The notes under the pieces: model-generated
The model's input: the letters and a program-made list of their open reading frames with translations, nothing else
The model's database searches: none
What the model was told of the DNA's origin: nothing
Shown here: positions 1 through 64,000 of the stretch, piece by piece
Layout of the letters: each line of letters begins with the position of its first letter
How positions within the stretch are numbered: position 1 is the first letter of the stretch
Made by a program: the position numbers and the translations under genes
Virus record (IMG/VR): IMGVR_UViG_3300029812_000129
Coordinates: 5,332-69,331 of that record
Reading direction: 5' to 3' (one strand)
Source of the DNA: a virus
Length of the DNA stretch: 64,000 nt

Positions 1-1
1 C

Positions 2-541
2 ATAACCTTTTAATTTATCTTCCTTGATAGAAATAACACTTTTTGCCAAATACTCTAAACGTTTAGCCATTATTCCTACATCGTATGCATTTAGCCCGCC
101 CATCTCATCTCTGTCAACTTTTTCTCCACCATGCAAATCACTTAAAAGTAAATTGGCTATCTCTTTAGTAACTTTATTCTTTGGTATATGCTGTTTAGGC
201 ATGTCAACCATTGGTAAAGCTTCTATTTGTTCTTTTGCTATAAGTAATAATTCTTCTTGTAAATTTGCTTGCTTCATTAATGTTTTATTCTTTTTGGTTA
301 ATATGGAGATCTGTTGTCTATAGTGTAAATCTTTTCTATCTTCTATTATTTGTTCACTAACACTTTCTCTTGGAAGAGCTTGTTTATTCATCTTTTTATG
401 AGGTAAAGATAGCTTTCTGCCAAGCTTCCTAATATGTTCTGCCGAATACCCTGTTTCTTCACTTAATTCTTTATAGCTTTTTGTTTCCCAATTATCTCTA
501 ATAAATTGGTATTTTTGTTCTCTTCCAGCTCCCTCAATCAT
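2..541 (-). CDS. Calcineurin-like metallophosphoesterase with N-terminal HTH/coiled coil (partial, runs off left edge; not in ORF track)
   Basis: ATG at 541 after GGAGG; my translation MIEGAGREQKYQFIRDNW...ANLLLSDLHGGE has the first DxH metallophosphoesterase motif. Confidence 0.7.
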   Translation of the reverse strand, partial: MIEGAGREQKYQFIRDNWETKSYKELSEETGYSAEHIRKLGRKLSLPHKKMNKQALPRESVSEQIIEDRKDLHYRQQISILTKKNKTLMKQANLQEELLLIAKEQIEALPMVDMPKQHIPKNKVTKEIANLLLSDLHGGEKVDRDEMGGLNAYDVGIMAKRLEYLAKSVISIKEDKLKGY

Positions 542-552
542 AGAACCTCCCT

Positions 553-1254
553 TTACATTCTATGTTCTATTAACTTGCCTGTACAATATACTTTGAATCC
601 TTCTTCGTGGGCTATGTTGTAGAACCCACAATCCTCACCTTGAGTATGATATACATACCTAACTCCATAATCATATACTTTTTTAGATAATAAATAAACA
701 CCACCTACTAAATCTGTTTCAAACAATTCATTTAATGGTGGGCAATTGTAATGCCTGTATCTTTTATTGCTTTCTCTCTTCATTACATTGTAATATCTTT
801 GAGGATGAGATTTATTGTGGTTCCAGTGTTCATCTACGTATGCTAACCCACCAATAATATCTTTCTTATAAGATAATAAATCTTTTAAGATGGTGGGATC
901 AGGGAACATATCACTATCAATTGATAACAAATATTTAGCTTTTACTTTACTAAAAGCAGTATCTAACAATACATTTCTAAAATGAACAAGTGATTTGTAT
1001 CTTGCTGAGTTTCTTTCCGAATAAGATGTTTTATTATTATCTATAATAGCAGTTGTATTTTTAGGATTTCTAATTAAAAAATCTCCTAATAAATTTATAA
1101 GTTTTCTGGAAGGGTTATTAACTATAAAAACATAATGTTTATCGGAATAATCAATAGCTTCCAAACATTTAAAATATGTTTTCAATAAATCTTCTTTGCC
1201 ATGCATGGGACAACCAATTGCTATTTTCACAGACATATTATCACCTAATCTCAT
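553..1254 (-). CDS. GT-A fold (GT2-like) glycosyltransferase
   Basis: IAIGCP start, RN motif, LSIDSD (DxD), GG..L and GEDxGF motifs. Confidence 0.8.
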   Translation of the reverse strand: MRLGDNMSVKIAIGCPMHGKEDLLKTYFKCLEAIDYSDKHYVFIVNNPSRKLINLLGDFLIRNPKNTTAIIDNNKTSYSERNSARYKSLVHFRNVLLDTAFSKVKAKYLLSIDSDMFPDPTILKDLLSYKKDIIGGLAYVDEHWNHNKSHPQRYYNVMKRESNKRYRHYNCPPLNELFETDLVGGVYLLSKKVYDYGVRYVYHTQGEDCGFYNIAHEEGFKVYCTGKLIEHRM

Positions 1255-2270
1255 TATACCACAAAACTTTTTAAAAGATTATCTTTTTGTGATTCCCAGC
1301 TATAATATTTTTCTATATGCTTTCTCGCTTTTAAGGAAAACTTAGACGTATCGTTTTTTACACACCAATCTATTTTATTAGTTAAATCTGCTATATTAAA
1401 ACCATTTTTCTCTATCCTGAAATGACCACAACGTACTAGCTCAACTCTTACTACGGGAACAAGTAATTTCTTCTCATTAAAATAAGTATTCATAGGGTCA
1501 GCATCTAAAGTAATTACAGGGATTCCGCAAGCCATTGGTTCCACAATTGTTCTACCATAGCCTTCAAACTTGCTGGGTTGAATAGCAATATCGCCTTCTT
1601 CGTATAATTCGTATGGATTCTTGCATTCGTATCTAACTTCTATTCTATTATCTATATGTATAATGTTTTGTATATCCAAAGGTAATTTACTAATTGGCTT
1701 TTGTGCATAAATAATAAGCTTTTCAGCCATAGATTTGTTAAAAGCTCGTACAGTTTCCTCAACAGATTTTCTACCCATAAACCCAAAATAACCTGCTACG
1801 TGAACAAAAGTTTTCCCTGTTCGCTTACGATAAGGAAACTTATTTATATCTATTGGTAATTTACAAAGAACTCTTCTGTCCCCAAATCTTGCCGCTTTGT
1901 TATATGCTGATATATTTGGACATAAAAACTTATCACAGTATTCCCACATAGGATCATTTGGATAAAATAATTCTTGATGTATTTGTACAACAGATTTTAT
2001 GCCTAATATATTTGTCATCTTATACAACATCTTATTAAATGGAGTTTCAATAGTTAATAGCGTATCTATGTCAATATTCTTTAGCCAATTATATATTGTT
2101 TCTTCGCTTGGCAAATATGCCACATTTTTCTGTTTATCAGACCATATTTCTCTCCCTTTAACAGAATCAACCGAAAGAATATTTTCAATACCCAAATTAT
2201 CTACGTATTCTTTTGTGAACATACCTATTCCAGAGGTTTCATTTGTATATCCGACTATTCCTATTTTCAT
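1254..2270 (-). CDS. GT-B fold (GT4-like) glycosyltransferase
   Basis: RK motif and PSKFEGYGRTIVEPMACGIPVI signature. Confidence 0.9.
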   Translation of the reverse strand: MKIGIVGYTNETSGIGMFTKEYVDNLGIENILSVDSVKGREIWSDKQKNVAYLPSEETIYNWLKNIDIDTLLTIETPFNKMLYKMTNILGIKSVVQIHQELFYPNDPMWEYCDKFLCPNISAYNKAARFGDRRVLCKLPIDINKFPYRKRTGKTFVHVAGYFGFMGRKSVEETVRAFNKSMAEKLIIYAQKPISKLPLDIQNIIHIDNRIEVRYECKNPYELYEEGDIAIQPSKFEGYGRTIVEPMACGIPVITLDADPMNTYFNEKKLLVPVVRVELVRCGHFRIEKNGFNIADLTNKIDWCVKNDTSKFSLKARKHIEKYYSWESQKDNLLKSFVV

Positions 2271-2719
2271 TTTCCTACTCCAAAAATATAGGCTTTTAAT
2301 GTTTGCACTCTATGATAACATGCACAAATAGTTCTTTGAGTACCATCCGTAACAACTATATTCCCACTTCTATATATTAATATTATTTGAGGAAAATCTT
2401 TTATCTTATTTTTACCAGCCTTAATCTCTTTAGCAAAAGGGAAGCCTTCCTCATCATCTATTTTATTTCTTATGCTTTCAACAAAATCAATATAAGGTGT
2501 CCCGACAGGAGTAGGATTGCCCCTAAAATCACTGTGTAAAATATGTAAATCGCAAACCCTTGGTTCTATTTCTATCCAGTCATCAACTCTCCAAAAATAA
2601 TCCTTTAAATCAGAGTATGGGCTTGTCACCAACATATGCTTTTGTAAATCAGATAAAGAAATCTTTTTAGTGTTTCGCAAAGAACAAAAGTCGTTTGCCA
2701 TCTTTTGTTTCTGGTGCAT
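2267..2719 (-). CDS. ParB/Sulfiredoxin-like protein
   Basis: PQIILI...VVTDGTQR resembles the ParB/Srx DGxxR motif. Confidence 0.45.
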   Translation of the reverse strand: MHQKQKMANDFCSLRNTKKISLSDLQKHMLVTSPYSDLKDYFWRVDDWIEIEPRVCDLHILHSDFRGNPTPVGTPYIDFVESIRNKIDDEEGFPFAKEIKAGKNKIKDFPQIILIYRSGNIVVTDGTQRTICACYHRVQTLKAYIFGVGK

Positions 2720-3290
2720 TTACCTCTCCAATCTTTTTAACACTTTTAAAATACTTTTTAAGATATTTATCTAATGGACTAAGCTCTTCTACCACATTAT
2801 AATATTTTGTCATTACATCGTTTAAATCTGGAAATTCAATAATTGCACCTCTCTTAACGCTTTTGGCAAGTAATTCAAAGAACCTTGGTATATCATTGAA
2901 GTAATGTAATACGTTTAAAACAAATGCAATATCAAAACGATCATCAAAAGTTTCTAAATCTTCTAATAATAAATTCTCTTTTACCAACATTATTTGTTCT
3001 GCATCAATATGATTTGCTCTTAAAATCATTTCTTGAGCATCTGCTATTTTCTTATCACCTTCAAAAGATAGAACAGAAACGTCTTCAGTCTTACAAACTG
3101 CTCGTATAGAAAAATATCCATGATATGAACCTATATCTAATATTCTGTCGCCACTCTTAATAAATGGTTTGATAATATTCCATCGTTCTTCACAATTTTT
3201 ACTCCAGCCATTTATAACTTTTTCCCCATTAATAAAAACATCTTGATACGTACCAGACTCTTTTATCATGTCTACCATAACATCATTCAT
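2667..3290 (-). CDS. Class I SAM-dependent methyltransferase
   Basis: ILDIGSYHGYF motif I; FDIAFVLNVLHY. Confidence 0.85.
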   Translation of the reverse strand: MNDVMVDMIKESGTYQDVFINGEKVINGWSKNCEERWNIIKPFIKSGDRILDIGSYHGYFSIRAVCKTEDVSVLSFEGDKKIADAQEMILRANHIDAEQIMLVKENLLLEDLETFDDRFDIAFVLNVLHYFNDIPRFFELLAKSVKRGAIIEFPDLNDVMTKYYNVVEELSPLDKYLKKYFKSVKKIGEVNAPETKDGKRLLFFAKH

Positions 3291-4192
3291 AATTTTCGTA
3301 TCTCCTCCAATAGTTTATCTACTCTATTTTTATATGAATACTTTTTATGTACAAGCTCGTATCCATTTTTAGCTATTTCTTTTCGTTTTGTAGGATGGTA
3401 TAAGTAATAATCTATTAAACCAATTGCTTCATCAATACTTTTAAACCAAACAAGATGTTTTTTATTTTCAAACTCTTTTTCCAAACCTTTTATATATGGA
3501 GTTAAAAAAAATGCTCCACAACCAAGAGCTAAATAAACCCTATTTGACCAATAGCCTTCATTTACACCTGGATATTTATCACCTAAAGCTATTTTGCAGG
3601 ATGAGTAAACTTTACATAGCTTATCATTAAAAGCTGTGCCACCACAAGGGACAAATGGTGCTTTTGTAGTACCATACATTTTTAAATCATAGTATTTGGC
3701 TATTTCACGAAGATATTTTTTTCTTTTATCTGTATATGCGTTACCAACAAATATTACATCATTATAATATTTCTTATCTTTTCGTACTCTTCTATGCAAA
3801 GGTTTGATACAGCCCTGTCTTATGCATGTTTGATTAATCCCATATTTTTCCCAGTTCACAATATTATCAGTTGTAACTAATAAATCCATTTTTTGTGCTT
3901 GGGGAATAAACCATTTATCTCTGTTACCATGGAACATCCAATCAAATGTCCACATTACTTTCTTTGCCTTTAGTCTACTTGTAAGTAGGTTAAAACGATT
4001 AATATCTACTTTACCCATTTGGGGAAACAAAACAATATCTGGATTATCTATTTTCAAAGCATCAAATGCTCTTTCCACAGAAATAGCTATAACTTCATTA
4101 TTTTTTTTAAGTTGATTATAAACCAAAATCTCATCTGGGACTTCCCCTGCGTATGCGGTTCCGTTAAAATATCCTATATGGATAATTTTCAC
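3287..4192 (-). CDS. GT-B glycosyltransferase, CgeB-like
   Basis: DVIFVG, YWSNRVY...GCGAF, IAKNGYELV..KYSYKNR pattern. Confidence 0.8.
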   Translation of the reverse strand: MKIIHIGYFNGTAYAGEVPDEILVYNQLKKNNEVIAISVERAFDALKIDNPDIVLFPQMGKVDINRFNLLTSRLKAKKVMWTFDWMFHGNRDKWFIPQAQKMDLLVTTDNIVNWEKYGINQTCIRQGCIKPLHRRVRKDKKYYNDVIFVGNAYTDKRKKYLREIAKYYDLKMYGTTKAPFVPCGGTAFNDKLCKVYSSCKIALGDKYPGVNEGYWSNRVYLALGCGAFFLTPYIKGLEKEFENKKHLVWFKSIDEAIGLIDYYLYHPTKRKEIAKNGYELVHKKYSYKNRVDKLLEEIRKL

Positions 4193-4762
4193 TTAAACTC
4201 CTAATTTTAGACAAACAATACCTGATACGCTTTTATCTATAATTTGGTTTCTTAAAAATGATTCTTGTGTTGGAAGCCAGCAACTTCCCATCTTAGCGAA
4301 ATAATCTTCTATTTCTATTTTATATCCTTCAGAAAATTTTAATATTCTTTCTCTGTTATATACTCTAAACGGAGAAATAGTTCTTGGTTTGCCATATGGA
4401 GTGGTTATTAAAACCTTCCCCCCTGGTTTTAATAAAGGTTTAATAATTTCTTGCATCATTTTAATATCATTATCTTTACCGCCAATATGTTCTATAACAG
4501 ATATTAAGGTAATTCTATCAAATTTTTGTCTAAAAGTATGGGAAAATATATTTGAACGTTCAAATGAAACATTTGGATGACCAAGGAATGATGGCTCTAA
4601 GTCAACCCCAATTACATTATGTCCTAAGCCTCCCAACATTATAGGAAAGTACGTTTGACAACTGCCTATATCTAAAATGTCCCCATTACATATGTTTAAA
4701 TTAGATAATATCCAACCATATTCGACTATTCTTTCACAATAAGAAATATCTTGTAGAAACAT
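4193..4762 (-). CDS. Class I SAM-dependent methyltransferase
   Basis: ILDIGS, ISVIEHIG, LKPGGKVLITTPYG. Confidence 0.85.
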   Translation of the reverse strand: MFLQDISYCERIVEYGWILSNLNICNGDILDIGSCQTYFPIMLGGLGHNVIGVDLEPSFLGHPNVSFERSNIFSHTFRQKFDRITLISVIEHIGGKDNDIKMMQEIIKPLLKPGGKVLITTPYGKPRTISPFRVYNRERILKFSEGYKIEIEDYFAKMGSCWLPTQESFLRNQIIDKSVSGIVCLKLGV

Positions 4763-4849
4763 TTATTTGCTCCTTGGTTTGTTCATAAAATATTGTGATA
4801 TTAAAAGCATTATTAAAAATATACCCAACATAATAAAACCATTTAACAT
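4763..4849 (-). CDS. 28-aa hydrophobic membrane peptide (not in ORF track)
   Basis: MLNGFIMLGIFLIMLLISQYFMNKPRSK*; GAGGTG RBS; fills the gap exactly and abuts the next ATG. Confidence 0.5.
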   Translation of the reverse strand: MLNGFIMLGIFLIMLLISQYFMNKPRSK

Positions 4850-5346
4850 TTTACACCTCTAATTCTCAGATTACCATTAATATAACTTTTGTCAACTACT
4901 TTTAAATTCAATTCTTCAAAGATAAGTTCAAGAATAGGTAACGTGTATCCCGCCAAATGTGTATTCTCCAAATATTCTTGCCCACCATAAATTCTTCTAA
5001 TCAATTCTCTTGGGTTATTTATAAAAACTTTATATAGCTCTAAAATATCTGGGCATTGAATAAAAATAGAACCGCCTTTTTTAAGTAATGATACCCAATA
5101 GATCAATACCTTAAGCGATTCTTGTTGTGGGAAATGTTCCAATACATCTATTGCCCTTATTTCATCAACCTCATTTTTCCTAAAAGGCAAATTACATAAA
5201 GACAAATCTGCAATTATATCTACTCCGTTTAACGGTCTTACATCAATATTAATATACCCATTTTTTTGAATATCTTTGCCACACCCAACATTCAGCCTAA
5301 TCTCTTCCATACCTTTCCTCTCCAATAGCCCAAAAACATACCTCAC
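4843..5346 (-). CDS. Methyltransferase (Methyltransf_11-like); likely start MEEIR at 5310
   Basis: LNVGCG, DVLEHF, LKKGG...PD. Confidence 0.8.
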   Translation of the reverse strand: MRYVFGLLERKGMEEIRLNVGCGKDIQKNGYINIDVRPLNGVDIIADLSLCNLPFRKNEVDEIRAIDVLEHFPQQESLKVLIYWVSLLKKGGSIFIQCPDILELYKVFINNPRELIRRIYGGQEYLENTHLAGYTLPILELIFEELNLKVVDKSYINGNLRIRGVKC

Positions 5347-5396
5347 GTACCTTTTTTACAGTTTTAAGCGACTTTTAGGCTATTACCCTACTACTA

Positions 5397-6911
5397 CTAT
5401 ACCGAAGCCTGTTTTCTCCTGTAATGTATCGTTATATTAGCGTTTTCACCTTTGCAAGTCATTGTTGGGGTAGCCGCTTCCGTAAATTCAACAGATAATG
5501 TTAAAATCAATGCTGAAGCAAATTCTTGCGTAAAATCTGCTGTGAAAAAATTACCATTTTGCATATCCATAGAAATTTCATTTGGTGTTGCGGCATCATC
5601 TGTTAATTTTATTGTAACATAATTGCTTGCATCTGCACCCGCTATAGCTGTTTTAAAATATATATCTATTTTAGTAACAACAATGTTTTCGGTTAGAGTT
5701 ATTTTATCATAAGTTATTTCTTCTGTCGCCCCGACAATAAAACTATTTTTAAAATTATCTAAAGCACTCTTTTGTAGGTGTATGATTTGGGCTACTGTTA
5801 CCAAACCTTTTTGAGCTTCTGTAGCAGATTGTATATCATCTGTTCCATCTGTATGGTCTACTGCGTGAGCTTGTGCGTGGTGGTCGTCTGTCCCCTGCCC
5901 AGTAGTGTCGCTATGTGCAATTGGTGTTCCTTTGGCATCTGCCCCTGTATGCGTATGACCAGTAGTGTCATCAAAAACAAGTTCTGATTCTGGTATAGGG
6001 TCTAATTCTGTGTAAACATTTACTTTTGGTGGTGTTCCGTGTGTTTGATCAACTTCTTTTGGAATACCATATTCTAATGCTATACCTGTATCTTCAAAAA
6101 CAAGGTTAGGTGTCGCCGCCATTTCTTCATCATGCAATAAAGAATAAGCAGGATAATCTCCGCTTACATATGTTCTATATATTCTATAGCCCACTGCTCC
6201 TGCGGGGAAATCTCCTATAGTAATAGTCATTTTATTTTCTGAATTTGTATTATTAATAGATGGCAATCCTTCTGCTCCAAGAGCATCCGACCCGTCATCT
6301 ATATATGTTGGGTCTGCTACAGCAACCTGTTTTAAGAAATAATAAAGGCTTTCATCTTTACGCCTATATACATTCCAATAGGTAGCTCCAGTAGGAGGAG
6401 AAGGGAAAGTTAATGTAACTGTATTTGTAGATGCAGTAGTAGGAACAACAATAACAGCCAAATCACTTGCAAGTGTTTCTCCGTTTCCTTTAACAGCAGA
6501 AATTACATAATAATATATACCAGGAGTTAATATTCCGCCAGTAGTTAGTGTCGTTAGTTCTGGGGGGGAAGGAGCTGGTAACGAAGCTGGAGTTTCTTCA
6601 TAATATTCTGGTGAAGCCATTGTTTCGCCCGTATTATCATACCAAGATACTCTATAACAAACCACACTATCGGCAGGTAAAGACCCTCCTGTTTCTGCTA
6701 ATGATAATGTAGCCCCAAATTCTGGCGTAGCAGCGTTCATTGGGTTAGTTAATCTTTCTACTCCTGTATGAGTATGATAAAATATTTGATTCAATAATTT
6801 ATCTATTAAAACTCTGTCTGCATCAGTAAAAGAATAATTATCTGTTGAAGCAGGTTGACCTCTTAATATTTGAAAACCAAAATTAACTGTTTTCTCTTCA
6901 AATTCTGGCAA
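5397..6911 (-). CDS. Minor tail/fibre protein with repeated FN3-like modules and a His-rich segment
   Basis: Repeated YxVS..GET.AS / GA..(W/Y).(V/I)YR units; HTH/DHH motifs; downstream of tail-tip genes. Confidence 0.55.
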   Translation of the reverse strand: MPEFEEKTVNFGFQILRGQPASTDNYSFTDADRVLIDKLLNQIFYHTHTGVERLTNPMNAATPEFGATLSLAETGGSLPADSVVCYRVSWYDNTGETMASPEYYEETPASLPAPSPPELTTLTTGGILTPGIYYYVISAVKGNGETLASDLAVIVVPTTASTNTVTLTFPSPPTGATYWNVYRRKDESLYYFLKQVAVADPTYIDDGSDALGAEGLPSINNTNSENKMTITIGDFPAGAVGYRIYRTYVSGDYPAYSLLHDEEMAATPNLVFEDTGIALEYGIPKEVDQTHGTPPKVNVYTELDPIPESELVFDDTTGHTHTGADAKGTPIAHSDTTGQGTDDHHAQAHAVDHTDGTDDIQSATEAQKGLVTVAQIIHLQKSALDNFKNSFIVGATEEITYDKITLTENIVVTKIDIYFKTAIAGADASNYVTIKLTDDAATPNEISMDMQNGNFFTADFTQEFASALILTLSVEFTEAATPTMTCKGENANITIHYRRKQASV

Positions 6912-8252
6912 TTAAATCATCTCTTTTCTTATTTTCCCACCAGGGAAATGTTGTATGTTTTCTACTATTTTAGATGTAAAACCTTTAAAATATAATTCTC
7001 CCCCATAAGGATAAGAAAAAAAATTATATTTAAACGACCAACCATAATCATATAAATGACACGATCCAAAAGCCCCTTGGATAATTTTATCGGGAATATT
7101 TGTGTGCTTCCCATTAATAACAGGGTATGTGGCAAACAACAAAGAAGTAGAGGTATCCCCTCCCCGGGAACTTACCTCTATAAAATCTACCCACTTATTA
7201 TTTTTTTTATATGTAAGCCAAACATGCCCTATTCTGTCTATTCTGTGCCATTGCCAAAATAAAACAAAAGGAATTTTTTTATTCCAATCTATGGTAATAT
7301 CAGAAAAATGTGCTTCGTCATAAATGTCTAAACTAACCCAAATGTCTTCATAAACATTCCAATCAGAACTATCTCTATATCTAAGACAATATACCCCCGT
7401 ATGATGAGTTGCAGGGTAAACAATGCAAATTTTATTATCTTTATCAACAGCTATTGATATTACGTCATCAGCCCATGAAGAATTAGTACATAAATCGTAA
7501 GATACTTCATCTTTTATGGAATCCGCCATAATTTTATTTGTTGCAGACCAAGAGAATCCAGTTTTTTTACGATACCCTACCACCCCATTTAGATAATATT
7601 CCGTATTATAACCAACAAAAAAAACATAAATATCGTTATTCAAATCAATGGCAATACTTGGGTTCCATTGTCTTCCGACGGAACCCTCTTCTGTTTGTAA
7701 ATTTTCAATATCCGACCAGGCCCCTGCAATTTTTGCTCTATAACAAACAACAGTATAAGGACTATCTTGCCAAGCCGTAAAAACAACATGAATATTATCA
7801 TCCCTGTCAACAGCTATTGATGGGCTATAATTATCATATGTAGTAGAAGTAGATTTGTACGCTATAAGCTCAATAGCTTCCCATGAAACTGGTGTTCTTT
7901 TTCTATAAAAAATTGCATTATATGGCAAATTCCATAAAGGATCAAAAGAGTAATCATATCCTGTCCATACAATATGTAAATTATCGTTTGAATCAATAGC
8001 AATGCCTACTTGTGGCTCTTCAGTCCATGCACAAGGTTCTTCTATATGGGATACCCATTCACATACCCATGTTTCTCCATTATCAGATGAAATCGCTAAA
8101 CGTACGTGCGGGATAAGCTCATCCTCTATCTCAAGATAATAATCATCTATAAAAACATAATACAACACCCCGTTTTTATCTTTCGCCATCCTTCTTGACC
8201 CAATACTCGCAACACCGACATATTTCGTAGTAACAATTTCAGAAATATCCAT
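6912..8252 (-). CDS. Beta-propeller (BNR/Asp-box) tail-associated protein
   Basis: SSDNGETW Asp-box; repeated SIAVDxxDNIHVV blades. Confidence 0.6.
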   Translation of the reverse strand: MDISEIVTTKYVGVASIGSRRMAKDKNGVLYYVFIDDYYLEIEDELIPHVRLAISSDNGETWVCEWVSHIEEPCAWTEEPQVGIAIDSNDNLHIVWTGYDYSFDPLWNLPYNAIFYRKRTPVSWEAIELIAYKSTSTTYDNYSPSIAVDRDDNIHVVFTAWQDSPYTVVCYRAKIAGAWSDIENLQTEEGSVGRQWNPSIAIDLNNDIYVFFVGYNTEYYLNGVVGYRKKTGFSWSATNKIMADSIKDEVSYDLCTNSSWADDVISIAVDKDNKICIVYPATHHTGVYCLRYRDSSDWNVYEDIWVSLDIYDEAHFSDITIDWNKKIPFVLFWQWHRIDRIGHVWLTYKKNNKWVDFIEVSSRGGDTSTSLLFATYPVINGKHTNIPDKIIQGAFGSCHLYDYGWSFKYNFFSYPYGGELYFKGFTSKIVENIQHFPGGKIRKEMI

Positions 8253-8647
8253 TAAAAAGTCTCCCCACCTGTTTTATAATCAATATAACTTCTACCAGTT
8301 AAAGTATAATAAACTTCTACTGAATAATATGTTTTGCCTGTAGCTGGTTCACCATTTATTGTAACGCTAAATTTACAACTTTTATACATTGACTTAGCAT
8401 CTATTTCAAAATCTCTTACCAATGCAGTAGCTTGAGTAATATCACCAGATATTATTTTATACCCGAATGTAACTGTTGGTTCTTCTAAAAATCTTATACA
8501 ACCAAAAGGAATATAATTAGTTTCTACAGCAGCTTCACCCGTACCCTCAAAAGTAAGTTTGCCACTAACAGCTCGTATATTCTCGGTGCTTTTTTCAGTA
8601 TTAGCTAATTCACGCCTTCTGTTTTCTACAATTTCGTATAGTTTCAT
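8252..8647 (-). CDS. Tail-tip structural protein
   Basis: Position in tail-tip block; beta-rich; translationally coupled. Confidence 0.4.
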   Translation of the reverse strand: MKLYEIVENRRRELANTEKSTENIRAVSGKLTFEGTGEAAVETNYIPFGCIRFLEEPTVTFGYKIISGDITQATALVRDFEIDAKSMYKSCKFSVTINGEPATGKTYYSVEVYYTLTGRSYIDYKTGGETF

Positions 8648-8648
8648 T

Positions 8649-10436
8649 TTATCCTCCTGTTGGAGTTAAATCGAAAGCTTCTAATGTTGCTTCCCATGCT
8701 CCAGACCCTAAATTCATTGTACTGTTTATTCCTGTAACTAATATTTTTGTTGAAGTATGCGTATTCGCTTCTATCAATTCAACCACATCTCCTACCTGAT
8801 ATTTATAGTTTCCAACAACTTTTACTGACATAACATTGTTTTTAACATTACACCAAAAATCTATTAACTTAGCCATCTTTTCACAATCAGCTACAGATTT
8901 TAAAGCAGGTTCTCCATGAATTGCTTGTCTATGCTGGAATCTTAGAGGCACTAAATAATGCCCTGGCCATCCACTATTGTATGTTGGAGCATGTTCTCCT
9001 ACCATTATTTCTGGTTCATCAAATTCTATTTCGGTAACTCCTGGTTGAGTAACAGTTGTAGTAGCGGGAACTCTCTGTTGCCTTTTATTCCATGCTTTTC
9101 TGGTAGCGGTATTAAATACTCCACAAATAGTATCAGGCATATATTCATTGACCAACCAAGCATAAGGTCTACCATTTCTATATATAGCTCCTTTAGGCTC
9201 GCACCAACCCAATGAAGCCGTCCGCATATAAGTATCATATGATTGGATAACACGTAAGGTAGGTTTTATAATACCAACCTTTTTCTGAAATTCCATTACA
9301 GCTCTATAGCATTTTATACCATAATAATTTATTCCGCTTCCATGTTTAGATGATGGAACCCATATTTGTACAGCAGCATCAGTTGTTCCAGAAGAAAGAT
9401 TGGCTACCCAGCTTTTAAAATTAGTCCAATCAGCACTTGGTGTTTGATAGCCAAAACCCCTACTTGCGAATAATTGTCTTGATGTATAGGTAACATTTTT
9501 TATTGTTTTTTCAGGAGTAGTAGTAACTTTTCCTATTGCACCAACAGTAGCACCCTTTATTATTATAGATGACTTAGCATATGTATCAGATATTCTACGA
9601 GAGATACTGCTTAAATCGACTTTAGAAGTAACAGTATATTCTGATCTTGGAATAGATCCTTCTTCTGCCCCGCAAGATTCAAAATGAGGAATACCAAATC
9701 TATCTATATAAAATTGATAACCAACTATTTCCTTTATTCTATTTATGCCATCTATAAGCATTAGTTCACTCATCTCTTCTATTGGAATCATAACGCCTGT
9801 ACTCTCTACATTCCAAGAAGTGAACCCCGCTATACGAAGCAATAGTTTAACTACTTCTGATAAATCCGAATATACTATCCATCTTTTTGCAGTTCTTTTG
9901 CTTGCATCCGATTCTTTATCATTTTTTGTACAAAAACCACATGGATAATATTCGTCTGGAATAATAGGAGGATATAGTGTTTGAACCAAAAGTAATTTTG
10001 CTAAATCTTTACATCTAATAGTCAACATCCCTGGAGGATTATTCATTATGACTTCATCTATTAACCAAAAACCTGTTTGGCTAATATCTCCTCCATATCC
10101 CTGCCATGTTTTGATAACAGTATTAGGTAAAAGTATCCTATTCCATCCACCAGCATCATATCCTGTTGGATTAGTGGGAGATAGCCATCCTGTTGGATTA
10201 AATATGCTTATTTCGCATGTAGCACTATCAGCTTCAAAAGACCTATTAATAGTAATATTAGCTACGTTAGGTACAATAACTTCTCTTGCCCCGACCCATG
10301 GCTGTAAATCTAAGTATCTATATGCATGTGCATTATCAGGAGTAAAAACATTTGTTCCTGTAGCAATTTTATTATCTGGATATGCTTTTACTGTTAAAAC
10401 AGGTTTATTGGTACCTACATAATTAGGATATGTCAT
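8649..10436 (-). CDS. Baseplate hub (Tal-like) protein with a peptidoglycan-binding-like insert
   Basis: Follows Dit; FYIDRFG and GN...QVGDVV...I..I...M hub patterns; YG...AVMEFQKKVG...G.F...T. Confidence 0.6.
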   Translation of the reverse strand: MTYPNYVGTNKPVLTVKAYPDNKIATGTNVFTPDNAHAYRYLDLQPWVGAREVIVPNVANITINRSFEADSATCEISIFNPTGWLSPTNPTGYDAGGWNRILLPNTVIKTWQGYGGDISQTGFWLIDEVIMNNPPGMLTIRCKDLAKLLLVQTLYPPIIPDEYYPCGFCTKNDKESDASKRTAKRWIVYSDLSEVVKLLLRIAGFTSWNVESTGVMIPIEEMSELMLIDGINRIKEIVGYQFYIDRFGIPHFESCGAEEGSIPRSEYTVTSKVDLSSISRRISDTYAKSSIIIKGATVGAIGKVTTTPEKTIKNVTYTSRQLFASRGFGYQTPSADWTNFKSWVANLSSGTTDAAVQIWVPSSKHGSGINYYGIKCYRAVMEFQKKVGIIKPTLRVIQSYDTYMRTASLGWCEPKGAIYRNGRPYAWLVNEYMPDTICGVFNTATRKAWNKRQQRVPATTTVTQPGVTEIEFDEPEIMVGEHAPTYNSGWPGHYLVPLRFQHRQAIHGEPALKSVADCEKMAKLIDFWCNVKNNVMSVKVVGNYKYQVGDVVELIEANTHTSTKILVTGINSTMNLGSGAWEATLEAFDLTPTGG

Positions 10437-10439
10437 TTA

Positions 10440-10790
10440 TTATAAGCCTGTAATAATATGGAAATCTATTGTAAAATAATAAACAGTATTATTACTGGCG
10501 TACCTCCTTCTATCAAGTTTTAAAGAAGAAATTATAACTGTATAAGTATCCCCTAAATCATCTATAAGTGTTAATATTCCACCCGTTTCATACCAAGAAT
10601 TGAATTGGGTAAAAACAGCTTTAGTTAATACCCAGCCTGATGCACTCATTGTTGGAGGGGCATCTCTACCTTCTTGTATTACTGGTGCAGCATCTATTAT
10701 TTCTATTGTATGAATATTCTTGCCTCTATCAAAAGAAACAGAATCAGGATTAATTACAAAATCTATAGAGTTAAGGTTCCATCTTGCCAT
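10440..10790 (-). CDS. Distal tail (Dit-like) protein
   Basis: FVINP motif; directly after tape measure. Confidence 0.55.
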   Translation of the reverse strand: MARWNLNSIDFVINPDSVSFDRGKNIHTIEIIDAAPVIQEGRDAPPTMSASGWVLTKAVFTQFNSWYETGGILTLIDDLGDTYTVIISSLKLDRRRYASNNTVYYFTIDFHIITGL

Positions 10791-10799
10791 TTTTACTCC

Positions 10800-13787
10800 T
10801 TAATATAATCTCGGTCTTAAGCTGGTAGCATTACCGCTAACAAATACTTTTTCATCTACGCCCCTTGATATGGCTTCTTCTAATAAAGCAATGTCAACAT
10901 CTTTTGAAACATTTATTACTATATTTCTATTATCATAGTATTCCTGAGTATATCCACCCTTTAACCCTCTTCGGATCTCATACAAAGTAGGTAATTTAAT
11001 ATTTGGTAAATTAAATGATTCTTTTGCTTGCCCCTCGGATTCCTTTTGTAGCCTTTGAAGCTCAAGACGGAGAGAATAAGATTGTTCTCTTGTTAAGGTA
11101 ACCCCTTTAGCTAATTTTTTGATAGCTTCCAGTTGTTGCCCAACGGTTATCTCCCCAAGTTCTTGACGCATATCTAATATACGTTTTTCTAATTCAAATT
11201 TAGACATTTGCAATGATCTGCTTCTATCTATTATAGATGCTTCTAAATTTAGTGCTGCCGTAGCCCCTTGCGTAGCACTTATATAGTCTAATGTACTTTG
11301 TTCTAAAAATAATAAAGCACTCTCTTTTTGTAAAGGTTCTATCATACCAGCTATTTCAAGTTTTTTCTGTGCCATTACCAAATTATATTTTTCACTTTCT
11401 AAATTTTGACGAGCAGATATAATAGTCCCTTTTTGCTTAATTATATCTATTTCTTCTGTAACCATACCTAAAATCCTTTTTTCTTTTTCTAGGTTTTGAC
11501 GAGCTTTTTCTAAGGGGTCTCTTATAGAAACAAGTTCTAAATCTGCTCTTACCTTCATCATGTTAATAGCTTCTTTTTGCTTATCTGCTAATACACTATT
11601 TTCGGTAGCAATTGCTGCCAACTTTTTGGAATCATTTGTCGCAACAAAACTATCTATGTATGCACGCAAAGCAGTTAAATACTCTTCACGTGTAACCAAT
11701 CCAGCAGCAAATTTTAGCTTAGTAATATCAAGAGTATCTGCAATTCCAGCCTGTGCTTCTGTAAGTTCTTCTGCCATATTAGCTTTTTCTCTTATGGTAT
11801 CGGCAAAAACCTTCTCCTCTTTAACTAAATCTTCATCTGTAGCTCCTTTATCTATGAGTGCCTGCTTATGCTTTTTCCACATCTCAATATTATCAATATT
11901 CCCTTTTTCGATTTCTCCAAGAGTCTTGTCAAGATATTTTTGTGTTTTCTCTCCTTTTTTCATTTCCTCCCATCTACCAAGCATACTATCTAACAATTCT
12001 TCTTCTGATGTTAATTCATTAGCTTTTGCGACAGCTATCGCTTTGTTTAAATCCCTGTTTTGATCTAAAGTAAAACCAAGTTGATATAAGTCTCTCTCCG
12101 CTTTTGCCCTTACATTAGCTTCTTCTTCTATTGTCCTAACATATTTTTTTCTACCACTCGCATTATCTCTTTCTTGTTTTATTATTTTCTTTAATTGGTC
12201 TACCCTATATTTAAAATAAATTATTTCTTCTGGAGTATATAATTCAAAAGCTCTTGCAGTCATAGAAAAATCTCCGCTATAACTGACTTTTTGCGAAGGG
12301 TCTTTCTTTGGTTGTCCCATAGATGGCACAGTAAAATCAAATTTTTGTATTTCGTCAGCAACTTTCTTATATTCTGCAAGACGTTTTACCATCATAGTCA
12401 AAATATTTAAAAAACCAGAAAAAACAGATATAGCATCTTTTATTGTACCTGTTAAACCAACCTCTCCCAAAGCATGTGCTAACTCACCTGCGATCGCTTT
12501 CATCCTTGCCATACGTTCAGAGGTAGTATCCATTATTAAAGAATATTCATATATAGCACTGCCAGTAGAATTAGCAGCAGATTCCTGCATTTGTAAAGCC
12601 AAATAACTATTATTTAAAAGTGCTGCCCAAATATCGTAAGATCTTCCTTCAGCAATCAAAGTTAAGAGTTCCATTTTCCTTGCTTTATCCATTTTTTGAG
12701 TCGCAACTATTATGTTATTATAAATTTCTTCTTGAGATAAAAGTGAACCGTTTGTATTTCTAACGATAATACCATAATCTTTTAAATCGGCGGCGTTTCT
12801 ACGGATATGCATCATGCTTGTACGGATAGCTGTTGCAACTCTTGTTGGTTGAGCACCAGTTACCTTAAGCATTGTACCCATAATTCCAGTTAGCTGTTCT
12901 AAGTTCCCACCGTAAACCTTCATCAACCCAGAAGTTCTTGCTAAGGCTTTAGCCATATCTTCTATATTAACCCCAAATTTATTTTGTACTTCATTTAGCA
13001 TATCTACTATGCCAATTATTTCATTGCCTTTTAAACCTAGTGTATGATACATAGCTGTTAAATATTTAGTTGCATTACCAAGTTCCATTTCTGCTACCTT
13101 GGTTGCTAGCAAAGTTGCTGTTTGCCCAGCCATAACATCTTCTATTATTCTTGTTGTTTTGCCCCATTCGAAAGCACTTTTAGCTACATCTTCTGTTACA
13201 GCACCAAAACCCTGGGATAATCTAAAAGTAGAATCAATTATTTTATCCATATCTGCGGAACTTATTACTCTTTTTAAATCAGCAAAGGTACTTTCTAATT
13301 TAATAGCTTCTCCAACTAAACCTTTTATTGCTGCTATCGTACCAAAAATAGCTGTTGTAGCTACTGTCCATAAAAGGACTTTACCAATTATTTCACCAAT
13401 AGGTTGAGCTGTCATTGTGGCAATCATTCCTTTATATTGCCCTTTGAGACCGCCCATCTGTCTGCCAGCTTCCTTCATCGCAACATTGCCTTTATGATAT
13501 GCCTGTGCTTGTTTATTTAATGTATCAACACTTTGATCTTGAGTACTAGATAAGCCTTTATTTGCATTTTTTAAATCCCTACCTCGTTGTATCTGTTCAT
13601 CCATGGTTTTAACAGAAACAGTACCAGCTTTTGAAACATCGACTGGCTTTACTGCTTTAGCGGAAACTCCTGTTGCTTGCTCGATTTTCTTCTGCGTTTC
13701 CTGCACTTTACGGGTTGCAGAAGCAGCAGCCATATCTAGCTTACTCATATCTGCTATGAAATTAATTACAAAATCATATCGCTTCAT
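10800..13787 (-). CDS. Tape measure protein
   Basis: 995 aa, helical and Ala/Lys/Glu-rich; phage minor-tail core; follows chaperones. Confidence 0.9.
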   Translation of the reverse strand: MKRYDFVINFIADMSKLDMAAASATRKVQETQKKIEQATGVSAKAVKPVDVSKAGTVSVKTMDEQIQRGRDLKNANKGLSSTQDQSVDTLNKQAQAYHKGNVAMKEAGRQMGGLKGQYKGMIATMTAQPIGEIIGKVLLWTVATTAIFGTIAAIKGLVGEAIKLESTFADLKRVISSADMDKIIDSTFRLSQGFGAVTEDVAKSAFEWGKTTRIIEDVMAGQTATLLATKVAEMELGNATKYLTAMYHTLGLKGNEIIGIVDMLNEVQNKFGVNIEDMAKALARTSGLMKVYGGNLEQLTGIMGTMLKVTGAQPTRVATAIRTSMMHIRRNAADLKDYGIIVRNTNGSLLSQEEIYNNIIVATQKMDKARKMELLTLIAEGRSYDIWAALLNNSYLALQMQESAANSTGSAIYEYSLIMDTTSERMARMKAIAGELAHALGEVGLTGTIKDAISVFSGFLNILTMMVKRLAEYKKVADEIQKFDFTVPSMGQPKKDPSQKVSYSGDFSMTARAFELYTPEEIIYFKYRVDQLKKIIKQERDNASGRKKYVRTIEEEANVRAKAERDLYQLGFTLDQNRDLNKAIAVAKANELTSEEELLDSMLGRWEEMKKGEKTQKYLDKTLGEIEKGNIDNIEMWKKHKQALIDKGATDEDLVKEEKVFADTIREKANMAEELTEAQAGIADTLDITKLKFAAGLVTREEYLTALRAYIDSFVATNDSKKLAAIATENSVLADKQKEAINMMKVRADLELVSIRDPLEKARQNLEKEKRILGMVTEEIDIIKQKGTIISARQNLESEKYNLVMAQKKLEIAGMIEPLQKESALLFLEQSTLDYISATQGATAALNLEASIIDRSRSLQMSKFELEKRILDMRQELGEITVGQQLEAIKKLAKGVTLTREQSYSLRLELQRLQKESEGQAKESFNLPNIKLPTLYEIRRGLKGGYTQEYYDNRNIVINVSKDVDIALLEEAISRGVDEKVFVSGNATSLRPRLY

Positions 13788-13791
13788 TAAA

Positions 13792-14019
13792 TCAACCTAC
13801 TTCTATTACTTCTTTATGTTTATATGCTCCTTCGCCCTTACGTGCTTTGTCTATTCCCTTGAACCATTTAGTAAGCTTTTCATCGTCTAACCAAATATTT
13901 TTAGGTGGTATCTCATCTTTTGGTAAATTTTTAAAATAACTTAATATACGCATTGCATGTGACAAAGCAGTAACAAAACGCCATGGACAATCTACTAAAT
14001 GAGATGTTCCTTTTGGCAT
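13792..14019 (-). CDS. Tail assembly chaperone C-terminal part (gpT-like, reached by -1 frameshift)
   Basis: The -1 frame from the A AAA AAC site (14088-14094) is open into this ORF. Confidence 0.75.
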   Translation of the reverse strand: MPKGTSHLVDCPWRFVTALSHAMRILSYFKNLPKDEIPPKNIWLDDEKLTKWFKGIDKARKGEGAYKHKEVIEVG

Positions 14020-14084
14020 TATAGTTTCTAAATTATTAAATTCCTGAGCAATGCTAACAAGATTTAGAAAGGCATCACCCTGAG

Positions 14085-14726
14085 CTAGTTTTTTACTTCA
14101 TTGGCATCCTGTGAATCTAAGTTATAATAAGCATTTTGTAAATCAGTGAACAGATTACCGTGTAAACTTTCTTCCATCTCTTCCATCGTTTCGAACATTC
14201 TACTACCATCTTCGTTGACTGTAGCGTAAAAAAGCACAATCTCATTGAAAATCCTAACATAGTATGCAGTAAGCATATTATCTGTACGAATTTTCTTGAT
14301 CTGTGCTCTTAAGTCATCTATAGATTTTTTTTCTAAAGCAGGTAATTTATTAGCTTTTGCCTTAGCAAAGCTTTCTTCATACTCTTTTTTAAATTCATCA
14401 GAATTAATATCTTCTAAACCTTTTTCTTGTAGCTTTTCTTCTATTTCATTTACTAAATTAAAATCCATTGCAACTAATTCTTCTATACATGTTTCTTTAG
14501 ACATTTCAGAAATAGTATTATCTAATATAATAGATTCCTTACTATTTTTATCATCAAAACATTTAAGCATTTCTGCACGGGCAACAGTAGCCTTTTCGAT
14601 AGCTTCTATTCTTGCACCATGTGAAATAGTCTGAATATTCACCTCTGCATAATTACCTTTTCCATCTTCAATCTTAACCAATTTCTTTTTCTTATATAAA
14701 TCTTTAATATCTTTTTTTTCTCCCAT
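14085..14726 (-). CDS. Tail assembly chaperone (gpG-like)
   Basis: Between tail tube and tape measure; ends GTA AAA AAC TAG (slippery site). Confidence 0.75.
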   Translation of the reverse strand: MGEKKDIKDLYKKKKLVKIEDGKGNYAEVNIQTISHGARIEAIEKATVARAEMLKCFDDKNSKESIILDNTISEMSKETCIEELVAMDFNLVNEIEEKLQEKGLEDINSDEFKKEYEESFAKAKANKLPALEKKSIDDLRAQIKKIRTDNMLTAYYVRIFNEIVLFYATVNEDGSRMFETMEEMEESLHGNLFTDLQNAYYNLDSQDANEVKN

Positions 14727-14746
14727 TGTCCTACCTCCATATAGTT

Positions 14747-15712
14747 TTAGTGTTGAGGGAGGATTCCTTGCCCCCCCTGTAAATAAACCAAACCCTTCGG
14801 TCGTTGAAGTAATTTGGTTTTGTTGTAAGACACAGCAAAGTTGCTATCAAAAGAAGTTCTGAGTGTTATTACTTTAGCCTTTAAACTTCTTATTGACCCG
14901 ATTATTGTGCCCCTGGTTCTGTGCGAAGCTTTAACAACATCGTAGTGTCGGAAGCCATTTTTCTCTACGCAAGTCTTAGTCGGGTTATTCTCCCATATCT
15001 TTGCCCTCCTTGGTTTTATAATCCACTCAAAACAATTGATAACAGGTTTTTCATCGCAAATCATAGAGATAGCATCATTGCTATGCTTCTTTGAAAGCCC
15101 AATCTCTAGTCTTCTTTTCTTGGTTTCATATCCGAAAGTAGCCTTACAAGATAAACCTAAACTCAATATTTGCTTTCTAAGATAATTCTTGCCCTGCTCA
15201 ACTAATGAAAACCATCTACCATATCTGTATTTTGCGTGATTAAATTTAACCTCTTCAACCACAACCTGACAAATATTGATTCTCTTCCCCATATCTTTTA
15301 AAAATCGTAATGTGGAATCCTTTCTACACCTAGCAGAGGGGACTAATTTTGCAGAGATTCTATTGTTAAACCGTCTTGCCCTATATCTCAGTTTCCTTGA
15401 TCTTCTTGAACGTCTATAATTGCTTCTCTGCTTCATTAATCTTTTAACATCCTGTCTTAATTCAATTTGACCCTTAAAAACCACTTCATTGGTTTTATCG
15501 TTTACAATAGCAACCCCCACCTTTTTAGCCCCATCATCAATTCCTACCACAAAAGAGCCAACTGGATTTTTAATTGCTCTTTTTAGTTGAATCGTAAATG
15601 GCATTACCTGAACCACTTTGGCCTTGCCTGCTTTCAACAATTTTCTGCCTCTTGCTGGGTGACAGGGCAACAAGGACTTGCCTGTCTTGTCAATCACAAA
15701 TGTTTTTTGCAT
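14747..15712 (-). CDS. isrB: IsrB RNA-guided nickase (IS200/IS605 OMEGA family)
   Basis: PLMP-like N-terminus (FVID..G.SLLPCHPA.GR.LL), RuvC-I GIDDG, Arg-rich bridge helix RRSRRSRKLRYR, RuvC-II VEEVKF, RuvC-III HSNDA; no HNH; 321 aa. Confidence 0.85.
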   Translation of the reverse strand: MQKTFVIDKTGKSLLPCHPARGRKLLKAGKAKVVQVMPFTIQLKRAIKNPVGSFVVGIDDGAKKVGVAIVNDKTNEVVFKGQIELRQDVKRLMKQRSNYRRSRRSRKLRYRARRFNNRISAKLVPSARCRKDSTLRFLKDMGKRINICQVVVEEVKFNHAKYRYGRWFSLVEQGKNYLRKQILSLGLSCKATFGYETKKRRLEIGLSKKHSNDAISMICDEKPVINCFEWIIKPRRAKIWENNPTKTCVEKNGFRHYDVVKASHRTRGTIIGSIRSLKAKVITLRTSFDSNFAVSYNKTKLLQRPKGLVYLQGGQGILPQH

Positions 15713-15926
15713 TTAAGCAATCTCCTTTCGGGAAAATTTTGCTCTCGGAAATGTTGGAGTCGGATTATTCAGAACTGAGCACATTCTAACGTCCATTGTT
15801 AACTCCTAACGTAGCTGGTCACTTCACCCGCAACAGAATAGCTTATTTCCCAGCTTATCCTCGGAGCGACTAATTAAAATCGATTAGTTTTGATAACCTT
15901 CTATCAACTATTGCTAAGCTCCCTCA
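14754..15926 (-). mobile_element. Non-autonomous IS200/IS605-family isrB element (no tnpA)
   Basis: isrB plus upstream structured RNA, bracketed by 8-bp inverted repeats TGAGGGAG (14754-14761) and CTCCCTCA (15919-15926); inserted between tail tube and chaperone genes. Confidence 0.65.
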
Positions 15927-15935
15927 TTTAAGTTC
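15713..15935 (-). ncRNA. omegaRNA (HEARO-like) for IsrB
   Basis: 223-nt gap upstream of isrB with several hairpins and HEARO-like words GACCAG-CTACGTT and AACATTTCCGAGAG; boundaries approximate. Confidence 0.7.
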
Positions 15936-17159
15936 TTAAGGTTTCGATCCTCTATAAATAGTCATATTTGTATTGGCAGTAATTTTGAAATTAAATGTTT
16001 GTGTTAAATTATCTCCTACCCTTGAAGTATGGCCTTCACCAACAATCTCTACATTTGGTATATAAAGGGTCTTTAAAACAGTAGTGTTATCATCTGGATC
16101 AAGAATCTTAATTTCAATCGGAATTGCTGTATCAAAATCCTCTAATCCATACACAGGGTTTGAAGCATCTAATGCTGCCCCTGCACAAAACTTAGCAAAA
16201 GCATCACCATCTCTATCTAAGATAGAAATATCACCTGTTATTTCTGGAGTATCAATAACGACAGCGACTTTATTCTCGTTCCCCATTTCCAAAATATTAA
16301 TATTAGGATATGAAATAGAAACATTAATACTTTGAACTCTATCTAATTTTCCCGCATTAATTACTACAGGAATGTTTTTACCTTTAATGCCACTTGGATA
16401 AACCGTTTCACCTTCATGTACGGTTGAAGCGAATGTTTGCTGTGTTAAACAAGGATATATTACTTCAATTACAGCATTTAATGCAGGTACAGTACCGAAA
16501 ACTATATCATCGGTTGCTGCCACATAATTAAAGTCCTTTGTACCAGCTATTCTTTCAGCTTCACTTCCTTCATACATTTTTACGCCATCAATAACTAAGC
16601 CTATGATGTTTTTATCTGTACCATAGTTTCTGGCTCCACCATAAGTAGCTGTATCAAGCTCAAACGTAACGGTCGAGTTATCTCCAACAAACTGTTCGTA
16701 TGCAGCAGATTGATACACCCAATGCTTATTGTCTGACATAAATGTCATTGATTCCGTAGCGTTACCGTCAACGGAATAACGATAATTTAAAGCAGTCAAT
16801 TGTGCGGCATAAATAACACCAGTTTTTAGAGCTAAATCACCTATCTCTTCTCTAACAGGGAAAATAAAATTAACCTTCTTTATGTTCTCTGCTGTCATTA
16901 CAAAAGATGTAGGTGGTGTAGCAGCGTGTGGATCACCTCCATGTACTAATGTAAGTAATTCACAATTAGTGTCAAAAGCCTCTGTATCAATAGTAACATC
17001 TGGAACATCTTTTACTACTGAAACAACGGCAACATTGCCTAGTTCCTTTATATCTTCGGACGGGAAGTCCGTAGTGCTTCCTAGCGATTGCAACCTATCA
17101 ATGATGGTGCCACCAGCAGCCATCAGTATCCTATCACTTTTTAAACGAATTATAGACAT
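15936..17159 (-). CDS. Major tail (tube) protein, probable internal Ig-like insert
   Basis: Duplicated DR(L/V)QS...E(L/M)GN...V.D.P motif; position after tail terminator. Confidence 0.7.
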   Translation of the reverse strand: MSIIRLKSDRILMAAGGTIIDRLQSLGSTTDFPSEDIKELGNVAVVSVVKDVPDVTIDTEAFDTNCELLTLVHGGDPHAATPPTSFVMTAENIKKVNFIFPVREEIGDLALKTGVIYAAQLTALNYRYSVDGNATESMTFMSDNKHWVYQSAAYEQFVGDNSTVTFELDTATYGGARNYGTDKNIIGLVIDGVKMYEGSEAERIAGTKDFNYVAATDDIVFGTVPALNAVIEVIYPCLTQQTFASTVHEGETVYPSGIKGKNIPVVINAGKLDRVQSINVSISYPNINILEMGNENKVAVVIDTPEITGDISILDRDGDAFAKFCAGAALDASNPVYGLEDFDTAIPIEIKILDPDDNTTVLKTLYIPNVEIVGEGHTSRVGDNLTQTFNFKITANTNMTIYRGSKP

Positions 17160-17186
17160 ATGTTTTCACCTCCTTTTAAAAATATA

Positions 17187-17669
17187 TTATTCAAGTAAAT
17201 AAGTTTTTATATCTACTCTAATAGTAATTTGATTATATATTCTTGGAGAAGCAGTTGTATTGAGCTTATCCAAATTTTCAAAACTTATATTCCCTAATTT
17301 TATTGGTGTAGCAAAATTATAATCATATAAAGCAATATGCTTATTCTTTAAATTAATTTTTATAGCATCTGCTATATCGGATGCTTGTCCATCTAAATTA
17401 CTTTCCGTAAAAACATCTATTATAAATCTTCTTGCAGTAGCAGTCTTGACGTTACCCATTTCAAAGTCTTCATCATCTTCTGTCTGTAAAATAATAGAAA
17501 CTGCTGGTAAATTATTTAGAAAGTCAGTTGATTTATCATCGGGGTAAGCTTCATATACTGTAACATTAGTAAAGCCTCCATCGCTTAAAACAGTTACCAT
17601 GTAAGAATAAAGTTCTTGACTTATTAGGCGAGATAACCCCATCTTATTAGCCAATAGCAAACACCTCAT
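17187..17669 (-). CDS. Tail terminator-like protein
   Basis: LPAVSI, E.G, FIIDVF pattern; synteny. Confidence 0.55.
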   Translation of the reverse strand: MRCLLLANKMGLSRLISQELYSYMVTVLSDGGFTNVTVYEAYPDDKSTDFLNNLPAVSIILQTEDDEDFEMGNVKTATARRFIIDVFTESNLDGQASDIADAIKINLKNKHIALYDYNFATPIKLGNISFENLDKLNTTASPRIYNQITIRVDIKTYLLE

Positions 17670-18189
17670 TCATCGCTGCAATCATTTTACTAAAAAATCT
17701 TGCGTCTACATATTCAGAAGTTTTATCAAAATATTTATGTGCTGTAATTGGTTTGTTAACATCCATTATGTGACCGCCACTTCCAACATTTATCCATTTA
17801 TCGTGTCTATTCCTATCTTTGGTTGGTTTATGTACTCCGCCAACCTCATCAATGAAATAACCTCTATAGGTACCCTGAAGTAATTTAGTACCTTCTTCTA
17901 TTTCTTCCCAATAATGGGCTTGTGAAGTCAGAATACGTACATTCCCGATGCCCGAAGACCAAGTAGCTCTATTAAAATTACCTACTGAATTAAAGATAGC
18001 TCTTTTAAGTTGACCGCTTTGCGTCCATTCTGGTCTAACATAAGATTCTTCTAAAAATTGTACAGCTTCCATTGCCCCGTTACTTGCTATAAAATCCAAT
18101 ATTGGAGCTGTTTTAAATTTAATAGCACCAACAGTTTCTTTAATCCCTTTGGTTACTCTTTTACCGTTACACTTTACTATTACCTGCAT
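17647..18189 (-). CDS. Tail completion (HK97 gp10-like) protein
   Basis: SGQLKRAI, YWEEIEEGT; synteny. Confidence 0.55.
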   Translation of the reverse strand: MQVIVKCNGKRVTKGIKETVGAIKFKTAPILDFIASNGAMEAVQFLEESYVRPEWTQSGQLKRAIFNSVGNFNRATWSSGIGNVRILTSQAHYWEEIEEGTKLLQGTYRGYFIDEVGGVHKPTKDRNRHDKWINVGSGGHIMDVNKPITAHKYFDKTSEYVDARFFSKMIAAMNEVFAIG

Positions 18190-18505
18190 CTTCGATTATC
18201 TCATCAACCCTTCTTGCACGTTTAGAAGATTTTGCTAAATTCTCTTTTGTTCGTTTAATAAGTTTTTCAACAGAAGAATCGTTAGGCAATAATTGTTTAG
18301 CCAATATTTCTGTACTCTGTATTATTATACCATCTTTTAATGCTATTATAAATATAGCATCTCTATATAATTGGTTTATTACATTTAGAAAATCATCTCT
18401 TATTGTTTTACGGTCTTCTTTATCTATCTTAACAATATCTAATTTTTTTAAAAATCCATATATTAATGTATTTTTCCTATCCGATAATTCATTTATAACA
18501 CTCAT
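18167..18505 (-). CDS. Hypothetical protein
   Basis: ORF with GGAGG RBS inside the operon. Confidence 0.5.
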   Translation of the reverse strand: MSVINELSDRKNTLIYGFLKKLDIVKIDKEDRKTIRDDFLNVINQLYRDAIFIIALKDGIIIQSTEILAKQLLPNDSSVEKLIKRTKENLAKSSKRARRVDEIIEDAGNSKV

Positions 18506-18516
18506 ATCCTACCTCC

Positions 18517-18951
18517 TTAAATAGTCCTACCAATATATGTTATCCTATTAGTGCTTCCTCTCCCTTTAGGTATTTTAGCCTCTATCTTTATTAAATTACT
18601 TTGTATTTTAATTTTGGCTGCTTCATCTACTGAAGTTTCAAAAATATTATCTACTGTAAAGCTAACTCTACCTTCTGGTAAATAACCTGTTCTCATCATA
18701 TTTTCTTCTATACCATCTAACCAACGGATTTTGGCTAAAACAAATATAGAGGTTTCAACAACTACTTTGCCTCGCCCCCCACATGTTTCGCAGGAAGCAT
18801 CTTTGGATTCTTGCCTAATTTCATCATAATCACAATCTGGACAATCTGATAGTGCTTCATAAATAAGCTCTACATTATTGTCATCGCTTGTAAGCTTTCT
18901 TATATTATTTATTCTATTTTTAATATCTTTAGAAGAAAGCCAATTTGACAT
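18517..18951 (-). CDS. Head-closure protein with zinc finger
   Basis: CPDC...CETCGGRG; synteny. Confidence 0.55.
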   Translation of the reverse strand: MSNWLSSKDIKNRINNIRKLTSDDNNVELIYEALSDCPDCDYDEIRQESKDASCETCGGRGKVVVETSIFVLAKIRWLDGIEENMMRTGYLPEGRVSFTVDNIFETSVDEAAKIKIQSNLIKIEAKIPKGRGSTNRITYIGRTI

Positions 18952-18963
18952 TTCTATCTCCTG

Positions 18964-19677
18964 TTATCCAAATGTTTGATAAGACCCATATGCAATAGAA
19001 TCTATATATCGAAAGTAAGCTTCCTGTTTATTAAATGTACTCGCAATATACATATCTAATCCACTCATAACTTTTCTCTTTAATGCACTTATAGCATTAT
19101 CTCTTTCTCTATATAGGTTCTCTAAATAACTCTTTGTAATCGTAACAGACTTAGTATAACTTTCGCTAAGTTCTTCATCTTTCCATTTTCTTGTAGTTAT
19201 TAATTTATCTTCTACTAAACCAGATTCTACAAATGTAATAATAGCTTGTAATACTGTAATCATCTGCCACACATTGGTAGGGGTAGCTTCTAAATAAGCA
19301 TCTCCATCTACATCTCTTAAAACTACATAACCTTGATAATATAATATCTCCAATCTACCTACTGCATCTGCTAAATAATCTTGTAGTAAACCATCAGAAT
19401 AACCGTAGTATAAATAATTAGCGGTTATAGTAGTTCCGTCTGCTGGAGCAACATCAAAAGTTACTATGCCATATTCAGAATTAATGGTTATACCTAATTC
19501 TCTTACACCATCAACATAGACTTCTATTGTATCAGCCTTTAAAGGATAATATTCTAATTGAAAATCTTTTTTAGCACTTGTTCCTGTACCCAAAAATTCA
19601 TTTCTTATCGGTTTTCCTATATCTCTTATCCCTCTTGCAAAAACAGGAATAAGTGTTTTTAGATAAAATTCACTCAC
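18964..19677 (-). CDS. Head-tail adaptor with Ig-like insert
   Basis: GTG....FQL...VYVDG...G.VTF..AP..G..ITA.Y insert within a helical adaptor. Confidence 0.55.
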   Translation of the reverse strand: MSEFYLKTLIPVFARGIRDIGKPIRNEFLGTGTSAKKDFQLEYYPLKADTIEVYVDGVRELGITINSEYGIVTFDVAPADGTTITANYLYYGYSDGLLQDYLADAVGRLEILYYQGYVVLRDVDGDAYLEATPTNVWQMITVLQAIITFVESGLVEDKLITTRKWKDEELSESYTKSVTITKSYLENLYRERDNAISALKRKVMSGLDMYIASTFNKQEAYFRYIDSIAYGSYQTFG

Positions 19678-19686
19678 AATACCTCC

Positions 19687-19932
19687 TTATTCTGGTAAAA
19701 TATTTTTAGTATTGCTTCTACCAATTATATTAGGCAATAATTCTTTTTTGCCTATAGTGTTTGGTAAGCCAATAGATCTTTTTATAGTATTAATTAAAAA
19801 ATCTATTCTTTTAATACTTCTAATTATTCGTATATATGTTTTTACCAATCCATAAGTTAAGTACGTTATTGGATTAAAAACATCTTCCTCAACTACAAAT
19901 CCATCTGTAGATATGCTTAATCCGTCTATCAT
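19687..19932 (-). CDS. Hypothetical virion protein
   Basis: Coupled ORF in structural operon. Confidence 0.4.
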   Translation of the reverse strand: MIDGLSISTDGFVVEEDVFNPITYLTYGLVKTYIRIIRSIKRIDFLINTIKRSIGLPNTIGKKELLPNIIGRSNTKNILPE

Positions 19933-20582
19933 TTTTTCACCTTAGTAGTTTCATTAGTGTTGTCCGTTAAATCAAAACTAACAATTAATGTAGTCATGGC
20001 TGCATCTTCATATAGAGATAATACATTGGTTGATTTATCATAATTTATAGTGGCATGTAGTAATTTCTCTATATCCAATGTTTTAGTATTTACAGTATTT
20101 AAAAGAGTTTGTTTAGCTAATATTGTAGATGCTTCTATTTCTAATAGAGTTGGTTTAGTATCAATCTTAGTTTCGTTAGCATTTACATTTGTTTCAGAAG
20201 CTGGGTCGGCAGGCAAGTTATCGGTTTTAAATTTAATCGCATCCGCAACCGTGTCTATCTCATCTAAGGTTTGTCCAGATGTATAAATAACAATAGGAGT
20301 AGTTTTGGCTCCTACTGTGGAAGTCTTAATAATTAAAGCAATCGAATCTGCGGTTGTTTCTGTTGTAGTTAAAGTTAGAGCATACATACCCACACCTACA
20401 GGAGTAGCAGCATTATCGGTTAATTGAACAGCTTCATTTGTGCAATCTGCAAAAGTGCCCCCATCTTTAGATATTTCACTATCAAGGTCTGCTGCATCTA
20501 TAACTAAATCACCATCTGCATCTAAAATAGGAAATATAATTGTTGCTGCTGCTCCTTTTTTCACGGGGAATTGTGTCGCCAT
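19929..20582 (-). CDS. Virion structural protein (fibre/appendage-like)
   Basis: ISKDGG..F, G.Y.LTLT..E motifs; Thr/Ala-rich. Confidence 0.45.
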   Translation of the reverse strand: MATQFPVKKGAAATIIFPILDADGDLVIDAADLDSEISKDGGTFADCTNEAVQLTDNAATPVGVGMYALTLTTTETTADSIALIIKTSTVGAKTTPIVIYTSGQTLDEIDTVADAIKFKTDNLPADPASETNVNANETKIDTKPTLLEIEASTILAKQTLLNTVNTKTLDIEKLLHATINYDKSTNVLSLYEDAAMTTLIVSFDLTDNTNETTKVKK

Positions 20583-21716
20583 TTAATGACCTCCTATATA
20601 GTTCATATGTGCTATTCTTCTTGTTCTTAACATCGTTGGATGTCCTGCTGCCAATTCCTCACTACCATAAGTTAATAAAGTATCCCAAAGTGTTTCTTTA
20701 GTTGCTTTTATCCAGGCAGCGGTGCGAACTACTGAAGAAATACGGGTTTCATCTATTATCCCATTCCACCGTTGAGTTTGTCCTTGTTGATCTCCTAAAT
20801 ACAAGGAGCGAGCAGCAGTATACCCTATTGCTCCACTCGGAGTCCCAACAAGTGTCCCATTATCTAAAGCACCATCAACATAAACATTTAAAGTACCACC
20901 AGTTTCATCATAAGTTATTGCAACAATATGCCAATTTGCATCACGAACATTTGTAGTGTTGAGCCTGAGCCCATTGGTTGTCCCATTAGAGTTATATACT
21001 ATAGCTCTTAATTTTCCTGTACTGCCTTCTGTGTGTAACAGATATCCATAGGCAGGCGTACTTGGTTCTCTTCTGTCCACGATGGTTCTGTAGGTAGCAC
21101 CTGTATCAATAGTATTCGTTTTTATTACTGCAGTAATGGTAATAGATGTAGGTTTAAGAGTTACATCATCAGGGACAGAGATATAGTCATCAATGGCATC
21201 AAAATCTTGCCCTTTACTTACTTTTCCATCAGCTTCTATCGGTTCATTAACAGCTTTTTTTGTGCCATCATTATTATTGGAAGTGGAGTCCAAAATAGCC
21301 GAAGTAGTATTGTCTTTCATATGCTGAACCATCTTAAAGTTAGCGTCATAAACACTTGCGGCAGGAGTTGAAGCTATATCTCCTATATAGGTAGTATTAT
21401 CAGCGTGGTCGATGTCGTAATACATATAAAAATCTGTATTCGCACTTGAAGAAATAGCCCAACCAGACACGTGAATAATAGCTGACTCATTAGCATCATC
21501 CCATTTTTCTATTTCGCCATAAAGTTCAGTAGTGCCATCATCTTTAGTGAAGGCAATCTTAAACCTATTGGCATCAGCGGTTAATTCATCAAAAACACAA
21601 TCTCCGTGTGTGCTTGACAAAAAAACAGTTACGGGAAAATGCGATAAATCAGCATCTACTTTTGTATTGTCTATTGTTAATTTTATTCTTTTACCCCAAC
21701 CAGGTAACCAAGCCAT
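20583..21716 (-). CDS. DUF2341 + LamG (concanavalin A-like) protein
   Basis: AW..GW..R..LTID, DGTT.L..EIE.W; WHIVAITYD, YVDG, G.IDETRIS...R. Confidence 0.8.
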   Translation of the reverse strand: MAWLPGWGKRIKLTIDNTKVDADLSHFPVTVFLSSTHGDCVFDELTADANRFKIAFTKDDGTTELYGEIEKWDDANESAIIHVSGWAISSSANTDFYMYYDIDHADNTTYIGDIASTPAASVYDANFKMVQHMKDNTTSAILDSTSNNNDGTKKAVNEPIEADGKVSKGQDFDAIDDYISVPDDVTLKPTSITITAVIKTNTIDTGATYRTIVDRREPSTPAYGYLLHTEGSTGKLRAIVYNSNGTTNGLRLNTTNVRDANWHIVAITYDETGGTLNVYVDGALDNGTLVGTPSGAIGYTAARSLYLGDQQGQTQRWNGIIDETRISSVVRTAAWIKATKETLWDTLLTYGSEELAAGHPTMLRTRRIAHMNYIGGH

Positions 21717-21731
21717 TTATATTCTCCCTCT

Positions 21732-21986
21732 CTATATAGTTAAAAAGGGATTTTTCAATTCCCCTTTTTCATATCTTACAATTGCATATTTATTGCCAGT
21801 AGCAAGATATAATAACCACAAAACATTGTGAGCCATTATTTTGGCTTCATCAAAAATTTCTGATTTAGTAACCAATACCTGTTCTAACCTTTTCTTAATC
21901 TCACAATTATTGCCTTGACATGGTTTATTCCTATAATCTTTATGATCACAGGTTTCAGATATTCGATCAAAATATCGGCAGTCCAT
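21732..21986 (-). CDS. Hypothetical Cys-containing protein
   Basis: ORF in operon. Confidence 0.4.
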   Translation of the reverse strand: MDCRYFDRISETCDHKDYRNKPCQGNNCEIKKRLEQVLVTKSEIFDEAKIMAHNVLWLLYLATGNKYAIVRYEKGELKNPFLTI

Positions 21987-22007
21987 TTGTCCACCGCATT
22001 TCTTATA

Positions 22008-22394
22008 TTATTGTAACTTTTCTAACTTTTTATCTATAAACTTAATAATTGTTTTCTTTTTAGTCTTTGCTTTTATCCGCTCCAATGTAATGGGAGCATC
22101 TATTTTCCGTAAACGCTGCAAAACTATACTAATCTTATTATTTAAAAGCTCTTTAATTTGTTTACTAGTTAATGCGTTTACTGTTATTTTCTCAATAATA
22201 TTTTCTTTAGCTTTTACTTCTCCTATCGCAACAATGTAACCCTTTAAAAACAATGGGCCATCTTTTTGATATTCATATGCTTTTTTAGATAAAGTAATAT
22301 TTTTATCCGCTTTTACTATCTTGGAAATTTCTTTCCCGTGTTCATCATAATCTGCTATAAAAATTGTTCCTTTTGATACATTTTTAAAATCCAT
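22008..22394 (-). CDS. Hypothetical basic protein after capsid
   Basis: GGAGG RBS; Lys-rich. Confidence 0.5.
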   Translation of the reverse strand: MDFKNVSKGTIFIADYDEHGKEISKIVKADKNITLSKKAYEYQKDGPLFLKGYIVAIGEVKAKENIIEKITVNALTSKQIKELLNNKISIVLQRLRKIDAPITLERIKAKTKKKTIIKFIDKKLEKLQ

Positions 22395-22408
22395 TATTCC
22401 TCCTATTT

Positions 22409-22429
22409 AGGGGCAGCTTAGCTGCCCCT
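22409..22429 (-). terminator. Stem-loop after major capsid gene (attenuator or mRNA stabiliser)
   Basis: AGGGGCAGC-TTA-GCTGCCCCT perfect 9-bp stem; no U-tract. Confidence 0.5.
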
Positions 22430-22441
22430 CCTAAAGTATGT

Positions 22442-23377
22442 TTAAGATGTAATATCCATCTTGTATATCCTATCAGTATTAACTAAAGCAACACCAAACT
22501 GACGATATATGTGCATATTCCAAACCAATGTGTCTGCATCGAGATTCTGCTCCGCAGCAAAATCACCGATATAGCCAGTGATTATTCCCTGTTTCTTAGG
22601 AATAATAAATAGAACATTGTCAGGAATAAGCTGTACATCGTTGCGATCCAAACATTCATCCAGGTATACTAACGGGGCACCCAAATAAGTACCCAACTGT
22701 CCTTTCAAACGTCTTTCAGCATTAGCCTCAGGATCATAACCATGGTCAAAATCAGTAATCGGAATAACAGCAGGAAAACGACCAACTACCGCCTGAACTC
22801 CACCCTTATCCATAACGTACCGAATAGCAGCTTTGATAGCAGTTTTCGCAGTCGCACCAGCAGCCTCCCAATCGGTTTTCGTGATTGTGCCATAATTATC
22901 ACCAGAAGTAATTGCAGCCTGAAGTGTTGAAAAGATATTAGCACCCATGAGCTTTCTGGCTGTATCAATAGCTTCAGCCTGTAATTCAGCTAAAGTACCG
23001 AATCTGCCAGCTTGCAACTCAAACAGGAGAGCTTCTGGATTCACACTTAAAAGATCTAACACAAATGTAACCCATTCAGCCGACCATTGAGTTCTCTCAG
23101 CAAAGCTACCATGAGCGTGAATGGTTCCACGCAATCCCTTGCGAGTCTTAAACTTAGGATCATCTCCTATGTTGTAGTTACGTGTTTCACCTAAGAGCGT
23201 AGCGGTATCAACCATTTCATATCTACGAGTAATATCCTCAATGACTATTTCTGCTAACACCCTACGGCCTTCAGGGGTTTTGGCTAACTCCATCATCTCT
23301 TCTTTAAGAGCAGCTTTTTCATCAGAATTATAATCTTTAAGAATTTGAGCTTTAACGAATTCTTTTACACTAATCAT
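22442..23377 (-). CDS. Major capsid protein (HK97 fold inferred)
   Basis: 311 aa; follows protease and decoration genes; G.LG.Y.GAP..; downstream hairpin. Confidence 0.75.
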   Translation of the reverse strand: MISVKEFVKAQILKDYNSDEKAALKEEMMELAKTPEGRRVLAEIVIEDITRRYEMVDTATLLGETRNYNIGDDPKFKTRKGLRGTIHAHGSFAERTQWSAEWVTFVLDLLSVNPEALLFELQAGRFGTLAELQAEAIDTARKLMGANIFSTLQAAITSGDNYGTITKTDWEAAGATAKTAIKAAIRYVMDKGGVQAVVGRFPAVIPITDFDHGYDPEANAERRLKGQLGTYLGAPLVYLDECLDRNDVQLIPDNVLFIIPKKQGIITGYIGDFAAEQNLDADTLVWNMHIYRQFGVALVNTDRIYKMDITS

Positions 23378-23410
23378 ATGATAACCTCCTTTCTAGTTAA
23401 TATATAAAAC

Positions 23411-23827
23411 TTAAATTACGTCAACAATAAGCTTGGTACCATCTGTGCCGACAGCATAGGCAACCGTTGGATTGACGGTAGCAGCCACTTTGCCAAATTT
23501 TCCTTCTGTATTTATAACAAGAGCTTCAGCCTTGACGTAATCACCAATCACTCCATCAAACTGATCGGTAGCAAATCTGCCCTTTTCTAAAGTGACAAGT
23601 CTATCACCAGCTGTCATTGTTTCAGCATCAGAAGTCATCTTGAATGCATCGAATTCATATCTTTTTGCAATGAATATTCTCGAAGAACCTACGGGAGCTA
23701 ACTTAGCTACGTTAACACCAGTATCGACATCTTTTACAACAACAGATCCTTGCTTAACCGCACTACCACTTACTTTGCATTCACCAGTTCTGTTTTCTGG
23801 GGAACAAATTAATATTTCAAGTGCCAT
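23411..23827 (-). CDS. Capsid decoration/cement protein
   Basis: Small beta-rich ORF between scaffold and capsid; G.F.TDQF. Confidence 0.55.
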   Translation of the reverse strand: MALEILICSPENRTGECKVSGSAVKQGSVVVKDVDTGVNVAKLAPVGSSRIFIAKRYEFDAFKMTSDAETMTAGDRLVTLEKGRFATDQFDGVIGDYVKAEALVINTEGKFGKVAATVNPTVAYAVGTDGTKLIVDVI

Positions 23828-23859
23828 TATTTAGACCTCCTTTCAATAAATTGTTAAAA

Positions 23860-24993
23860 TTATTCCTTATTCCCTCTCATGTGTTCCCTTAGTTTTGTCC
23901 CAGCCTCGCTATTTGTACGGCCAGAAGGGAATACGATTTTGTTTTTTACATCCTTTTTATGAACAAGAAGAGCAGCAAGCTCTTTATATTTCACATCATC
24001 AAGGATGTTTTCCTTTAATGTCTCTTTCAAATCCTCTGGAATATCAGCACCAGCATCCTTTAATTCTTTGGTGCGAGCCTCAAAAACAGCATCTTGGCGA
24101 GCACTTTCATCCTCGACATACTTATCTACTTTTACCTTTAATTCATCTCGCTCGGACGTTAAAGCTATAATAGATTCATCTTTTTCTTTCACATTATCTT
24201 CAAGTGTAGAAATAGATTTATCTTTTTCAGCAATAGTAGTTTCAAGCGTTGTAACCTTATCTTCCAAAGTTTTCTTTGCCTCGGCCACCATTTTGTCCAA
24301 AGCCTCTTGAGTAATTTCCATATTTTGTACACCTCCTTTAACATGTTTTAAATTAGCAACTTCTTTGACCCACGCGTCTTTATCAGCAGGCCTATGACCA
24401 TTATCTGTAGGTATAAACCCAACGCCTAAAAAGAGTGGTTTTCTTAGCCATCTCGTTGATCCATTTATCCTCCTCGATTTTAGATGTTCACAATAAAGTT
24501 CTTCTGGTTGAAGTCTAAATTCTTTTCCGCAAACAGAGCATTCAACAGATGTTGGGACACATTCCATAGATAAACCAAGTGCACCATTTTTAAATCCACT
24601 TTTTATTTTGTTGGCATATTCCCTATCATGTGGCGTACCATTCCACACTATACCTGTTACATTTATATATTTTTCTTTATCATCATATTCGCTATGTATG
24701 ATAAATCCGACCTTAGTTTCATCCTCGTGTAGCCAATTAGCATATTTAAAAACAGGGGTTTCGGCAGAAGCGATTAAATCTTCCTCTTTGAACCCGTCCC
24801 CGTTCCCATTTCTTGTATCACCTGTACAAAACAATCCTGAAAACCATAATAGATCTGGATCATCTTTTTGTTTTTTTAAAGCAGCCAAAACGTTTTCCGC
24901 TTTTGGAGATAATGTTGGAGCTTCATCTAAAATATTAACTCCTGTTATAAAATATAGTTTATCTTTTTCAGATATTAAATAAGTTGATTTCAC
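23860..24993 (-). CDS. Prohead protease-scaffold fusion
   Basis: N.NGD.F, N..H, LSMEC....CSVCG...CEH, F.G.G....PAD; C-terminal coiled coil. Confidence 0.75.
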   Translation of the reverse strand: MKSTYLISEKDKLYFITGVNILDEAPTLSPKAENVLAALKKQKDDPDLLWFSGLFCTGDTRNGNGDGFKEEDLIASAETPVFKYANWLHEDETKVGFIIHSEYDDKEKYINVTGIVWNGTPHDREYANKIKSGFKNGALGLSMECVPTSVECSVCGKEFRLQPEELYCEHLKSRRINGSTRWLRKPLFLGVGFIPTDNGHRPADKDAWVKEVANLKHVKGGVQNMEITQEALDKMVAEAKKTLEDKVTTLETTIAEKDKSISTLEDNVKEKDESIIALTSERDELKVKVDKYVEDESARQDAVFEARTKELKDAGADIPEDLKETLKENILDDVKYKELAALLVHKKDVKNKIVFPSGRTNSEAGTKLREHMRGNKE

Positions 24994-25352
24994 TTTCCCT
25001 CCAGTTTTATTGTGGCATCTTCAATTGTCATTTTCACTCTCTGCCCTATCTCGGTAACAAAAGATGGGATAAACCCTAAATGGATTCTATTATTATCTAA
25101 TTTTAAAGTGCAGTATTCACTTAGTTCTTCACCATCATATTGGTTTTTTTCAATACCCACTACTGTCCATGTATTTTCTAATTTAGCCACTTGCTTTTCT
25201 CCTTTTGTCTTTTTCTTTTTCCTCCAAGAACTCATACAAACCGCATAGCGTTGGTTCGTATCTTTATATTCTTTTTTCATTGTTTCATTAGACATGCACC
25301 TATGGATGAATTTTTCCTGTTTTTCTTGTTTATGAGGAATTGGAATTGGCAT
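24990..25352 (-). CDS. Small head-associated protein
   Basis: MPIP.P...E....FI.RCM...QR.AVC...W motif typical of genes next to phage head proteases. Confidence 0.5.
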
Positions 25353-25879
25353 TTCTTCTCCATTTCATTGTAAGACATAATTCTGGGTGACTCGCTTCAC
25401 TCATTTTTTGCCTTGTTTCTGCAGAGTGCTTTTTGCCCTTATGGGCTTCACTCAATTTCCTTTTATGTTCTTCTGAAAGTTTTCTGCCCTTTAATGCTTC
25501 ACTTATTTTTCTTCGTGTTTCTTCTGAATATTTCATGCCCTTGTGAGCTTTACTCATTTTCCTTTTAGTTTGTTCCGAGTGTTTTATCCCCAGATTATTC
25601 CCAGCCGTTGGAGAAATATTGTATTCGGGAGCGAGTGAGTTTATATACCGCTGTTCCAATGGGATTAATTCTTTTAGTGTCTGAACGGTCTCAAGCACAC
25701 TAAACTCAAATGCTCCCTTCCCATATTTATTAAAAGCACTTTGTAGGTGTTTATTTATGTGATTATTTTTTTTTAAGGCAATGACGATGGTTTGATATTC
25801 TCTTGGGAACATTAATCGCACTACCAATATATATTTTGCCATTATATGTATTTAAAATTCTATAAATTCCTGCGGTCAT
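25330..25879 (-). pseudogene. GIY-YIG homing endonuclease with NUMOD3 repeats, frameshifted at an A9 run
   Basis: ATG 25879 reads [21 protein letters not shown]...LKKK*; removing one A from 25766-25774 joins it to KKNNH...LQSAFNKYG...[12 protein letters not shown] repeats. Confidence 0.8.
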
Positions 25880-26079
25880 TGCCTCGCTTCTTTATTTTCC
25901 AATGTATTGCTTAGTAAGATTAATCTATCAATGCCTAAAAATTTATCTCCTGAGAAATCTCTTTGTAAAGAAATCTCAACTTTGTTTTTATGAAATGTTT
26001 TTATATTATTTATAAGAGAAACAGCTTTCTGTTTATATATCCAAACGTCAAATCTATTAATAATTTCGGCTCTCTCCAT
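25876..26079 (-). CDS. Hypothetical protein
   Basis: Coupled on both sides. Confidence 0.45.
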   Translation of the reverse strand: MERAEIINRFDVWIYKQKAVSLINNIKTFHKNKVEISLQRDFSGDKFLGIDRLILLSNTLENKEARQ

Positions 26080-26438
26080 TAGACCCCCAATTTAGAAAAA
26101 ACAAATGCGAATATGCCAGATGCCGACACAATAAAAGCAAAAAGCTTAAGATTGGCTTTCCATCCTGTAACAGCATACTTAACCTCTTCAAGAGATTTAT
26201 CAAATTTCTCCATTGATATTTTATCGGAATCTCTGCCTATCTTTAGATAGCCCATACTATCTTGCAAACGTTTAATATCTATTTCCTTGGGACATGTATC
26301 TTCCCTCTTACCCCAAGATTCTTTTATACCAACTAAAACTATTTTTAATTCTGTAAGTTGATTCCCTTGTTTAATTATTTCATCAAAACATTCTCTTATA
26401 GTAATTCTACCGTTTCCATCCCTATTCTTCTCTTCCAT
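26079..26438 (-). CDS. Coiled coil plus C-terminal transmembrane protein (holin-like)
   Basis: C-terminal LFAFIVSASGIFAFVF. Confidence 0.4.
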   Translation of the reverse strand: MEEKNRDGNGRITIRECFDEIIKQGNQLTELKIVLVGIKESWGKREDTCPKEIDIKRLQDSMGYLKIGRDSDKISMEKFDKSLEEVKYAVTGWKANLKLFAFIVSASGIFAFVFSKLGV

Positions 26439-27933
26439 TTATAAGCCCTTTCACTAATAGTTCTTTGGATTTAGCATCTAAACTATCTAAGAAATTCCCC
26501 AGCACTGCTTTAAGACTTGTTTCTTTGACGTCTACCTTTTCATCATCCGTATCCCTGTTGCTTGGAGTGCCAGGAGTTGATTTTGAAAATGGTAGCTCTG
26601 GAACAACAAAAAACTTATCATCTGTTTTTTCACTTTTCTTTAATTCTAGTTCTTCGTCATAATCTAAATCCATTGTACCCATACCTGTATGCTTAGAAAC
26701 CAATCCCCTATCGTAAAATAATCCAATAAATGTTTTCAAAACATCATCTATGGCAAGACTTATTTGACTGAATCTAATTGAAGGATATGTTGGAAGATTA
26801 TTTTTTTCAGCTATTCTTTTATACAATCTATCCTCTGCCCAACGAGCGATTTCGTCTCTTTCCAATTCAACAATTTCACAAAAGATTTTAACAAGCTTTT
26901 CAACATCACGTCTGCCCTTAGAATCCGTTAACAAAAATGAATATCCTAGCCCTTCTCTAACTTCATTATTAACAGTAGAATATTTATTACTATCTGTTAG
27001 AAGCCCAGAATCGGGACACTCTATTTGTAACTCAATCCTATGATTCCAGACAAGACCGAAGTTCTTAGCTGGATTAGCCAGCAAGTTTCTAAAATTAGTA
27101 AGTTCTTGCCCATCTTCAACAGGGAATTCATCTGTACCCAGTTTGAATAAATAAATAGTGTTAATTATTCCGTCTAAAATAGCAAAATCAGCTTCTTGTA
27201 ATTTTCTCTTTCTCTGTAATGCATCAAATACACCGCAAAGTTTTGGAGTAGCATATCTTTCCCAATCGAATCCAATTGAATTAAAATAAGAAGCACTTTC
27301 TTCATGAAACCCTAATATTGTTTCGCCAACAGCCATTCCTTGATCTCGAAGTTTTTTGGGTTTATATTCCCCCTCAAAAATAGGATATAAATATTTGTTA
27401 TTGATTTCAGCAAGAGCTTCTTGATTGTAAAGATCCTTTTCACTTCTGGAAACCTTCAGACCTAATTTATTTTTTTGACCAAGAATAGACCCGATTATCC
27501 TACCGCTCACAGGATCAATTAATGTTAATCCAATGGGAACCTTTAGCATTCTCGGTTTTTTGCCAAAATAATATTTCTTTTCTCCCCACATCTCAACAAT
27601 CCAAAGATTAGAATATATTAGACTAGCCAGATAAAAACATTTAAAAAAATGGGCTAAATCAAGATCAAGAGCAATATTATCAAAAACTTTTTTTATAGTA
27701 TCTTTAGGATCTTTTTTTGTTCTATGCGTGAAACGCTTAGTTCCTAATGCTATTTGAGTAAGAAAAATATTTTGGACAACACCATCTGTAGCAAAATAAG
27801 TCCCTGATTGCTTCATCTGATCCCATACACTCATTTTGTTTGCTTGTTTAAATTTTGTAGGAGTAAAAGACCGCATATCAACATTAGAACCTTTTACAAT
27901 ATTCTTTTTAGAATCCTTTTTCTTTTTATCCAT
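26422..27933 (-). CDS. Portal protein
   Basis: 503 aa between terminase and head protease; D..EE near C-terminus. Confidence 0.75.
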   Translation of the reverse strand: MDKKKKDSKKNIVKGSNVDMRSFTPTKFKQANKMSVWDQMKQSGTYFATDGVVQNIFLTQIALGTKRFTHRTKKDPKDTIKKVFDNIALDLDLAHFFKCFYLASLIYSNLWIVEMWGEKKYYFGKKPRMLKVPIGLTLIDPVSGRIIGSILGQKNKLGLKVSRSEKDLYNQEALAEINNKYLYPIFEGEYKPKKLRDQGMAVGETILGFHEESASYFNSIGFDWERYATPKLCGVFDALQRKRKLQEADFAILDGIINTIYLFKLGTDEFPVEDGQELTNFRNLLANPAKNFGLVWNHRIELQIECPDSGLLTDSNKYSTVNNEVREGLGYSFLLTDSKGRRDVEKLVKIFCEIVELERDEIARWAEDRLYKRIAEKNNLPTYPSIRFSQISLAIDDVLKTFIGLFYDRGLVSKHTGMGTMDLDYDEELELKKSEKTDDKFFVVPELPFSKSTPGTPSNRDTDDEKVDVKETSLKAVLGNFLDSLDAKSKELLVKGLINGREE

Positions 27934-28384
27934 CTATCTCCCTTGCAAGATCTAATAACATAGCTAATGTTTGATCTGTTAAAATAAATAATCTTGGTAA
28001 TCTTTTCATAGAAAGCTTATTTTCTTTTAATTCTTGTTGAATATCTAAAGACAGTATTCCATCTAATCCATTTGCAGATGCTTTTTCAAGCACTTGCACA
28101 ATTGGCTCTATTAACCAAGTAGGGGCTTTTTCTCTTTTCTTATTTTCCCAAACAAATTTTTTAGTAATACCGTCAAAACCGAGACCAGTTATGTGTCCGA
28201 CACGACCTCTTGATGAAACTGCACTTGAAAAACTTGGATGAGGATCATCGTGTGCAAGAATAAAATCCCCCAACTGCCTTTCGCTTTCTTTCCATAAGAA
28301 ACTTTTATAAGACTTAGAATATGGTTTATGATTTCCCTTTGCTACTCTCAATCTCTTTGATGGTTTTAGCAGTGCCTCTCCCAC
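27926..28384 (-). CDS. PD-(D/E)XK nuclease, Holliday-junction-resolvase-like
   Basis: WKESER...FDG...WENK motif spacing. Confidence 0.5.
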   Translation of the reverse strand: MGEALLKPSKRLRVAKGNHKPYSKSYKSFLWKESERQLGDFILAHDDPHPSFSSAVSSRGRVGHITGLGFDGITKKFVWENKKREKAPTWLIEPIVQVLEKASANGLDGILSLDIQQELKENKLSMKRLPRLFILTDQTLAMLLDLAREIDG

Positions 28385-28476
28385 TTTTATCCTCCTGCCA
28401 TTCCTTAATTATTTCCATAAATTCCTTTTTTGAATCAGATCTATCATATGCACTAACTCTTCTTTGTTTTTCTATA

Positions 28477-30045
28477 TTATCCACTGTATGCTCCTAATGT
28501 CTGATGATTTGACATCCAAAAACCTTGAGGAATTATAGTCTTTTTAAAATCCGATAAACCATAGATTCTGCGAATTTCTCTTTGGAAAGCCATACAAGCA
28601 GCCGATGTAAGCGTGTGGTCAGAATATCTCCCGTCACAAACATACTCTTTTCTGCCAGAACCTAAAGCTCTTTCTCTATGGGCCAACCAATCTGTAACAA
28701 TCTCGTCATCATAAGGTAATATTATTTCATTATTCATAACTAAGTTTTGTAAACATTCAAAAGCAAAATCTTTTGTAGGACGTTTTATCGGATCGCCAGT
28801 TTTCAGGTCTTCGCCAATCTCAATCTTTTCATTCATAACTAAAGGATCAAGAATTTTTAAAAGCTTCTTGTTTAATTGCAACATTTGATGTAGAGATCCG
28901 CCTCTACCAGTTGCATCGGTTGCAACACCAGCAGTATTATAATAAAAAGCATAAACAAGATTTGCTAAATCCACTTGTTGCGGATCTGTTAATCTTTCTG
29001 CATGAATTCTGGCAATTAATCTTATCTTCTGCTGGCCTTCTCTTATCTCATCTGACCAAACTAAAATTTCAGTAGGGTCTATATTGTGACCCCAATCTAT
29101 ACTTATCCAAACATTTTTATATTTTCTATGCTTATCTGGTAATCTTAAAAAATGAGCTAATGGCATATTGTTTAAGTTTTCAGCTAATATCCGCAAATAA
29201 ACATAATCTTTAGTTATAGTAGGTTTATATTTATCATATCTACCGTTTGCTCCCTTTGTCCCGACATCTAAACATTTCATAAACTGCTCATGTGGGAACA
29301 TCGGGTTTTCGGGGTTGCCATGTTCTGCTAAGATCTGTCTTAGGTAATCAGGGCTTCTACGACTACCATAAAAAGCAATACGAGATTCTCTTTCTGCTTT
29401 TCCCCAATGTGCTCTGTGCATAGCTGTCACAATATAATGATTCCAAGATTTATCTTTAGTTAAATTATAAAAAGTATTTCTCACACCATTCGGTACGCCA
29501 TATATAACAAATCTTGAATCCTTGCCTGGGTTTAAACACTCTCTTAGTTCGGCCCAGCCTTCAGCCAGATAATCTTGTGCCTCGTCTACCTTAATGTTTT
29601 TAGTATGCATACCATGGACATTGGTTCCATTTATACCAGGAATTCTACCGAATATTTTTGCTCTGGTATGAAAAACAAGCATATAGTCTGGTTTACGTAC
29701 AAGTCTTTTAATTAATTCTCTTGTAATTCTTACTTCGTTTAATCTATCAACAATTTTTTCCATTAATGGTTTTAAATGAATTTCTTGTGGAGCCGTAATT
29801 AATGTTTCTTCACCAGGTGTAAAAGGTAGAACAGAAGCATCTCTTATAATCGATTCCGTTTTTCCAACACTCCTGGCATTGGCGTATGCCTTATCCGGTA
29901 TATCCAACGTGTATTCATACTGATAATCATATACCCTGTATGGGGTTACCCCGTCCCTATCTTTCCAAAAGAACTCTGGAAAATCTATTGGATCAGTTAA
30001 AATATCTAATAATGCTTCTTCTTCTACTGAAAGTGGTTCTAACAC
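28477..30045 (-). CDS. terL: Terminase large subunit (GTG start at 30045 preferred over 30114)
   Basis: ARSVGKT Walker A, VDEAQD Walker B, GVPNG, IDWG nuclease, DATG.G, DH; GGAGG 5 nt upstream of the GTG. Confidence 0.9.
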   Translation of the reverse strand: MLEPLSVEEEALLDILTDPIDFPEFFWKDRDGVTPYRVYDYQYEYTLDIPDKAYANARSVGKTESIIRDASVLPFTPGEETLITAPQEIHLKPLMEKIVDRLNEVRITRELIKRLVRKPDYMLVFHTRAKIFGRIPGINGTNVHGMHTKNIKVDEAQDYLAEGWAELRECLNPGKDSRFVIYGVPNGVRNTFYNLTKDKSWNHYIVTAMHRAHWGKAERESRIAFYGSRRSPDYLRQILAEHGNPENPMFPHEQFMKCLDVGTKGANGRYDKYKPTITKDYVYLRILAENLNNMPLAHFLRLPDKHRKYKNVWISIDWGHNIDPTEILVWSDEIREGQQKIRLIARIHAERLTDPQQVDLANLVYAFYYNTAGVATDATGRGGSLHQMLQLNKKLLKILDPLVMNEKIEIGEDLKTGDPIKRPTKDFAFECLQNLVMNNEIILPYDDEIVTDWLAHRERALGSGRKEYVCDGRYSDHTLTSAACMAFQREIRRIYGLSDFKKTIIPQGFWMSNHQTLGAYSG

Positions 30046-30254
30046 TATCCCTCCAAAATCATTCTGTGGGGAAAGATTTTTGCTTGCTTCCCAAGTCCCG
30101 CCGACCCTGCTCATATGTATGTAGATTTACGACAGAACAGCCTATACCAGAAGTCTTTAGCCTACTTTCGTTTCTAAGCAGAAACTATCGCAAGTGTATA
30201 CCCAACTGGCAAGCCCTTTACCCCAGGTGTGGGTTATGTTCGGGCACCACAGAT

Positions 30255-30851
30255 CTATTCCTCTTCTTCCATCCACCATGTTTTCTGCTTTTCCTTAAAC
30301 TTCTCATCAATTTCCTTATATTCAGTTATTAAGGATTCAAATTTATCTAGAATTTGTTTTGGGTGTAATCCTAAATAATCTTTTTCATCATTGTCACAGG
30401 TTCTACGCATCCTCAACATGGCACTCATTTTAGCCATATTCTCTATGGCTTTAATGGTTTTTCTATCTTTAACTTTCTTAAAAACTTTAGCTCTTTTAAG
30501 CAATAAATTAATATAATTTTTAACGCTATCATGTTCTCTTTCTGATTGCCTTGTTTTAGCAGACAATTGTAGAGAATCCAATATTTGACGTATCTCTGTT
30601 GAATTACTCTTAACCTTTGCTGGAAGATCTTCTACTTTTTTTTCTTCTTTTTCATTATCTGCATCAGCAATGGCTGTCATCCACCTATAACTTAACAACA
30701 TTAAATATAGCAATTGATCTAACATATCCAAATCGGAGTGATGTTCAAGATTATATTTGCCATACATTTCAACTTTATTTTGATAAAATTTCTTTTCGTT
30801 ACCGTCTCTGACTCTCAAGGTAACGCCAGATGGTGATGTTACTGAAGGCAT
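30255..30851 (-). CDS. Terminase small subunit (probable)
   Basis: First gene of the late operon, upstream of terL; helical; L.L....R motif. Confidence 0.6.
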   Translation of the reverse strand: MPSVTSPSGVTLRVRDGNEKKFYQNKVEMYGKYNLEHHSDLDMLDQLLYLMLLSYRWMTAIADADNEKEEKKVEDLPAKVKSNSTEIRQILDSLQLSAKTRQSEREHDSVKNYINLLLKRAKVFKKVKDRKTIKAIENMAKMSAMLRMRRTCDNDEKDYLGLHPKQILDKFESLITEYKEIDEKFKEKQKTWWMEEEE

Positions 30852-30951
30852 CCTCTCTCCTATAATCTATTGTTAATCTTCCCCGCCAAAGATTCTTGTA
30901 GAAACGCCCTTAAAGAACTTTTAATTCTACCCCACATCTTTCCCTACTTCT

Positions 30952-31024
30952 ATTATAACACATTTATACATATAATTTAAAAAAAATTAAAAAATATTTA
31001 CTTTTTTTGTTAATATGTTATAAT
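30952..31024. promoter_or_regulatory. Divergent extended -10 promoters
   Basis: TGTTATAAT on minus (30960-30952) and on plus (31016-31024) in an AT-rich gap between divergent operons. Confidence 0.6.
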
Positions 31025-31050
31025 TGAGAGACGATTAAATTAAGGAGGTA

Positions 31051-31283
31051 ATGAAATTTTAATCTTTATTGTTATATTACAACTTACAACAATTGCATTA
31101 TTGCTTTATTTTATGCTTAAAGCCAAGGAATTATTTTCTGTGGTTTCTTCGTGCCTTGCATTAATAATGTCATCTCAAACAAAAATATTAAAACCATCTA
31201 AAGAAACCAAATCTAAGGGGGACGAAAGTTATAGAGTGTTAATGAGCGAATTAATGAAAAATAACAATTTAAAATTACATTAA
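31051..31283 (+). pseudogene. Small membrane protein with an apparent 1-nt frameshift after codon 3
   Basis: GGAGGT-A-ATG AAA TTT TAA; one extra T gives MKFLIFIVILQLTTIALLLYF..., continuing into ORF 31101-31283. Confidence 0.4.
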
Positions 31284-31292
31284 GGAGAAAAG

Positions 31293-31925
31293 ATGAATAA
31301 TAAAAATCGATTTATAAAATATATTACACTTGCAGTAATTATTTATGCTTTAACTCATTTATTTATATGGAAGATGGCACCTCCAATAGATACACCAAAA
31401 CTATATATAAACTATAATCCTGTAACAGAGGTATCACAAGAACGATTGGATGCATGGAGAGAATTAGCTCAGAAGACAGCAAAAAAAAATCAGGAAAGAG
31501 GTGAAACTATTGAAGCATTGGAGAGACAGATTGAGAAAGAAGAAACCAATAATACTCGACTTCACGAACTCAACTCTAACAACGTATCAAGAGCTACCAA
31601 AAGAATCACTACTAAAACGAATACTCAAACTTATACGCAAGGAGTAGAGCAATGGAGACCGTTGGTAAAAAAGTATTTCAAACCAGAATATGTTAATAAC
31701 GCTTTATCGGTTATGCAAGGTGAAAGCAGAGGTAATCCAACCGCTAAGAACCCAAACTCATCTGCAAGCGGTTTATTCCAGCATTTAGCAAGATATTGGG
31801 AAGGTAGAAGTGCCAAGGCAGGTTGGGCAGGAGCAAGCATCTTTGATCCCGAAGCCAATATAGCAGTAGCATCGTGGCTATCAAATGGCGGGGCTAATTG
31901 GGGGCATTGGGTGGTAAAACCTTAG
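31293..31925 (+). CDS. Lytic transglycosylase (SLT-like) with N-terminal TM and coiled coil
   Basis: GESRGNP catalytic Glu, ASGLFQ, DPEANI. Confidence 0.85.
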   Translation: MNNKNRFIKYITLAVIIYALTHLFIWKMAPPIDTPKLYINYNPVTEVSQERLDAWRELAQKTAKKNQERGETIEALERQIEKEETNNTRLHELNSNNVSRATKRITTKTNTQTYTQGVEQWRPLVKKYFKPEYVNNALSVMQGESRGNPTAKNPNSSASGLFQHLARYWEGRSAKAGWAGASIFDPEANIAVASWLSNGGANWGHWVVKP

Positions 31926-31935
31926 ATACAAATAT

Positions 31936-32010
31936 TGGGACGTAGTGTAATGGCAATGCACTTGCTTTGGAAGCAAGCTTATGGAGGTTCAAGTCCTCCC
32001 GTCCCAACCA
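31936..32010 (+). tRNA. tRNA-Pro(UGG), CCA encoded
   Basis: Acceptor TGGGACG/CGTCCCA; anticodon arm CTTGC-TTTGGAA-GCAAG; T arm GGAGG-TTCAAGT-CCTCC; ACCA end. Confidence 0.9.
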
Positions 32011-32027
32011 ATTTATAAGGAGAAATT

Positions 32028-32348
32028 ATGGATACGCAACAAGAATCACATTTAGAAAGAATTAAATATAAGCTTTTAGAGTTGGTTGACTCAAAATATA
32101 GGCGTGGGCAATCGAAACATGGTGGAGACCTATTAGATATGGGCTTAGAAGAACTTTTAGAAAATGCCTTAGATGAAGCAATTGACCAAGCAGTTTATAT
32201 TTTAACCATTTTAGAAAAGATTAAAGGAACAAAAACAGAAGTACACCCCATCTCCATTTTTGGCAAATGCATGGTATTAGATGCTAACGGCAAAGAATGT
32301 GCAGTTGATTTTAATAATGTTAAGTATACAAAAATAGAGGAGGAATAA
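32028..32348 (+). CDS. All-alpha NTP pyrophosphatase-like protein
   Basis: G..KHG..L...ALDEAIDQAVY. Confidence 0.45.
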   Translation: MDTQQESHLERIKYKLLELVDSKYRRGQSKHGGDLLDMGLEELLENALDEAIDQAVYILTILEKIKGTKTEVHPISIFGKCMVLDANGKECAVDFNNVKYTKIEEE

Positions 32349-32989
32349 TGGCAACAAAAAAAGTTAAGGCACATCAAAGGTACCGCAACAAAGATAATAA
32401 AATTGTACCAGGAGTTACAACAATTCTCGGAGTGTTAAATAAACCAGCACTCGTAAAATGGGCAAATAATCTTGGCCTACAAGGGATAGACTCAACAAAA
32501 TATAGAGATGAAAAAGCAGACATTGGGACACTCGCACATGCAATGATACAAGCACATTGCTCAAATACAATGTTAGACGTATCTGAATATTCTAAACAAA
32601 ATATAGATAAAGCAGAGAATGCATTAATTAGTTTTTATAATTGGGAAAAATCGCATAAAGTGGTTCCAATTTTAGTCGAAGAATCATTGGTTTCAGAAAA
32701 ATACCAATATGGCGGCCAAATAGATCTATATTGTGAATTAGATGGAGAAAAATGGTTAGTAGATTTTAAAACAGGAAAAGGAATTTATTCAGAGATGCTT
32801 CACCAGTTATCGGCTTATCATAATCTGTTGACGGAAAATGGATATGCAGTTGATGGTGCCAGAATACTTAGAATCGGGAGGGACGAAACCGAAGGATTTG
32901 AAGAAAAAGTTGTAGGAAATATGAAATTACATTTTGAAATGTTTAAATATTGTCGATGCATTTATAATTTAAAGAAGAAACTTAAGTAA
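32348..32989 (+). CDS. PD-(D/E)XK exonuclease (Cas4/RecB-like)
   Basis: PGVTTIL, GT..H, E, GQIDL, DFKT, QLSAY. Confidence 0.85.
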   Translation: MATKKVKAHQRYRNKDNKIVPGVTTILGVLNKPALVKWANNLGLQGIDSTKYRDEKADIGTLAHAMIQAHCSNTMLDVSEYSKQNIDKAENALISFYNWEKSHKVVPILVEESLVSEKYQYGGQIDLYCELDGEKWLVDFKTGKGIYSEMLHQLSAYHNLLTENGYAVDGARILRIGRDETEGFEEKVVGNMKLHFEMFKYCRCIYNLKKKLK

Positions 32990-33032
32990 TATTATGGTAA
33001 TATATAATAAGTCAATCTATTAGGAGGATAAA

Positions 33033-33569
33033 ATGAGCGAAATAAAGAAGAAAATTATTGTTAAGGATATTAAAAATGTTACATCTGCGAAAGGTAAAGA
33101 ATATCATAAACTTATTGATAAATACGATAATGAATTTCCTGTTTGGGACGCTGATTTAGCAGCAGAACTTCTTTCAATGAAAGATTCATATGTTGAAATT
33201 TCACACGTAGACGACAAATGGAAAACAGTCCAATCAGTTGTTGATTTATCCGATAAACCAAAGCCACAATCGATAAAGGAATCAACAGGTACCATTCTTA
33301 AAAGCTCTCCCGACACACAACAATCAATAGAATCGCAGTGTGCATTAAAAGCATCTGTAAAACTTGTCGGTGAATTTAAAGATTTTCTATATGAAAACAA
33401 GAAAGACTTTGCATGGGATGATATTATTGAATTAGTTGTTTCTACCCATCCGAAACTCCTTAAAGCTATTTCATCCGACAATTCACAAAAAGAAGAGGAA
33501 AGCATATATGCAACCGATGAAGAACTCTTCCCTGAAGAAGACAGAAAAGTTGGCGGTAAAAGGTTTTAG
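33033..33569 (+). CDS. Probable ssDNA-binding/recombination protein
   Basis: OB-like N-terminus, SI..Q.ALK, acidic tail; next to exonuclease. Confidence 0.4.
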   Translation: MSEIKKKIIVKDIKNVTSAKGKEYHKLIDKYDNEFPVWDADLAAELLSMKDSYVEISHVDDKWKTVQSVVDLSDKPKPQSIKESTGTILKSSPDTQQSIESQCALKASVKLVGEFKDFLYENKKDFAWDDIIELVVSTHPKLLKAISSDNSQKEEESIYATDEELFPEEDRKVGGKRF

Positions 33570-33646
33570 AAATAACGTTTAAAAAACCAACAACCATTTT
33601 GTATTAGATTGTACGATATAAACAGGAGAAAAATTAAGGAGAAAAG

Positions 33647-34189
33647 ATGTCCATATCAAAAAAAACAAGATTTGAAGTATTTAAACGTGATGGCTTCAAA
33701 TGTCAGTATTGCGGGCGGACACCCCCTGCCGTTGTCCTTGAATTAGATCATATAATCCCTAAATCAAAAGAAGGGGTAGAAAGTATGGATAATTATATAA
33801 CTGCTTGCTTTGATTGCAATCGTGGCAAAGGAAAACATTTATTAAGTAATACCCCTCCTGGTATTAATAACAATATAGAACTCCTTAAAGAGAAACGAAA
33901 GCAATTAAAAGATTTCAATCGTCTTATTGAACGACAAGAGAAAGAATATGAGGTTGGGATTCAAGCAATCAATAAAATATTCTCCGACAATTTTCCAGAT
34001 AAAACCCTTACAGATAAATTTAACAAAATATCGGCTAAACGCTTTCTTAAATTATTACCTACCCAAAAAGTTAAAGATGCTATGATTTTAGCTTGTTTGA
34101 CAAAATACAATGATCCAGGAAAAGCATTATCATACTTTTGTGGTATTTGTTGGAATTGGATTAAAAGACCGGAAACAAGGAGTTGGTAA
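33647..34189 (+). CDS. HNH endonuclease
   Basis: RFEVFKRD.F.CQYCG, DHIIP, AC.DCN.GK. Confidence 0.85.
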   Translation: MSISKKTRFEVFKRDGFKCQYCGRTPPAVVLELDHIIPKSKEGVESMDNYITACFDCNRGKGKHLLSNTPPGINNNIELLKEKRKQLKDFNRLIERQEKEYEVGIQAINKIFSDNFPDKTLTDKFNKISAKRFLKLLPTQKVKDAMILACLTKYNDPGKALSYFCGICWNWIKRPETRSW

Positions 34190-34190
34190 A

Positions 34191-34967
34191 ATGCCAAACA
34201 GAATAATCAAAGAATGTATTTTAACTTCGCCAAATTTTAATCAGCTATCTGTCTATGCAGAGAGGCACTTTTACCGATTACTTTTATTGTCTGATGATTA
34301 TGGATGCTTTCAATCAACACCAGCAATAGTTAAAGGAATTTGTTATCCCTTACAAGAGAGTATAAAAATTTCAGATGTTAAAAAATGGCAAGAAGAATTA
34401 ATAGTTAAAGGCATCCTGTCAACATGGGAAGACGAAGATCGACAATATTCTGTTTTTAAATCATTTAATAAGCATAACGCTAAATATGCAGTTACGGCTG
34501 AAGGGAAACCCACTAGGCATAGAAGAAAAACTCCTATGCCACCTGATAACATTCTTTGCCAGCCTTTGCCAAAGTTGCCCACTACTGAAGAAAATTGCTA
34601 TAATCCTAATCCTAATCCTAATCCTAATCCTAATCCTAATCCTAATCCTAATCCTAATCCTAGTCCAACTTTTTCTCCAGCAAGTGAAAAACTTAGCAGA
34701 AAATTATTCTCATTGATTCAACAAAATGACAGTAAAGCAAAGAAGCCTAATTTCTCTTCGTGGTCGGTAACTATCGACAAACTCATGCAGAAAGATGGAC
34801 GCTCCGAAGAAGAGATAGAGAAAGTTATGGAATGGTGCCAGAAAGATAATTTCTGGAAAGGTAATATCCTGTCAGCTAAGAAGCTTAAAAAACAATTTAC
34901 TCAGTTGGTAATCAAAATGAAACAATCAGCAGATCCAGAAGATGATAGATTTAGGGGGTTGCTATAA
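34191..34967 (+). CDS. Replication initiator (lambda O/DnaD-like)
   Basis: MPNRIIK..., DD.G N-terminus; C-terminal D.FW..NILS..KL.KQF..L; upstream of helicase. Confidence 0.8.
   Translation: MPNRIIKECILTSPNFNQLSVYAERHFYRLLLLSDDYGCFQSTPAIVKGICYPLQESIKISDVKKWQEELIVKGILSTWEDEDRQYSVFKSFNKHNAKYAVTAEGKPTRHRRKTPMPPDNILCQPLPKLPTTEENCYNPNPNPNPNPNPNPNPNPNPSPTFSPASEKLSRKLFSLIQQNDSKAKKPNFSSWSVTIDKLMQKDGRSEEEIEKVMEWCQKDNFWKGNILSAKKLKKQFTQLVIKMKQSADPEDDRFRGLL
34602..34661 (+). repeat. (AATCCT)x10 tandem repeat encoding (NP)10
   Basis: Ten perfect hexamers inside the initiator gene. Confidence 0.95.
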
Positions 34968-36766
34968 TGGATATTAAAGAATTGTCGGAAAGGCTTGCTA
35001 TTGATGTTGAAAACGTAGCATCATATTTATTGCCTCGTGGTAAACGTGTTGGGAATGAATGGTGCGTTGGTTCAATAGATGGTGGTGCAGGTAAATCTTT
35101 AAAAATTCATTTAAGTGGAGCCAAAGCAGGTATCTGGTCTGATTTCGCTACTGGTGATTCAGGCGATTTAGTTGATTTATGGAAATCTGTTAAAAACTTA
35201 ACAACCGTAGATGTTATTAAAGAAATTAAAAGTTATTTAGGAATAAAGGATAATAGCTTTTATCATTACTCAAAAAAACGATATGTTAAACCAGTAAAGT
35301 TTTCATGTAGTAAGCCACAGGGCAAAGTCCTAACATATCTGACACAAATACGTAAACTAACAAAAGAAAGCTTAGAAGCATATAAGATTAGAGCGAATAA
35401 AGATGATACAGAAATTATCTTTCCTTATCTCAGGGAAAGTGAACTTATAAATGTAAAGAGGTTAAAGCTTGGCAGATCTAATGGTAAGAAAATAATTTCA
35501 ACATCAATAAACGCAGAGCCATGTTTATTTGGCTGGCAAGCGATAGATGATGATTGTAGCAAAATTGTTATTTGTGAGGGTGAACTTGATGCCGCAACTT
35601 CATTCCAATATGGTTATCCTGCTTTGTCTGTTCCATACGGAGCCGAAAATCATCAATGGATAGATAATGACTATTCACGTCTTGAACGATTCTCTGATAT
35701 TTATATTTGTTTTGATAGTGATAAAGCAGGTAAAGATGGTTTAAGTGAATTAGTTACGAGGCTTGGGAGGCACAGGTGTTTAATAGTAAAATTACCCTAT
35801 AAAGACATAAATGAATGTTTACAGAAAGGTGTTTCTAAATCAGATATAGATAAAGTGTTTATGGCTGCTAAACCAGATGATCCCGCTGAACTTAAAGAAG
35901 CAATTACCTTTTATGAAGATGTTGTAAATAAATTCAATAATACTGATGAAGCTAGGGAAGGAGCTTGTCTCCCATTTGTTAAGGTAAAAAATCGTATTAG
36001 ATTGGCCAGAGGCGAACTATCTATATGGACTGGTTTGAGTGGGTCAGGTAAAAGCCAAATTCTTGGGCAAACTGTTCTTTCATTAATGGAGCAAGATGAA
36101 AAAATTTGTATGGCATCCTTGGAGATGAAACCAGTTTCTTTGCTTTATAGGCTTATTAGGCAAATAACAACATTAAGAGATCCGTCAACAGAAGAAATAT
36201 CTGATAGCTTCGGATGGTTATACCAGAAATTATGGATATTCGATTTAGTCGGTACAGCTAAATCAAGCAGGATTTTTGATGTTTTTTTATATGCTCGTAG
36301 GCGTTATGGGATAAGACATTTTGTAATTGACAGCTTGATGAAGTGTGGAATAGCCGAAGACGATTACAGAGGGCAAAAAGATTTTATTGATAAGTTGTGT
36401 GATTTTAAGACACTTCACGATTGCCATATTCATCTTGTCGCACACTCAAGAAAAAAGGAATCATCTGATAAAGTAGTAGATAAAATGGATGTTAAAGGGA
36501 CTGGTGCTATAACAGATTTAGCTGATAATGTTTTCTCATTGTGGAGAAACAAAAAGAAGGAAAGAGATATAGAGCAGGGCAAAGACGACTATACCATAAA
36601 AGAAAAACCTGATGCTATTCTATACTGTGACAAACAAAGAAATGGAGAATGGGAAGGCGGTATTCCTTTATGGTGGGATGGAGATAGTTTTCAGTTTATG
36701 GAAGATAGAGGAGATTTACCAAAAAAATATTTAGCAAATATAGGAAGAAAAGATATAAATGGATAA
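34967..36766 (+). CDS. Primase-helicase (T7 gp4/Twinkle-like)
   Basis: TOPRIM CEGELD and FDSDKAG; GLSGSGKS, IDSL, LVAHSRK, KQRNG. Confidence 0.9.
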   Translation: MDIKELSERLAIDVENVASYLLPRGKRVGNEWCVGSIDGGAGKSLKIHLSGAKAGIWSDFATGDSGDLVDLWKSVKNLTTVDVIKEIKSYLGIKDNSFYHYSKKRYVKPVKFSCSKPQGKVLTYLTQIRKLTKESLEAYKIRANKDDTEIIFPYLRESELINVKRLKLGRSNGKKIISTSINAEPCLFGWQAIDDDCSKIVICEGELDAATSFQYGYPALSVPYGAENHQWIDNDYSRLERFSDIYICFDSDKAGKDGLSELVTRLGRHRCLIVKLPYKDINECLQKGVSKSDIDKVFMAAKPDDPAELKEAITFYEDVVNKFNNTDEAREGACLPFVKVKNRIRLARGELSIWTGLSGSGKSQILGQTVLSLMEQDEKICMASLEMKPVSLLYRLIRQITTLRDPSTEEISDSFGWLYQKLWIFDLVGTAKSSRIFDVFLYARRRYGIRHFVIDSLMKCGIAEDDYRGQKDFIDKLCDFKTLHDCHIHLVAHSRKKESSDKVVDKMDVKGTGAITDLADNVFSLWRNKKKERDIEQGKDDYTIKEKPDAILYCDKQRNGEWEGGIPLWWDGDSFQFMEDRGDLPKKYLANIGRKDING

Positions 36767-37055
36767 TAAAACAGTACCTAAAAAAACAATAATTAATAAA
36801 AATAATGGTATTTTTATAATTTGCGAATTGATTAAACAATGTTTTGAACTTTCAGAAAACCAGGTAAAACGTAAATGTTATGGAAATACTTTAAATAAAA
36901 ATTGTAAAGAAGACTGCATATATTATTTTGATAGAACTATTAATTGTGCGGGGAGAGTAGAAAATACAAGATGTGATAATTGTTTTATAAAGAATTTAAA
37001 CTTAAACCATTTATGTAAACATGCAAAAAGGTTTTATTTTAATAGGAAAGGATAA
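36759..37055 (+). CDS. Cys-rich hypothetical protein
   Basis: Coupled ORF. Confidence 0.45.
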   Translation: MDNKTVPKKTIINKNNGIFIICELIKQCFELSENQVKRKCYGNTLNKNCKEDCIYYFDRTINCAGRVENTRCDNCFIKNLNLNHLCKHAKRFYFNRKG

Positions 37056-37056
37056 A

Positions 37057-38004
37057 ATGTCTACTATAGCAGAAGTTACAAAAGATGTTAAGAAAAAATA
37101 TGGAGATACAAAAGTAATAAAAGCATCTAAGTTAAATAATTATGGAGTTTTGCCAACTGGTATTTTAGCAATTGATAACATTTTAACAGATGGTGGATTA
37201 CCAAAAGGTTGTATAGTTGAAATCTTTGGTAATGTTGCTTGTGGTAAATCAACACTATTATTAAATATAATTGTTCAAGCACAAAAATACGGAACGGTCG
37301 TTTTGGCAGATACGGAATTTAGATTCTTCCCAGAATATGCTAAAAAATGTGGAGTTGATACAGACAAGTTATTAGTAATACGTCCAGAATATGCGGAAGA
37401 AGCTTTAGAAATAGGAGAAATGTATTTGAGAAGCGGAGACGTTTCTTTATTTGCCATTGATTCGGTTGCAGCCCTTGTCCCTAAAGCAGAGGTTGAGGGT
37501 TCTATGGATGATCAGCAAATGGGTCTGCAAGCCAGAATAGTAAGCAAAGCACTAAGAAAGCTGACAAGCGTTGTTAGCCAAACAGGATCTACGATGATTT
37601 GTATCAATCAACTTCGCACCAAGATAGGTGTTATGTTTGGGAATCCAGAAGACACGCCTGGTGGGAGGGCATTAAAGTTCTTTTCAACTGTTAGGCTTGA
37701 TTTAAGAAAAGTCAAAACATTAATTTCGGAGAATGATAAAAAAACACCAGTAGGTTCAAGGTGTAGGGTAAAAATAATAAAAGGGTTGGGGGGAGAAGGG
37801 AAAACCGCTGAAATGTGTTTGTTGTATGGCAAAGGGGTAGACAAAATAAATGATTTAATAGAAGGTGGGACAATAAACGGATCTATAAAACTTAATGGTA
37901 TGACTTATACTTATAAAGATGAAAAAATAGCTGTTGGTAGACCAAAACTATATACATTTTTAGCTGAACATCCAGAAATACAAAAGGAGATATTAAATGG
38001 TTAA
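37057..38004 (+). CDS. recA: RecA recombinase
   Basis: GGLPKG.IVEIFG...GKST, IDSVAALVPKAE.EG, QAR..S.ALRKL, INQLR.KIGVMFGNPE.TPGG.ALKF. Confidence 0.95.
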   Translation: MSTIAEVTKDVKKKYGDTKVIKASKLNNYGVLPTGILAIDNILTDGGLPKGCIVEIFGNVACGKSTLLLNIIVQAQKYGTVVLADTEFRFFPEYAKKCGVDTDKLLVIRPEYAEEALEIGEMYLRSGDVSLFAIDSVAALVPKAEVEGSMDDQQMGLQARIVSKALRKLTSVVSQTGSTMICINQLRTKIGVMFGNPEDTPGGRALKFFSTVRLDLRKVKTLISENDKKTPVGSRCRVKIIKGLGGEGKTAEMCLLYGKGVDKINDLIEGGTINGSIKLNGMTYTYKDEKIAVGRPKLYTFLAEHPEIQKEILNG

Positions 38005-38452
38005 TATTTATTTATCAGGAAGTATGGAAGATAGAAATTTTAACGAGGTTTTACTTGAAAGAGCACATGCCGAATCTCGGCTTATGGCTGAAGGGTTTAC
38101 TGTCTTTGATCCTTTTGATTGCATAGAAACCATTGATGGTGATATAGCTGTTGAAAGATATGAAGGTCTCGAAATGTCCGAAATAGTTGCCAGAGATGAG
38201 CTTGCAATAAAAAATAGCGATGCAATAATAGTTTTAACAGGAGATAATCCTACTACTGGCACATGGTTTGAATTCGCTTTTGCTCATTATTGTGTTAAAA
38301 TCCCTATTGTTGTAATTGCCCCCAACATAAAAGAAGGTAAAAAGCAGAACTGGACTACTTATAAAGCCACAAAAGTTGTTAGTGATATTGATACTGCTGC
38401 AAAATGGTTAAGTAAATTTTTCAAATATGAATTACTCGCCCTCCAAAAGTAA
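37997..38452 (+). CDS. Nucleoside 2-deoxyribosyltransferase-like protein
   Basis: IYLSG, F..FDP, D...I..SD, GT..E. Confidence 0.75.
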   Translation: MVNIYLSGSMEDRNFNEVLLERAHAESRLMAEGFTVFDPFDCIETIDGDIAVERYEGLEMSEIVARDELAIKNSDAIIVLTGDNPTTGTWFEFAFAHYCVKIPIVVIAPNIKEGKKQNWTTYKATKVVSDIDTAAKWLSKFFKYELLALQK

Positions 38453-38632
38453 TTTTATAACTGCCATTAATGCTCCAACTAAAGTAGCTATCGGAGAATT
38501 TGTGGTAATATCATATTCTACTTGTTCTGTGTTTTGGTTATATCTTATAATGATTTCATGTTTCCTTGTATCTAATGGATTTTCTTTCTTCTTATTCTTG
38601 CTATTAATACTTACTAATTTTAGTTTTGTCAT
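38432..38632 (-). CDS. Hypothetical protein
   Basis: Last ORF of convergent minus block. Confidence 0.4.
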   Translation of the reverse strand: MTKLKLVSINSKNKKKENPLDTRKHEIIIRYNQNTEQVEYDITTNSPIATLVGALMAVIKLLLEGE

Positions 38633-38655
38633 TATTTTCCCTTTCCATACTCAAA

Positions 38656-38880
38656 TTAATTATCAATTGACCCATTCCTGTTATTCCAAGCCCTTATAGC
38701 AATTTCTTTGCTTTTCTTGTGAGAGGTTTTTCCATGGCAGGATTTACAAAAAACACACCATGCATCACACAGCGTATACCCACCCCATCTTGATTCTGGT
38801 GGTGATGGCTTCCATTGTTTTGATTTGCTTAATTTCGCTTCTTTGCCGCAAAACGGGCATGACCTCAATTTATCTTCCAT
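38656..38880 (-). CDS. Lar-like (restriction alleviation family) zinc-finger protein
   Basis: L..CPFCG...C..C...AI.AWN.R. Confidence 0.65.
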   Translation of the reverse strand: MEDKLRSCPFCGKEAKLSKSKQWKPSPPESRWGGYTLCDAWCVFCKSCHGKTSHKKSKEIAIRAWNNRNGSIDN

Positions 38881-39064
38881 TTTTCTCCCTTATTATTTTG
38901 GCCTCTTTGGCCTGCTCGGTTAATTTTTTATTAAATTTGTCAGAAAATCTTATTCGGTCATCGTTCTGATAATTTTGCCTTGCAATATATGTTTCTTCGT
39001 GGCAATTAACACAATGACCGCCATAAACTTTACTCCCACAGTTTTCACAATATGTTTTATCCAT
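38870..39064 (-). CDS. Small zinc-ribbon protein
   Basis: CENC...CVNC. Confidence 0.45.
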   Translation of the reverse strand: MDKTYCENCGSKVYGGHCVNCHEETYIARQNYQNDDRIRFSDKFNKKLTEQAKEAKIIREKNGR

Positions 39065-39453
39065 TATTCTCCTTTCTCATATAGCCAGATGAGGGCAGTT
39101 GCAAGGGCTTCTTTAAGATTATTCCCTGGCAATATCTGCCTCCCCTTCGCAGTTATTGATTTTCCCATATATATTTCAAACCACACTAACCAGCTACCAT
39201 TTTCTTTTTGTCTTTCTATACCCCACTTAGCCCTTCTGCTCCCATCTATCGCCTCAATCAATTTATCGGTGGTTGGGTCGGGGAGAAGATATTGGCATTT
39301 ATTACAAGATATTCTAAGCATATCTGGTCTTTTGGCTACTGGTAAAACATAAAACGGGCAGCCCTTAAACCTTGATATTTCTTTAGGTATACAACAGTCC
39401 CGTTTAAATATCCCTAACTTCTTCAGCTTCTTCTGTGTTTCTAAGTTAATCAT
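39064..39453 (-). CDS. Hypothetical protein, paralog of ORF at 63677
   Basis: MINLETQKKLKKLG.F...C.YL..DPT. Confidence 0.5.
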   Translation of the reverse strand: MINLETQKKLKKLGIFKRDCCIPKEISRFKGCPFYVLPVAKRPDMLRISCNKCQYLLPDPTTDKLIEAIDGSRRAKWGIERQKENGSWLVWFEIYMGKSITAKGRQILPGNNLKEALATALIWLYEKGE

Positions 39454-40033
39454 TATCTTCTCCTTCTATTGGTAATATTACTAAATTACTAATATCATTA
39501 TTATCTTTTTCTTCTAAATGTGTTAAAATCCCTCTGTAGGGTAAACTTTTTTTATTTAATAACCAAATAAGATAATGTAATGGATAATACAAATCTTTAT
39601 TTATTTTTATAAATATAACATCATCTATTCTTTTTATTTTACCAAAAGCTTCTCTACAGCCAGCACATACAAATTTATTTTCTAATTTTCTTGCCCACTT
39701 CGCAGTATATCTTCCACGTTCTTCCCCACAAAGCACACATTTTGCTCTTCTATATTCTTTAAGTCTATTTTTTCTTACCCTCATCCTAATAAGCTTATTG
39801 CTACAAGCCTCTCTTGTCCTGCCAAGTTTTTTAGCAATTGTGTCCAATGAATCATGTGTGTTTCTGCGTAAAAATCTTAATTTTTCAATATCTTCTTCTG
39901 ACCACAATGGAACCGAAGCTCTACAAGATGGACATTTTTTGTTATTCCTATATTTAATATTCCTATTTTCGTTTTTTTCTATATAAAAATAACATCCACA
40001 AACTTCACATTTTATTTTTTCCATCATATTCAT
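39446..40033 (-). CDS. Zinc-finger/HTH protein with degenerate C-terminal HNH
   Basis: Four CxxC; WSEED...IAKKLGRT; H.LIW...P.....H.....N..SNL. Confidence 0.5.
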   Translation of the reverse strand: MNMMEKIKCEVCGCYFYIEKNENRNIKYRNNKKCPSCRASVPLWSEEDIEKLRFLRRNTHDSLDTIAKKLGRTREACSNKLIRMRVRKNRLKEYRRAKCVLCGEERGRYTAKWARKLENKFVCAGCREAFGKIKRIDDVIFIKINKDLYYPLHYLIWLLNKKSLPYRGILTHLEEKDNNDISNLVILPIEGEDND

Positions 40034-40134
40034 CTAAGAACCTCTTTTTTAAAAAATTAGCGATTTTATTGTTTGTTTAATACTACCATCCCATGCCTAC
40101 TCTAAAAGTTGCTTAAAATTGTGAAAAACATATC

Positions 40135-40326
40135 TCAGATGTCTTTTTGACGGTTCCGAGGGGATAGGTATACATAGTTTTCTGGATCTGGCGTTCCAAG
40201 TCGGAAAGGATAGAGCGGGCAAGAATAATCTGTGCATCCTCTGACTATTGTTGGCTGGCAATTGCAACATTCTAAACAAAAGTTTTTTACAGCGTCTTTT
40301 CTTGAAAGTTTCATTTTTTTAGCCAT
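40135..40326 (-). CDS. Small Cys-rich protein
   Basis: CLEC...C....CPLYPFR.G. Confidence 0.55.
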   Translation of the reverse strand: MAKKMKLSRKDAVKNFCLECCNCQPTIVRGCTDYSCPLYPFRLGTPDPENYVYLSPRNRQKDI

Positions 40327-41252
40327 TATTTCTCCTCATCATTTTTTTTAGCCAATAATTCTTTATACCAATAGGGCAACCCATGGGTAGCATTTCTTAA
40401 AATATCCTTAATTACAAATTTGAATAATTCTTCCTTAATATTTTCTTTTTCTTCAGAGAGTATATCTTTATTTACTTCTTTGATTAAGCCGCCTATATCT
40501 TTAGGCTCTCCAATAATTGATCCTTGTTCTCTTAAATGTTGGAGAGCTTTTTGCCAACGTGCTTCACTTCTAAAAGTAGTTATATATGTCTGGATAGAAG
40601 CTTTTATAGATTCTTTTTTCCATTGTGTATTATGTCTTTCTTTAAATGTTTCCCTAACATATTTAGTGAATAAAGGGTATAGTCTACTTCCGATATATAC
40701 ATCTTGTTCGTAGTTCTTGATAACAATACCTTCTATTTTTTCATTACCCAAATAACTATCGGTTTCAAAAAAATTCTTTAGAAAATCGATATTTTCTACA
40801 TCACTTGGTATTTCACCTTCAAATAATTGTGGGACAATATCGACATTTAGATTTTGTGCAATTGTTTTCAAAGATTCTCTGTCTGAGTATTTTCCATTAA
40901 ATGTAGCATCAAATAAAACAAGATTATTGGTTGGGACTCTCTCATAGCATAATACATTATGTTTTGGGTTTTGTAAATATTCAAAATAGAAATATGTGTT
41001 TGGAGGATATGATAAAATAGTATTTTCTATGGATAAAATATAACTTGCTGCTTTAAAAAACATATTATTGATATGCTCACGATGGATAATCACGCCTTTG
41101 CTACGCATTGTCAATTCACCATCTTTGTTTATGCCTACGCCAAATAGCGATCCATCAACTTTTTCTTGAATAATTATATTACCAACCAAAGCATTCTCGG
41201 TTCTATGCGATCCAAGTGTTAAAATTTTCCCATAAGATGGTATTGTTTTCAC
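40326..41252 (-). CDS. ATP-dependent RNA ligase (Rnl2-like); GTG start at 41252 preferred
   Basis: EKVDGS motif I, FEY, FD, VP.L, EGIVIK, KYV. Confidence 0.8.
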   Translation of the reverse strand: MKTIPSYGKILTLGSHRTENALVGNIIIQEKVDGSLFGVGINKDGELTMRSKGVIIHREHINNMFFKAASYILSIENTILSYPPNTYFYFEYLQNPKHNVLCYERVPTNNLVLFDATFNGKYSDRESLKTIAQNLNVDIVPQLFEGEIPSDVENIDFLKNFFETDSYLGNEKIEGIVIKNYEQDVYIGSRLYPLFTKYVRETFKERHNTQWKKESIKASIQTYITTFRSEARWQKALQHLREQGSIIGEPKDIGGLIKEVNKDILSEEKENIKEELFKFVIKDILRNATHGLPYWYKELLAKKNDEEK

Positions 41253-41253
41253 T

Positions 41254-41451
41254 TTATCCCCTTTCTGGATTTCTCTGTATAAGAATTCTATTATATTTTT
41301 TATATATCTCATCACAATGTTTTAAATATTCTAATTTTTTATTATAATTGATTTTCCATAAAATTCTTTCAATTCTACATTTGGAACAATTACATGTTTT
41401 TTTCTTTACTGCTTGATAACCACCTGATGCATAAGGTTTTATCCAACTCAT
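41254..41451 (-). CDS. Hypothetical protein
   Basis: AAGGAG RBS. Confidence 0.45.
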   Translation of the reverse strand: MSWIKPYASGGYQAVKKKTCNCSKCRIERILWKINYNKKLEYLKHCDEIYKKYNRILIQRNPERG

Positions 41452-41470
41452 TATTTCTCCTTTAAATTAA

Positions 41471-41561
41471 TTGGGGGCTGTTGTGTTGGAAAGAATACTG
41501 GAGACATATTTGTATGGTCGAAGACAGTGGAGCAGGAATGGGGAACCCTGCCAGCCCCCAA
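41471..41561 (-). ncRNA. Structured intergenic element, copy 1 (GGGGGCTG...CAGCCCCC stem)
   Basis: Perfect 10-bp terminal stem; GC-rich; stem and RBS flank shared with 46704-46771. Confidence 0.45.
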
Positions 41562-41564
41562 ACC

Positions 41565-41759
41565 TTAACTACATATTTTTGCTACTATTAAAAATCCTAA
41601 TGCTAAACAGAAAAACACAACTGCTGGTAACCACAATGGGCTTAATACCCATATCCATGACCAAGTTATTTCTCCACATAGCTTTAGCACAATAAATACT
41701 ATTCCTAATAGTCCTGCAAAACAAATTCCCCCGCCACTTGATGCTCCCGAATTATCCAT
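41565..41759 (-). CDS. Small two-TM phage membrane protein
   Basis: LGIVFIVLKL.G.ITWSWIWVLSPLW. Confidence 0.65.
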   Translation of the reverse strand: MDNSGASSGGGICFAGLLGIVFIVLKLCGEITWSWIWVLSPLWLPAVVFFCLALGFLIVAKICS

Positions 41760-41944
41760 TACTTCCTCCTGTTCTCCTGTATTTTTAAAAACTCATTTAC
41801 CTTTTGTTGTTTTTCTTTATCGGATAAATCTTTAGCAATATTATATTTCCTGAATTTCTTTAACTTATTCATTAATCTGATTCCTCTATCTTTGTATGAT
41901 TTACTTTTTATTTTCATTCTACCTACTTTGCTTCCTTTTGACAT
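41759..41944 (-). CDS. Hypothetical basic protein
   Basis: Coupled ORF, GGAGG RBS. Confidence 0.45.
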   Translation of the reverse strand: MSKGSKVGRMKIKSKSYKDRGIRLMNKLKKFRKYNIAKDLSDKEKQQKVNEFLKIQENRRK

Positions 41945-42156
41945 TATACCTCCTTATCCAATTCTTTTAAAGTTTGTTTTACAATTTCTCTTGGGGTTAG
42001 CCATCTTTGCCCAACAGGCGGTATCTTATTATCAAAAATCCTTTTCTCTCCATAACCATATATTTTACTTCTATCATTTATTAAACAAAGAATTAAAGTT
42101 CTTTTTAATTCATTTATTATAAAATCTTTTTGTTCTAATAGTTTTGTTTTATTCAT
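41944..42156 (-). CDS. Hypothetical protein
   Basis: Coupled ORF. Confidence 0.45.
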   Translation of the reverse strand: MNKTKLLEQKDFIINELKRTLILCLINDRSKIYGYGEKRIFDNKIPPVGQRWLTPREIVKQTLKELDKEV

Positions 42157-42338
42157 CTATACTATCCTTACAACATTCATAGCCATATAAATCAAATTTT
42201 AATTTATATCTTGCCTTAAACATCTTTGTGAGAATAGAAGCCACTTCTTCCCCTGACCTTTCATATGCTACAAGCTCTAAATATTCTTTACCTATAAATT
42301 CTTTGTTTTTTATTAATTTATAAATCATTTGAAGCCTC

Positions 42339-43574
42339 CTATGCTTTTATAACTGCTAATGGTTTTAGCTTGACCAATATCCTTACTAAGTCTGCTTGAT
42401 TCTTCATTACGGTTTCAACATCTTTATATGCTCCTGGTGCTTCATCAAGTTCTTTTTCGCTACGGATACTATGGATAATACCTTTATCATTCAATAGTTT
42501 TATTTCTTTTTCCAAATCAAGATTTCTGCGAGCGTCATTCCTACCCATTTTTCTGCCAGCACCATGAGAACAAGACTTAAAGCTCTCTTTATCCCCCAGC
42601 CCTTCTACGATATAACTGGATGTGCCTTGTGAACCTGGCACGATCCCTGTCTCCCCTTTGTATGCTCTTGTAGCTCCTTTTCTGTGAACCATTACATTTT
42701 TACCAAAATGATTTTCCATAGCAGCATAATTATGAGCTATATTTATCATTTCGCCTGTTTCAAATATTTTAATATCTGTTCTGTCTTGCCCTATTTCACA
42801 GTTTATGAAGGCAGTTCCATTGCCAAAATAGTTAGCGAATATATTTATAATTCTATCCATCATTAATTTTCTATTAGCTAAAGCAAATTCTACGCAATAA
42901 TTCATTTCTCTCAAATATGCCTGTCCTTCTATACTATTTAGTGGTAAAAAAGCTAACTCCCATTTTTTGGGAACGCTACTAAACCATTTCTCATTTAATT
43001 CGACAGCAACTTTATTATAACGTTTTGCAACTTTTAATCCAAGATTTCTGCTTCCCGAATGTATCATAATCCAGATATGATTATCGTCACCTTTTTGTAT
43101 CTCAATAAAGTGATTGCCTCCGCCAAGAGTCCCCAATTGTTTAAGTGCAGATCTATATTCTGTTCTAATTGTTGGCATCCAGTCTAAAAATATTTTTTTC
43201 ATATCTGGCATTAAATCTTCATTTTGTGCTACATTGTGATGCTTAAACCCAACAGGAATAGCTTTTCTAATCTCTGACATTATCTTTTTAAGAGTCTCTG
43301 TATCTATTTCTGTTAAAGATGTTTTAACGGCACACATCCCGCAAGCTATATCGCAACCTACGAGAGAGGGAACCACCACTCCTACCGTTGCCACAACTGA
43401 ACCTATGCTGGCACCAATACCCCAGTGTCCGTCTGGCATTAAAGCAACATGGCGGTGCAGGAACGGCAAAGAACTAACTCTTTTCATTTGTTCTAAACAT
43501 TGTTCTTCAATAAAATCTTTTTCAGAAAATACCTTCAAAGGAACTGTCATGTTTTCTTCTTTTATAATAAACAT
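42339..43574 (-). CDS. rtcB: RtcB RNA ligase (start MFII at 43574)
   Basis: PDGH.G, VG.DI.CGM, LGTLGGGNHFIE, HSGSR, HNY, HRKGAT, SHGAGR, DEAP.AYK. Confidence 0.95.
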   Translation of the reverse strand: MFIIKEENMTVPLKVFSEKDFIEEQCLEQMKRVSSLPFLHRHVALMPDGHWGIGASIGSVVATVGVVVPSLVGCDIACGMCAVKTSLTEIDTETLKKIMSEIRKAIPVGFKHHNVAQNEDLMPDMKKIFLDWMPTIRTEYRSALKQLGTLGGGNHFIEIQKGDDNHIWIMIHSGSRNLGLKVAKRYNKVAVELNEKWFSSVPKKWELAFLPLNSIEGQAYLREMNYCVEFALANRKLMMDRIINIFANYFGNGTAFINCEIGQDRTDIKIFETGEMINIAHNYAAMENHFGKNVMVHRKGATRAYKGETGIVPGSQGTSSYIVEGLGDKESFKSCSHGAGRKMGRNDARRNLDLEKEIKLLNDKGIIHSIRSEKELDEAPGAYKDVETVMKNQADLVRILVKLKPLAVIKA

Positions 43575-44254
43575 TAGCAACTCTCCCATTCAAATAGATT
43601 AATATAACTTCTGAAAAATTTTGTTAGCTTAGATTCAACTAAATCTAAATTATTAATAATATCTGTTTCCCAAAAACTAATAAATTCATAACCGAGATTT
43701 TCTAAAAATTCTTTTCTTTCTATATCTTTATTTCTTTTTAAAATATCTTTTTCTTCATTGTACTGATTTGGATTTTTATGCCAATAATCACCATAACATT
43801 CTACAATAAATTCATCGTGTATAAGAAAGTCAACGTTAAACCCGCCAATATAAACATTTGTTTTGTAGTCAATGTTTTTAACCATGCCAATGTCATCCAA
43901 TACTTTTTCAATAGTTTTTTCTATTTTTGTTCCCTTCTTTTTTTTGCCAGCTTTTATAAATTTATACAATCTTTTATGTTTTTCTTCTGTAGAAAGTTTA
44001 TCCCAATTCTTTTTTTTGGTTAATTCTCTTTTTTTAATAATTTCTTTAGTCGCAGGTATTTTATAATATGAGGATCTATTTCTTTTTTTGCTAGATTCTT
44101 TCATTTTTATTCTTGTTGATAAAGAATGATGTTTGCCGTAAAAATTATTCATCTTACCCTGCCTGCTACATTTTACACATAAACCGCTTGCACCTCTATC
44201 ATCTATTCCTATATTGCATTTTTTACATTTTCTATTTAATTTTCTATTTCTCAA
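43574..44254 (-). CDS. Free-standing endonuclease (Zn finger, NUMOD3, Vsr/DUF559-like domain)
   Basis: N.FYGKHHS..T..KM; T.IE, VDF, IVECYGDYWH, FWE.D. Confidence 0.75.
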   Translation of the reverse strand: MRNRKLNRKCKKCNIGIDDRGASGLCVKCSRQGKMNNFYGKHHSLSTRIKMKESSKKRNRSSYYKIPATKEIIKKRELTKKKNWDKLSTEEKHKRLYKFIKAGKKKKGTKIEKTIEKVLDDIGMVKNIDYKTNVYIGGFNVDFLIHDEFIVECYGDYWHKNPNQYNEEKDILKRNKDIERKEFLENLGYEFISFWETDIINNLDLVESKLTKFFRSYINLFEWESC

Positions 44255-44308
44255 TAATCTATTCCCTCCATATAATGTCTTTTATGACTGTAAAAACCTT
44301 TGCAAATA

Positions 44309-44608
44309 CTACTTCTCTCCTTTTATTTTCCTTTTGAGCTTTCCCATCTCTATAAAGTTACTTGCTTTTTTCCTAACCTGTTTACTGATATATCCTACTC
44401 TTGTAGTAGATACATCCATGAAATGACCTATTTCACTATAAGAATGTTTATCTTCCCTATATATTAAATAACATAATTCTTGGTCTGTCAAGGTATTAAT
44501 AAATGCTTGCCAATTTATTACAACTTGATACTTATTAATGGGATTATAATTATTACGTTTTTTACACATAGCATAAGCTTGTTCCCTGTTCATTCTATCA
44601 CCTTCCAA
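44309..44608 (-). CDS. Sigma-70 region-4-like HTH protein
   Basis: LTDQE...SYSEIG..M.VS..RV. Confidence 0.6.
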   Translation of the reverse strand: MEGDRMNREQAYAMCKKRNNYNPINKYQVVINWQAFINTLTDQELCYLIYREDKHSYSEIGHFMDVSTTRVGYISKQVRKKASNFIEMGKLKRKIKGEK

Positions 44609-45114
44609 TGTTTGTCGGCAGATTTATTTAAACGATCAATAATGTCTTTCTTGTCATAAATAGTTTTTGCACAAGGATTCCTGCCAAGCTTATCCCATCG
44701 AGCAAGCTGAACCAATTCTGGCAACCACGGATGATTTCCAAACCCTTTACATTTTTGCAGTTTTTTCATATCACCTAAAACATAGTGCCAAATCTTCATA
44801 TGGTTTTCAATTAACCATAAGGTTTTTAAGGTTACTTGTCCCTCCAATATTTCAACAGCTATTTTTGCGTGTCCCAACGGATTAACTTGTTTCCCGACAT
44901 CATGTAACATAGCAGCTAATATCAGATCCACATCATCACTTTCCCTAAAAGCCCATCTCATTGTTTGTACCAAATGGCTAAATACGTCTTTTTCTGGATG
45001 GTATTCTGGTAATTGTTTAAGACATTTGCAACCTTCCATCTTTTCAAATAGCGGATTCATGTTTTTTTCATCAAATACCATTGTAATGGCTCTCCTCAAA
45101 TAAATAATTGTCAA
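44590..45114 (-). CDS. HD-domain phosphohydrolase (like the C-terminus of CCA-adding enzymes)
   Basis: Q.PEYHPE.DV..H, AAMLHDVGK, GHA, NHM, D..GR. Confidence 0.8.
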   Translation of the reverse strand: MTIIYLRRAITMVFDEKNMNPLFEKMEGCKCLKQLPEYHPEKDVFSHLVQTMRWAFRESDDVDLILAAMLHDVGKQVNPLGHAKIAVEILEGQVTLKTLWLIENHMKIWHYVLGDMKKLQKCKGFGNHPWLPELVQLARWDKLGRNPCAKTIYDKKDIIDRLNKSADKHWKVIE

Positions 45115-46063
45115 CTTTTTGAATTATAAAATTATCCCAAAATTTTCTATCAACTTTTTTAGGTAGCTTGCTTTGTAAAGATAGTTCCTCAACTTCATAC
45201 ATTAGCTCTTCGAGTTTTGGAGCAACAACTGTTGAGTAATCGAACTCCCCTTGTTTAACTGCCCTTAAATATTCTGCTTCTTTTAGTGGAAAAGTAATTG
45301 TATTTTGAGTTAATATTTCTTTGGTTTGATAAGCAGCCCTTAAGGCATGAGAGATAGCTTTCCAGTCTATCCCCTTGTTTTCTGCTGCCATCTTTGCTCT
45401 TGCCCCATAATTTTTATAGAAGTTATTAACTACTTCATATAAATAACTCAAACTTGTAGTTTCCCCAACTTTCCTTCCACAGACTTCATACATTCTTATT
45501 CCGTTTACATCTGGTTCTTGTTTAAAAATATGTTCTCCTGTTGGTAATACGTCCCATAATTCTTTTAATTTAATATCTCTATCATATGCATAAAAGCCAT
45601 CAATAAAATTTAATACTCTTTTAGCATCATTTAATCTGCTCCCCTTAATTCCATATTTGCTCGCTTGTTTCCTGGCATATCCGACAAAAGCATTTAAGCT
45701 CTTGGTGTAAAATCTATGGCGTTCAGATACAATCTTTTCCCATATGTTAGAAGATTCTAAAACCATATTTTCGGGAGTATGTAGCATATCTAATGCAACT
45801 GTCTGACCCTGACAAGCTAATTCAATAAAATAATGTAGAGAATAGATCTCGTAATCAATATCTTCTGATGTATTTTTGGAAAGACTATTCCCTGTTGTTT
45901 GATGATAGCTTTTAGGAATTTTCCCTAAAAATATTTGTTCTTTAGTGGGCATAAAGATACCTTTAAAATCTTTATCCGATAATTCTGTATTTGTACCATA
46001 TAAATGGCTTCCAAAAATTAGCTTAACAATTGTTAGCATCCCATCATCGCCTTTAATCCGCAA
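45071..46063 (-). CDS. Pol-beta superfamily nucleotidyltransferase (RlaP/YcgL-like)
   Basis: GSHLYGTNT..SD.D.KGIF, GYA..Q, K...HALR, L..VKQG. Confidence 0.8.
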   Translation of the reverse strand: MRIKGDDGMLTIVKLIFGSHLYGTNTELSDKDFKGIFMPTKEQIFLGKIPKSYHQTTGNSLSKNTSEDIDYEIYSLHYFIELACQGQTVALDMLHTPENMVLESSNIWEKIVSERHRFYTKSLNAFVGYARKQASKYGIKGSRLNDAKRVLNFIDGFYAYDRDIKLKELWDVLPTGEHIFKQEPDVNGIRMYEVCGRKVGETTSLSYLYEVVNNFYKNYGARAKMAAENKGIDWKAISHALRAAYQTKEILTQNTITFPLKEAEYLRAVKQGEFDYSTVVAPKLEELMYEVEELSLQSKLPKKVDRKFWDNFIIQKVDNYLFEESHYNGI

Positions 46064-46503
46064 GCAAATAACCAGAAGAAAGCCAAAAATACCAAAGCCC
46101 CAAGAAATGATATAATCAGCCGTCCTCTGGTTACACCGTATATTTGTTTCTGAAAGAAGTTTTTATGATGGATAGCCCGGTGTTTTCTTATTATCTGCCT
46201 TGTAACATCTTTCTTTCCTGATAGAAGGTTTAAATGGGCTGATGTAATCGTTGCATTTTCGGGAATGTCTTTTAATCCATAACAATCTACTGGTTTCTTT
46301 TTATTGTATTTAACATCACAATAACCGGATGGCATCAGACAAAAAGTATCAAGCAAATCTGTGTGTTCTTTGTCGGCATAAACTTGGACTGAATGAATTT
46401 CATTCCAACAACCGCAAAGTTTAATATAAATATTTTCTCCATAATCTTCTGAAATCTGTTTACATAAATCATAAGGTATGACTGTAAAATGTTCTGTTAT
46501 CAT
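46033..46503 (-). CDS. Hypothetical protein with C-terminal TM
   Basis: LIISFLGALVFLAFFWLFA. Confidence 0.5.
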   Translation of the reverse strand: MITEHFTVIPYDLCKQISEDYGENIYIKLCGCWNEIHSVQVYADKEHTDLLDTFCLMPSGYCDVKYNKKKPVDCYGLKDIPENATITSAHLNLLSGKKDVTRQIIRKHRAIHHKNFFQKQIYGVTRGRLIISFLGALVFLAFFWLFACGLKAMMGC

Positions 46504-46686
46504 TTACTCCTCCTCAAATAAATCAGAAAAATCACAACTACTTAGAAACTTTCTAACTTTATTATTTACACTAATAAACCGCAACTTAAATGGCTTCATG
46601 CTCTCTATGATTGCATGTTCATCATGGTAGTATCCGCCCTCGTCTTCCCACGCTTGCTCAACTAAGATAGTATCGCCTTTTTCCAT
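46504..46686 (-). CDS. Hypothetical protein
   Basis: AAGGAG RBS. Confidence 0.5.
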   Translation of the reverse strand: MEKGDTILVEQAWEDEGGYYHDEHAIIESMKPFKLRFISVNNKVRKFLSSCDFSDLFEEE

Positions 46687-46703
46687 TATTTCTCCTTTAA
46701 ATT

Positions 46704-46771
46704 GGGGGCTGGCTTTTGCTCCAGCTTACGCTTGACTCGACAAGCACCTTCGCAGCTACTTACCAGCCCCC
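46704..46771 (-). ncRNA. Structured intergenic element, copy 2
   Basis: GGGGGCTGG/CCAGCCCCC 9-bp stem enclosing a GCTTG-TCGAGT-CAAGC hairpin. Confidence 0.45.
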
Positions 46772-46872
46772 TTCCCGCAGCCCTTTCTCACAGGAAATTC
46801 AATTTTCAAACTTGGTGGGGGAGAAGACGCAACCCTCTCCCCTGTGCAAACACAACTGAGTAAGTTGTATAT

Positions 46873-46901
46873 ATAATAAATGATAAATTTTTACTTGTCA
46901 A
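46873..46901 (-). promoter_or_regulatory. Sigma70/SigA-type promoter for the RNA-repair operon
   Basis: TTGACA-17 nt-TATTAT. Confidence 0.7.
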
Positions 46902-47251
46902 CTATTTCTTCTTTTTATTACAAGAATGTCATCTGCTATACACGGAAAAGCCCTATCAACTATTCTTGCGATTTCATAGTTACGACAAATTACTAGTTCC
47001 CGACCATCTCTCAATATTATATTGCCTGGTCGCCTTCCATGTCCACAACAAGATGCAACGGTTTCAACCTTGCCGTCATTCAAAGCTTTAATAATCTTTT
47101 CAATGCACGGATCTATTCCACCGTCTCCTGGTTTTCTGCCACACAAGGTGCACGGAGCGTTTTCAGAAATACCAAACCCAGTTTTACAATTAACCCATCC
47201 TTCTCTTTTATGTTCAATATCATGCCCTCTGTTTTGTGATTTTATTACCAT
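46898..47251 (-). CDS. Hypothetical Cys/His protein
   Basis: DPCI..II.ALN...ET.ASCCGHG. Confidence 0.55.
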   Translation of the reverse strand: MVIKSQNRGHDIEHKREGWVNCKTGFGISENAPCTLCGRKPGDGGIDPCIEKIIKALNDGKVETVASCCGHGRRPGNIILRDGRELVICRNYEIARIVDRAFPCIADDILVIKRRNS

Positions 47252-47413
47252 TTTATTTTCCCAACATAGTTAAAAGGATATATACAAAAATAGGTAGATT
47301 TAATAAAATACAAAGTGCTTTTGTCGAATTGTTGGTTGGCTTATCATCTGCAAGCGGAACCCCAATAATAGATAGAGTAACCATTACTAAAGAATACCAT
47401 CCTAAAATTTTCA

Positions 47414-47632
47414 TTACTTTTTATCCCCTTTCCTTTGAGCACGCACAACACATCTACAAACTACTTTATTGCCTTTTTGGTTGTGTCCTATCCAGCCTCT
47501 TCCAAAACAATGTTTACAATTCTTTTTAGCTAACGAGTAATCCCATACTTCAATATTTACTTTAAACGGATTTGGTATCATTTCTCTCTCCTTAACAAAA
47601 ATAGTTCCACCATGATATAGTAACAATCGCAA
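47414..47632 (-). CDS. Small zinc-finger protein
   Basis: CKHCFGRG...CRC. Confidence 0.45.
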   Translation of the reverse strand: MRLLLYHGGTIFVKEREMIPNPFKVNIEVWDYSLAKKNCKHCFGRGWIGHNQKGNKVVCRCVVRAQRKGDKK

Positions 47633-47764
47633 TCAGGGTTGCAACAAGTGTTGCTATGATTGGAACTAATACAGATGTAGTTTTAACATGTCGATCGGTA
47701 ACTGCTCCATAAGTCCCTATTGCCATTAAAATAACCCAAATTAAAATCGCTAAGTATTTCACTT

Positions 47765-48004
47765 TTATTTCTCCTCCATATCAAGTTTAATATTGTGCTG
47801 AGTTCCCACAACAACTGTTTTAATAGTTTCTCCCGCCCAGAACATATCTGAAGTTGTATATTCTGTGCCATATTTCTCATTAAGAATCTTTGCCTGGTGA
47901 CCAGCACCAATATATACAGGAATTGACGCAATCATAATTATTGCTACTGCGAAAATTGTTGGGCCAAGGAAAAATTTGACATCTGTCCAAAAATATTTCA
48001 TCAT
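47765..48004 (-). CDS. Membrane protein
   Basis: N-terminal TM; GGAGG RBS. Confidence 0.5.
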   Translation of the reverse strand: MMKYFWTDVKFFLGPTIFAVAIIMIASIPVYIGAGHQAKILNEKYGTEYTTSDMFWAGETIKTVVVGTQHNIKLDMEEK

Positions 48005-48222
48005 ACCTCCTTTAATAAAGTATCTATAATTTTCCTTAAGTCAATTAAGTCAGATTTTGATAAACGCATTTCCGAATAACCATTATATCCTCTACATTTT
48101 AAAAGCAATCCCCATGAATCAATTTCAAATGTTAAATTATTATTACTGTTAATCTTTAATTCAAAAAGTCTTTTCTTATCAAGTGCTTCAGCTTCTTGTT
48201 TAATTTTTTGTAATAGAATCAT
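48001..48222 (-). CDS. Hypothetical protein
   Basis: Coupled ORF. Confidence 0.45.
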   Translation of the reverse strand: MILLQKIKQEAEALDKKRLFELKINSNNNLTFEIDSWGLLLKCRGYNGYSEMRLSKSDLIDLRKIIDTLLKEV

Positions 48223-48460
48223 TTTTTACCTCTCTCTCATAATATTGTTTAAATAATTTAACTGCTTTAACTAAAAGAAAAAGCAAAAGAACTGCTGGCC
48301 AAAGCATTCCAATTACAAATGCTGTAATGCCTTCTCCACAAAATTCCCATGGTTCTGAAATTGGATCATTAAATAAAGTATCTCTACCTCTATAAATAGC
48401 AATTATCGTTGTTCCCAAGAAAGTTATGACGAGAAACAATACATAAATTTTTATTAACAT
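48200..48460 (-). CDS. Two-TM membrane protein
   Basis: Two hydrophobic segments; GGAGG RBS. Confidence 0.5.
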   Translation of the reverse strand: MLIKIYVLFLVITFLGTTIIAIYRGRDTLFNDPISEPWEFCGEGITAFVIGMLWPAVLLLFLLVKAVKLFKQYYEREVKNDSITKN

Positions 48461-48736
48461 TTCTTCACCTCCATATTATTAAGCACTTCTCTTATATCTT
48501 TAAACCCTCCCGATAAACCAATCAGCTGGATATGTTTCTATTATTCTGAAGAACAAAAGTTCAACAAATAATTCCCCGTCACTCCAATATATGCATAATA
48601 AATTTCTCATTATTGGCTCTTCTTCTAAATCTTCTGTTCTTACCATACATATACCACCGCCAAAACATCTATCTTTAAGAAAAAAATCTATCCAACCAAG
48701 TGAAAAGGCATACTCATCCCTCTCCTTTATTTAATA

Positions 48737-49156
48737 TTAATCCATTCCATCAAGATCTTCTTTTGTAATTTCATAACAATCAATTTTATCTATACAGTTT
48801 TCAAGAAAAATATCCATAAATGGAAGATTCACTCGTGGGCACATTCCCCGAACAAGGGTATTGCCATGTTTATCTAAATATTTCCATACAGGTATATTCA
48901 AATAATTATATTTTATTCTTCTATCTTCAAACTTACGGAAAAGATAAATCTTCATATCTTCAAACAGTCCTAATCGGTTAAACCCTGTGGGCATACCAAG
49001 AAAGATTTTCCCGATACCAAATTCCCTTGTCCCCGCAACATGATTTGAACAAGCCATGGTTCCATTATCTGCTACAATAAAACATCCATCTTTAGGACTA
49101 CTTCCACAAACACATCCACAACATTGATATTTTTCTACAGCTTCCTTAACGTCCAT
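48737..49156 (-). CDS. Hypothetical protein
   Basis: GGAGG RBS; C..C.CG; LGMP.GFNR.G. Confidence 0.55.
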   Translation of the reverse strand: MDVKEAVEKYQCCGCVCGSSPKDGCFIVADNGTMACSNHVAGTREFGIGKIFLGMPTGFNRLGLFEDMKIYLFRKFEDRRIKYNYLNIPVWKYLDKHGNTLVRGMCPRVNLPFMDIFLENCIDKIDCYEITKEDLDGMD

Positions 49157-49274
49157 ATTTAACCCTCCCTTATTTAACGTTTAAGCCCTTTAAATTTCTT
49201 TTCCTTGCTATGCCATTGGATATATCTAAAGTCTTTAATTCTGCTTGTTCCTGTTGCCTCCAGGGATTGTGGGG

Positions 49275-50069
49275 CTAATCTATTACTTTAAGTTCAATTA
49301 CCCAAACCCATGGATTTTTGTTCCACCTATAATCACGTTTTTTGTAAATTAAATCCCATAAAGTAGCAAATGATGTTCGAGCAAACCTCGTAGCTAAAAA
49401 CTCTCCGTGCCTGCCTTGCCACCCATCGGGCTTAGTAACGTTTTCCCAATAATGAAACCACTCGCTTCTCTTTCCAAGCACATAGTTTTTATACCATCCA
49501 TGCCCTTCGTTAATAACCCCTTCTGCTTTTGCATCTTCTTCCGTAATATCCTGCACCCTTTCAGCTCTTATATCTGTAATCTCAAGATTTATCCTTGAAG
49601 CCCAACGTGGCATATGGATTGAGGGTCGCCATCGGCAGGGAGATTGCCCTTTATCCCAATGATAATATCCATATTCATCTTTTGGTGTCCCTTTAGCCTC
49701 TGCCTCTTCTGAGCTTTGAATGCTCATCCGTTCGCACCAATCATCATAAGCGGATTCCGATACATCCCCCAAATCACATTCGCCCTCCTCTGCTTCGCCA
49801 CCAGCCTTATAACCAAACCACATAGGTTCGCCTTCCCAAAAACTTTCCACTCTCCATGTTTCCCGCACCCATAATCTATCTCCTATCTCATAAGGGCATT
49901 TAAGCTCATATCGCTTATCGTCAAAAATCGTATCCACATAAAAATTCCCTGCATTATTTATAACTTTTTCAATATCCTGAAATTTCATGGGTCTTCTCGT
50001 CTGTGTTTTCCTTCCTTCCAACAAGGCCTTAGCCATTTCTATATTGAAAATAATTGGATGTTCTTTCAT
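49275..50069 (-). CDS. ASCH/PUA-like domain protein
   Basis: PIIF...M..A.LEGRKTQTRR, LWVRETW, W.PSIHMPR.ASRI, NPWVWV. Confidence 0.8.
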   Translation of the reverse strand: MKEHPIIFNIEMAKALLEGRKTQTRRPMKFQDIEKVINNAGNFYVDTIFDDKRYELKCPYEIGDRLWVRETWRVESFWEGEPMWFGYKAGGEAEEGECDLGDVSESAYDDWCERMSIQSSEEAEAKGTPKDEYGYYHWDKGQSPCRWRPSIHMPRWASRINLEITDIRAERVQDITEEDAKAEGVINEGHGWYKNYVLGKRSEWFHYWENVTKPDGWQGRHGEFLATRFARTSFATLWDLIYKKRDYRWNKNPWVWVIELKVID

Positions 50070-50070
50070 C

Positions 50071-50475
50071 TCAATCCACCCTCTCGTAATGTTTTAATAC
50101 TTCCTCAGTTTGTTTATTCCTTTCTAATTCCATTATTTCTTGATTTTTAATAAATTCTGTTTTCTCTGCTTTTACTTCTTTTGCTCTTTTAGCAACCATT
50201 TTTTGAAAATCCTCAACCCATTTACCTTCGTGAAGCCAACCATAAGTTTCTGTCCATCCACAAAAACCACCAGTAACTCCATAAACTTTTACTGCTTTGG
50301 CCGAAGGAAACTTGCCAGGAAGGACTATTTCTCCTTTTGGAAGAACCCATATAGAAAATGTCCTACCTCTTGCGTGATAATCGCTGGAAATAAAAAACCT
50401 TCCATACTGCCCTGTTTTAAATAATTTTGCATATTTTCCGGCTCCTTCCATATCAATCAATCTCCTCTTAAACAT
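50071..50475 (-). CDS. Hypothetical protein
   Basis: ORF in operon. Confidence 0.5.
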   Translation of the reverse strand: MFKRRLIDMEGAGKYAKLFKTGQYGRFFISSDYHARGRTFSIWVLPKGEIVLPGKFPSAKAVKVYGVTGGFCGWTETYGWLHEGKWVEDFQKMVAKRAKEVKAEKTEFIKNQEIMELERNKQTEEVLKHYERVD

Positions 50476-50648
50476 TCTTCAGAACAATAACATTCCCATT
50501 CTCTATCAACCTTGTTTATTATCCAGCCAACTTCTCTTGCCTGTTTTAGTGTACCCACAACATCAATCATCCTATCAAACATTTCGCTAAAACCACACTT
50601 ACTACAATATATCGTAGTTGTTCCAAAATCTCTTTCTGATTCAATCAT
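50457..50648 (-). CDS. Small zinc-ribbon protein
   Basis: CSKC...GW...C...C. Confidence 0.45.
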   Translation of the reverse strand: MIESERDFGTTTIYCSKCGFSEMFDRMIDVVGTLKQAREVGWIINKVDREWECYCSEECLRGD

Positions 50649-50649
50649 A

Positions 50650-51255
50650 TTAATCTTCCCCTACAATATCTATAAAGCTTTCTTCTATATTCTCTAAGAT
50701 AGCTATCTTTATTCCTTTATACATCCAGGGATGATTTTTACAGCGTACTTGCCCACAATAATTTGTAGTATGGTAAAGACTACTACTTTCTTGCAACTCT
50801 TGAAAAGACTCTCTACTAAGAATTAAATACTTAGGTTTCTTACCAAGTGTTCTATAATAGAAATTAGCATATCTATCCCCAATTTCTTTTATAATGTTTT
50901 GTTTACCACGTAATACTTCTTTCATCATATGAATCATGTTTCCACAATTTATTTTAGCTTCCTGTAAAGTCTGCGATCTTCTAAGTTTATGATAGAAAGA
51001 GTTATTATCATCACATGCATATCCTGCTCTTGATAATAGACAATCCTCGCAGTTATTATCATATCCTTTACACAAAGGACAAAACCTTGCATAACAAGGA
51101 ATCCCTAATTTTTTGTTGTTTACCATAACTGTTGTAGAATCAAATCCACTGGCTATACTAAATTTGGTTGCCTTACCCAATAATCCCTTAATATCTTTTT
51201 CCCAGTGCTCGATAGATTCTCTTAATAGCCTTTGTTCTTCTACACTTAAATGCAT
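50650..51255 (-). CDS. Cys-rich paralog family member 1
   Basis: LLRESIEHWE..IPC...FCPLC..Y...C.DC. Confidence 0.6.
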   Translation of the reverse strand: MHLSVEEQRLLRESIEHWEKDIKGLLGKATKFSIASGFDSTTVMVNNKKLGIPCYARFCPLCKGYDNNCEDCLLSRAGYACDDNNSFYHKLRRSQTLQEAKINCGNMIHMMKEVLRGKQNIIKEIGDRYANFYYRTLGKKPKYLILSRESFQELQESSSLYHTTNYCGQVRCKNHPWMYKGIKIAILENIEESFIDIVGED

Positions 51256-51779
51256 TATCCCTCCATAGGTTTAATAAAGAAAATTTGTGCATAATTCATT
51301 ACAAATTCATTTGAATCAATACCAAGCATTTCGGATTCAGCATATCCTGGCCACAGACCTGTCCAACGAGCAAATGCCTTATCGTGTCCTTCACAATCAC
51401 ATTGTATCCTTTGCCCTCCACAAACAGAACATCTTTCTACGTCACAACCATCCTCATGTACCTGCCCTGGTTTTGCTTTACAATCGTGGCAGTCCTTTAG
51501 TTGGCCCATTTTCTCTCTCACAAATTCTCTCCTAATTTCCTCGGCTTCCGCAGCTTCAGTCTCCTGGTCGTCTTTCTCTATGGCTGCCTTACAGTATATC
51601 CCTTTATCCCCAGTCAATTCGCACAATAGCTTCAATGGGATAAGTGCATATCCATTAAGATAAAGTGAAAATACGCCATCATGGCCATGGATTACTGTTT
51701 TCTTTTTTTTCTTATCTGCTTTTCTAACCTGAATATAGCAATTTCTAAGATAAGAACGCTTAAAATCTTTTGTTGACAT
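51255..51779 (-). CDS. Protein with C-terminal Cys/His zinc cluster
   Basis: CHDC...PG..H..GCD.ERC..CGGQ...C.C. Confidence 0.55.
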   Translation of the reverse strand: MSTKDFKRSYLRNCYIQVRKADKKKKKTVIHGHDGVFSLYLNGYALIPLKLLCELTGDKGIYCKAAIEKDDQETEAAEAEEIRREFVREKMGQLKDCHDCKAKPGQVHEDGCDVERCSVCGGQRIQCDCEGHDKAFARWTGLWPGYAESEMLGIDSNEFVMNYAQIFFIKPMEG

Positions 51780-51987
51780 TTTCTACCTCCTTTTATCTTT
51801 AAATAAAATACCAATCAAGAACTTCTTCTATCCCATTATAAAATGTTTTCTTAAAGTCAGAGAAAGTCTCTGCTGTAATCAACGCTACTATAAACATACC
51901 TGTTGAAAATACTATCATTAATAATACAAACAATGGCCAAAGCATTATATATCTAATCGTTTTAAACATCTTTTACCTCCTAAAGAA

Positions 51988-52015
51988 ATAATACTATAAC
52001 GGATAAAAAAGTCAA
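51988..52015 (-). promoter_or_regulatory. Promoter for the leftward accessory block
   Basis: TTGACT-16 nt-TATTAT directly upstream of GGAGG/ATG. Confidence 0.55.
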
Positions 52016-52222
52016 TACCCTCTGAACAGGTACCTTCTATATAAAGATGGTTTTTATATATAAGAGATAGGGGGGGGGCAATATAAAACCAAGCTTTTAT
52101 ATAGGTAATGTATTCCGTTAGATTTTAGATGTCTAAAAATTGAGCTGACCTTGGGGTGATTGCGTGGGTCAGAAGTACTGCTCGGCTGTCAAAACTAATT
52201 TATAGGCTGTTGATGGGGGGTA

Positions 52223-52251
52223 ACGTATTATAACTATATATTATGTTACAT
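52223..52251 (+). other. dif-like (Xer) recombination site candidate
   Basis: ACGTATTATAA-CTATATA-TTATGTTACAT; right arm is one mismatch from XerD arm TTATGTTAAAT. Confidence 0.4.
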
Positions 52252-52474
52252 TACAAACAAAAGTATTTTACAATGTAAACTATTTATATTATAAACTATA
52301 TATCATACTATACCAGTTAAACATCGTTATTATATTTATTAAACTATATACTATACGCTTTTTGATTAAAATGTTATGTTACAATAAAAGGTATTATAAT
52401 ATTTTAGTTATTGCCTACCAATAAATAATGTTTTATAATGTAAATATTTTACAATGTAAAGTATATTTAGACAC

Positions 52475-52510
52475 AAAAAAAGAAGGTAGGGTTTTTAAGT
52501 CCTACCTTCT
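52475..52510 (-). terminator. Rho-independent terminator
   Basis: AGAAGGTAGG/CCTACCTTCT 10-bp stem followed by a T-run on the minus strand, after ORF 52531-52788. Confidence 0.7.
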
Positions 52511-52530
52511 CTTTGGTGTTATCCTTCTTG

Positions 52531-52788
52531 TTACCCTTGTTTTACTTCTTGCTGCTCTTCCTTCATTATATATACGGTTTGTTTTCTTAGTGCAACCGCC
52601 ACCGGTAACTTATGTTTTTTTGCTGTATTCCTAAAACCACTTTGTAAGCTGTTGGCTGTTTCGGTTCCTTCTGGTTCTATCTGAGCTGCTTTCATATCTG
52701 ATAATAAAAACTCCTCTAACGTTTCGAGATATTTTGATTCTTTTGTTATTATTGGGACTTCCTCGATGTTAACCCTTTTAAGTTTCAT
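52531..52788 (-). CDS. Small putative DNA-binding protein
   Basis: Own upstream promoter and terminator; SKY...L..F....AA. Confidence 0.5.
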   Translation of the reverse strand: MKLKRVNIEEVPIITKESKYLETLEEFLLSDMKAAQIEPEGTETANSLQSGFRNTAKKHKLPVAVALRKQTVYIMKEEQQEVKQG

Positions 52789-53051
52789 TTTATATCCTTC
52801 CCTTTTTAATTGTTTTTGTAGTTCCTTGTATTGTTTTAGATCCTGTTGGGTATTCTCCTAATTTGATAGCTTGTTAGTAAATGGCTATAATCCGGTTTGG
52901 TGGAAAGTCGATCCCTTCTTGCTTGCCTATCAAGGTTTTGAGTATATCTCCTAAAACAAAATTGGGATATACGCATGAAAAACCTTCCCAAAATAAAATA
53001 CAATTATTTCACCTCCCTTTTTTTATATTTTTCTCACCTCCTATACTTTTA

Positions 53052-53079
53052 ATTATACTCTTATTATATTTTTTTGCAA
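53052..53079 (-). promoter_or_regulatory. Promoter
   Basis: TTGCAA-16 nt-TATAAT. Confidence 0.5.
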
Positions 53080-53311
53080 GTCTTTATACCTATATATTAC
53101 CGATATTTTTAAAATTCTTTGCTTTTAGTCAAAACATATCCTGTGAATAGCGATCCGGACGTGATATTCTTATTTTAGAAGGTTAAAATGGAATTTATAC
53201 GTTTACACAATTATATATTTCTATTTAAGAATAATTATCAAAAAAGAAATTAGAGGAAAAAAGATTAAATGCTAGAACTGAAAAACATAAAATAAAGCTG
53301 GAGGTTTCAAA

Positions 53312-53563
53312 ATGTTAATAAAAGAAGTTTCAAAAGATTATATCAAGTTTGAGAAAATATTTGATTGTGACAAACCTATTATTAAACATAGTAAAATAAA
53401 ATTAGATTGTAGCCGTTATTTTGTTATAGATGACGGCTATTTTACTATTACTAGAGAAGAATATTCTGATAGATTAAAAGCTAAAGATAAAAAGGATAAA
53501 ATGGTTAAAAAGCTAATAGATAAATTTGGTTGTAAATGGGTAGAAAATCACAACCTACTATAA
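53312..53563 (+). CDS. Hypothetical early protein
   Basis: GGAGG RBS. Confidence 0.55.
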   Translation: MLIKEVSKDYIKFEKIFDCDKPIIKHSKIKLDCSRYFVIDDGYFTITREEYSDRLKAKDKKDKMVKKLIDKFGCKWVENHNLL

Positions 53564-53658
53564 AATAGAATAGAAAATAAATTATCCATTGCATAAAATA
53601 GTTGTAGTGGATAGATATAGTAGAACAGGAGACTATAAAATAAAGGTGGTGATAAAAA

Positions 53659-53931
53659 ATGTCAAAGCTAGATGAAAAAATAGAAAAAAGAATAGATGAA
53701 TTGATGGAGTATATAGAAGAATTACGTTTAGCAGATTTAAAGAGTAAAGCAGTTATAGAAAAACTAAAAGCAGATTTAACTGGTGGCTATTTTTACGAAG
53801 ATAATTGCCGAGTAAATTTTTCAGAAGACCATGGATGGTATATAAAAAGATATATTAATAGCAAGATAAAGACAGAAAGTATTTCAGAAGATATTGCAAA
53901 TAAACTAGTTAGAAATTCCTTTATGAATTAG
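53659..53931 (+). CDS. Hypothetical early protein
   Basis: GGTGGTG RBS. Confidence 0.5.
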   Translation: MSKLDEKIEKRIDELMEYIEELRLADLKSKAVIEKLKADLTGGYFYEDNCRVNFSEDHGWYIKRYINSKIKTESISEDIANKLVRNSFMN

Positions 53932-53963
53932 AAGTAAAATATATTAGATGGAGGTGAATAAAA

Positions 53964-54368
53964 ATGACTAAAGAAGAAGCATTGGCTAAACACTTAGAAG
54001 AAGATATAGATATGATAATAGAATCTAAATACGATGAAGATGAGTTCGAAGTATACGAACAAGAGTATTTAGTATTAACAGATGAGGAAGCTGATGAAAG
54101 AGCTAAAGAGTATATATTAGAATCTGTATGGTCTTTTAATGCCTGGTTTTTAGTAGCTCATATGCCAGAAGGAGTAGACGAAGATGCGATTAAGCTTATA
54201 CAAGAAAAATGTTGCGAAGATGCTAATAATACATTTTTAGCAATGATAGAAGATAAAGACTATTTTGTAGAAGATGCAATATCTACTGATGGTAGAGGAC
54301 ACTTTTTATCTTCGTATGATGGAAGTGAGTATGAAGTAGAAGGATATTATATTTACAGGACAAATTAA
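53964..54368 (+). CDS. Highly acidic protein, possible DNA mimic
   Basis: Very D/E-rich; DGRGHFLSSYDG.E...YYIYR end. Confidence 0.5.
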   Translation: MTKEEALAKHLEEDIDMIIESKYDEDEFEVYEQEYLVLTDEEADERAKEYILESVWSFNAWFLVAHMPEGVDEDAIKLIQEKCCEDANNTFLAMIEDKDYFVEDAISTDGRGHFLSSYDGSEYEVEGYYIYRTN

Positions 54369-54536
54369 AAAGTAAGGGAAGCAATAGAAATGAAAACTAA
54401 TTTGTTAGAATGGGGAAATGGGCATAAATGGTATATTAAAAGTTATGAGCAAGCAGAGCTTTATGCTTATATAAAAGCTTTTTATTTTAGTGATGTAAGG
54501 CTAAATGGGATATTAATAAAAAGAAGTTTTTAATGA

Positions 54537-54743
54537 TTGGAGGTGTTAAGTAAAGTGTTATTAAAAAATAAAATTATAAAAGAAATTAAAGAAGATAGAA
54601 ATAATTATTTTGGGTATAGTCATTTTGATGAAAGTAATATGGTTGACTATACTTTGATGAGTTGTGCAATACAGGATTTAATAGATGTTTATGGTATCAA
54701 CGAAGTTGAGGCAGCAGATATAGTAACTGCTTTAATACATTAG
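54537..54743 (+). CDS. Hypothetical protein
   Basis: GGAGG RBS nearby. Confidence 0.4.
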   Translation: MEVLSKVLLKNKIIKEIKEDRNNYFGYSHFDESNMVDYTLMSCAIQDLIDVYGINEVEAADIVTALIH

Positions 54744-54818
54744 ATTGGAGGTAGTAAGAAGTGTCTAAATACTATATAGGATTATTAAAAGGGAATAGAC
54801 AAAAATTGGAGGATAGAA

Positions 54819-55007
54819 GTGAAAAGATTTCTACGTATTGACAGAGAAGAATTTAATATAAGAGCTAAAAACGATAGACGTAAAAGAGTTAATCGTTTGG
54901 TAGTAGTTTATACAGATGGAGTATACAAATATGTTAAAGGTTTTGAGTTTCCAAAAACGGATAGTTGTGATGAAATGAATGCTAAGATCCCACAGATTAT
55001 AAATTAG
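54819..55007 (+). CDS. Hypothetical protein
   Basis: GGAGG RBS. Confidence 0.45.
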   Translation: MKRFLRIDREEFNIRAKNDRRKRVNRLVVVYTDGVYKYVKGFEFPKTDSCDEMNAKIPQIIN

Positions 55008-55024
55008 AGAGGGGATGAGAATAA

Positions 55025-55261
55025 ATGTATGCAGGCACAATTAAGCGTGAGAAGATAACTGATAAAACAATAATAGAATTATCTGTTGAAATTAGTCCCA
55101 AATGTAAAGATAGGCTATATGTAAGAGTAGTTACATGCGGGGCTACTGCTGAAGAAGAAGATAGAAATAACTTTTTATCAAAATATTTGTATTCAAGAAA
55201 TTTGGCTGAAGATTATATTAAAGAGCTAAAGATAAAGTTCTTTAAAGAGAAGTTGCGTTAA
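55025..55261 (+). CDS. Hypothetical protein
   Basis: GAGG RBS. Confidence 0.45.
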   Translation: MYAGTIKREKITDKTIIELSVEISPKCKDRLYVRVVTCGATAEEEDRNNFLSKYLYSRNLAEDYIKELKIKFFKEKLR

Positions 55262-55420
55262 ATGTATGTTCCAACAAGTAAAAAAGAGATTATAAAAAGA
55301 ATACAAAGATATGAGAAGTGCTTTTATAATAGAAACTATACTATAAAGGAGATTAAGAAAGAAAGAAGTAGAACAGAACTTGTTGGATGGTTGTCAAAGT
55401 TTAATTAAGGAGGTGCAGAT

Positions 55421-55678
55421 ATGATAGTTATGCAGGTAAAAGAATTTAATGTAAACGCAACGTCCAGATGGCAAAAAGCAGTAGATAGATATAGCAATAG
55501 AGAATGTGATTATTTCCCATTATTTGGTTTTTATGTTTTCCAAACAAAGAAAAAAGAGTTAAGGCAAAGAGGATATGTTGCAACAGGGATAGATGAAGGG
55601 AAAGATAAACATTGTTTTGGTATGAATAGAGAAAAAGCGATAAAAAAATATAAGGGGGTGAAAAAAGATGTCATGTGA
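55421..55678 (+). CDS. Hypothetical protein
   Basis: AGGAGGT RBS. Confidence 0.5.
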   Translation: MIVMQVKEFNVNATSRWQKAVDRYSNRECDYFPLFGFYVFQTKKKELRQRGYVATGIDEGKDKHCFGMNREKAIKKYKGVKKDVM

Positions 55679-55871
55679 GAAGTGCAAAGAGTATCAAAAA
55701 ACAGATTTGACTGCATATTATAGGTGGAAAAACGCTAATGTAGAAATGAGAGGCTGTGATAGACACTTAAAAGAAATATTTAGAGTTTTAGGTAAAGCTC
55801 AATCTACAGATAGGTATGAGCGTCAAGAAAAAGAGTTGGATAGAAGGATAGAAGAATACCAAAAAAGATAG
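55668..55871 (+). CDS. Small Cys/His protein
   Basis: CEKC...C..H. Confidence 0.45.
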   Translation: MSCEKCKEYQKTDLTAYYRWKNANVEMRGCDRHLKEIFRVLGKAQSTDRYERQEKELDRRIEEYQKR

Positions 55872-55890
55872 TATAGAAGGAGGTGGCAAG

Positions 55891-56214
55891 ATGCAAAAGA
55901 TATGTGCATACGAATACAAAGATTTAGATGAAGATGTAAAAGATGGGGTTGAGCAAGATGCTTTATGCGAAATAGTAGAAGATAGTCTATTGTTCCTATC
56001 TATCGACTTAGAAAAAGAGAATATAACAGAAGAAGAATACTATAAAGAACTTGGTTGCTCAAAATACTATGCAGAAACTACTTCTTGGTTTATTCCTGCA
56101 CGTTACTATGAAAAACATAAAGAAGAAATAGATAAAGAAGTAGAAATAAGGGTAAATTCTATGCTATATACTAAGTATGGTGTAGTAATAGGACACAAAG
56201 AGGAGGAGAAATAG
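55891..56214 (+). CDS. Acidic hypothetical protein
   Basis: AGGAGGT RBS; Y.Y.DL.E.VK start. Confidence 0.5.
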   Translation: MQKICAYEYKDLDEDVKDGVEQDALCEIVEDSLLFLSIDLEKENITEEEYYKELGCSKYYAETTSWFIPARYYEKHKEEIDKEVEIRVNSMLYTKYGVVIGHKEEEK

Positions 56215-56450
56215 AAAATGATTAGAAAAGAAATAGATATAAAGATAAGAGATGAAAAGTATGTTGCTAAAGTAATAGAAAAGAATAAAAAAGACGTTAG
56301 ATTACATATTCCGGCACTTGGTAGTTTGGTTATAACATTACCAATAAACAACGTAGAGAATAAAAGAGAGATTGTGCTTGTATGATTACTACAGAGCTAC
56401 TAGTTGTTTTAAATGGTTAGTAGCTCTATGGCAATTATATAATAAAGGAG

Positions 56451-56771
56451 GTGAGAAAGATGGTTAATGTTTACAATGAGAACAGCGATGTCATCGCACG
56501 TGTAAAGTACAACCAGAATTTAGATAACTGGGACGGGAATAACTGGACATGTGGCGGTGGTCTTGGTATCCACAAGGGCATTACTCAACTTGCAGATGGA
56601 CAATATGTTTTAATTCGTGGATCGCAGTGGGAGGGAATACAGAGTACAGCAGAAGTTATCTCTACTAATAGAGCTATACAAGAGATTTTAAGAAGTGATA
56701 ACGCTGACGAGCTATTAAAGAAGTATGGGCTAACAAAAGAAGCAGACAAAATGTTAGTAAAGGAAGCATAA
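56451..56771 (+). CDS. Hypothetical protein
   Basis: LD.WDG.NW..GG.G.H.G, GSQW.G; likely start MVNV. Confidence 0.55.
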   Translation: MRKMVNVYNENSDVIARVKYNQNLDNWDGNNWTCGGGLGIHKGITQLADGQYVLIRGSQWEGIQSTAEVISTNRAIQEILRSDNADELLKKYGLTKEADKMLVKEA

Positions 56772-56786
56772 ACAATAGACCTGGGC

Positions 56787-57077
56787 ATGTCTTTAAACTG
56801 CCCAACTAAAATGAAAGGAGTGACTATGTTTGATGTGAGATTACCAAGAGAATTTAAAAAGAACTATTTAACACAACAAAATGCAATGAAGGTTGCAGGG
56901 ATTGCGTCAAGCAATCTATACACTAATATTGCACAACAAGCTACAAAGCAAGCGTTGGCAAAGGTTATAGAAAAAGACTCTAATAGAAGTTTTACGGACT
57001 GCATAAACTATGTCAAAAATATATCTGAAAAGAAATTAGAAGAATTTGTTAAAAAAGCACGTAAATTTGTGAGATAA
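56787..57077 (+). CDS. Hypothetical protein (likely start MFDV)
   Basis: AAGGAG RBS before internal ATG. Confidence 0.5.
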   Translation: MSLNCPTKMKGVTMFDVRLPREFKKNYLTQQNAMKVAGIASSNLYTNIAQQATKQALAKVIEKDSNRSFTDCINYVKNISEKKLEEFVKKARKFVR

Positions 57078-57091
57078 AGGAGAGGATAAGA

Positions 57092-57535
57092 ATGACTGTT
57101 CAGGAATTAGCAGAAGAGTATTATAAGTATTTTGAGTATAAAGAAAGGGATAATGGAGATAGGTTTGTATGCTTAAAGGATGATAGACCAGAAGAATTAA
57201 GAGATTTAGTTTATAAAGCCCACGATAAGATGATGCCAGATGATTATAAATATCAGTATATTCATGATGCAATAGAAATGATTGCAGACGCAGATGATGA
57301 TAGGTTGGAAGAACCAGAAATAGAACCAGATGTTTATGATTCAGATCTATTTGATTGGTTGTCTTCTAACTTAACCAGACAATACTATGTAGATGAAGCA
57401 GTAAATGACATTGGTCATGGCAAAAGTATAACAGATGACATTATGTATGGTCAAGTAGAAGAGAAAAGAGAAGTATATTTTAGTGTATTAGAATCGTTAA
57501 GAGATATAACAGAGGAGATGGAAGAAGATGAATAA
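57092..57535 (+). CDS. Ocr (T7 gp0.3)-like anti-restriction DNA mimic
   Basis: Very acidic; IHDAIEMIAD...PDVYDSDLFDW resembles Ocr LHDAIHMAAD...PHYYADIF. Confidence 0.55.
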   Translation: MTVQELAEEYYKYFEYKERDNGDRFVCLKDDRPEELRDLVYKAHDKMMPDDYKYQYIHDAIEMIADADDDRLEEPEIEPDVYDSDLFDWLSSNLTRQYYVDEAVNDIGHGKSITDDIMYGQVEEKREVYFSVLESLRDITEEMEEDE

Positions 57536-57848
57536 GCAAGAGAGAGAGGAGGTAGAAACCGTTAGGCTTATATTACACGAAATGTTTGGAGATAGACCAG
57601 AGCATGTAGAGATTTGCTCTTGTGTTACCGATAAACTTTATAGGCTATCCCATACGAAAGATACTATGTTACAACAGTTAGTAGATGACATTGTTGGTAG
57701 AAGAGAGATAGCAAAGCGGAGTAAGGATGAAATGGATGATGGGTATAAAACTTTTTTCAATGGTGTTATTTTAGGTTACACAACATCTATTGAAGTAATA
57801 AAAAGGGAGATGGAATGGAATGATAGAGTTAAAAGAAATGAAAAATGA
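57528..57848 (+). CDS. Hypothetical protein
   Basis: Coupled ORF. Confidence 0.45.
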   Translation: MNKQEREEVETVRLILHEMFGDRPEHVEICSCVTDKLYRLSHTKDTMLQQLVDDIVGRREIAKRSKDEMDDGYKTFFNGVILGYTTSIEVIKREMEWNDRVKRNEK

Positions 57849-58125
57849 TTACGTAATAGACATATTAGTTGCAAACAATACTCGTAAAAAATTAGTAGAA
57901 AAAGTAGAACGGGAACTACATTATGCAATTGTACGTATAGGTTTTGATGAAAAAAATAAGTACACCTTAGTATCTTTTTCAAAAGATAAAGAAATATATG
58001 GTGAACAAGATACAACCTATGGTATCGCTAAGCGTTGTACCTATAGTAAAAAAGAAGATGAACATAAAGATTGTGTTGGAATAACAATAGCACTTTTAAG
58101 AGCTATGGGATTATCGGAGGATTAG
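57820..58125 (+). CDS. Hypothetical protein
   Basis: GIAKR....D......G..IAL.RA motif common in phage proteins. Confidence 0.5.
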   Translation: MIELKEMKNDYVIDILVANNTRKKLVEKVERELHYAIVRIGFDEKNKYTLVSFSKDKEIYGEQDTTYGIAKRCTYSKKEDEHKDCVGITIALLRAMGLSED

Positions 58126-58316
58126 ATATGGATAAAGAGGATATAAAAGATGTTAATATTTTTGAAGATTATGCTTATGAATTAACAGAGGTAGACGCAA
58201 TAAGGCTTTTTGTAGCAAAATTTAGTTCATCTTATACTTTGCAAATGGTTTTAGAGATGCCCTACAACGAACTAGTAGGCGTTATGTGGCAGACCGCAGA
58301 AGAAATTAGGAGGTGA
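58071..58316 (+). CDS. Hypothetical protein (likely start MDKE)
   Basis: GGAGG RBS. Confidence 0.45.
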   Translation: MCWNNNSTFKSYGIIGGLDMDKEDIKDVNIFEDYAYELTEVDAIRLFVAKFSSSYTLQMVLEMPYNELVGVMWQTAEEIRR

Positions 58317-58321
58317 AATAA

Positions 58322-58528
58322 ATGAGATTATATAGAGTTAAGATAAGGGGTGCAGTTAACCACAAAGTTTCCTATGCAGTAGCAAGCGATTCTGGCGAAG
58401 CATATAGAAAAGTACGGGATTTTCTTGATGATGAGGACTGGGGCGGTGTCGCAGGAAGAGATTTATTATCGGTTGAGCTTATAGCCGAAGAGCATTACAC
58501 ACTTTTAGATACTTTACTATTTTTATAA
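58322..58528 (+). CDS. Hypothetical protein
   Basis: AGGAGGT RBS. Confidence 0.5.
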   Translation: MRLYRVKIRGAVNHKVSYAVASDSGEAYRKVRDFLDDEDWGGVAGRDLLSVELIAEEHYTLLDTLLFL

Positions 58529-58537
58529 GGAGGACAA

Positions 58538-58795
58538 ATGGTATCAGTAGAGAAAATGGACGATGCAATAGAAGCTATAACATGTTTATGTGAAAATGAT
58601 GTTGTGAGTAGTTCTTTGTGTGTAGATAAAGACATAGAATTCTATAGAATATATAGCCATGCATATTGGGACGCAATAATAGCTTTTGATCCCAACACAC
58701 AAGAAATAGTAGCATTTAGAAGTCATGTAATAACTTTAACAGAAGCAGAAGATATTTTAAAAGCGGAGGGGGTGATAAAAGATGTGTCTGTATAA
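58538..58795 (+). CDS. Hypothetical protein
   Basis: AGGAGG RBS. Confidence 0.5.
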   Translation: MVSVEKMDDAIEAITCLCENDVVSSSLCVDKDIEFYRIYSHAYWDAIIAFDPNTQEIVAFRSHVITLTEAEDILKAEGVIKDVSV

Positions 58796-59201
58796 ACCAA
58801 TAGACAAAGAACCATGCAAGAAAGGGTATAAGGTATTCTACAGAAAAGAAGAAGAAATATCTATGTATGAAAAGGATGTAATCTTCCCAACGGATACATG
58901 GATAGACGAAGTGGGGTATAGACCATCTTGGTTTCATGGTGAAAGCCTATATTATACTACATCTTACGAAGCGTATACAGATTCAGCGACATATATTACG
59001 TATCCTGTAGGTTGGCATGTATTCCATACTTTAGATGCAGCTATGGAATGGATAACAAATGACCAGCAGATAATAAGAGAAGTAGAAGTCAAAGAACCAG
59101 TAGCGGTAGGAGAACAAATATACGCTGGTAGGTGTTGGGATGTAACAGTATGTAAAAAAATAAAAATATTAAAGGAGCAAACATGCGAAAAAAAACACTA
59201 A
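58782..59201 (+). CDS. Hypothetical protein
   Basis: MCL...GYKVF...Y..GWH.F. Confidence 0.55.
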   Translation: MCLYKPIDKEPCKKGYKVFYRKEEEISMYEKDVIFPTDTWIDEVGYRPSWFHGESLYYTTSYEAYTDSATYITYPVGWHVFHTLDAAMEWITNDQQIIREVEVKEPVAVGEQIYAGRCWDVTVCKKIKILKEQTCEKKH

Positions 59202-59494
59202 TAGTAACAAGACATGCAGGAGCGGTAAAATGGTTAAAGAGTAAAGGGATAAAAGGAATAAATGTTTATAACTTACAAGAAGAAGATGTAGAAAAAGGAG
59301 ATAAGATATATGGAGTATTGCCTTTAACACTTGTAGCAAAAGCTATAGAAAAAGGTGCAGAAGTAACGCTGCTGATGTTGCCAAGCATAGCATACGAAGA
59401 TAGAGGTAAAGAGCTGACTCCAGAAGAGATGGATGAAGCGGGAGCCTATATGGTAAGAGTGGTTTATTTGGAACTGGAAAGGATGAGCATATAA
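59183..59494 (+). CDS. csx16: Csx16-like (CRISPR type III-associated, putative cOA ring nuclease)
   Basis: VTRHAGAVKWL, GD...GVLP..L.A....KGA, RGKELT.EE....GA match the Csx16 pattern across the full 103 aa. Confidence 0.8.
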   Translation: MRKKTLIVTRHAGAVKWLKSKGIKGINVYNLQEEDVEKGDKIYGVLPLTLVAKAIEKGAEVTLLMLPSIAYEDRGKELTPEEMDEAGAYMVRVVYLELERMSI

Positions 59495-59856
59495 TGAATA
59501 GAGATATAGAACTATTAGAAGAAAGTATTGAGCATTGGGAAAATGATATATGGCCGTTGTTAGGTGAAGCAACTAAAATAATAAATAACGTGTTAAGGTT
59601 TAGCGTTTCAATTAGAGGAGAATTGGTAGATATTCCTTGCGGATCAACCCATTGTCCTTTATGCGAAGAATATCTTTGTGATTTTTGTGCGGGTTGCCCA
59701 ATAGATGCTATGGACTTTACGTGTACAATAGCCGATTCACCATATGACATGTTTAGGGAATCAGATACTTTAAGAAAAGCAAGAATAAGATGTAAGAAAA
59801 TGATTGGAACAATGGAAGTAATATTAGAGAAATTAAAAATAAAGGAGGCGATATAA
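59494..59856 (+). CDS. Cys-rich paralog family member 2
   Basis: LLEESIEHWE..IPC...CPLC..Y..C.GCPI. Confidence 0.6.
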   Translation: MNRDIELLEESIEHWENDIWPLLGEATKIINNVLRFSVSIRGELVDIPCGSTHCPLCEEYLCDFCAGCPIDAMDFTCTIADSPYDMFRESDTLRKARIRCKKMIGTMEVILEKLKIKEAI

Positions 59857-59858
59857 AA

Positions 59859-60386
59859 ATGGTACTAACCGATAGAAATAAAGAGTTATTAAAAGAATCT
59901 ATCAAACATTGGAAAGAAGATATTATCCCACTATTAAAAAAAGGCAACAAATTCAGAAGACCATGTGTTTTAATTGATGGTAAAGAAGTAAATTTACCAT
60001 GCTATAGGGAAGAATGCCCGCTATGCAGAGAATACCTTGGGTATTTTAGGTGGGATAATACGTGTAGCGAATGTCCAATATCTATGGCTGGATTTGGTTG
60101 CGATGATGGCTATAGTCCTTGGAAAAACTTTATAAATTCCAGCACTATCCGTGAAGCTAGAGTAAGAGCAAAGATAATGATACAGATGATGGAAAGCATA
60201 TTAGATAAGACAAAAGAAAAGAAATATATTGTATCGGTAGCAAAAGAGCAATGGGGTTTTGTAGAGATAGAAGCAAAAAACATAGGGGAAGCAAGACATA
60301 TGGCACGTGAAGCCGTTATAGAAGGACAGGCTGTATGGGAAGATAACAAAATATCAGTAGACACAATAAGAGAGGAGAGAGAATAA
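59859..60386 (+). CDS. Cys-rich paralog family member 3, with C-terminal extension
   Basis: LLKESIKHWK..LPC...CPLC..Y...C.ECPI. Confidence 0.6.
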   Translation: MVLTDRNKELLKESIKHWKEDIIPLLKKGNKFRRPCVLIDGKEVNLPCYREECPLCREYLGYFRWDNTCSECPISMAGFGCDDGYSPWKNFINSSTIREARVRAKIMIQMMESILDKTKEKKYIVSVAKEQWGFVEIEAKNIGEARHMAREAVIEGQAVWEDNKISVDTIREERE

Positions 60387-60536
60387 TGGCAAAAAACCAA
60401 GGTTGGTGGAGATTAGAACTTACGGACAACAGGCCAGAGGAATTAAGCGATTACGATAGGGAGCATATTGCAGAATGTATATTGGGAGGGAATACGCAGG
60501 GCAATATTGTTGAAAACGAGGAATGGGAGGATCTAA

Positions 60537-61148
60537 ATGTACAATAAAAACAATTTAGAAATATATAAGGTAGCTTCAAAAGATGAGACAAAAGTTATTT
60601 TAGGGGGAGTTTATTTCACAGGTGATTCTACAGTTGCAACAGATAGCAGTTTATTAATGGAGGTATCAGTTCCTAAGCAAAACATAGAAGATTTTCCGAT
60701 AGTGGGAGAAGAACTTGTAGATGTACATGAACCATTTATATTAGAAGCAAAAGCAGTCAGAGACTTAATAAAAGATATACCTAAAAATTCTTCATTACCT
60801 ATTTTAGAAAATATAGTTGTTGCCAAAAATAAGGATAAAGGAGTAGCTTCTTTAGTAACAACAGATTTATCCATTACTAACGTACACAAGGTCAGAAAGA
60901 TAATAGGTGAATATCCTAAGCATAAACAATTGTTCCCAGAAGAAGAGCCTGCAATAAAACTTAGATTAGACCCACAACTTTTAAAGAAAGTAGCAGAGCT
61001 ATATTGTAAAACATTGGAAGCAGGCAGTTCTATAGAAATATTTGTTCATAAAAGTATAAATAAGCCAATAGAATTTAGAGCTTTTAATACAGAAACAAAA
61101 CAAGAAATAAAAGCTTTATTAATGCAGAAGAGTGGTAATAATGCTTAG
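60537..61148 (+). CDS. Beta sliding-clamp-like protein (truncated, about two domains)
   Basis: AS.DET...L.GV, VATDS..L, G.YP....L.P, ALLM. Confidence 0.65.
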   Translation: MYNKNNLEIYKVASKDETKVILGGVYFTGDSTVATDSSLLMEVSVPKQNIEDFPIVGEELVDVHEPFILEAKAVRDLIKDIPKNSSLPILENIVVAKNKDKGVASLVTTDLSITNVHKVRKIIGEYPKHKQLFPEEEPAIKLRLDPQLLKKVAELYCKTLEAGSSIEIFVHKSINKPIEFRAFNTETKQEIKALLMQKSGNNA

Positions 61149-61419
61149 AAAAGATATGTTAAGAAGATTGGGGGAAGGGGAAGACCCATTAGAACTCTCT
61201 ATAGAAAAATGGAAAGATATTATAGAAGGGAAAGAAGATGATACAGATAATTGTGCTTTGTGTAAAACAAATATATGTAGCAATTGTATAGCCGATTCAG
61301 ATGGTTGGTGTTGTGGCGGGTATTATGATGCTTATGTGATTGGTTGCGAAAGTGGTACATACCATAAAGAATTAGCTATAGATGTATATGATTATTTATG
61401 TAGCCTAAGAAAGAAATAA
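61132..61419 (+). CDS. Cys-rich paralog family member 4 (divergent)
   Basis: LELSIEKWKDI...CALC...CSNC. Confidence 0.5.
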   Translation: MVIMLRKDMLRRLGEGEDPLELSIEKWKDIIEGKEDDTDNCALCKTNICSNCIADSDGWCCGGYYDAYVIGCESGTYHKELAIDVYDYLCSLRKK

Positions 61420-61451
61420 TAATGATTTATTTAAACTAAATAGGAGGGTAA

Positions 61452-62225
61452 ATGGACTATGTAAATAACTTTCTTAAAGAAATACTATTATCAGGATATA
61501 GTCATCACACTATAACTGCTTATCGGAATGACCTTAAAATAATAGAACAGAAAGCTATTAACACAATTACCAAAGAAGATGTTATAAGTTTTATACCAAT
61601 GGATTTAGCTCCGAGAACAAGGGCGAGAAGGCTAAATGCTTTTAAATCATTCTTTTCATGGGCAAAAGAGAACAATATAGTAAAAAGTAATCCCACTAAA
61701 AACATAAAAGCTATTAAAATCCCTTATAGCGAGGTGGTGATACCATGTAAAGATTATAAATCATTGATAAACAATATTGCCAAAGAAAAACACAGGCTTA
61801 TGTTAACCCTTTTACGAGAGACAGGTATGAGAGCAGGGGAGTTGGCTAAATTAAAGAAAGACTCTTTAATAGAAGCTGGATTATTGATAGACGGTAAGGG
61901 CAGTAAACAAAGGGTTATACCGTTGTTAGAAGCTACCCGTAATGAGCTTGAAGACTATTTGGAAAACATGGATCAAATATATATGTTCCCCAACAGAAAA
62001 GGGGAGAGAATAAGTAACACTACTATATATAGAGTTGCAAAAAGATATTTAGGGATATACCCACATCTTTTAAGACATTTATTTATTACAAGTCTTATAG
62101 AAAACAATGTAGATATATTTACAGCTAAGACGTTGGCTGGACACAGCAACTCAAGCACAACAGAAGTATACACACATTTATCCAAAAAGCATTTAGCAAA
62201 ATCTATAGAAAAGACTTTTGAATAA
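61452..62225 (+). CDS. Tyrosine recombinase, XerC/D-like
   Basis: TGMR..EL, GKG.KQR, HLLRH, LAGH, T.VY (R-K-H-R-H-Y); no arm-binding domain. Confidence 0.9.
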   Translation: MDYVNNFLKEILLSGYSHHTITAYRNDLKIIEQKAINTITKEDVISFIPMDLAPRTRARRLNAFKSFFSWAKENNIVKSNPTKNIKAIKIPYSEVVIPCKDYKSLINNIAKEKHRLMLTLLRETGMRAGELAKLKKDSLIEAGLLIDGKGSKQRVIPLLEATRNELEDYLENMDQIYMFPNRKGERISNTTIYRVAKRYLGIYPHLLRHLFITSLIENNVDIFTAKTLAGHSNSSTTEVYTHLSKKHLAKSIEKTFE

Positions 62226-63283
62226 TGTTCTTTGATAATGATGTTAACATAAACGTTAACATAAATGCAGAAGATAATAGTTGTGTTCCAACAGCTTCTA
62301 ATGCGGGTATCCCAACAGGAAATATATTAGCTCCTGATGGGTTTAAGGAATTTATTGGACAAGAAGATGCTGTAAAAGCTATACAAACAGAACTTGGATT
62401 AGCCAAAGAATACAACAGACCTTTCCCGCACACACTAATGTTGGGTTATCCGGGGCTAGGCAAATCAACACTTGTTAGTTTAATAGCTAAAAGTCTTTGC
62501 ACTAAAACATACTCTTTTACAGCACCAATAAAAGAAAAGATGTGGCGAGAGACAATGACAGAAATGGATGATGATAATTATAATGGATTAACAACACCAC
62601 AGATAATATATTTAGATGAAATTCACTTACAAGAAGGTAAACAAGAATTTATGTATACATGTTTACAAGATAATATTATGTACAATGACGGAAGTCCATA
62701 CACGGTATCACCGTTTACTTTAATGGGAGCCACAACAGATGAAGGGCAACTGTCAGCACCTTTTTTACAAAGATTTGAGTTACAAATATTTTTACATCCT
62801 TACTCAATAAGAGACCTCTCTGTTATCGCTTTACAATCATTAAATAAATTAAAAACATCTTATAATAAAGATATTTCTATAGATGAAGATATAGTAATAA
62901 GAATAGCAAATATGTCATGGGGCACACCAAGACTTGTAAATAAGTATTTAAAGCAAGCCTATAAAATAGCATTATCTCAAAAGGAAGATGTGATAACAAC
63001 AGAAACCTTTAATGAAATACTAAAAAGATTTTGCTTAACTCCAGAAGGTATAAATAAAAAAGAGTTAACATATTTAGATATATTATATGATACATTTGAA
63101 TGTAAAGCAAAAGGATTAGCTACTGTTGCGTCAGTTATGCAAGAGAACTCTAAAACAGTAATGAAGTATATAGAACCACATCTTATAAGAATGAAGTTAG
63201 TAATTCCTACACCAAGAGGTAGGAAAATAACCGAGAAAGGAGTAGAATATATAGAGAAATATAAAACAATGATAGAAAATTAA
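62225..63283 (+). CDS. ruvB: RuvB Holliday junction branch-migration ATPase
   Basis: FIGQ, G.PGLGKSTL, DEIH, FTL.GATT..G.LS.P...RF, GTPR, EP.L, TPRGR. Confidence 0.9.
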   Translation: MFFDNDVNINVNINAEDNSCVPTASNAGIPTGNILAPDGFKEFIGQEDAVKAIQTELGLAKEYNRPFPHTLMLGYPGLGKSTLVSLIAKSLCTKTYSFTAPIKEKMWRETMTEMDDDNYNGLTTPQIIYLDEIHLQEGKQEFMYTCLQDNIMYNDGSPYTVSPFTLMGATTDEGQLSAPFLQRFELQIFLHPYSIRDLSVIALQSLNKLKTSYNKDISIDEDIVIRIANMSWGTPRLVNKYLKQAYKIALSQKEDVITTETFNEILKRFCLTPEGINKKELTYLDILYDTFECKAKGLATVASVMQENSKTVMKYIEPHLIRMKLVIPTPRGRKITEKGVEYIEKYKTMIEN

Positions 63284-63676
63284 AAAAAGACTACAATTAA
63301 AAGGAGAGGATGGAGATGAGAAAGAAATATTACACCGTTGAGAAAGGTTACCCCGCAGAAATTGGCGAGCGGTTGTGTTTCAAATGGAACAAAGAATGGA
63401 AGGTCATAAAAATAATTGAAAAAGAAACCAATAAAACACTTGTCTTAGAGGAGGTGAAATAAGTGGATGTTAGAGAAGTAAGGCAAATGGAATATGTATT
63501 AACGAATGAGATAAGAAAATTAATAACTGGTTTCGAGGAAGCTACTGATACCACCATAAGCTATATGGCAATTGATAGATTAAAAGATATGGAGGGCAAA
63601 AGTTACCCATTAATAACATTAGAAGTGCATGTATAAATGCATGGAAAACAATTCCATGCTATAAAAAGGAGATATA

Positions 63677-64000
63677 ATGCTTAGTTTAGAGAATAGAAAG
63701 AAGTTAGCAAGGTTAGGTGTTTTTAATCTAAATAGAAGAATTTTAGAGTGCACCTGCCCAAAATGGTTAAAGAATAATTGTAATCGAGACACCTGTAAGA
63801 AATTGGAATGTAAAAGCTTTAAAAAGGATAATTGTACCTCTAAATGTAAATATTTAGCTATAGACCCTACACTTGAAGACTTAGAAGAAGAAATAAGATT
63901 AAAGATAGATGAGTGGGAAGAAGGGGAATATCAAATTGACTACGGTCTTGATAAAAAAACGAATACAAAATGTTACAGTATTTTTCTGTATAAAATAAAT
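63677..64000 (+). CDS. Hypothetical protein (partial; paralog of 39064-39453; not in ORF track)
   Basis: AGGAG RBS; MLSLENRKKLARLGVF...CKYLAIDPT. Confidence 0.55.
   Translation, partial: MLSLENRKKLARLGVFNLNRRILECTCPKWLKNNCNRDTCKKLECKSFKKDNCTSKCKYLAIDPTLEDLEEEIRLKIDEWEEGEYQIDYGLDKKTNTKCYSIFLYKIN

Follow-up and report, generated by a model that had tools for sequence, protein, structure and literature searches.

The window, a 64,000-nt stretch of phage DNA, carries a 1146-nt insertion between a probable tail gene and a chaperone-like gene, and the inserted DNA encodes a nuclease of the IscB family together with a structured RNA. We consider the best reading to be homing, in which the nuclease, directed by its RNA, would nick co-infecting phages that lack the element, with a probability of about 60%. 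This reading rests on the identification of the protein and a covarying RNA, on an insertion polymorphism and on an exact match of the predicted guide in the element-free relative L018. It also rests on the missing TnpA, the single copy, a junction shared with homing endonuclease genes and the presence of RecA, and on relatives of the element that sit singly and co-oriented at phage gene junctions. The features discussed below are:

14778..15923, minus strand: inserted element, 1146 nt, from a three-way junction comparison with the empty sites of L018 and L060
14747..15712, minus strand: isrB ORF, 321 aa, IscB-family RuvC nickase without HNH, from an RRXRR match and the fold
15707..15923, minus strand: omegaRNA scaffold, about 215 nt, from covariance model R1 and covariation
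15924..15943, minus strand: candidate guide, bordering the conserved omegaRNA scaffold on its 5' side (16-nt version 15924-15939, 20-nt version to 15943)
14727..14777, minus strand: right flank, with a G-run equivalent to GGGAGGA of the empty site (candidate TAM side), the hairpin loop and 3' arm (14755-14762) and the RBS of the next gene
15936..17159, minus strand: upstream host gene, 407 aa, probably the major tail (tube) protein, from the ORF, its position and a low-confidence AF2 match
14085..14726, minus strand: downstream host gene, 213 aa, tail assembly chaperone-like by position, from the ORF and homologs
37021..38004, plus strand: phage RecA/UvsX-type recombinase (PF00154, E 2.4e-81; phrog_97)

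The insertion is defined by L018, a metagenomic relative whose tail protein is 89% identical to that of the window and which is element-free, an empty tail tube-chaperone junction of the kind that the original prediction had proposed to look for. The gap between the tail gene and the chaperone gene is 1209 nt in the window versus 67-69 nt in L018 and L060; thus, one site is occupied in the window and empty in both of the others. The window minus the element aligns to L018 in one HSP that spans the junction, with 77% identity over 4.1 kb. In L018, an intact hairpin of 11 pairs (DNA fold z-score -2.88) lies between the tail-tube gene and the chaperone gene, and in the window the element splits it. 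The ends are ambiguous within a 5-nt junction repeat, GGGAG, so that 14773-15918 is an equally possible position; this repeat could be a TEM/TAM pair or microhomology. The right-flank motif of the window, GGGGGGG, differs from GGGAGGA of the empty site at two positions.

The empty site was found by the alignment-based metagenome scan only; viral contigs scanned with one protein at a time, the tail protein or the chaperone, yielded zero relatives. Among GenBank phages, blastn gave no match to positions 13000-18000, and the exact junction 17-mer was present in no other viral contig. IsrB was found in none of the 56 metagenomic loci that have a relative of the tail protein. With one occupied allele of the site found, there is no patchy distribution among close relatives to document spread by homing.

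The 407-aa upstream gene, which the original prediction called tail tube, ends in a stop codon at 15936-15938 and precedes two chaperone-like ORFs and then the tape measure gene (PF10145). This position fits the assignment, as do the best PDB matches of the AF2 model, which are the long tail tube proteins of P74-26 and T5 type (E 2e-5, TM about 0.4); the model itself is of low confidence (pLDDT 58). Together, position and model weakly suggest a tail tube gene. Homologs of the 213-aa downstream protein follow the tail gene directly in L018 (72% identity) and L060 (48%).

The isrB product is an HNH-less IscB-family protein of the IsrB type with its RuvC residues intact. It matches RRXRR (PF14239, Pfam) with an E-value of 2.9e-46, and the NCBIfam model guided_IscB (NF040563) scores 187.1 bits against a cut-off of 175 bits, in two stretches on either side of the absent HNH domain. 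The statement that all RuvC residues are present and HNH is missing held up: D59, E153, H210 and D213 are invariant in an alignment of 47 relatives and line up with the motifs of DtIsrB (8dmb), and Pfam gave zero HNH matches in the 321 aa. Where the isrB product has nothing, about 80 aa with an HNH motif are inserted in its IscB relative L003/L015. The AF2 model of the protein (pLDDT 84, pTM 0.82) is predicted to contain a PLMP domain, RuvC and a C-terminal TAM-interacting domain fold, and its top Foldseek match is 8dmb_P, over the full length (E 4.6e-24, TM 0.76/0.74). By sequence, the solved structures are ordered differently, with HfmIscB (9k2z) at E 6.5e-40 versus DtIsrB at 2.3e-23. A FastTree of the best 119 matches, a midpoint-rooted set that holds neither a reference IsrB nor an outgroup, parts 93 HNH-less from 26 HNH-bearing proteins at one split with a support of 0.998.

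The last 31 nt of the ORF (14777-14747, about 10 residues and the stop codon) are flanking phage DNA, and residues 315-321 have a pLDDT of 33 in the AF2 model. Such an ORF, which has lost its normal stop and runs about 10 codons into the flank, might indicate that the element is an inactive or decaying relic, whose ORF and RNA are intact by chance or because it arrived recently. Decay is known in the family, for example in L004, which has kept the RNA (181.8 bits) and has an internal deletion in the gene, and the two changed positions of the right-flank motif would also fit. However, the stop codon lies at or past the element end in the relatives as well, the ORF is full length with all four catalytic residues and 53 invariant columns kept, and the RNA scores level with the best family members. 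We therefore regard a relic as very improbable.

The RNA lies where it was predicted, in a 223-nt gap (15713-15935) that abuts the stop codon of the upstream gene. Covariance model R1 matches 15707-15926 with 205 bits and has no other real match in the window. The claim of RNA structure rests on covariation, not on folding energy: with seven sequences, 97% of cells are paired and 25 of 38 pairs are compensatory, and with 19 sequences the values are 96.2% and 30 of 38, whereas the single window RNA folds no better than shuffles (z -1.18). The 3' end of the scaffold carries the Shine-Dalgarno sequence and ATG of isrB. Unlike the scaffold, the sequence 5' of it is not conserved and differs between elements.

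The original prediction called this region HEARO-like and proposed a search with HEARO models. A structured RNA is indeed present, but the HEARO model does not find it. Rfam HEARO (RF02033) had no match at E<=1 over 4 kb (13500-17500), and against a 281-nt stretch alone it reached 11.8 bits (E 2.9) versus a gathering threshold of 83 bits, which puts the window RNA outside the HEARO family as curated. At the gathering threshold, Rfam finds a tRNA alone in the whole window. Two relatives, L014 (44.4 bits, E 7.5e-6) and L013 (38.9 bits, E 1.7e-4), match the full HEARO model below the threshold, and R1, which was built without L012-L016, recovers both (E 5.9e-9 and 3.8e-5, respectively). As judged from these sequence comparisons, the label appears valid for the window RNA through relatives only.

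The original prediction placed the guide in the last 15-20 nt of the tail tube gene, and this has to be corrected. With the scaffold starting at 15923, a 16-nt guide (15924-15939) would take in the 12-nt spacer, the stop codon and a single coding nucleotide, and even the 20-nt candidate extends just 5 nt into the tail gene. The more general idea of a flank-derived guide that matches the empty-site junction fared well. The 21 nt directly 5' of the scaffold (15944 to 15924) are identical in the empty site of L018, so that the predicted guide amounts to the stop codon plus the 12-nt spacer, and the 16-mer occurs once in the window and once in L018, at 5721-5736, with zero mismatches.

This arrangement raises the question of how the enzyme would avoid nicking its own locus, where the target motif recurs almost unchanged at the RNA gene. 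The element-bearing allele retains the protospacer and differs from the empty allele from the sixth base after it onward, where the scaffold (GGGAGC...) replaces the remainder of the hairpin (GGGAGG...). Because self and target are alike over the first 5 nt (GGGAG), self-protection needs a TAM that is read at position 6 or beyond. Presumably the difference between GGGAGC and GGGAGG is how self is spared.

Scaffold starts resemble right flanks by eye in the relatives also, and a rigorous comparison would need more empty sites. A TAM consensus from the right flanks of the relatives was dropped, since L002 and L004 share about 60 nt past the stop codon despite having unrelated upstream genes, which implies that element 3' ends differ between sublineages. 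A second empty-site pair, L008 against L076-78, was set aside because its divergence (wedge protein 66-74% identical, upstream protein 40-56%) obscures any guide match.

OMEGA nucleases are known to assist IS200/IS605 transposons. The element could be an ordinary non-autonomous passenger of the ISC1/IS200-IS605 kind, brought by a host TnpA to a short target motif in single-stranded phage DNA. This would be the canonical biology of the family (PMC10055086, PMC4810608); as these sources describe it, ISC elements are mostly non-autonomous and insert without duplication 5' of motifs of the GG, GA or ATGA type. In the window, GG opens the right flank, and flank and scaffold start look alike, as a TEM/TAM pair would. 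Against this account, the phage record has no TnpA, just as originally claimed: a six-frame translation of the complete 69,331-bp record contains no Y1 transposase (PF01797), and the same search was positive in six of 14 control genomes. The element is also single copy in that 69-kb record by DNA, by Pfam RRXRR and by the RNA model. Moreover, a scan of one genome each of 185,579 species, made with a few peptide patterns and thus of limited sensitivity, found only 23 loci, four of which (from three MAGs) have close HNH-less forms. One further match, L159, lies between terminase and portal genes. We therefore consider a host-mobilized passenger to be rather unlikely. A 5-nt repeat at both junctions and a subterminal 3' hairpin are also expected from IS200/IS605-type transposition; the subterminal hairpin in the 3' coding end of the window element is not significant, being no better than shuffles (z -0.77).

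The junction has other occupants. In L021, an LAGLIDADG ORF is at the same place between the tail gene and the chaperone gene, and in L022, NUMOD3 and HNH ORFs are; thus, the site is used by classical homing endonuclease genes. Both of these are more distant relatives of the phage. Nicking HNH enzymes such as I-HmuI are among the free-standing homing endonucleases of phages. Relatives of the element itself are found singly and co-oriented at gene junctions of other phage contigs, with tail fibre, baseplate wedge, minor tail, head protease and terminase/portal genes as neighbours. One of them is carried by just one of 80 related loci, and in the closest three of these the genes abut. Among 50,697 GenBank phage records, tblastn found matches to IsrB in 27, with identities always under 60% and query coverage always short of 80%.

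We propose the following course for homing. Since the element is co-oriented with the late operon and the split hairpin no longer forms, strong transcription of the tail gene would most likely read through into the RNA. By analogy with the behaviour of the family, the first 16-20 nt before the scaffold would act as the guide. In complex with this RNA, IsrB would nick the sense strand in a co-infecting relative with an uninterrupted junction, such as L018, and phage replication and the phage RecA, which is encoded as originally stated, would repair the break from the element-bearing genome and thereby copy the element in. The phage also encodes a PD-(D/E)XK exonuclease. The outcome would be homing without a transposase, by an OMEGA element (isrB plus upstream omegaRNA) that appears to have entered the hairpin separating the tail and chaperone genes of a siphovirus-like phage.

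Other points count against homing. Nicks stimulate recombination less than double-strand breaks do, and the DNA identity between the window and L018, about 77-80%, is low for efficient recombination. No co-conversion gradient was seen in the flanks against L018. The same divergence could suit a weapon in phage competition, in which the nickase harms co-infecting relatives with an uninterrupted junction and cuts their yield (marker exclusion), with copying rare or absent. The predicted guide matches an essential late operon of L018, and homing endonucleases can gain by hitting competitors too divergent for gene conversion, as one review describes (PMC13565253); at about 77% identity, L018 might be such a competitor. 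Yet one nick in the spacer between two genes is readily repaired, and the same logic predicts homing wherever homology suffices, so that a weapon differs from homing in degree more than in kind. We consider it improbable that the element serves as a weapon.

The element may also represent something wider, which we rate at a little below even odds: a phage-resident lineage of IsrB/IscB that abandoned transposition and now persists purely as RNA-guided free-standing homing endonuclease genes. Such genes would compete with LAGLIDADG and HNH genes for the same junctions in virion operons, obtain their guides from read-through of the upstream late gene and spread by nothing more than nicking and phage RecA. 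If this is true, the likeness between scaffold start and target motif would be a self/non-self switch. Whatever the reading, this one locus supplies all of the parts for a test: the nickase is intact, its guide RNA covaries, the ends of the element are exact, and a naturally empty target matches the predicted guide. It also offers a compact predicted nickase-RNA pair, of 321 aa and an RNA of about 235 nt that is outside Rfam coverage.

In the openly searchable literature, which leaves subscription papers and supplements aside, we found no published IsrB/IscB homing element in a phage other than a theoretical case: a 2026 review (PMC13565253) describes how an OMEGA element spread through a plasmid population independently of TnpA and calls such homing between co-infecting phages theoretical. 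The element adds to an already known kind of system, IsrB-omegaRNA. Its best structural match is DtIsrB-omegaRNA of Desulfovirgula thermocuniculi (8dmb), which, as described by Hirano et al. 2022 (PMC9581776), is likewise about 320-350 aa long and HNH-less, begins with a PLMP-type domain, has a bridge helix in its split RuvC, ends in a TAM-interacting-like domain and is paired with a guide RNA, encoded just upstream, that overlaps the Shine-Dalgarno sequence and start codon. The two differ in that identity is 26%, the window protein being closer by sequence to HNH-bearing IscBs, and that it has LLPCHP in place of the PLMP motif. The same source gives a scaffold of 262 nt versus about 215 nt in the window and an NTGA TAM, versus GGGAGG at that place in the window. 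HEARO (RF02033) resembles the window RNA in lying directly 5' of an IscB-family ORF.

The ISC1/ISC2 transposons of the IS200/IS605 superfamily, in the account of Kapitonov et al. 2016 (PMC4810608), are also elements of 1.1-1.7 kb that encode a Cas9 homolog only, have no clear target duplication, have a short G-rich motif adjacent to them and had their ends set by empty orthologous sites. Unlike them, the window element is a single copy in a phage genome without a Y1 transposase, lies in a late structural operon at a junction filled elsewhere by classical homing endonuclease genes, and has no significant subterminal hairpin at its 3' end.

The TnpB/IscB 'cut-and-copy' homing of Meers et al. 2023 (PMC10055086) and the 'transposon non-restorative homing' of the review PMC13565253 share with our proposal a flank-derived guide, the element-less joint as target, a target-adjacent motif that resembles the RNA-encoding end and copying by host or phage recombination. 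There, according to those sources, a double-strand break is made on the sister chromosome after excision by TnpA, whereas the window element would be a nickase without a transposase that acts on a co-infecting phage. Finally, like the free-standing homing endonuclease genes of phages (T4 Seg/Mob, as treated in PMC13565253), the element is a lone selfish nuclease gene between conserved genes and is present or absent among relatives. Its target recognition is predicted to depend on an RNA guide and a short motif, where those genes encode proteins that read a long site themselves, and the insertion as such would set self apart from non-self, in place of sequence polymorphism in a neighbouring gene.

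From its gene content, the window reads as a siphovirus-like phage, and it covers 64,000 bases of a 69,331-base viral record that has direct terminal repeats. The principal genes are:

28477-30114, large terminase
26422-27933, portal
22442-23377, capsid-like gene
15936-17159 (-), 407-aa gene, first in the local gene order
223-nt gap between the 407-aa gene and the 321-aa ORF
14747-15712 (-), 321-aa ORF (isrB)
14085-14726 (-), 213-aa gene, called the chaperone by position, 20 nt after the 321-aa ORF
(-), 75-aa gene between the 213-aa gene and the tape measure gene
10800-13787, tape measure protein (PF10145)
37021-38004, RecA (PF00154, E 2.4e-81)
primase/helicase
PD-(D/E)XK exonuclease

A Pfam search with the 407-aa protein found no family. 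With its weak AF2 model (pLDDT 58), long tail-tube proteins rank first (P74-26, E 2e-5, TM ~0.4), and from these matches and the gene position, major tail (tube) protein would be a fair but weakly supported name. Elsewhere, a tRNA gene (RF00005, 59.6 bits; 31936-32007, +) sits where the leftward structural genes meet the rightward replication genes. The RNA-repair genes at 40326-46063 (-), encoding an RNA ligase (phrog_548), RtcB (phrog_1075, E 7.4e-121) and a nucleotidyltransferase (phrog_388, E 1.2e-96), may counter host tRNA-cleaving defences. A short (257 aa) XerC/D-type tyrosine recombinase gene (PF00589, PF02899; 61452-62225, +) sits between a DNA polymerase processivity factor gene and a clamp loader gene.

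A search with the tail protein gave 15 relatives at E<=1e-5, and an alignment of ten of them retrieved 56 metagenomic loci. None of the 56 has an IsrB relative by tblastn; six also have a chaperone homolog, which makes their junction readable. The original prediction called for relatives with an empty tail-chaperone junction, and two, L018 and L060, were found. The two genes are separated by 67 nt in L018 (89% identity for the tail protein and 72% for the chaperone), by 69 nt in L060 (87% identity over the last 60 residues of the tail protein) and by 1209 nt in the window. The L018 spacer consists of 12 nt after the stop codon, an 11-pair G+C-rich hairpin (z -2.88 as a DNA fold) and an A/T-rich stretch with a ribosome-binding site. 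At the left junction, the window and L018 are identical across this 12-nt stretch and into the start of the 5' arm, after which the scaffold begins; at the right junction, the window re-enters the 5' arm and goes on to the loop, the 3' arm and then the ribosome-binding site. The insertion is precise and 1146 nt long, from 15923 to 14778 or equally from 15918 to 14773, because GGGAG is present at both junctions. The right flank is GGGGGGG in the window and GGGAGGA in L018, of equal length and with G in place of A at two positions. Once the element is removed in silico, the window and L018 align in one HSP spanning the junction (77% identity, 4.1 kb), and identity, at 54-92% per 50 nt, shows no gradient within 1 kb of it.

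The 321-aa ORF is matched by Pfam RRXRR (E 2.9e-46) and by the NCBI equivalog model 'RNA-guided endonuclease IscB' (187.1 bits, cut-off 175), the latter in two stretches on either side of the HNH domain position. By sequence, its best solved relative is HfmIscB 9k2z (E 6.5e-40), again in two stretches around the HNH; TbaIscB 9k30 is also among the best, and the IsrB nickase DtIsrB 8dmb gives E 2.3e-23. One relative (L003/L015, 51% identity) has an HNH-bearing insertion of ~80 aa exactly at the HNH-less position of the window protein. D59, E153, H210 and D213 are invariant across 47 aligned HNH-less relatives and line up with the GxDxG, E and HxxD motifs of DtIsrB. The AF2 model built from the 47-relative alignment (pLDDT 84, pTM 0.82) is, by Foldseek, nearest to DtIsrB over the whole length (E 4.6e-24, TM 0.76/0.74). 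A database search gave 391 relatives at E<=1e-10 among 1308 candidates, and a midpoint-rooted FastTree tree of 119 of the 120 matches listed, with no outgroup, parts 93 HNH-less proteins (307-321 aa) from 26 HNH-bearing ones (392-408 aa) at one split (support 0.998). Therefore, the domain, motif, model and tree results identify the protein as an IsrB by architecture and predicted fold, and its sequence places it in an HNH-less lineage that appears to be a near neighbour of an IscB lineage. The ORF has no stop codon within the element and runs ~10 codons into the flank; this flank-encoded tail is disordered in the model (residues 315-321, pLDDT 33), and the relatives' ORFs stop at or just beyond the same end point.

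Upstream of the gene, sequences of 13 viral-contig relatives align over the ~215 nt that precede the ATG and over the start codon itself, with no alignment farther upstream. RNAalifold predicted 38 pairs from seven sequences; 97.0% of cells are paired versus 27-46% with partners slid 1-3 columns, 25 pairs are compensatory versus 2-8 in the slid controls, and none of 500 shuffles attains any of five measures. A covariance model built from these sequences, R1, has one real match in the window (15707-15926, 205 bits), the second-best reaching just 14.8 bits (E 0.86), and no match in the empty-site relatives. R1 recovers L004 and L012-L016, relatives left out of its training (E 8.7e-31 to 3.8e-5), and matches seven of 23 prokaryote genome contig loci, each time directly upstream of the gene. 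In a 19-sequence alignment, itself fitted to R1, 96.2% of cells are paired and 30 of the 38 pairs are compensatory (slid controls, 32-44% and 7-12 pairs). A further 5' helix covaries by eye across the relatives' alignments; in the window, GGAGC at 15922-15918 pairs with GCUCC ~70 nt downstream. The region had been described as HEARO-like, and the Rfam HEARO model leaves it unrecognised (11.8 bits, E 2.9, cut-off 83); two aligned relatives match the full-length model below threshold (L014, 44.4 bits; L013, 38.9 bits). Therefore, the window RNA is, as judged from these scores, a divergent relative of the HEARO/omegaRNAs outside the curated membership. The fold energy of the single window RNA is unremarkable (z -1.18). 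The element has an intact IsrB-type gene and, where an omegaRNA would lie, an RNA of conserved structure; that it is an inactive relic seems to us the least probable reading.

The guide of the IscB/IsrB family is described as the 16-20 nt immediately 5' of the scaffold, derived from the flank (PMC9581776, PMC10055086). The predicted 16-nt guide is then 15924-15939, comprising 12 nt of spacer, the TAA stop codon and one coding base; a 20-nt guide extends to 15943. Therefore, the original assignment of the guide to the last 15-20 nt of the tail gene was off by ~12-15 nt. The empty allele matches the predicted guide: 21 nt (15944 to 15924) are identical between the window and L018, and the 16-mer has a single exact match in L018 (5721-5736) and no other in L018 or the window with up to three mismatches. 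The L060 counterpart has several substitutions and a length change, and so a phage of this type would not be a target. As a separate observation, the 12-16 nt read as guide, between the tail stop codon and the hairpin, are the most diverged part of the spacer (L060:180-252 versus L018:5722-5791), unlike the conserved hairpin and ribosome-binding site; this could reflect targeting escape or chance.

Directly after the protospacer, the empty site has GGGAGG and the occupied site has GGGAGC. Published ISC elements are reported to insert 5' of GG, GA or ATGA motifs (PMC4810608), and in IS605 the motif at the RNA-encoding end, as described in PMC10055086, differs from the TAM at just two positions and yet is unrecognised for cleavage. 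By analogy, a near-repeat of the target motif at this end would therefore be expected of the family. The element might be a passenger mobilised by TnpA, with the nuclease merely restoring it after excision. The 69-kb record holds one copy of the element and no Y1 transposase, and we consider the passenger reading possible but unlikely.

The tail-gene/chaperone junction is an insertion hot spot for selfish nucleases, classical homing endonuclease genes among them. For example, L021 and L022 both have tail proteins ~50% identical; at this junction, L021 has a 136-aa LAGLIDADG ORF (PF14528; L021:1325-1735), and L022 has a NUMOD3 ORF with a distinct HNH ORF after it (L022:5815-6434). The two L022 ORFs could be parts of a single endonuclease gene broken by a frameshift. 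The gap in L019 and L020 is ~230 nt, as estimated from tblastn coordinates, with no ORF longer than 42 aa in L019. The window also has a free-standing homing-endonuclease-like ORF (25330-25842, -; 170 aa, four NUMOD3 motifs, phrog_314) in the head-gene block, with portal and capsid genes on either side.

We favour, at a probability of roughly 60%, the reading that the element spreads by homing, through RNA-guided nicking of empty alleles and RecA-mediated copying; the phage has a recombinase and no transposase. Since the interrupted hairpin cannot form any more and a search of 14000-17400 found no terminator-like site, read-through from the tail gene would supply the RNA. The transcript would be processed to a guide-bearing RNA, the sense strand of empty alleles nicked, the nick converted at the replication fork and the element copied by RecA. 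Nicking of L018-type alleles would also suit a role in damaging competitors with no copying, a role that we regard as improbable.

A further 11 distinct viral contigs have relatives of the element (12 loci, of which L013 is almost the same as L017), co-oriented with neighbours that include tail fibre, baseplate wedge, minor tail and head maturation protease genes; one MAG-contig relative lies between terminase and portal genes. Of 80 loci linked by a related baseplate wedge gene, L008 alone has the element, and the flanking genes abut in its three closest related loci. A scan of prokaryotes with a few peptide patterns (one genome per species, 185,579 species) gave 23 loci, four of which, from three MAGs, are close HNH-less forms. 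In cultured phages, 27 records have IscB-family genes, usually annotated as HNH endonucleases and all below 60% identity to the window IsrB.

L004:3775-4350 is a decayed copy with an intact omegaRNA (R1, 181.8 bits); an internal deletion has reduced its isrB to an N-terminal ORF of 91 aa and a C-terminal piece in another frame. About 60 nt past the isrB stop codon are common to L002:4937-5000 and L004:4350-4400, despite unrelated upstream host genes (BLASTP E 1.2); this shared tail, with a small hairpin and a G-rich motif resembling the window's target site, may be part of an earlier target that moved with the element, or the true element end. On another viral contig, a TnpB-like ORF (PF07282, PF01385; L010:1381-2568) lies ~430 nt upstream of an IsrB-omegaRNA element, so that two OMEGA nuclease genes stand in tandem. 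L006, on a contig shared with L001, has a full-length group I intron (2342-2592; RF00028, 79.3 bits, cut-off 50) ~130 nt beyond the stop codon of isrB. The intron seems to split the gene that follows, ~25 codons past the start of that gene, and the post-intron ORF has glycosyltransferase domains. These adjacent selfish elements are reminiscent of IStrons.

In conclusion, the parts are of a known kind, the IsrB-omegaRNA (ISC1) element. TnpA-independent spread of an OMEGA element is reported for plasmids in a 2026 review, which calls the phage case theoretical (PMC13565253), and the literature searched, of limited coverage, gave no described phage example of such homing. New relative to the known elements are the RNA of this lineage, which scores below the Rfam threshold, the exact element ends with a natural target, and the location within the late operon of a phage, at a junction that is a hot spot for homing endonucleases.

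Follow-up and report, generated by a model that had tools for sequence, protein, structure and literature searches.

An intact stand-alone Csx16 in a tailed phage is a candidate anti-type III CRISPR enzyme

Type III CRISPR immunity depends on cyclic oligoadenylate (cOA) signalling, and AcrIII-1, the classic viral ring nuclease, is the one best documented as an anti-CRISPR. An origin on mobile elements, followed by recruitment into type III loci, has been proposed for both AcrIII-1 and Crn2. That viruses encode ring nucleases acting as anti-CRISPRs is described in PMC13148439 and PMC12830947, and viral ring nucleases are likewise treated as anti-CRISPRs by Hoikkala et al. 2025 (PMC12409355). 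In that study a purified cellular Csx16 fully degraded a 100-fold excess of cyclic tetra-adenylate (cA4), yielding linear products, in 1 h and left cA3 and cA6 undegraded even with 10-fold more enzyme, making the family a cA4-specific ring nuclease on the strength of one cellular representative; the link to cOA degradation assumed in the original prediction for the locus described here agrees with this. The same source presents a dimer model of Csx16 in which the conserved residues gather at the presumed cOA site, and counts ring nucleases across 28,114 phage genomes (AcrIII-1, 36; Csx20, 4; Csx16, 2). The family, the activity of cellular Csx16 and its occurrence in phages are already in print (PMC12409355), and in our search of this literature, some of it accessible only in part, we found no published test of a virus-borne Csx16.

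We analysed a virus-borne member of this family in a stretch of 64,000 nucleotides (the window), which spans bases 5332-69331 of an IMG/VR virus record that is 69,331 bases long and carries a flag for direct terminal repeats. An exact repeat of 141 bases lies at both ends of the record (63860-64000 of the window and 1-141 of L097, at the other end), which fits a circular assembly, so that we probably have the complete genome, of about 69.2 kb, despite a CheckV completeness estimate of 50%. The source is a tailed phage, as its gene content makes plain:
10800-13787: tape measure
22442-23377: capsid-like protein
26422-27933: portal
28477-30114: large terminase
34110-34967: DnaD-like loader
34967-36766: primase/helicase
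37021-38004: RecA of bacterial type
40326-46063, - strand: RNA-repair cluster
61452-62225: tyrosine recombinase of the phage-integrase family, 257 aa (PF00589, E 1.8e-26)

The 5.3 kb of the record outside the window holds six ORFs and adds an endolysin with Amidase_2 and PG_binding_1 domains and a GIY-YIG endonuclease. Because the phage carries a peptidoglycan amidase, a bacterial RecA and a DnaD-like loader, its host appears to be a bacterium, and a G+C content of 33.5% together with a Shine-Dalgarno core upstream of 59 of the 89 putative starts (compared with 7.7% of random positions) points to a low-G+C host that uses Shine-Dalgarno sites. The host cannot be read from phage relatives, since the only two relatives of the terminase in phage records are distant (25-27% identity), those of the primase/helicase reach 45% at best, and blastn of the 5.3 kb around csx16 against 50,697 phage records gave no match.

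Three further features of this genome may be recorded here. On the - strand, a block at 553-5346 that adjoins the tail genes contains three glycosyltransferase-family and three methyltransferase-family genes, an unusual cargo for a phage of such size, whose products may act on the virion, on the surface of the host or on DNA as modifying enzymes. Within the DnaD-like gene, a run of TAATCC hexamers (34601-34678; about 11 perfect units, then degenerate) could be a coding repeat of the Asn-Pro type or iteron-like origin DNA. Four genes of homing-endonuclease type (RRXRR, NUMOD3, HNH, and GIY-YIG with NUMOD3) are dispersed among the tail, head, replication and lysis genes, at 14747-15712, 25330-25842 and 33647-34189 of the window and at 1207-1932 of L097.

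The gene at the centre of this analysis is a single short reading frame:
59183-59494, + strand: csx16, ATG start, 103 aa, stand-alone single-domain form

Its translation bears out the claim that full-length Csx16 motifs are present, since all three are legible as VTRHAGAVKWL, GDKIYGVLPLTLVA and RGKELTPEEMDEAGA. The profile comparison that had been proposed as a check, against Cas_VVA1548, came out clearly: the product matches PF09652 in Pfam with 79.4 bits against a cut-off of 25 (E 2.3e-22), residues 7-90 covering profile positions 2-85 of 91. It also matches the NCBIfam model for Csx16, TIGR02620, with 49.8 bits against a cut-off of 46.35, as well as three PADLOC Csx16 models (E 1.3e-22 for PDLC01635, then 1.2e-19 and 1.1e-18); a search of the PHROGs gave no match. 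An alignment of 45 single-domain members shows one invariant residue, R10, and nine that are at least 90% conserved (H11, G13, W17, G44, L46, P47, R74, L78 and G87), every one of which is kept in the phage protein, where the residues are judged by family conservation in the alignment and not by an assigned catalytic role. By place, they form R-H-x-G after strand 1, a W in helix 1, G-x-L-P, R-G-x-E-L and a G near the C-terminus. The reading frame is thus confirmed, at the level of sequence, to encode an intact full-length Csx16, and these data support the phage-borne stand-alone copy as genuine.

With our own 45-sequence alignment as input, AlphaFold2 modelled the phage protein with a mean pLDDT of 96.1 and a pTM of 0.86, giving five strands (residues 5-8, 26-28, 41-44, 60-65 and 89-93) and four helices. 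When two copies were predicted together, each of the three runs scored 0.50, as against 0.00 for the best of three controls, with a contact agreement of at least 94% and a partner pLDDT of at least 80, through a symmetric interface formed by the C-terminal strand (residues 89-101). In calibration, 20 of 30 proteins whose structures are one-chain pairs attained the mark used for such a dimer, as did 1 of 23 solved as single chains, counts that apply here only roughly because our own alignment was supplied. The models therefore support a predicted homodimer. A sequence-based search for a solved Csx16 structure found none, and Foldseek of the model against PDB and BFVD returned no match at E ≤ 0.001, the best PDB row being the Crn1 ring nuclease Sis0455 at a non-significant E of 0.025.

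The statement that the window contains neither cas genes nor an array also holds. No cas family was found among its 89 ORFs or the six ORFs of the remaining 5.3 kb (95 in all), and the phage record lacks the Cas10 palm domain (PF22335), an identical search being positive in 6 of 14 control genomes. There is no CRISPR-like repeat or array, the only short-period direct repeat being the TAATCC run already described, and no other ORF of the window matched a ring-nuclease family. It is this absence of a surrounding type III locus, a feature of context and not of the protein, that makes the phage csx16 a candidate anti-CRISPR.

Relatives are numerous and for the most part distant. When 1.84 billion cluster representatives were searched exhaustively with HMMER, 694 matched at E ≤ 0.001, 96 of them at E ≤ 1e-10, with identities to the phage protein of up to 52%; the closest relative of all came from a word-based search and is an anonymous protein of the same length (P0002), 73% identical and present on two contigs. 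Among the 150 best cluster representatives, nine carry two Csx16 domains per chain of about 205-230 aa (P0006, P0008, P0018, P0027, P0030, P0033, P0035, P0037 and P0118) and a further 40 have N- or C-terminal extensions of at least 60 aa; the 46 extension segments, two of them from two-domain proteins, fall into many unrelated groups.

In cellular genomes we confirmed 181 relatives. The best 80 of these are headed by Methanoregula and other Methanomicrobiales MAGs (38-43% identity), the remainder being mostly from Pseudomonadota, and the closest cellular copy among these 80 is 43% identical. For 11 of the best 80 loci, a PADLOC scan of the ORFs with 220 aa or more placed Cas10 within 10 kb of Csx16 in five and other type III or CARF parts in three more, including a CARF-HEPN-Csx16 fusion (561 aa) and a Csx16-CARF-TM fusion (437 aa); one locus had Cas1 only, and at the two Methanoregula loci the scan found no cas genes. 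A finer Pfam scan revealed a large HD-CE protein directly 3' of the methanogen csx16 in L018 and L019. Metagenomes contributed at least three loci at 43-46% identity, the contig of P0002 not being among those listed. In a metagenome contig (L100, 46%), Csx16 is fused to an HD-CE protein directly after Cmr2, Cmr3, two RAMPs and a Card1-type effector. These HD-CE proteins (PF24391, about 600 aa; L100 6892-8955, L018 3782-6015, L019 7163-9383) belong to the subclade nearest the phage copy, and by being fused to Csx16 or encoded next to it they possibly pair the Csx16 domain with an HD effector.

Among the 50,697 phage records, matches to the phage Csx16 came only from the Methanobacterium viruses Drs3 (45.8%) and PhiF3 (34%), which have no gene in common with the csx16 phage beyond Csx16 itself. 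A pattern scan of IMG/VR, for which an 11-sequence alignment was used because the 45-sequence alignment was too diverse for locus scanning, confirmed 15 Csx16 loci among 42 candidate stretches, at 28-49% identity and a G+C of 0.40-0.73. Comparison of the window ORFs with these 15 viral loci gave only Csx16 and one weak HNH match in common, and comparison with nine further loci gave nothing besides Csx16 (one weak HNH match aside); PF22335 was found in none of the 16 virus records with Csx16, the csx16 phage included. Since these viruses have otherwise nothing in common with the csx16 phage and none has the Cas10 palm domain, Csx16 is a stand-alone accessory gene that turns up again and again on phage backbones unrelated to one another.

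We then asked how viral and CRISPR-linked copies are related, a comparison that the original prediction had also proposed. The tree (96 rows, 90 columns, unrooted) excludes L010 because of too short a match and L013, L015 and L016 because none of them matched at the threshold, and it is poorly resolved, with 10 of 93 inner branches well supported. The phage protein and P0002 form a pair (SH-aLRT 99) on a long branch (0.86), and the two are grouped with the Drs3, PhiF3 and Methanobacteriota copies at weak support (SH-aLRT 82), a grouping that may be an artefact because exactly these low-G+C rows are flagged for deviant composition. Viral rows are clustered in the tree (5 changes, compared with a shuffled mean of 13.3; none of 500 shuffles was as low) and 13 of 14 lie outside a mostly proteobacterial clade of 75 rows. 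Being unrooted, the tree gives no direction of transfer.

The proposal that the phage had captured a host off-switch found no backing, as no donor was found, the cellular copies reach at most 43% identity (among the best 80 of 181) and the gene has the base composition of the phage. Its G+C of 0.369 lies about 1.3 SD from that of other + strand phage genes and its GC3 of 0.269 about 0.6 SD (0.240 +/- 0.048). Because its composition matches the phage, csx16 has not come recently from the G+C-rich organisms in which its nearest known copies are found, and as far as sequence can tell it sits far from any sampled cellular donor. Since virus-borne copies mostly fall outside the large CRISPR-linked clade, the Csx16 family could, on a reading that we hold to be doubtful, have started on mobile elements.

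How would such a protein act? Given the demonstrated cA4-specific ring-nuclease activity of the family, the phage copy is best read as having an anti-type III role. By analogy with the tested cellular enzyme, its homodimer would bind cA4 on a predicted face made up of the conserved loops after strand 1 (T-R-H-x-G-A) and after strand 3 (G-x-L-P) and of the R-G-x-E-L loop, and would cut it to linear di-adenylate. When a type III complex in an infected cell recognised phage RNA and cA4 was made, Csx16 would remove the messenger before Csm6/Csx1, Can or Card1-type effectors switched on, which would amount to an anti-CRISPR effect. We judge it likely, by this analogy, that the phage protein is a cA4-removing ring nuclease that disarms type III effectors; the activity of the phage copy, the timing of its expression and the presence in the host of a type III system that signals through cA4 are what we infer.

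Two other biochemical roles are unlikely, to about the same degree. In one, the protein would act as a sponge that binds cA4 or another cyclic oligonucleotide tightly with slow or no turnover, and would still be an anti-defence protein. This possibility was raised for the related Csx15 in PMC12409355, and very slow turnover by Csx15 was subsequently found (PMC13148439); the divergence of the phage protein, at most 52% identical to every cluster representative, leaves room for it as well, but the tested Csx16 cleared a 100-fold excess of cA4 in 1 h (PMC12409355) and the phage protein keeps all family-conserved residues, R10 and H11 included. In the other, the target would be cA3 or cA6, or a CARF- or SAVED-based defence such as CBASS, so that the protein would not be specifically anti-type III. 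Crn4 cleaves several cOA species and cA3 is common to CBASS (PMC12830947), and the phage Csx16 sits on its long branch of 0.86 with one close relative only; against this, the only tested Csx16 is cA4-specific even at 10-fold higher enzyme (PMC12409355) and the scanned cellular relatives adjoin type III genes, not CBASS.

The immediate surroundings of csx16 are as follows:
52881-63283, + strand: co-directional, tightly packed run of small ORFs holding csx16, about 10 kb
58782-59201, + strand: upstream ORF of 139 aa that runs 19 nt into csx16
59165-59182, + strand: ribosome-binding region for csx16, with AAAGGAG 6 nt ahead of the ATG; it falls within the end of the upstream ORF
59494-59856, + strand: downstream ORF, 120 aa, its ATG and the stop of csx16 having one base in common (TAATG); belongs to a set of three Cys-rich paralogues

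The overlapping starts and stops indicate that the upstream ORF, csx16 and the downstream ORF are packed as one translational unit, and, with its Shine-Dalgarno site and the overlaps on both sides, csx16 looks well placed to be expressed. A divergent intergenic region marks the start of the run, and the genes at its end are sliding-clamp-like, tyrosine-recombinase and RuvB/clamp-loader-like; its top promoter-like site on the + strand lies at 52863-52891 and no terminator-like site was found between 53440 and 62702. Across the sites scored, promoter-like (65, compared with 60.7 in shuffled sequence) and terminator-like ones (4, compared with 4.6) were not above controls and do not support early timing. 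The description of this stretch as an early anti-defence region proved to be a guess from gene size and layout, for none of the 20 ORFs neighbouring csx16 matched Pfam, none belongs to a named anti-defence family, and the two that matched PHROGs hit one family of unknown function and, weakly, one processivity factor.

The upstream ORF (58782-59201) has no match in Pfam or PHROG; its ESM Atlas features resemble virus-only unnamed clusters (score 0.96, 30 hits) and its predicted structure resembles DUF7666 clusters (TM 0.54-0.57), both of which are leads only. Directly 3' of csx16, on the + strand, lie the three Cys-rich paralogues (59494-59856, 59859-60386 and 61132-61419; 120, 175 and 95 aa), the second and third 48% and 30% identical to the first, which have in common an N-terminal S-I-x-x-W motif and six invariant cysteines and are without a Pfam or PHROG match; their ESM Atlas look-alikes are unnamed virus clusters with scores of at most 0.84, again at the level of a lead. 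The idea that the csx16 neighbours correspond to domains fused to Csx16 elsewhere was rejected at the sequence level, phmmer against 153 proteins giving no hit at E ≤ 1 and blastp against the 46 extension segments nothing below E 0.18.

The recombinase at 61452-62225, 2 kb downstream in the same run and of the phage-integrase family, raises the question of a temperate role, in which Csx16 would damp the response of the host type III system to prophage transcripts, allowing tolerance of lysogeny or self-targeting, and would not serve lytic entry. We regard this as quite improbable: the recombinase is short (257 aa), lies beside RuvB-like and replication genes and may serve to resolve dimers, neither a repressor nor an attachment site was identified, and the biochemical mechanism would in any case be unchanged. 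That csx16 is a non-functional passenger or an unexpressed ORF, for which the CheckV completeness of 50% speaks, is very improbable given an intact full-length frame with a Shine-Dalgarno site and every conserved residue kept, a 73%-identical homologue of the same length on other contigs and a base composition adapted to the phage (GC3 0.269 against 0.240 +/- 0.048).

Elsewhere in the genome, the RNA-repair cluster (40326-46063, - strand) encodes an RNA ligase (PF09414), RtcB (E 9e-110), a DUF559/REase_MTES_1575-like protein, an HD-domain protein and an RlaP nucleotidyltransferase. The ends left by HEPN RNases, 2',3'-cyclic-phosphate and 5'-OH, are those that RtcB seals. One can therefore imagine a two-layer answer to type III RNase damage, in which Csx16 would remove cA4 and the RtcB, RNA ligase, HD and RlaP cluster would reseal breaks of the Csm6/Csx1 type and, separately, a history in which the Csx16 family began on mobile elements and was later recruited by type III loci; taken jointly, we hold these two ideas to be doubtful, and the functional link between Csx16 and the cluster is speculation.

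Taken with the published activity of its cellular relatives, the phage Csx16 is most likely a credible candidate anti-type III CRISPR enzyme of a known kind. The original prediction had seen in it a separate route to anti-CRISPR activity, which stands insofar as the family is distinct and does not stand as a new idea, PMC12409355 already recording Csx16 in 2 of 28,114 phage genomes. With the idea already in print, the value of the present locus is that of one more diverse, intact candidate and not of a new principle. What this copy adds is modest, namely an intact minimal form of 103 aa in a probably complete genome of a phage of a low-G+C bacterium, the isolated viruses with Csx16 among 50,697 phage records being only archaeal ones, and the presence in the same genome of an RNA-repair module that could, speculatively, in principle mend damage by cA4-activated RNases. 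If it blocks type III immunity, another ring-nuclease family would become a proven anti-CRISPR, a phage whose host is a low-G+C bacterium would join the archaeal viruses in using the tactic, and type III-based tools would gain a compact cA4 off-switch of 103 aa.

Set against the known systems, the phage protein differs from the AcrIII-1/Crn2 group (DUF1874), a separate family as the original prediction had said, in that a Pfam search at E ≤ 1 matched nothing but PF09652, and from the CARF-type stand-alone ring nucleases Crn1 and Csx20, with which it has no sequence-level match and structural scores that are not significant. The five-stranded alpha/beta topology of its model, in keeping with the small derived Rossmann, CARF-like fold expected of the family, is that given for Csx16 in PMC12409355. 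With cellular Csx16 (PF09652; TIGR02620) it has in common the family, the conserved residues, a size of about 100 aa, the predicted fold and the predicted dimer, no copy whose context is known exceeding 46% identity to it; in cells, Csx16 genes are found next to Cas10, Cmr or Csm genes or are fused to CARF-HEPN, CARF-TM or HD-CE, whereas the phage copy stands without cas genes. In this it resembles the copies of Drs3 (Drs3_00003) and PhiF3 (ORF30), which are likewise stand-alone, virus-borne and of about 103 aa. Those two viruses infect methanogenic archaea, PhiF3 carrying a pseudomurein endoisopeptidase, whereas the csx16 phage, unlike them, has an Amidase_2 and PG_binding_1 endolysin, a bacterial-type RecA and DnaD-like genes.
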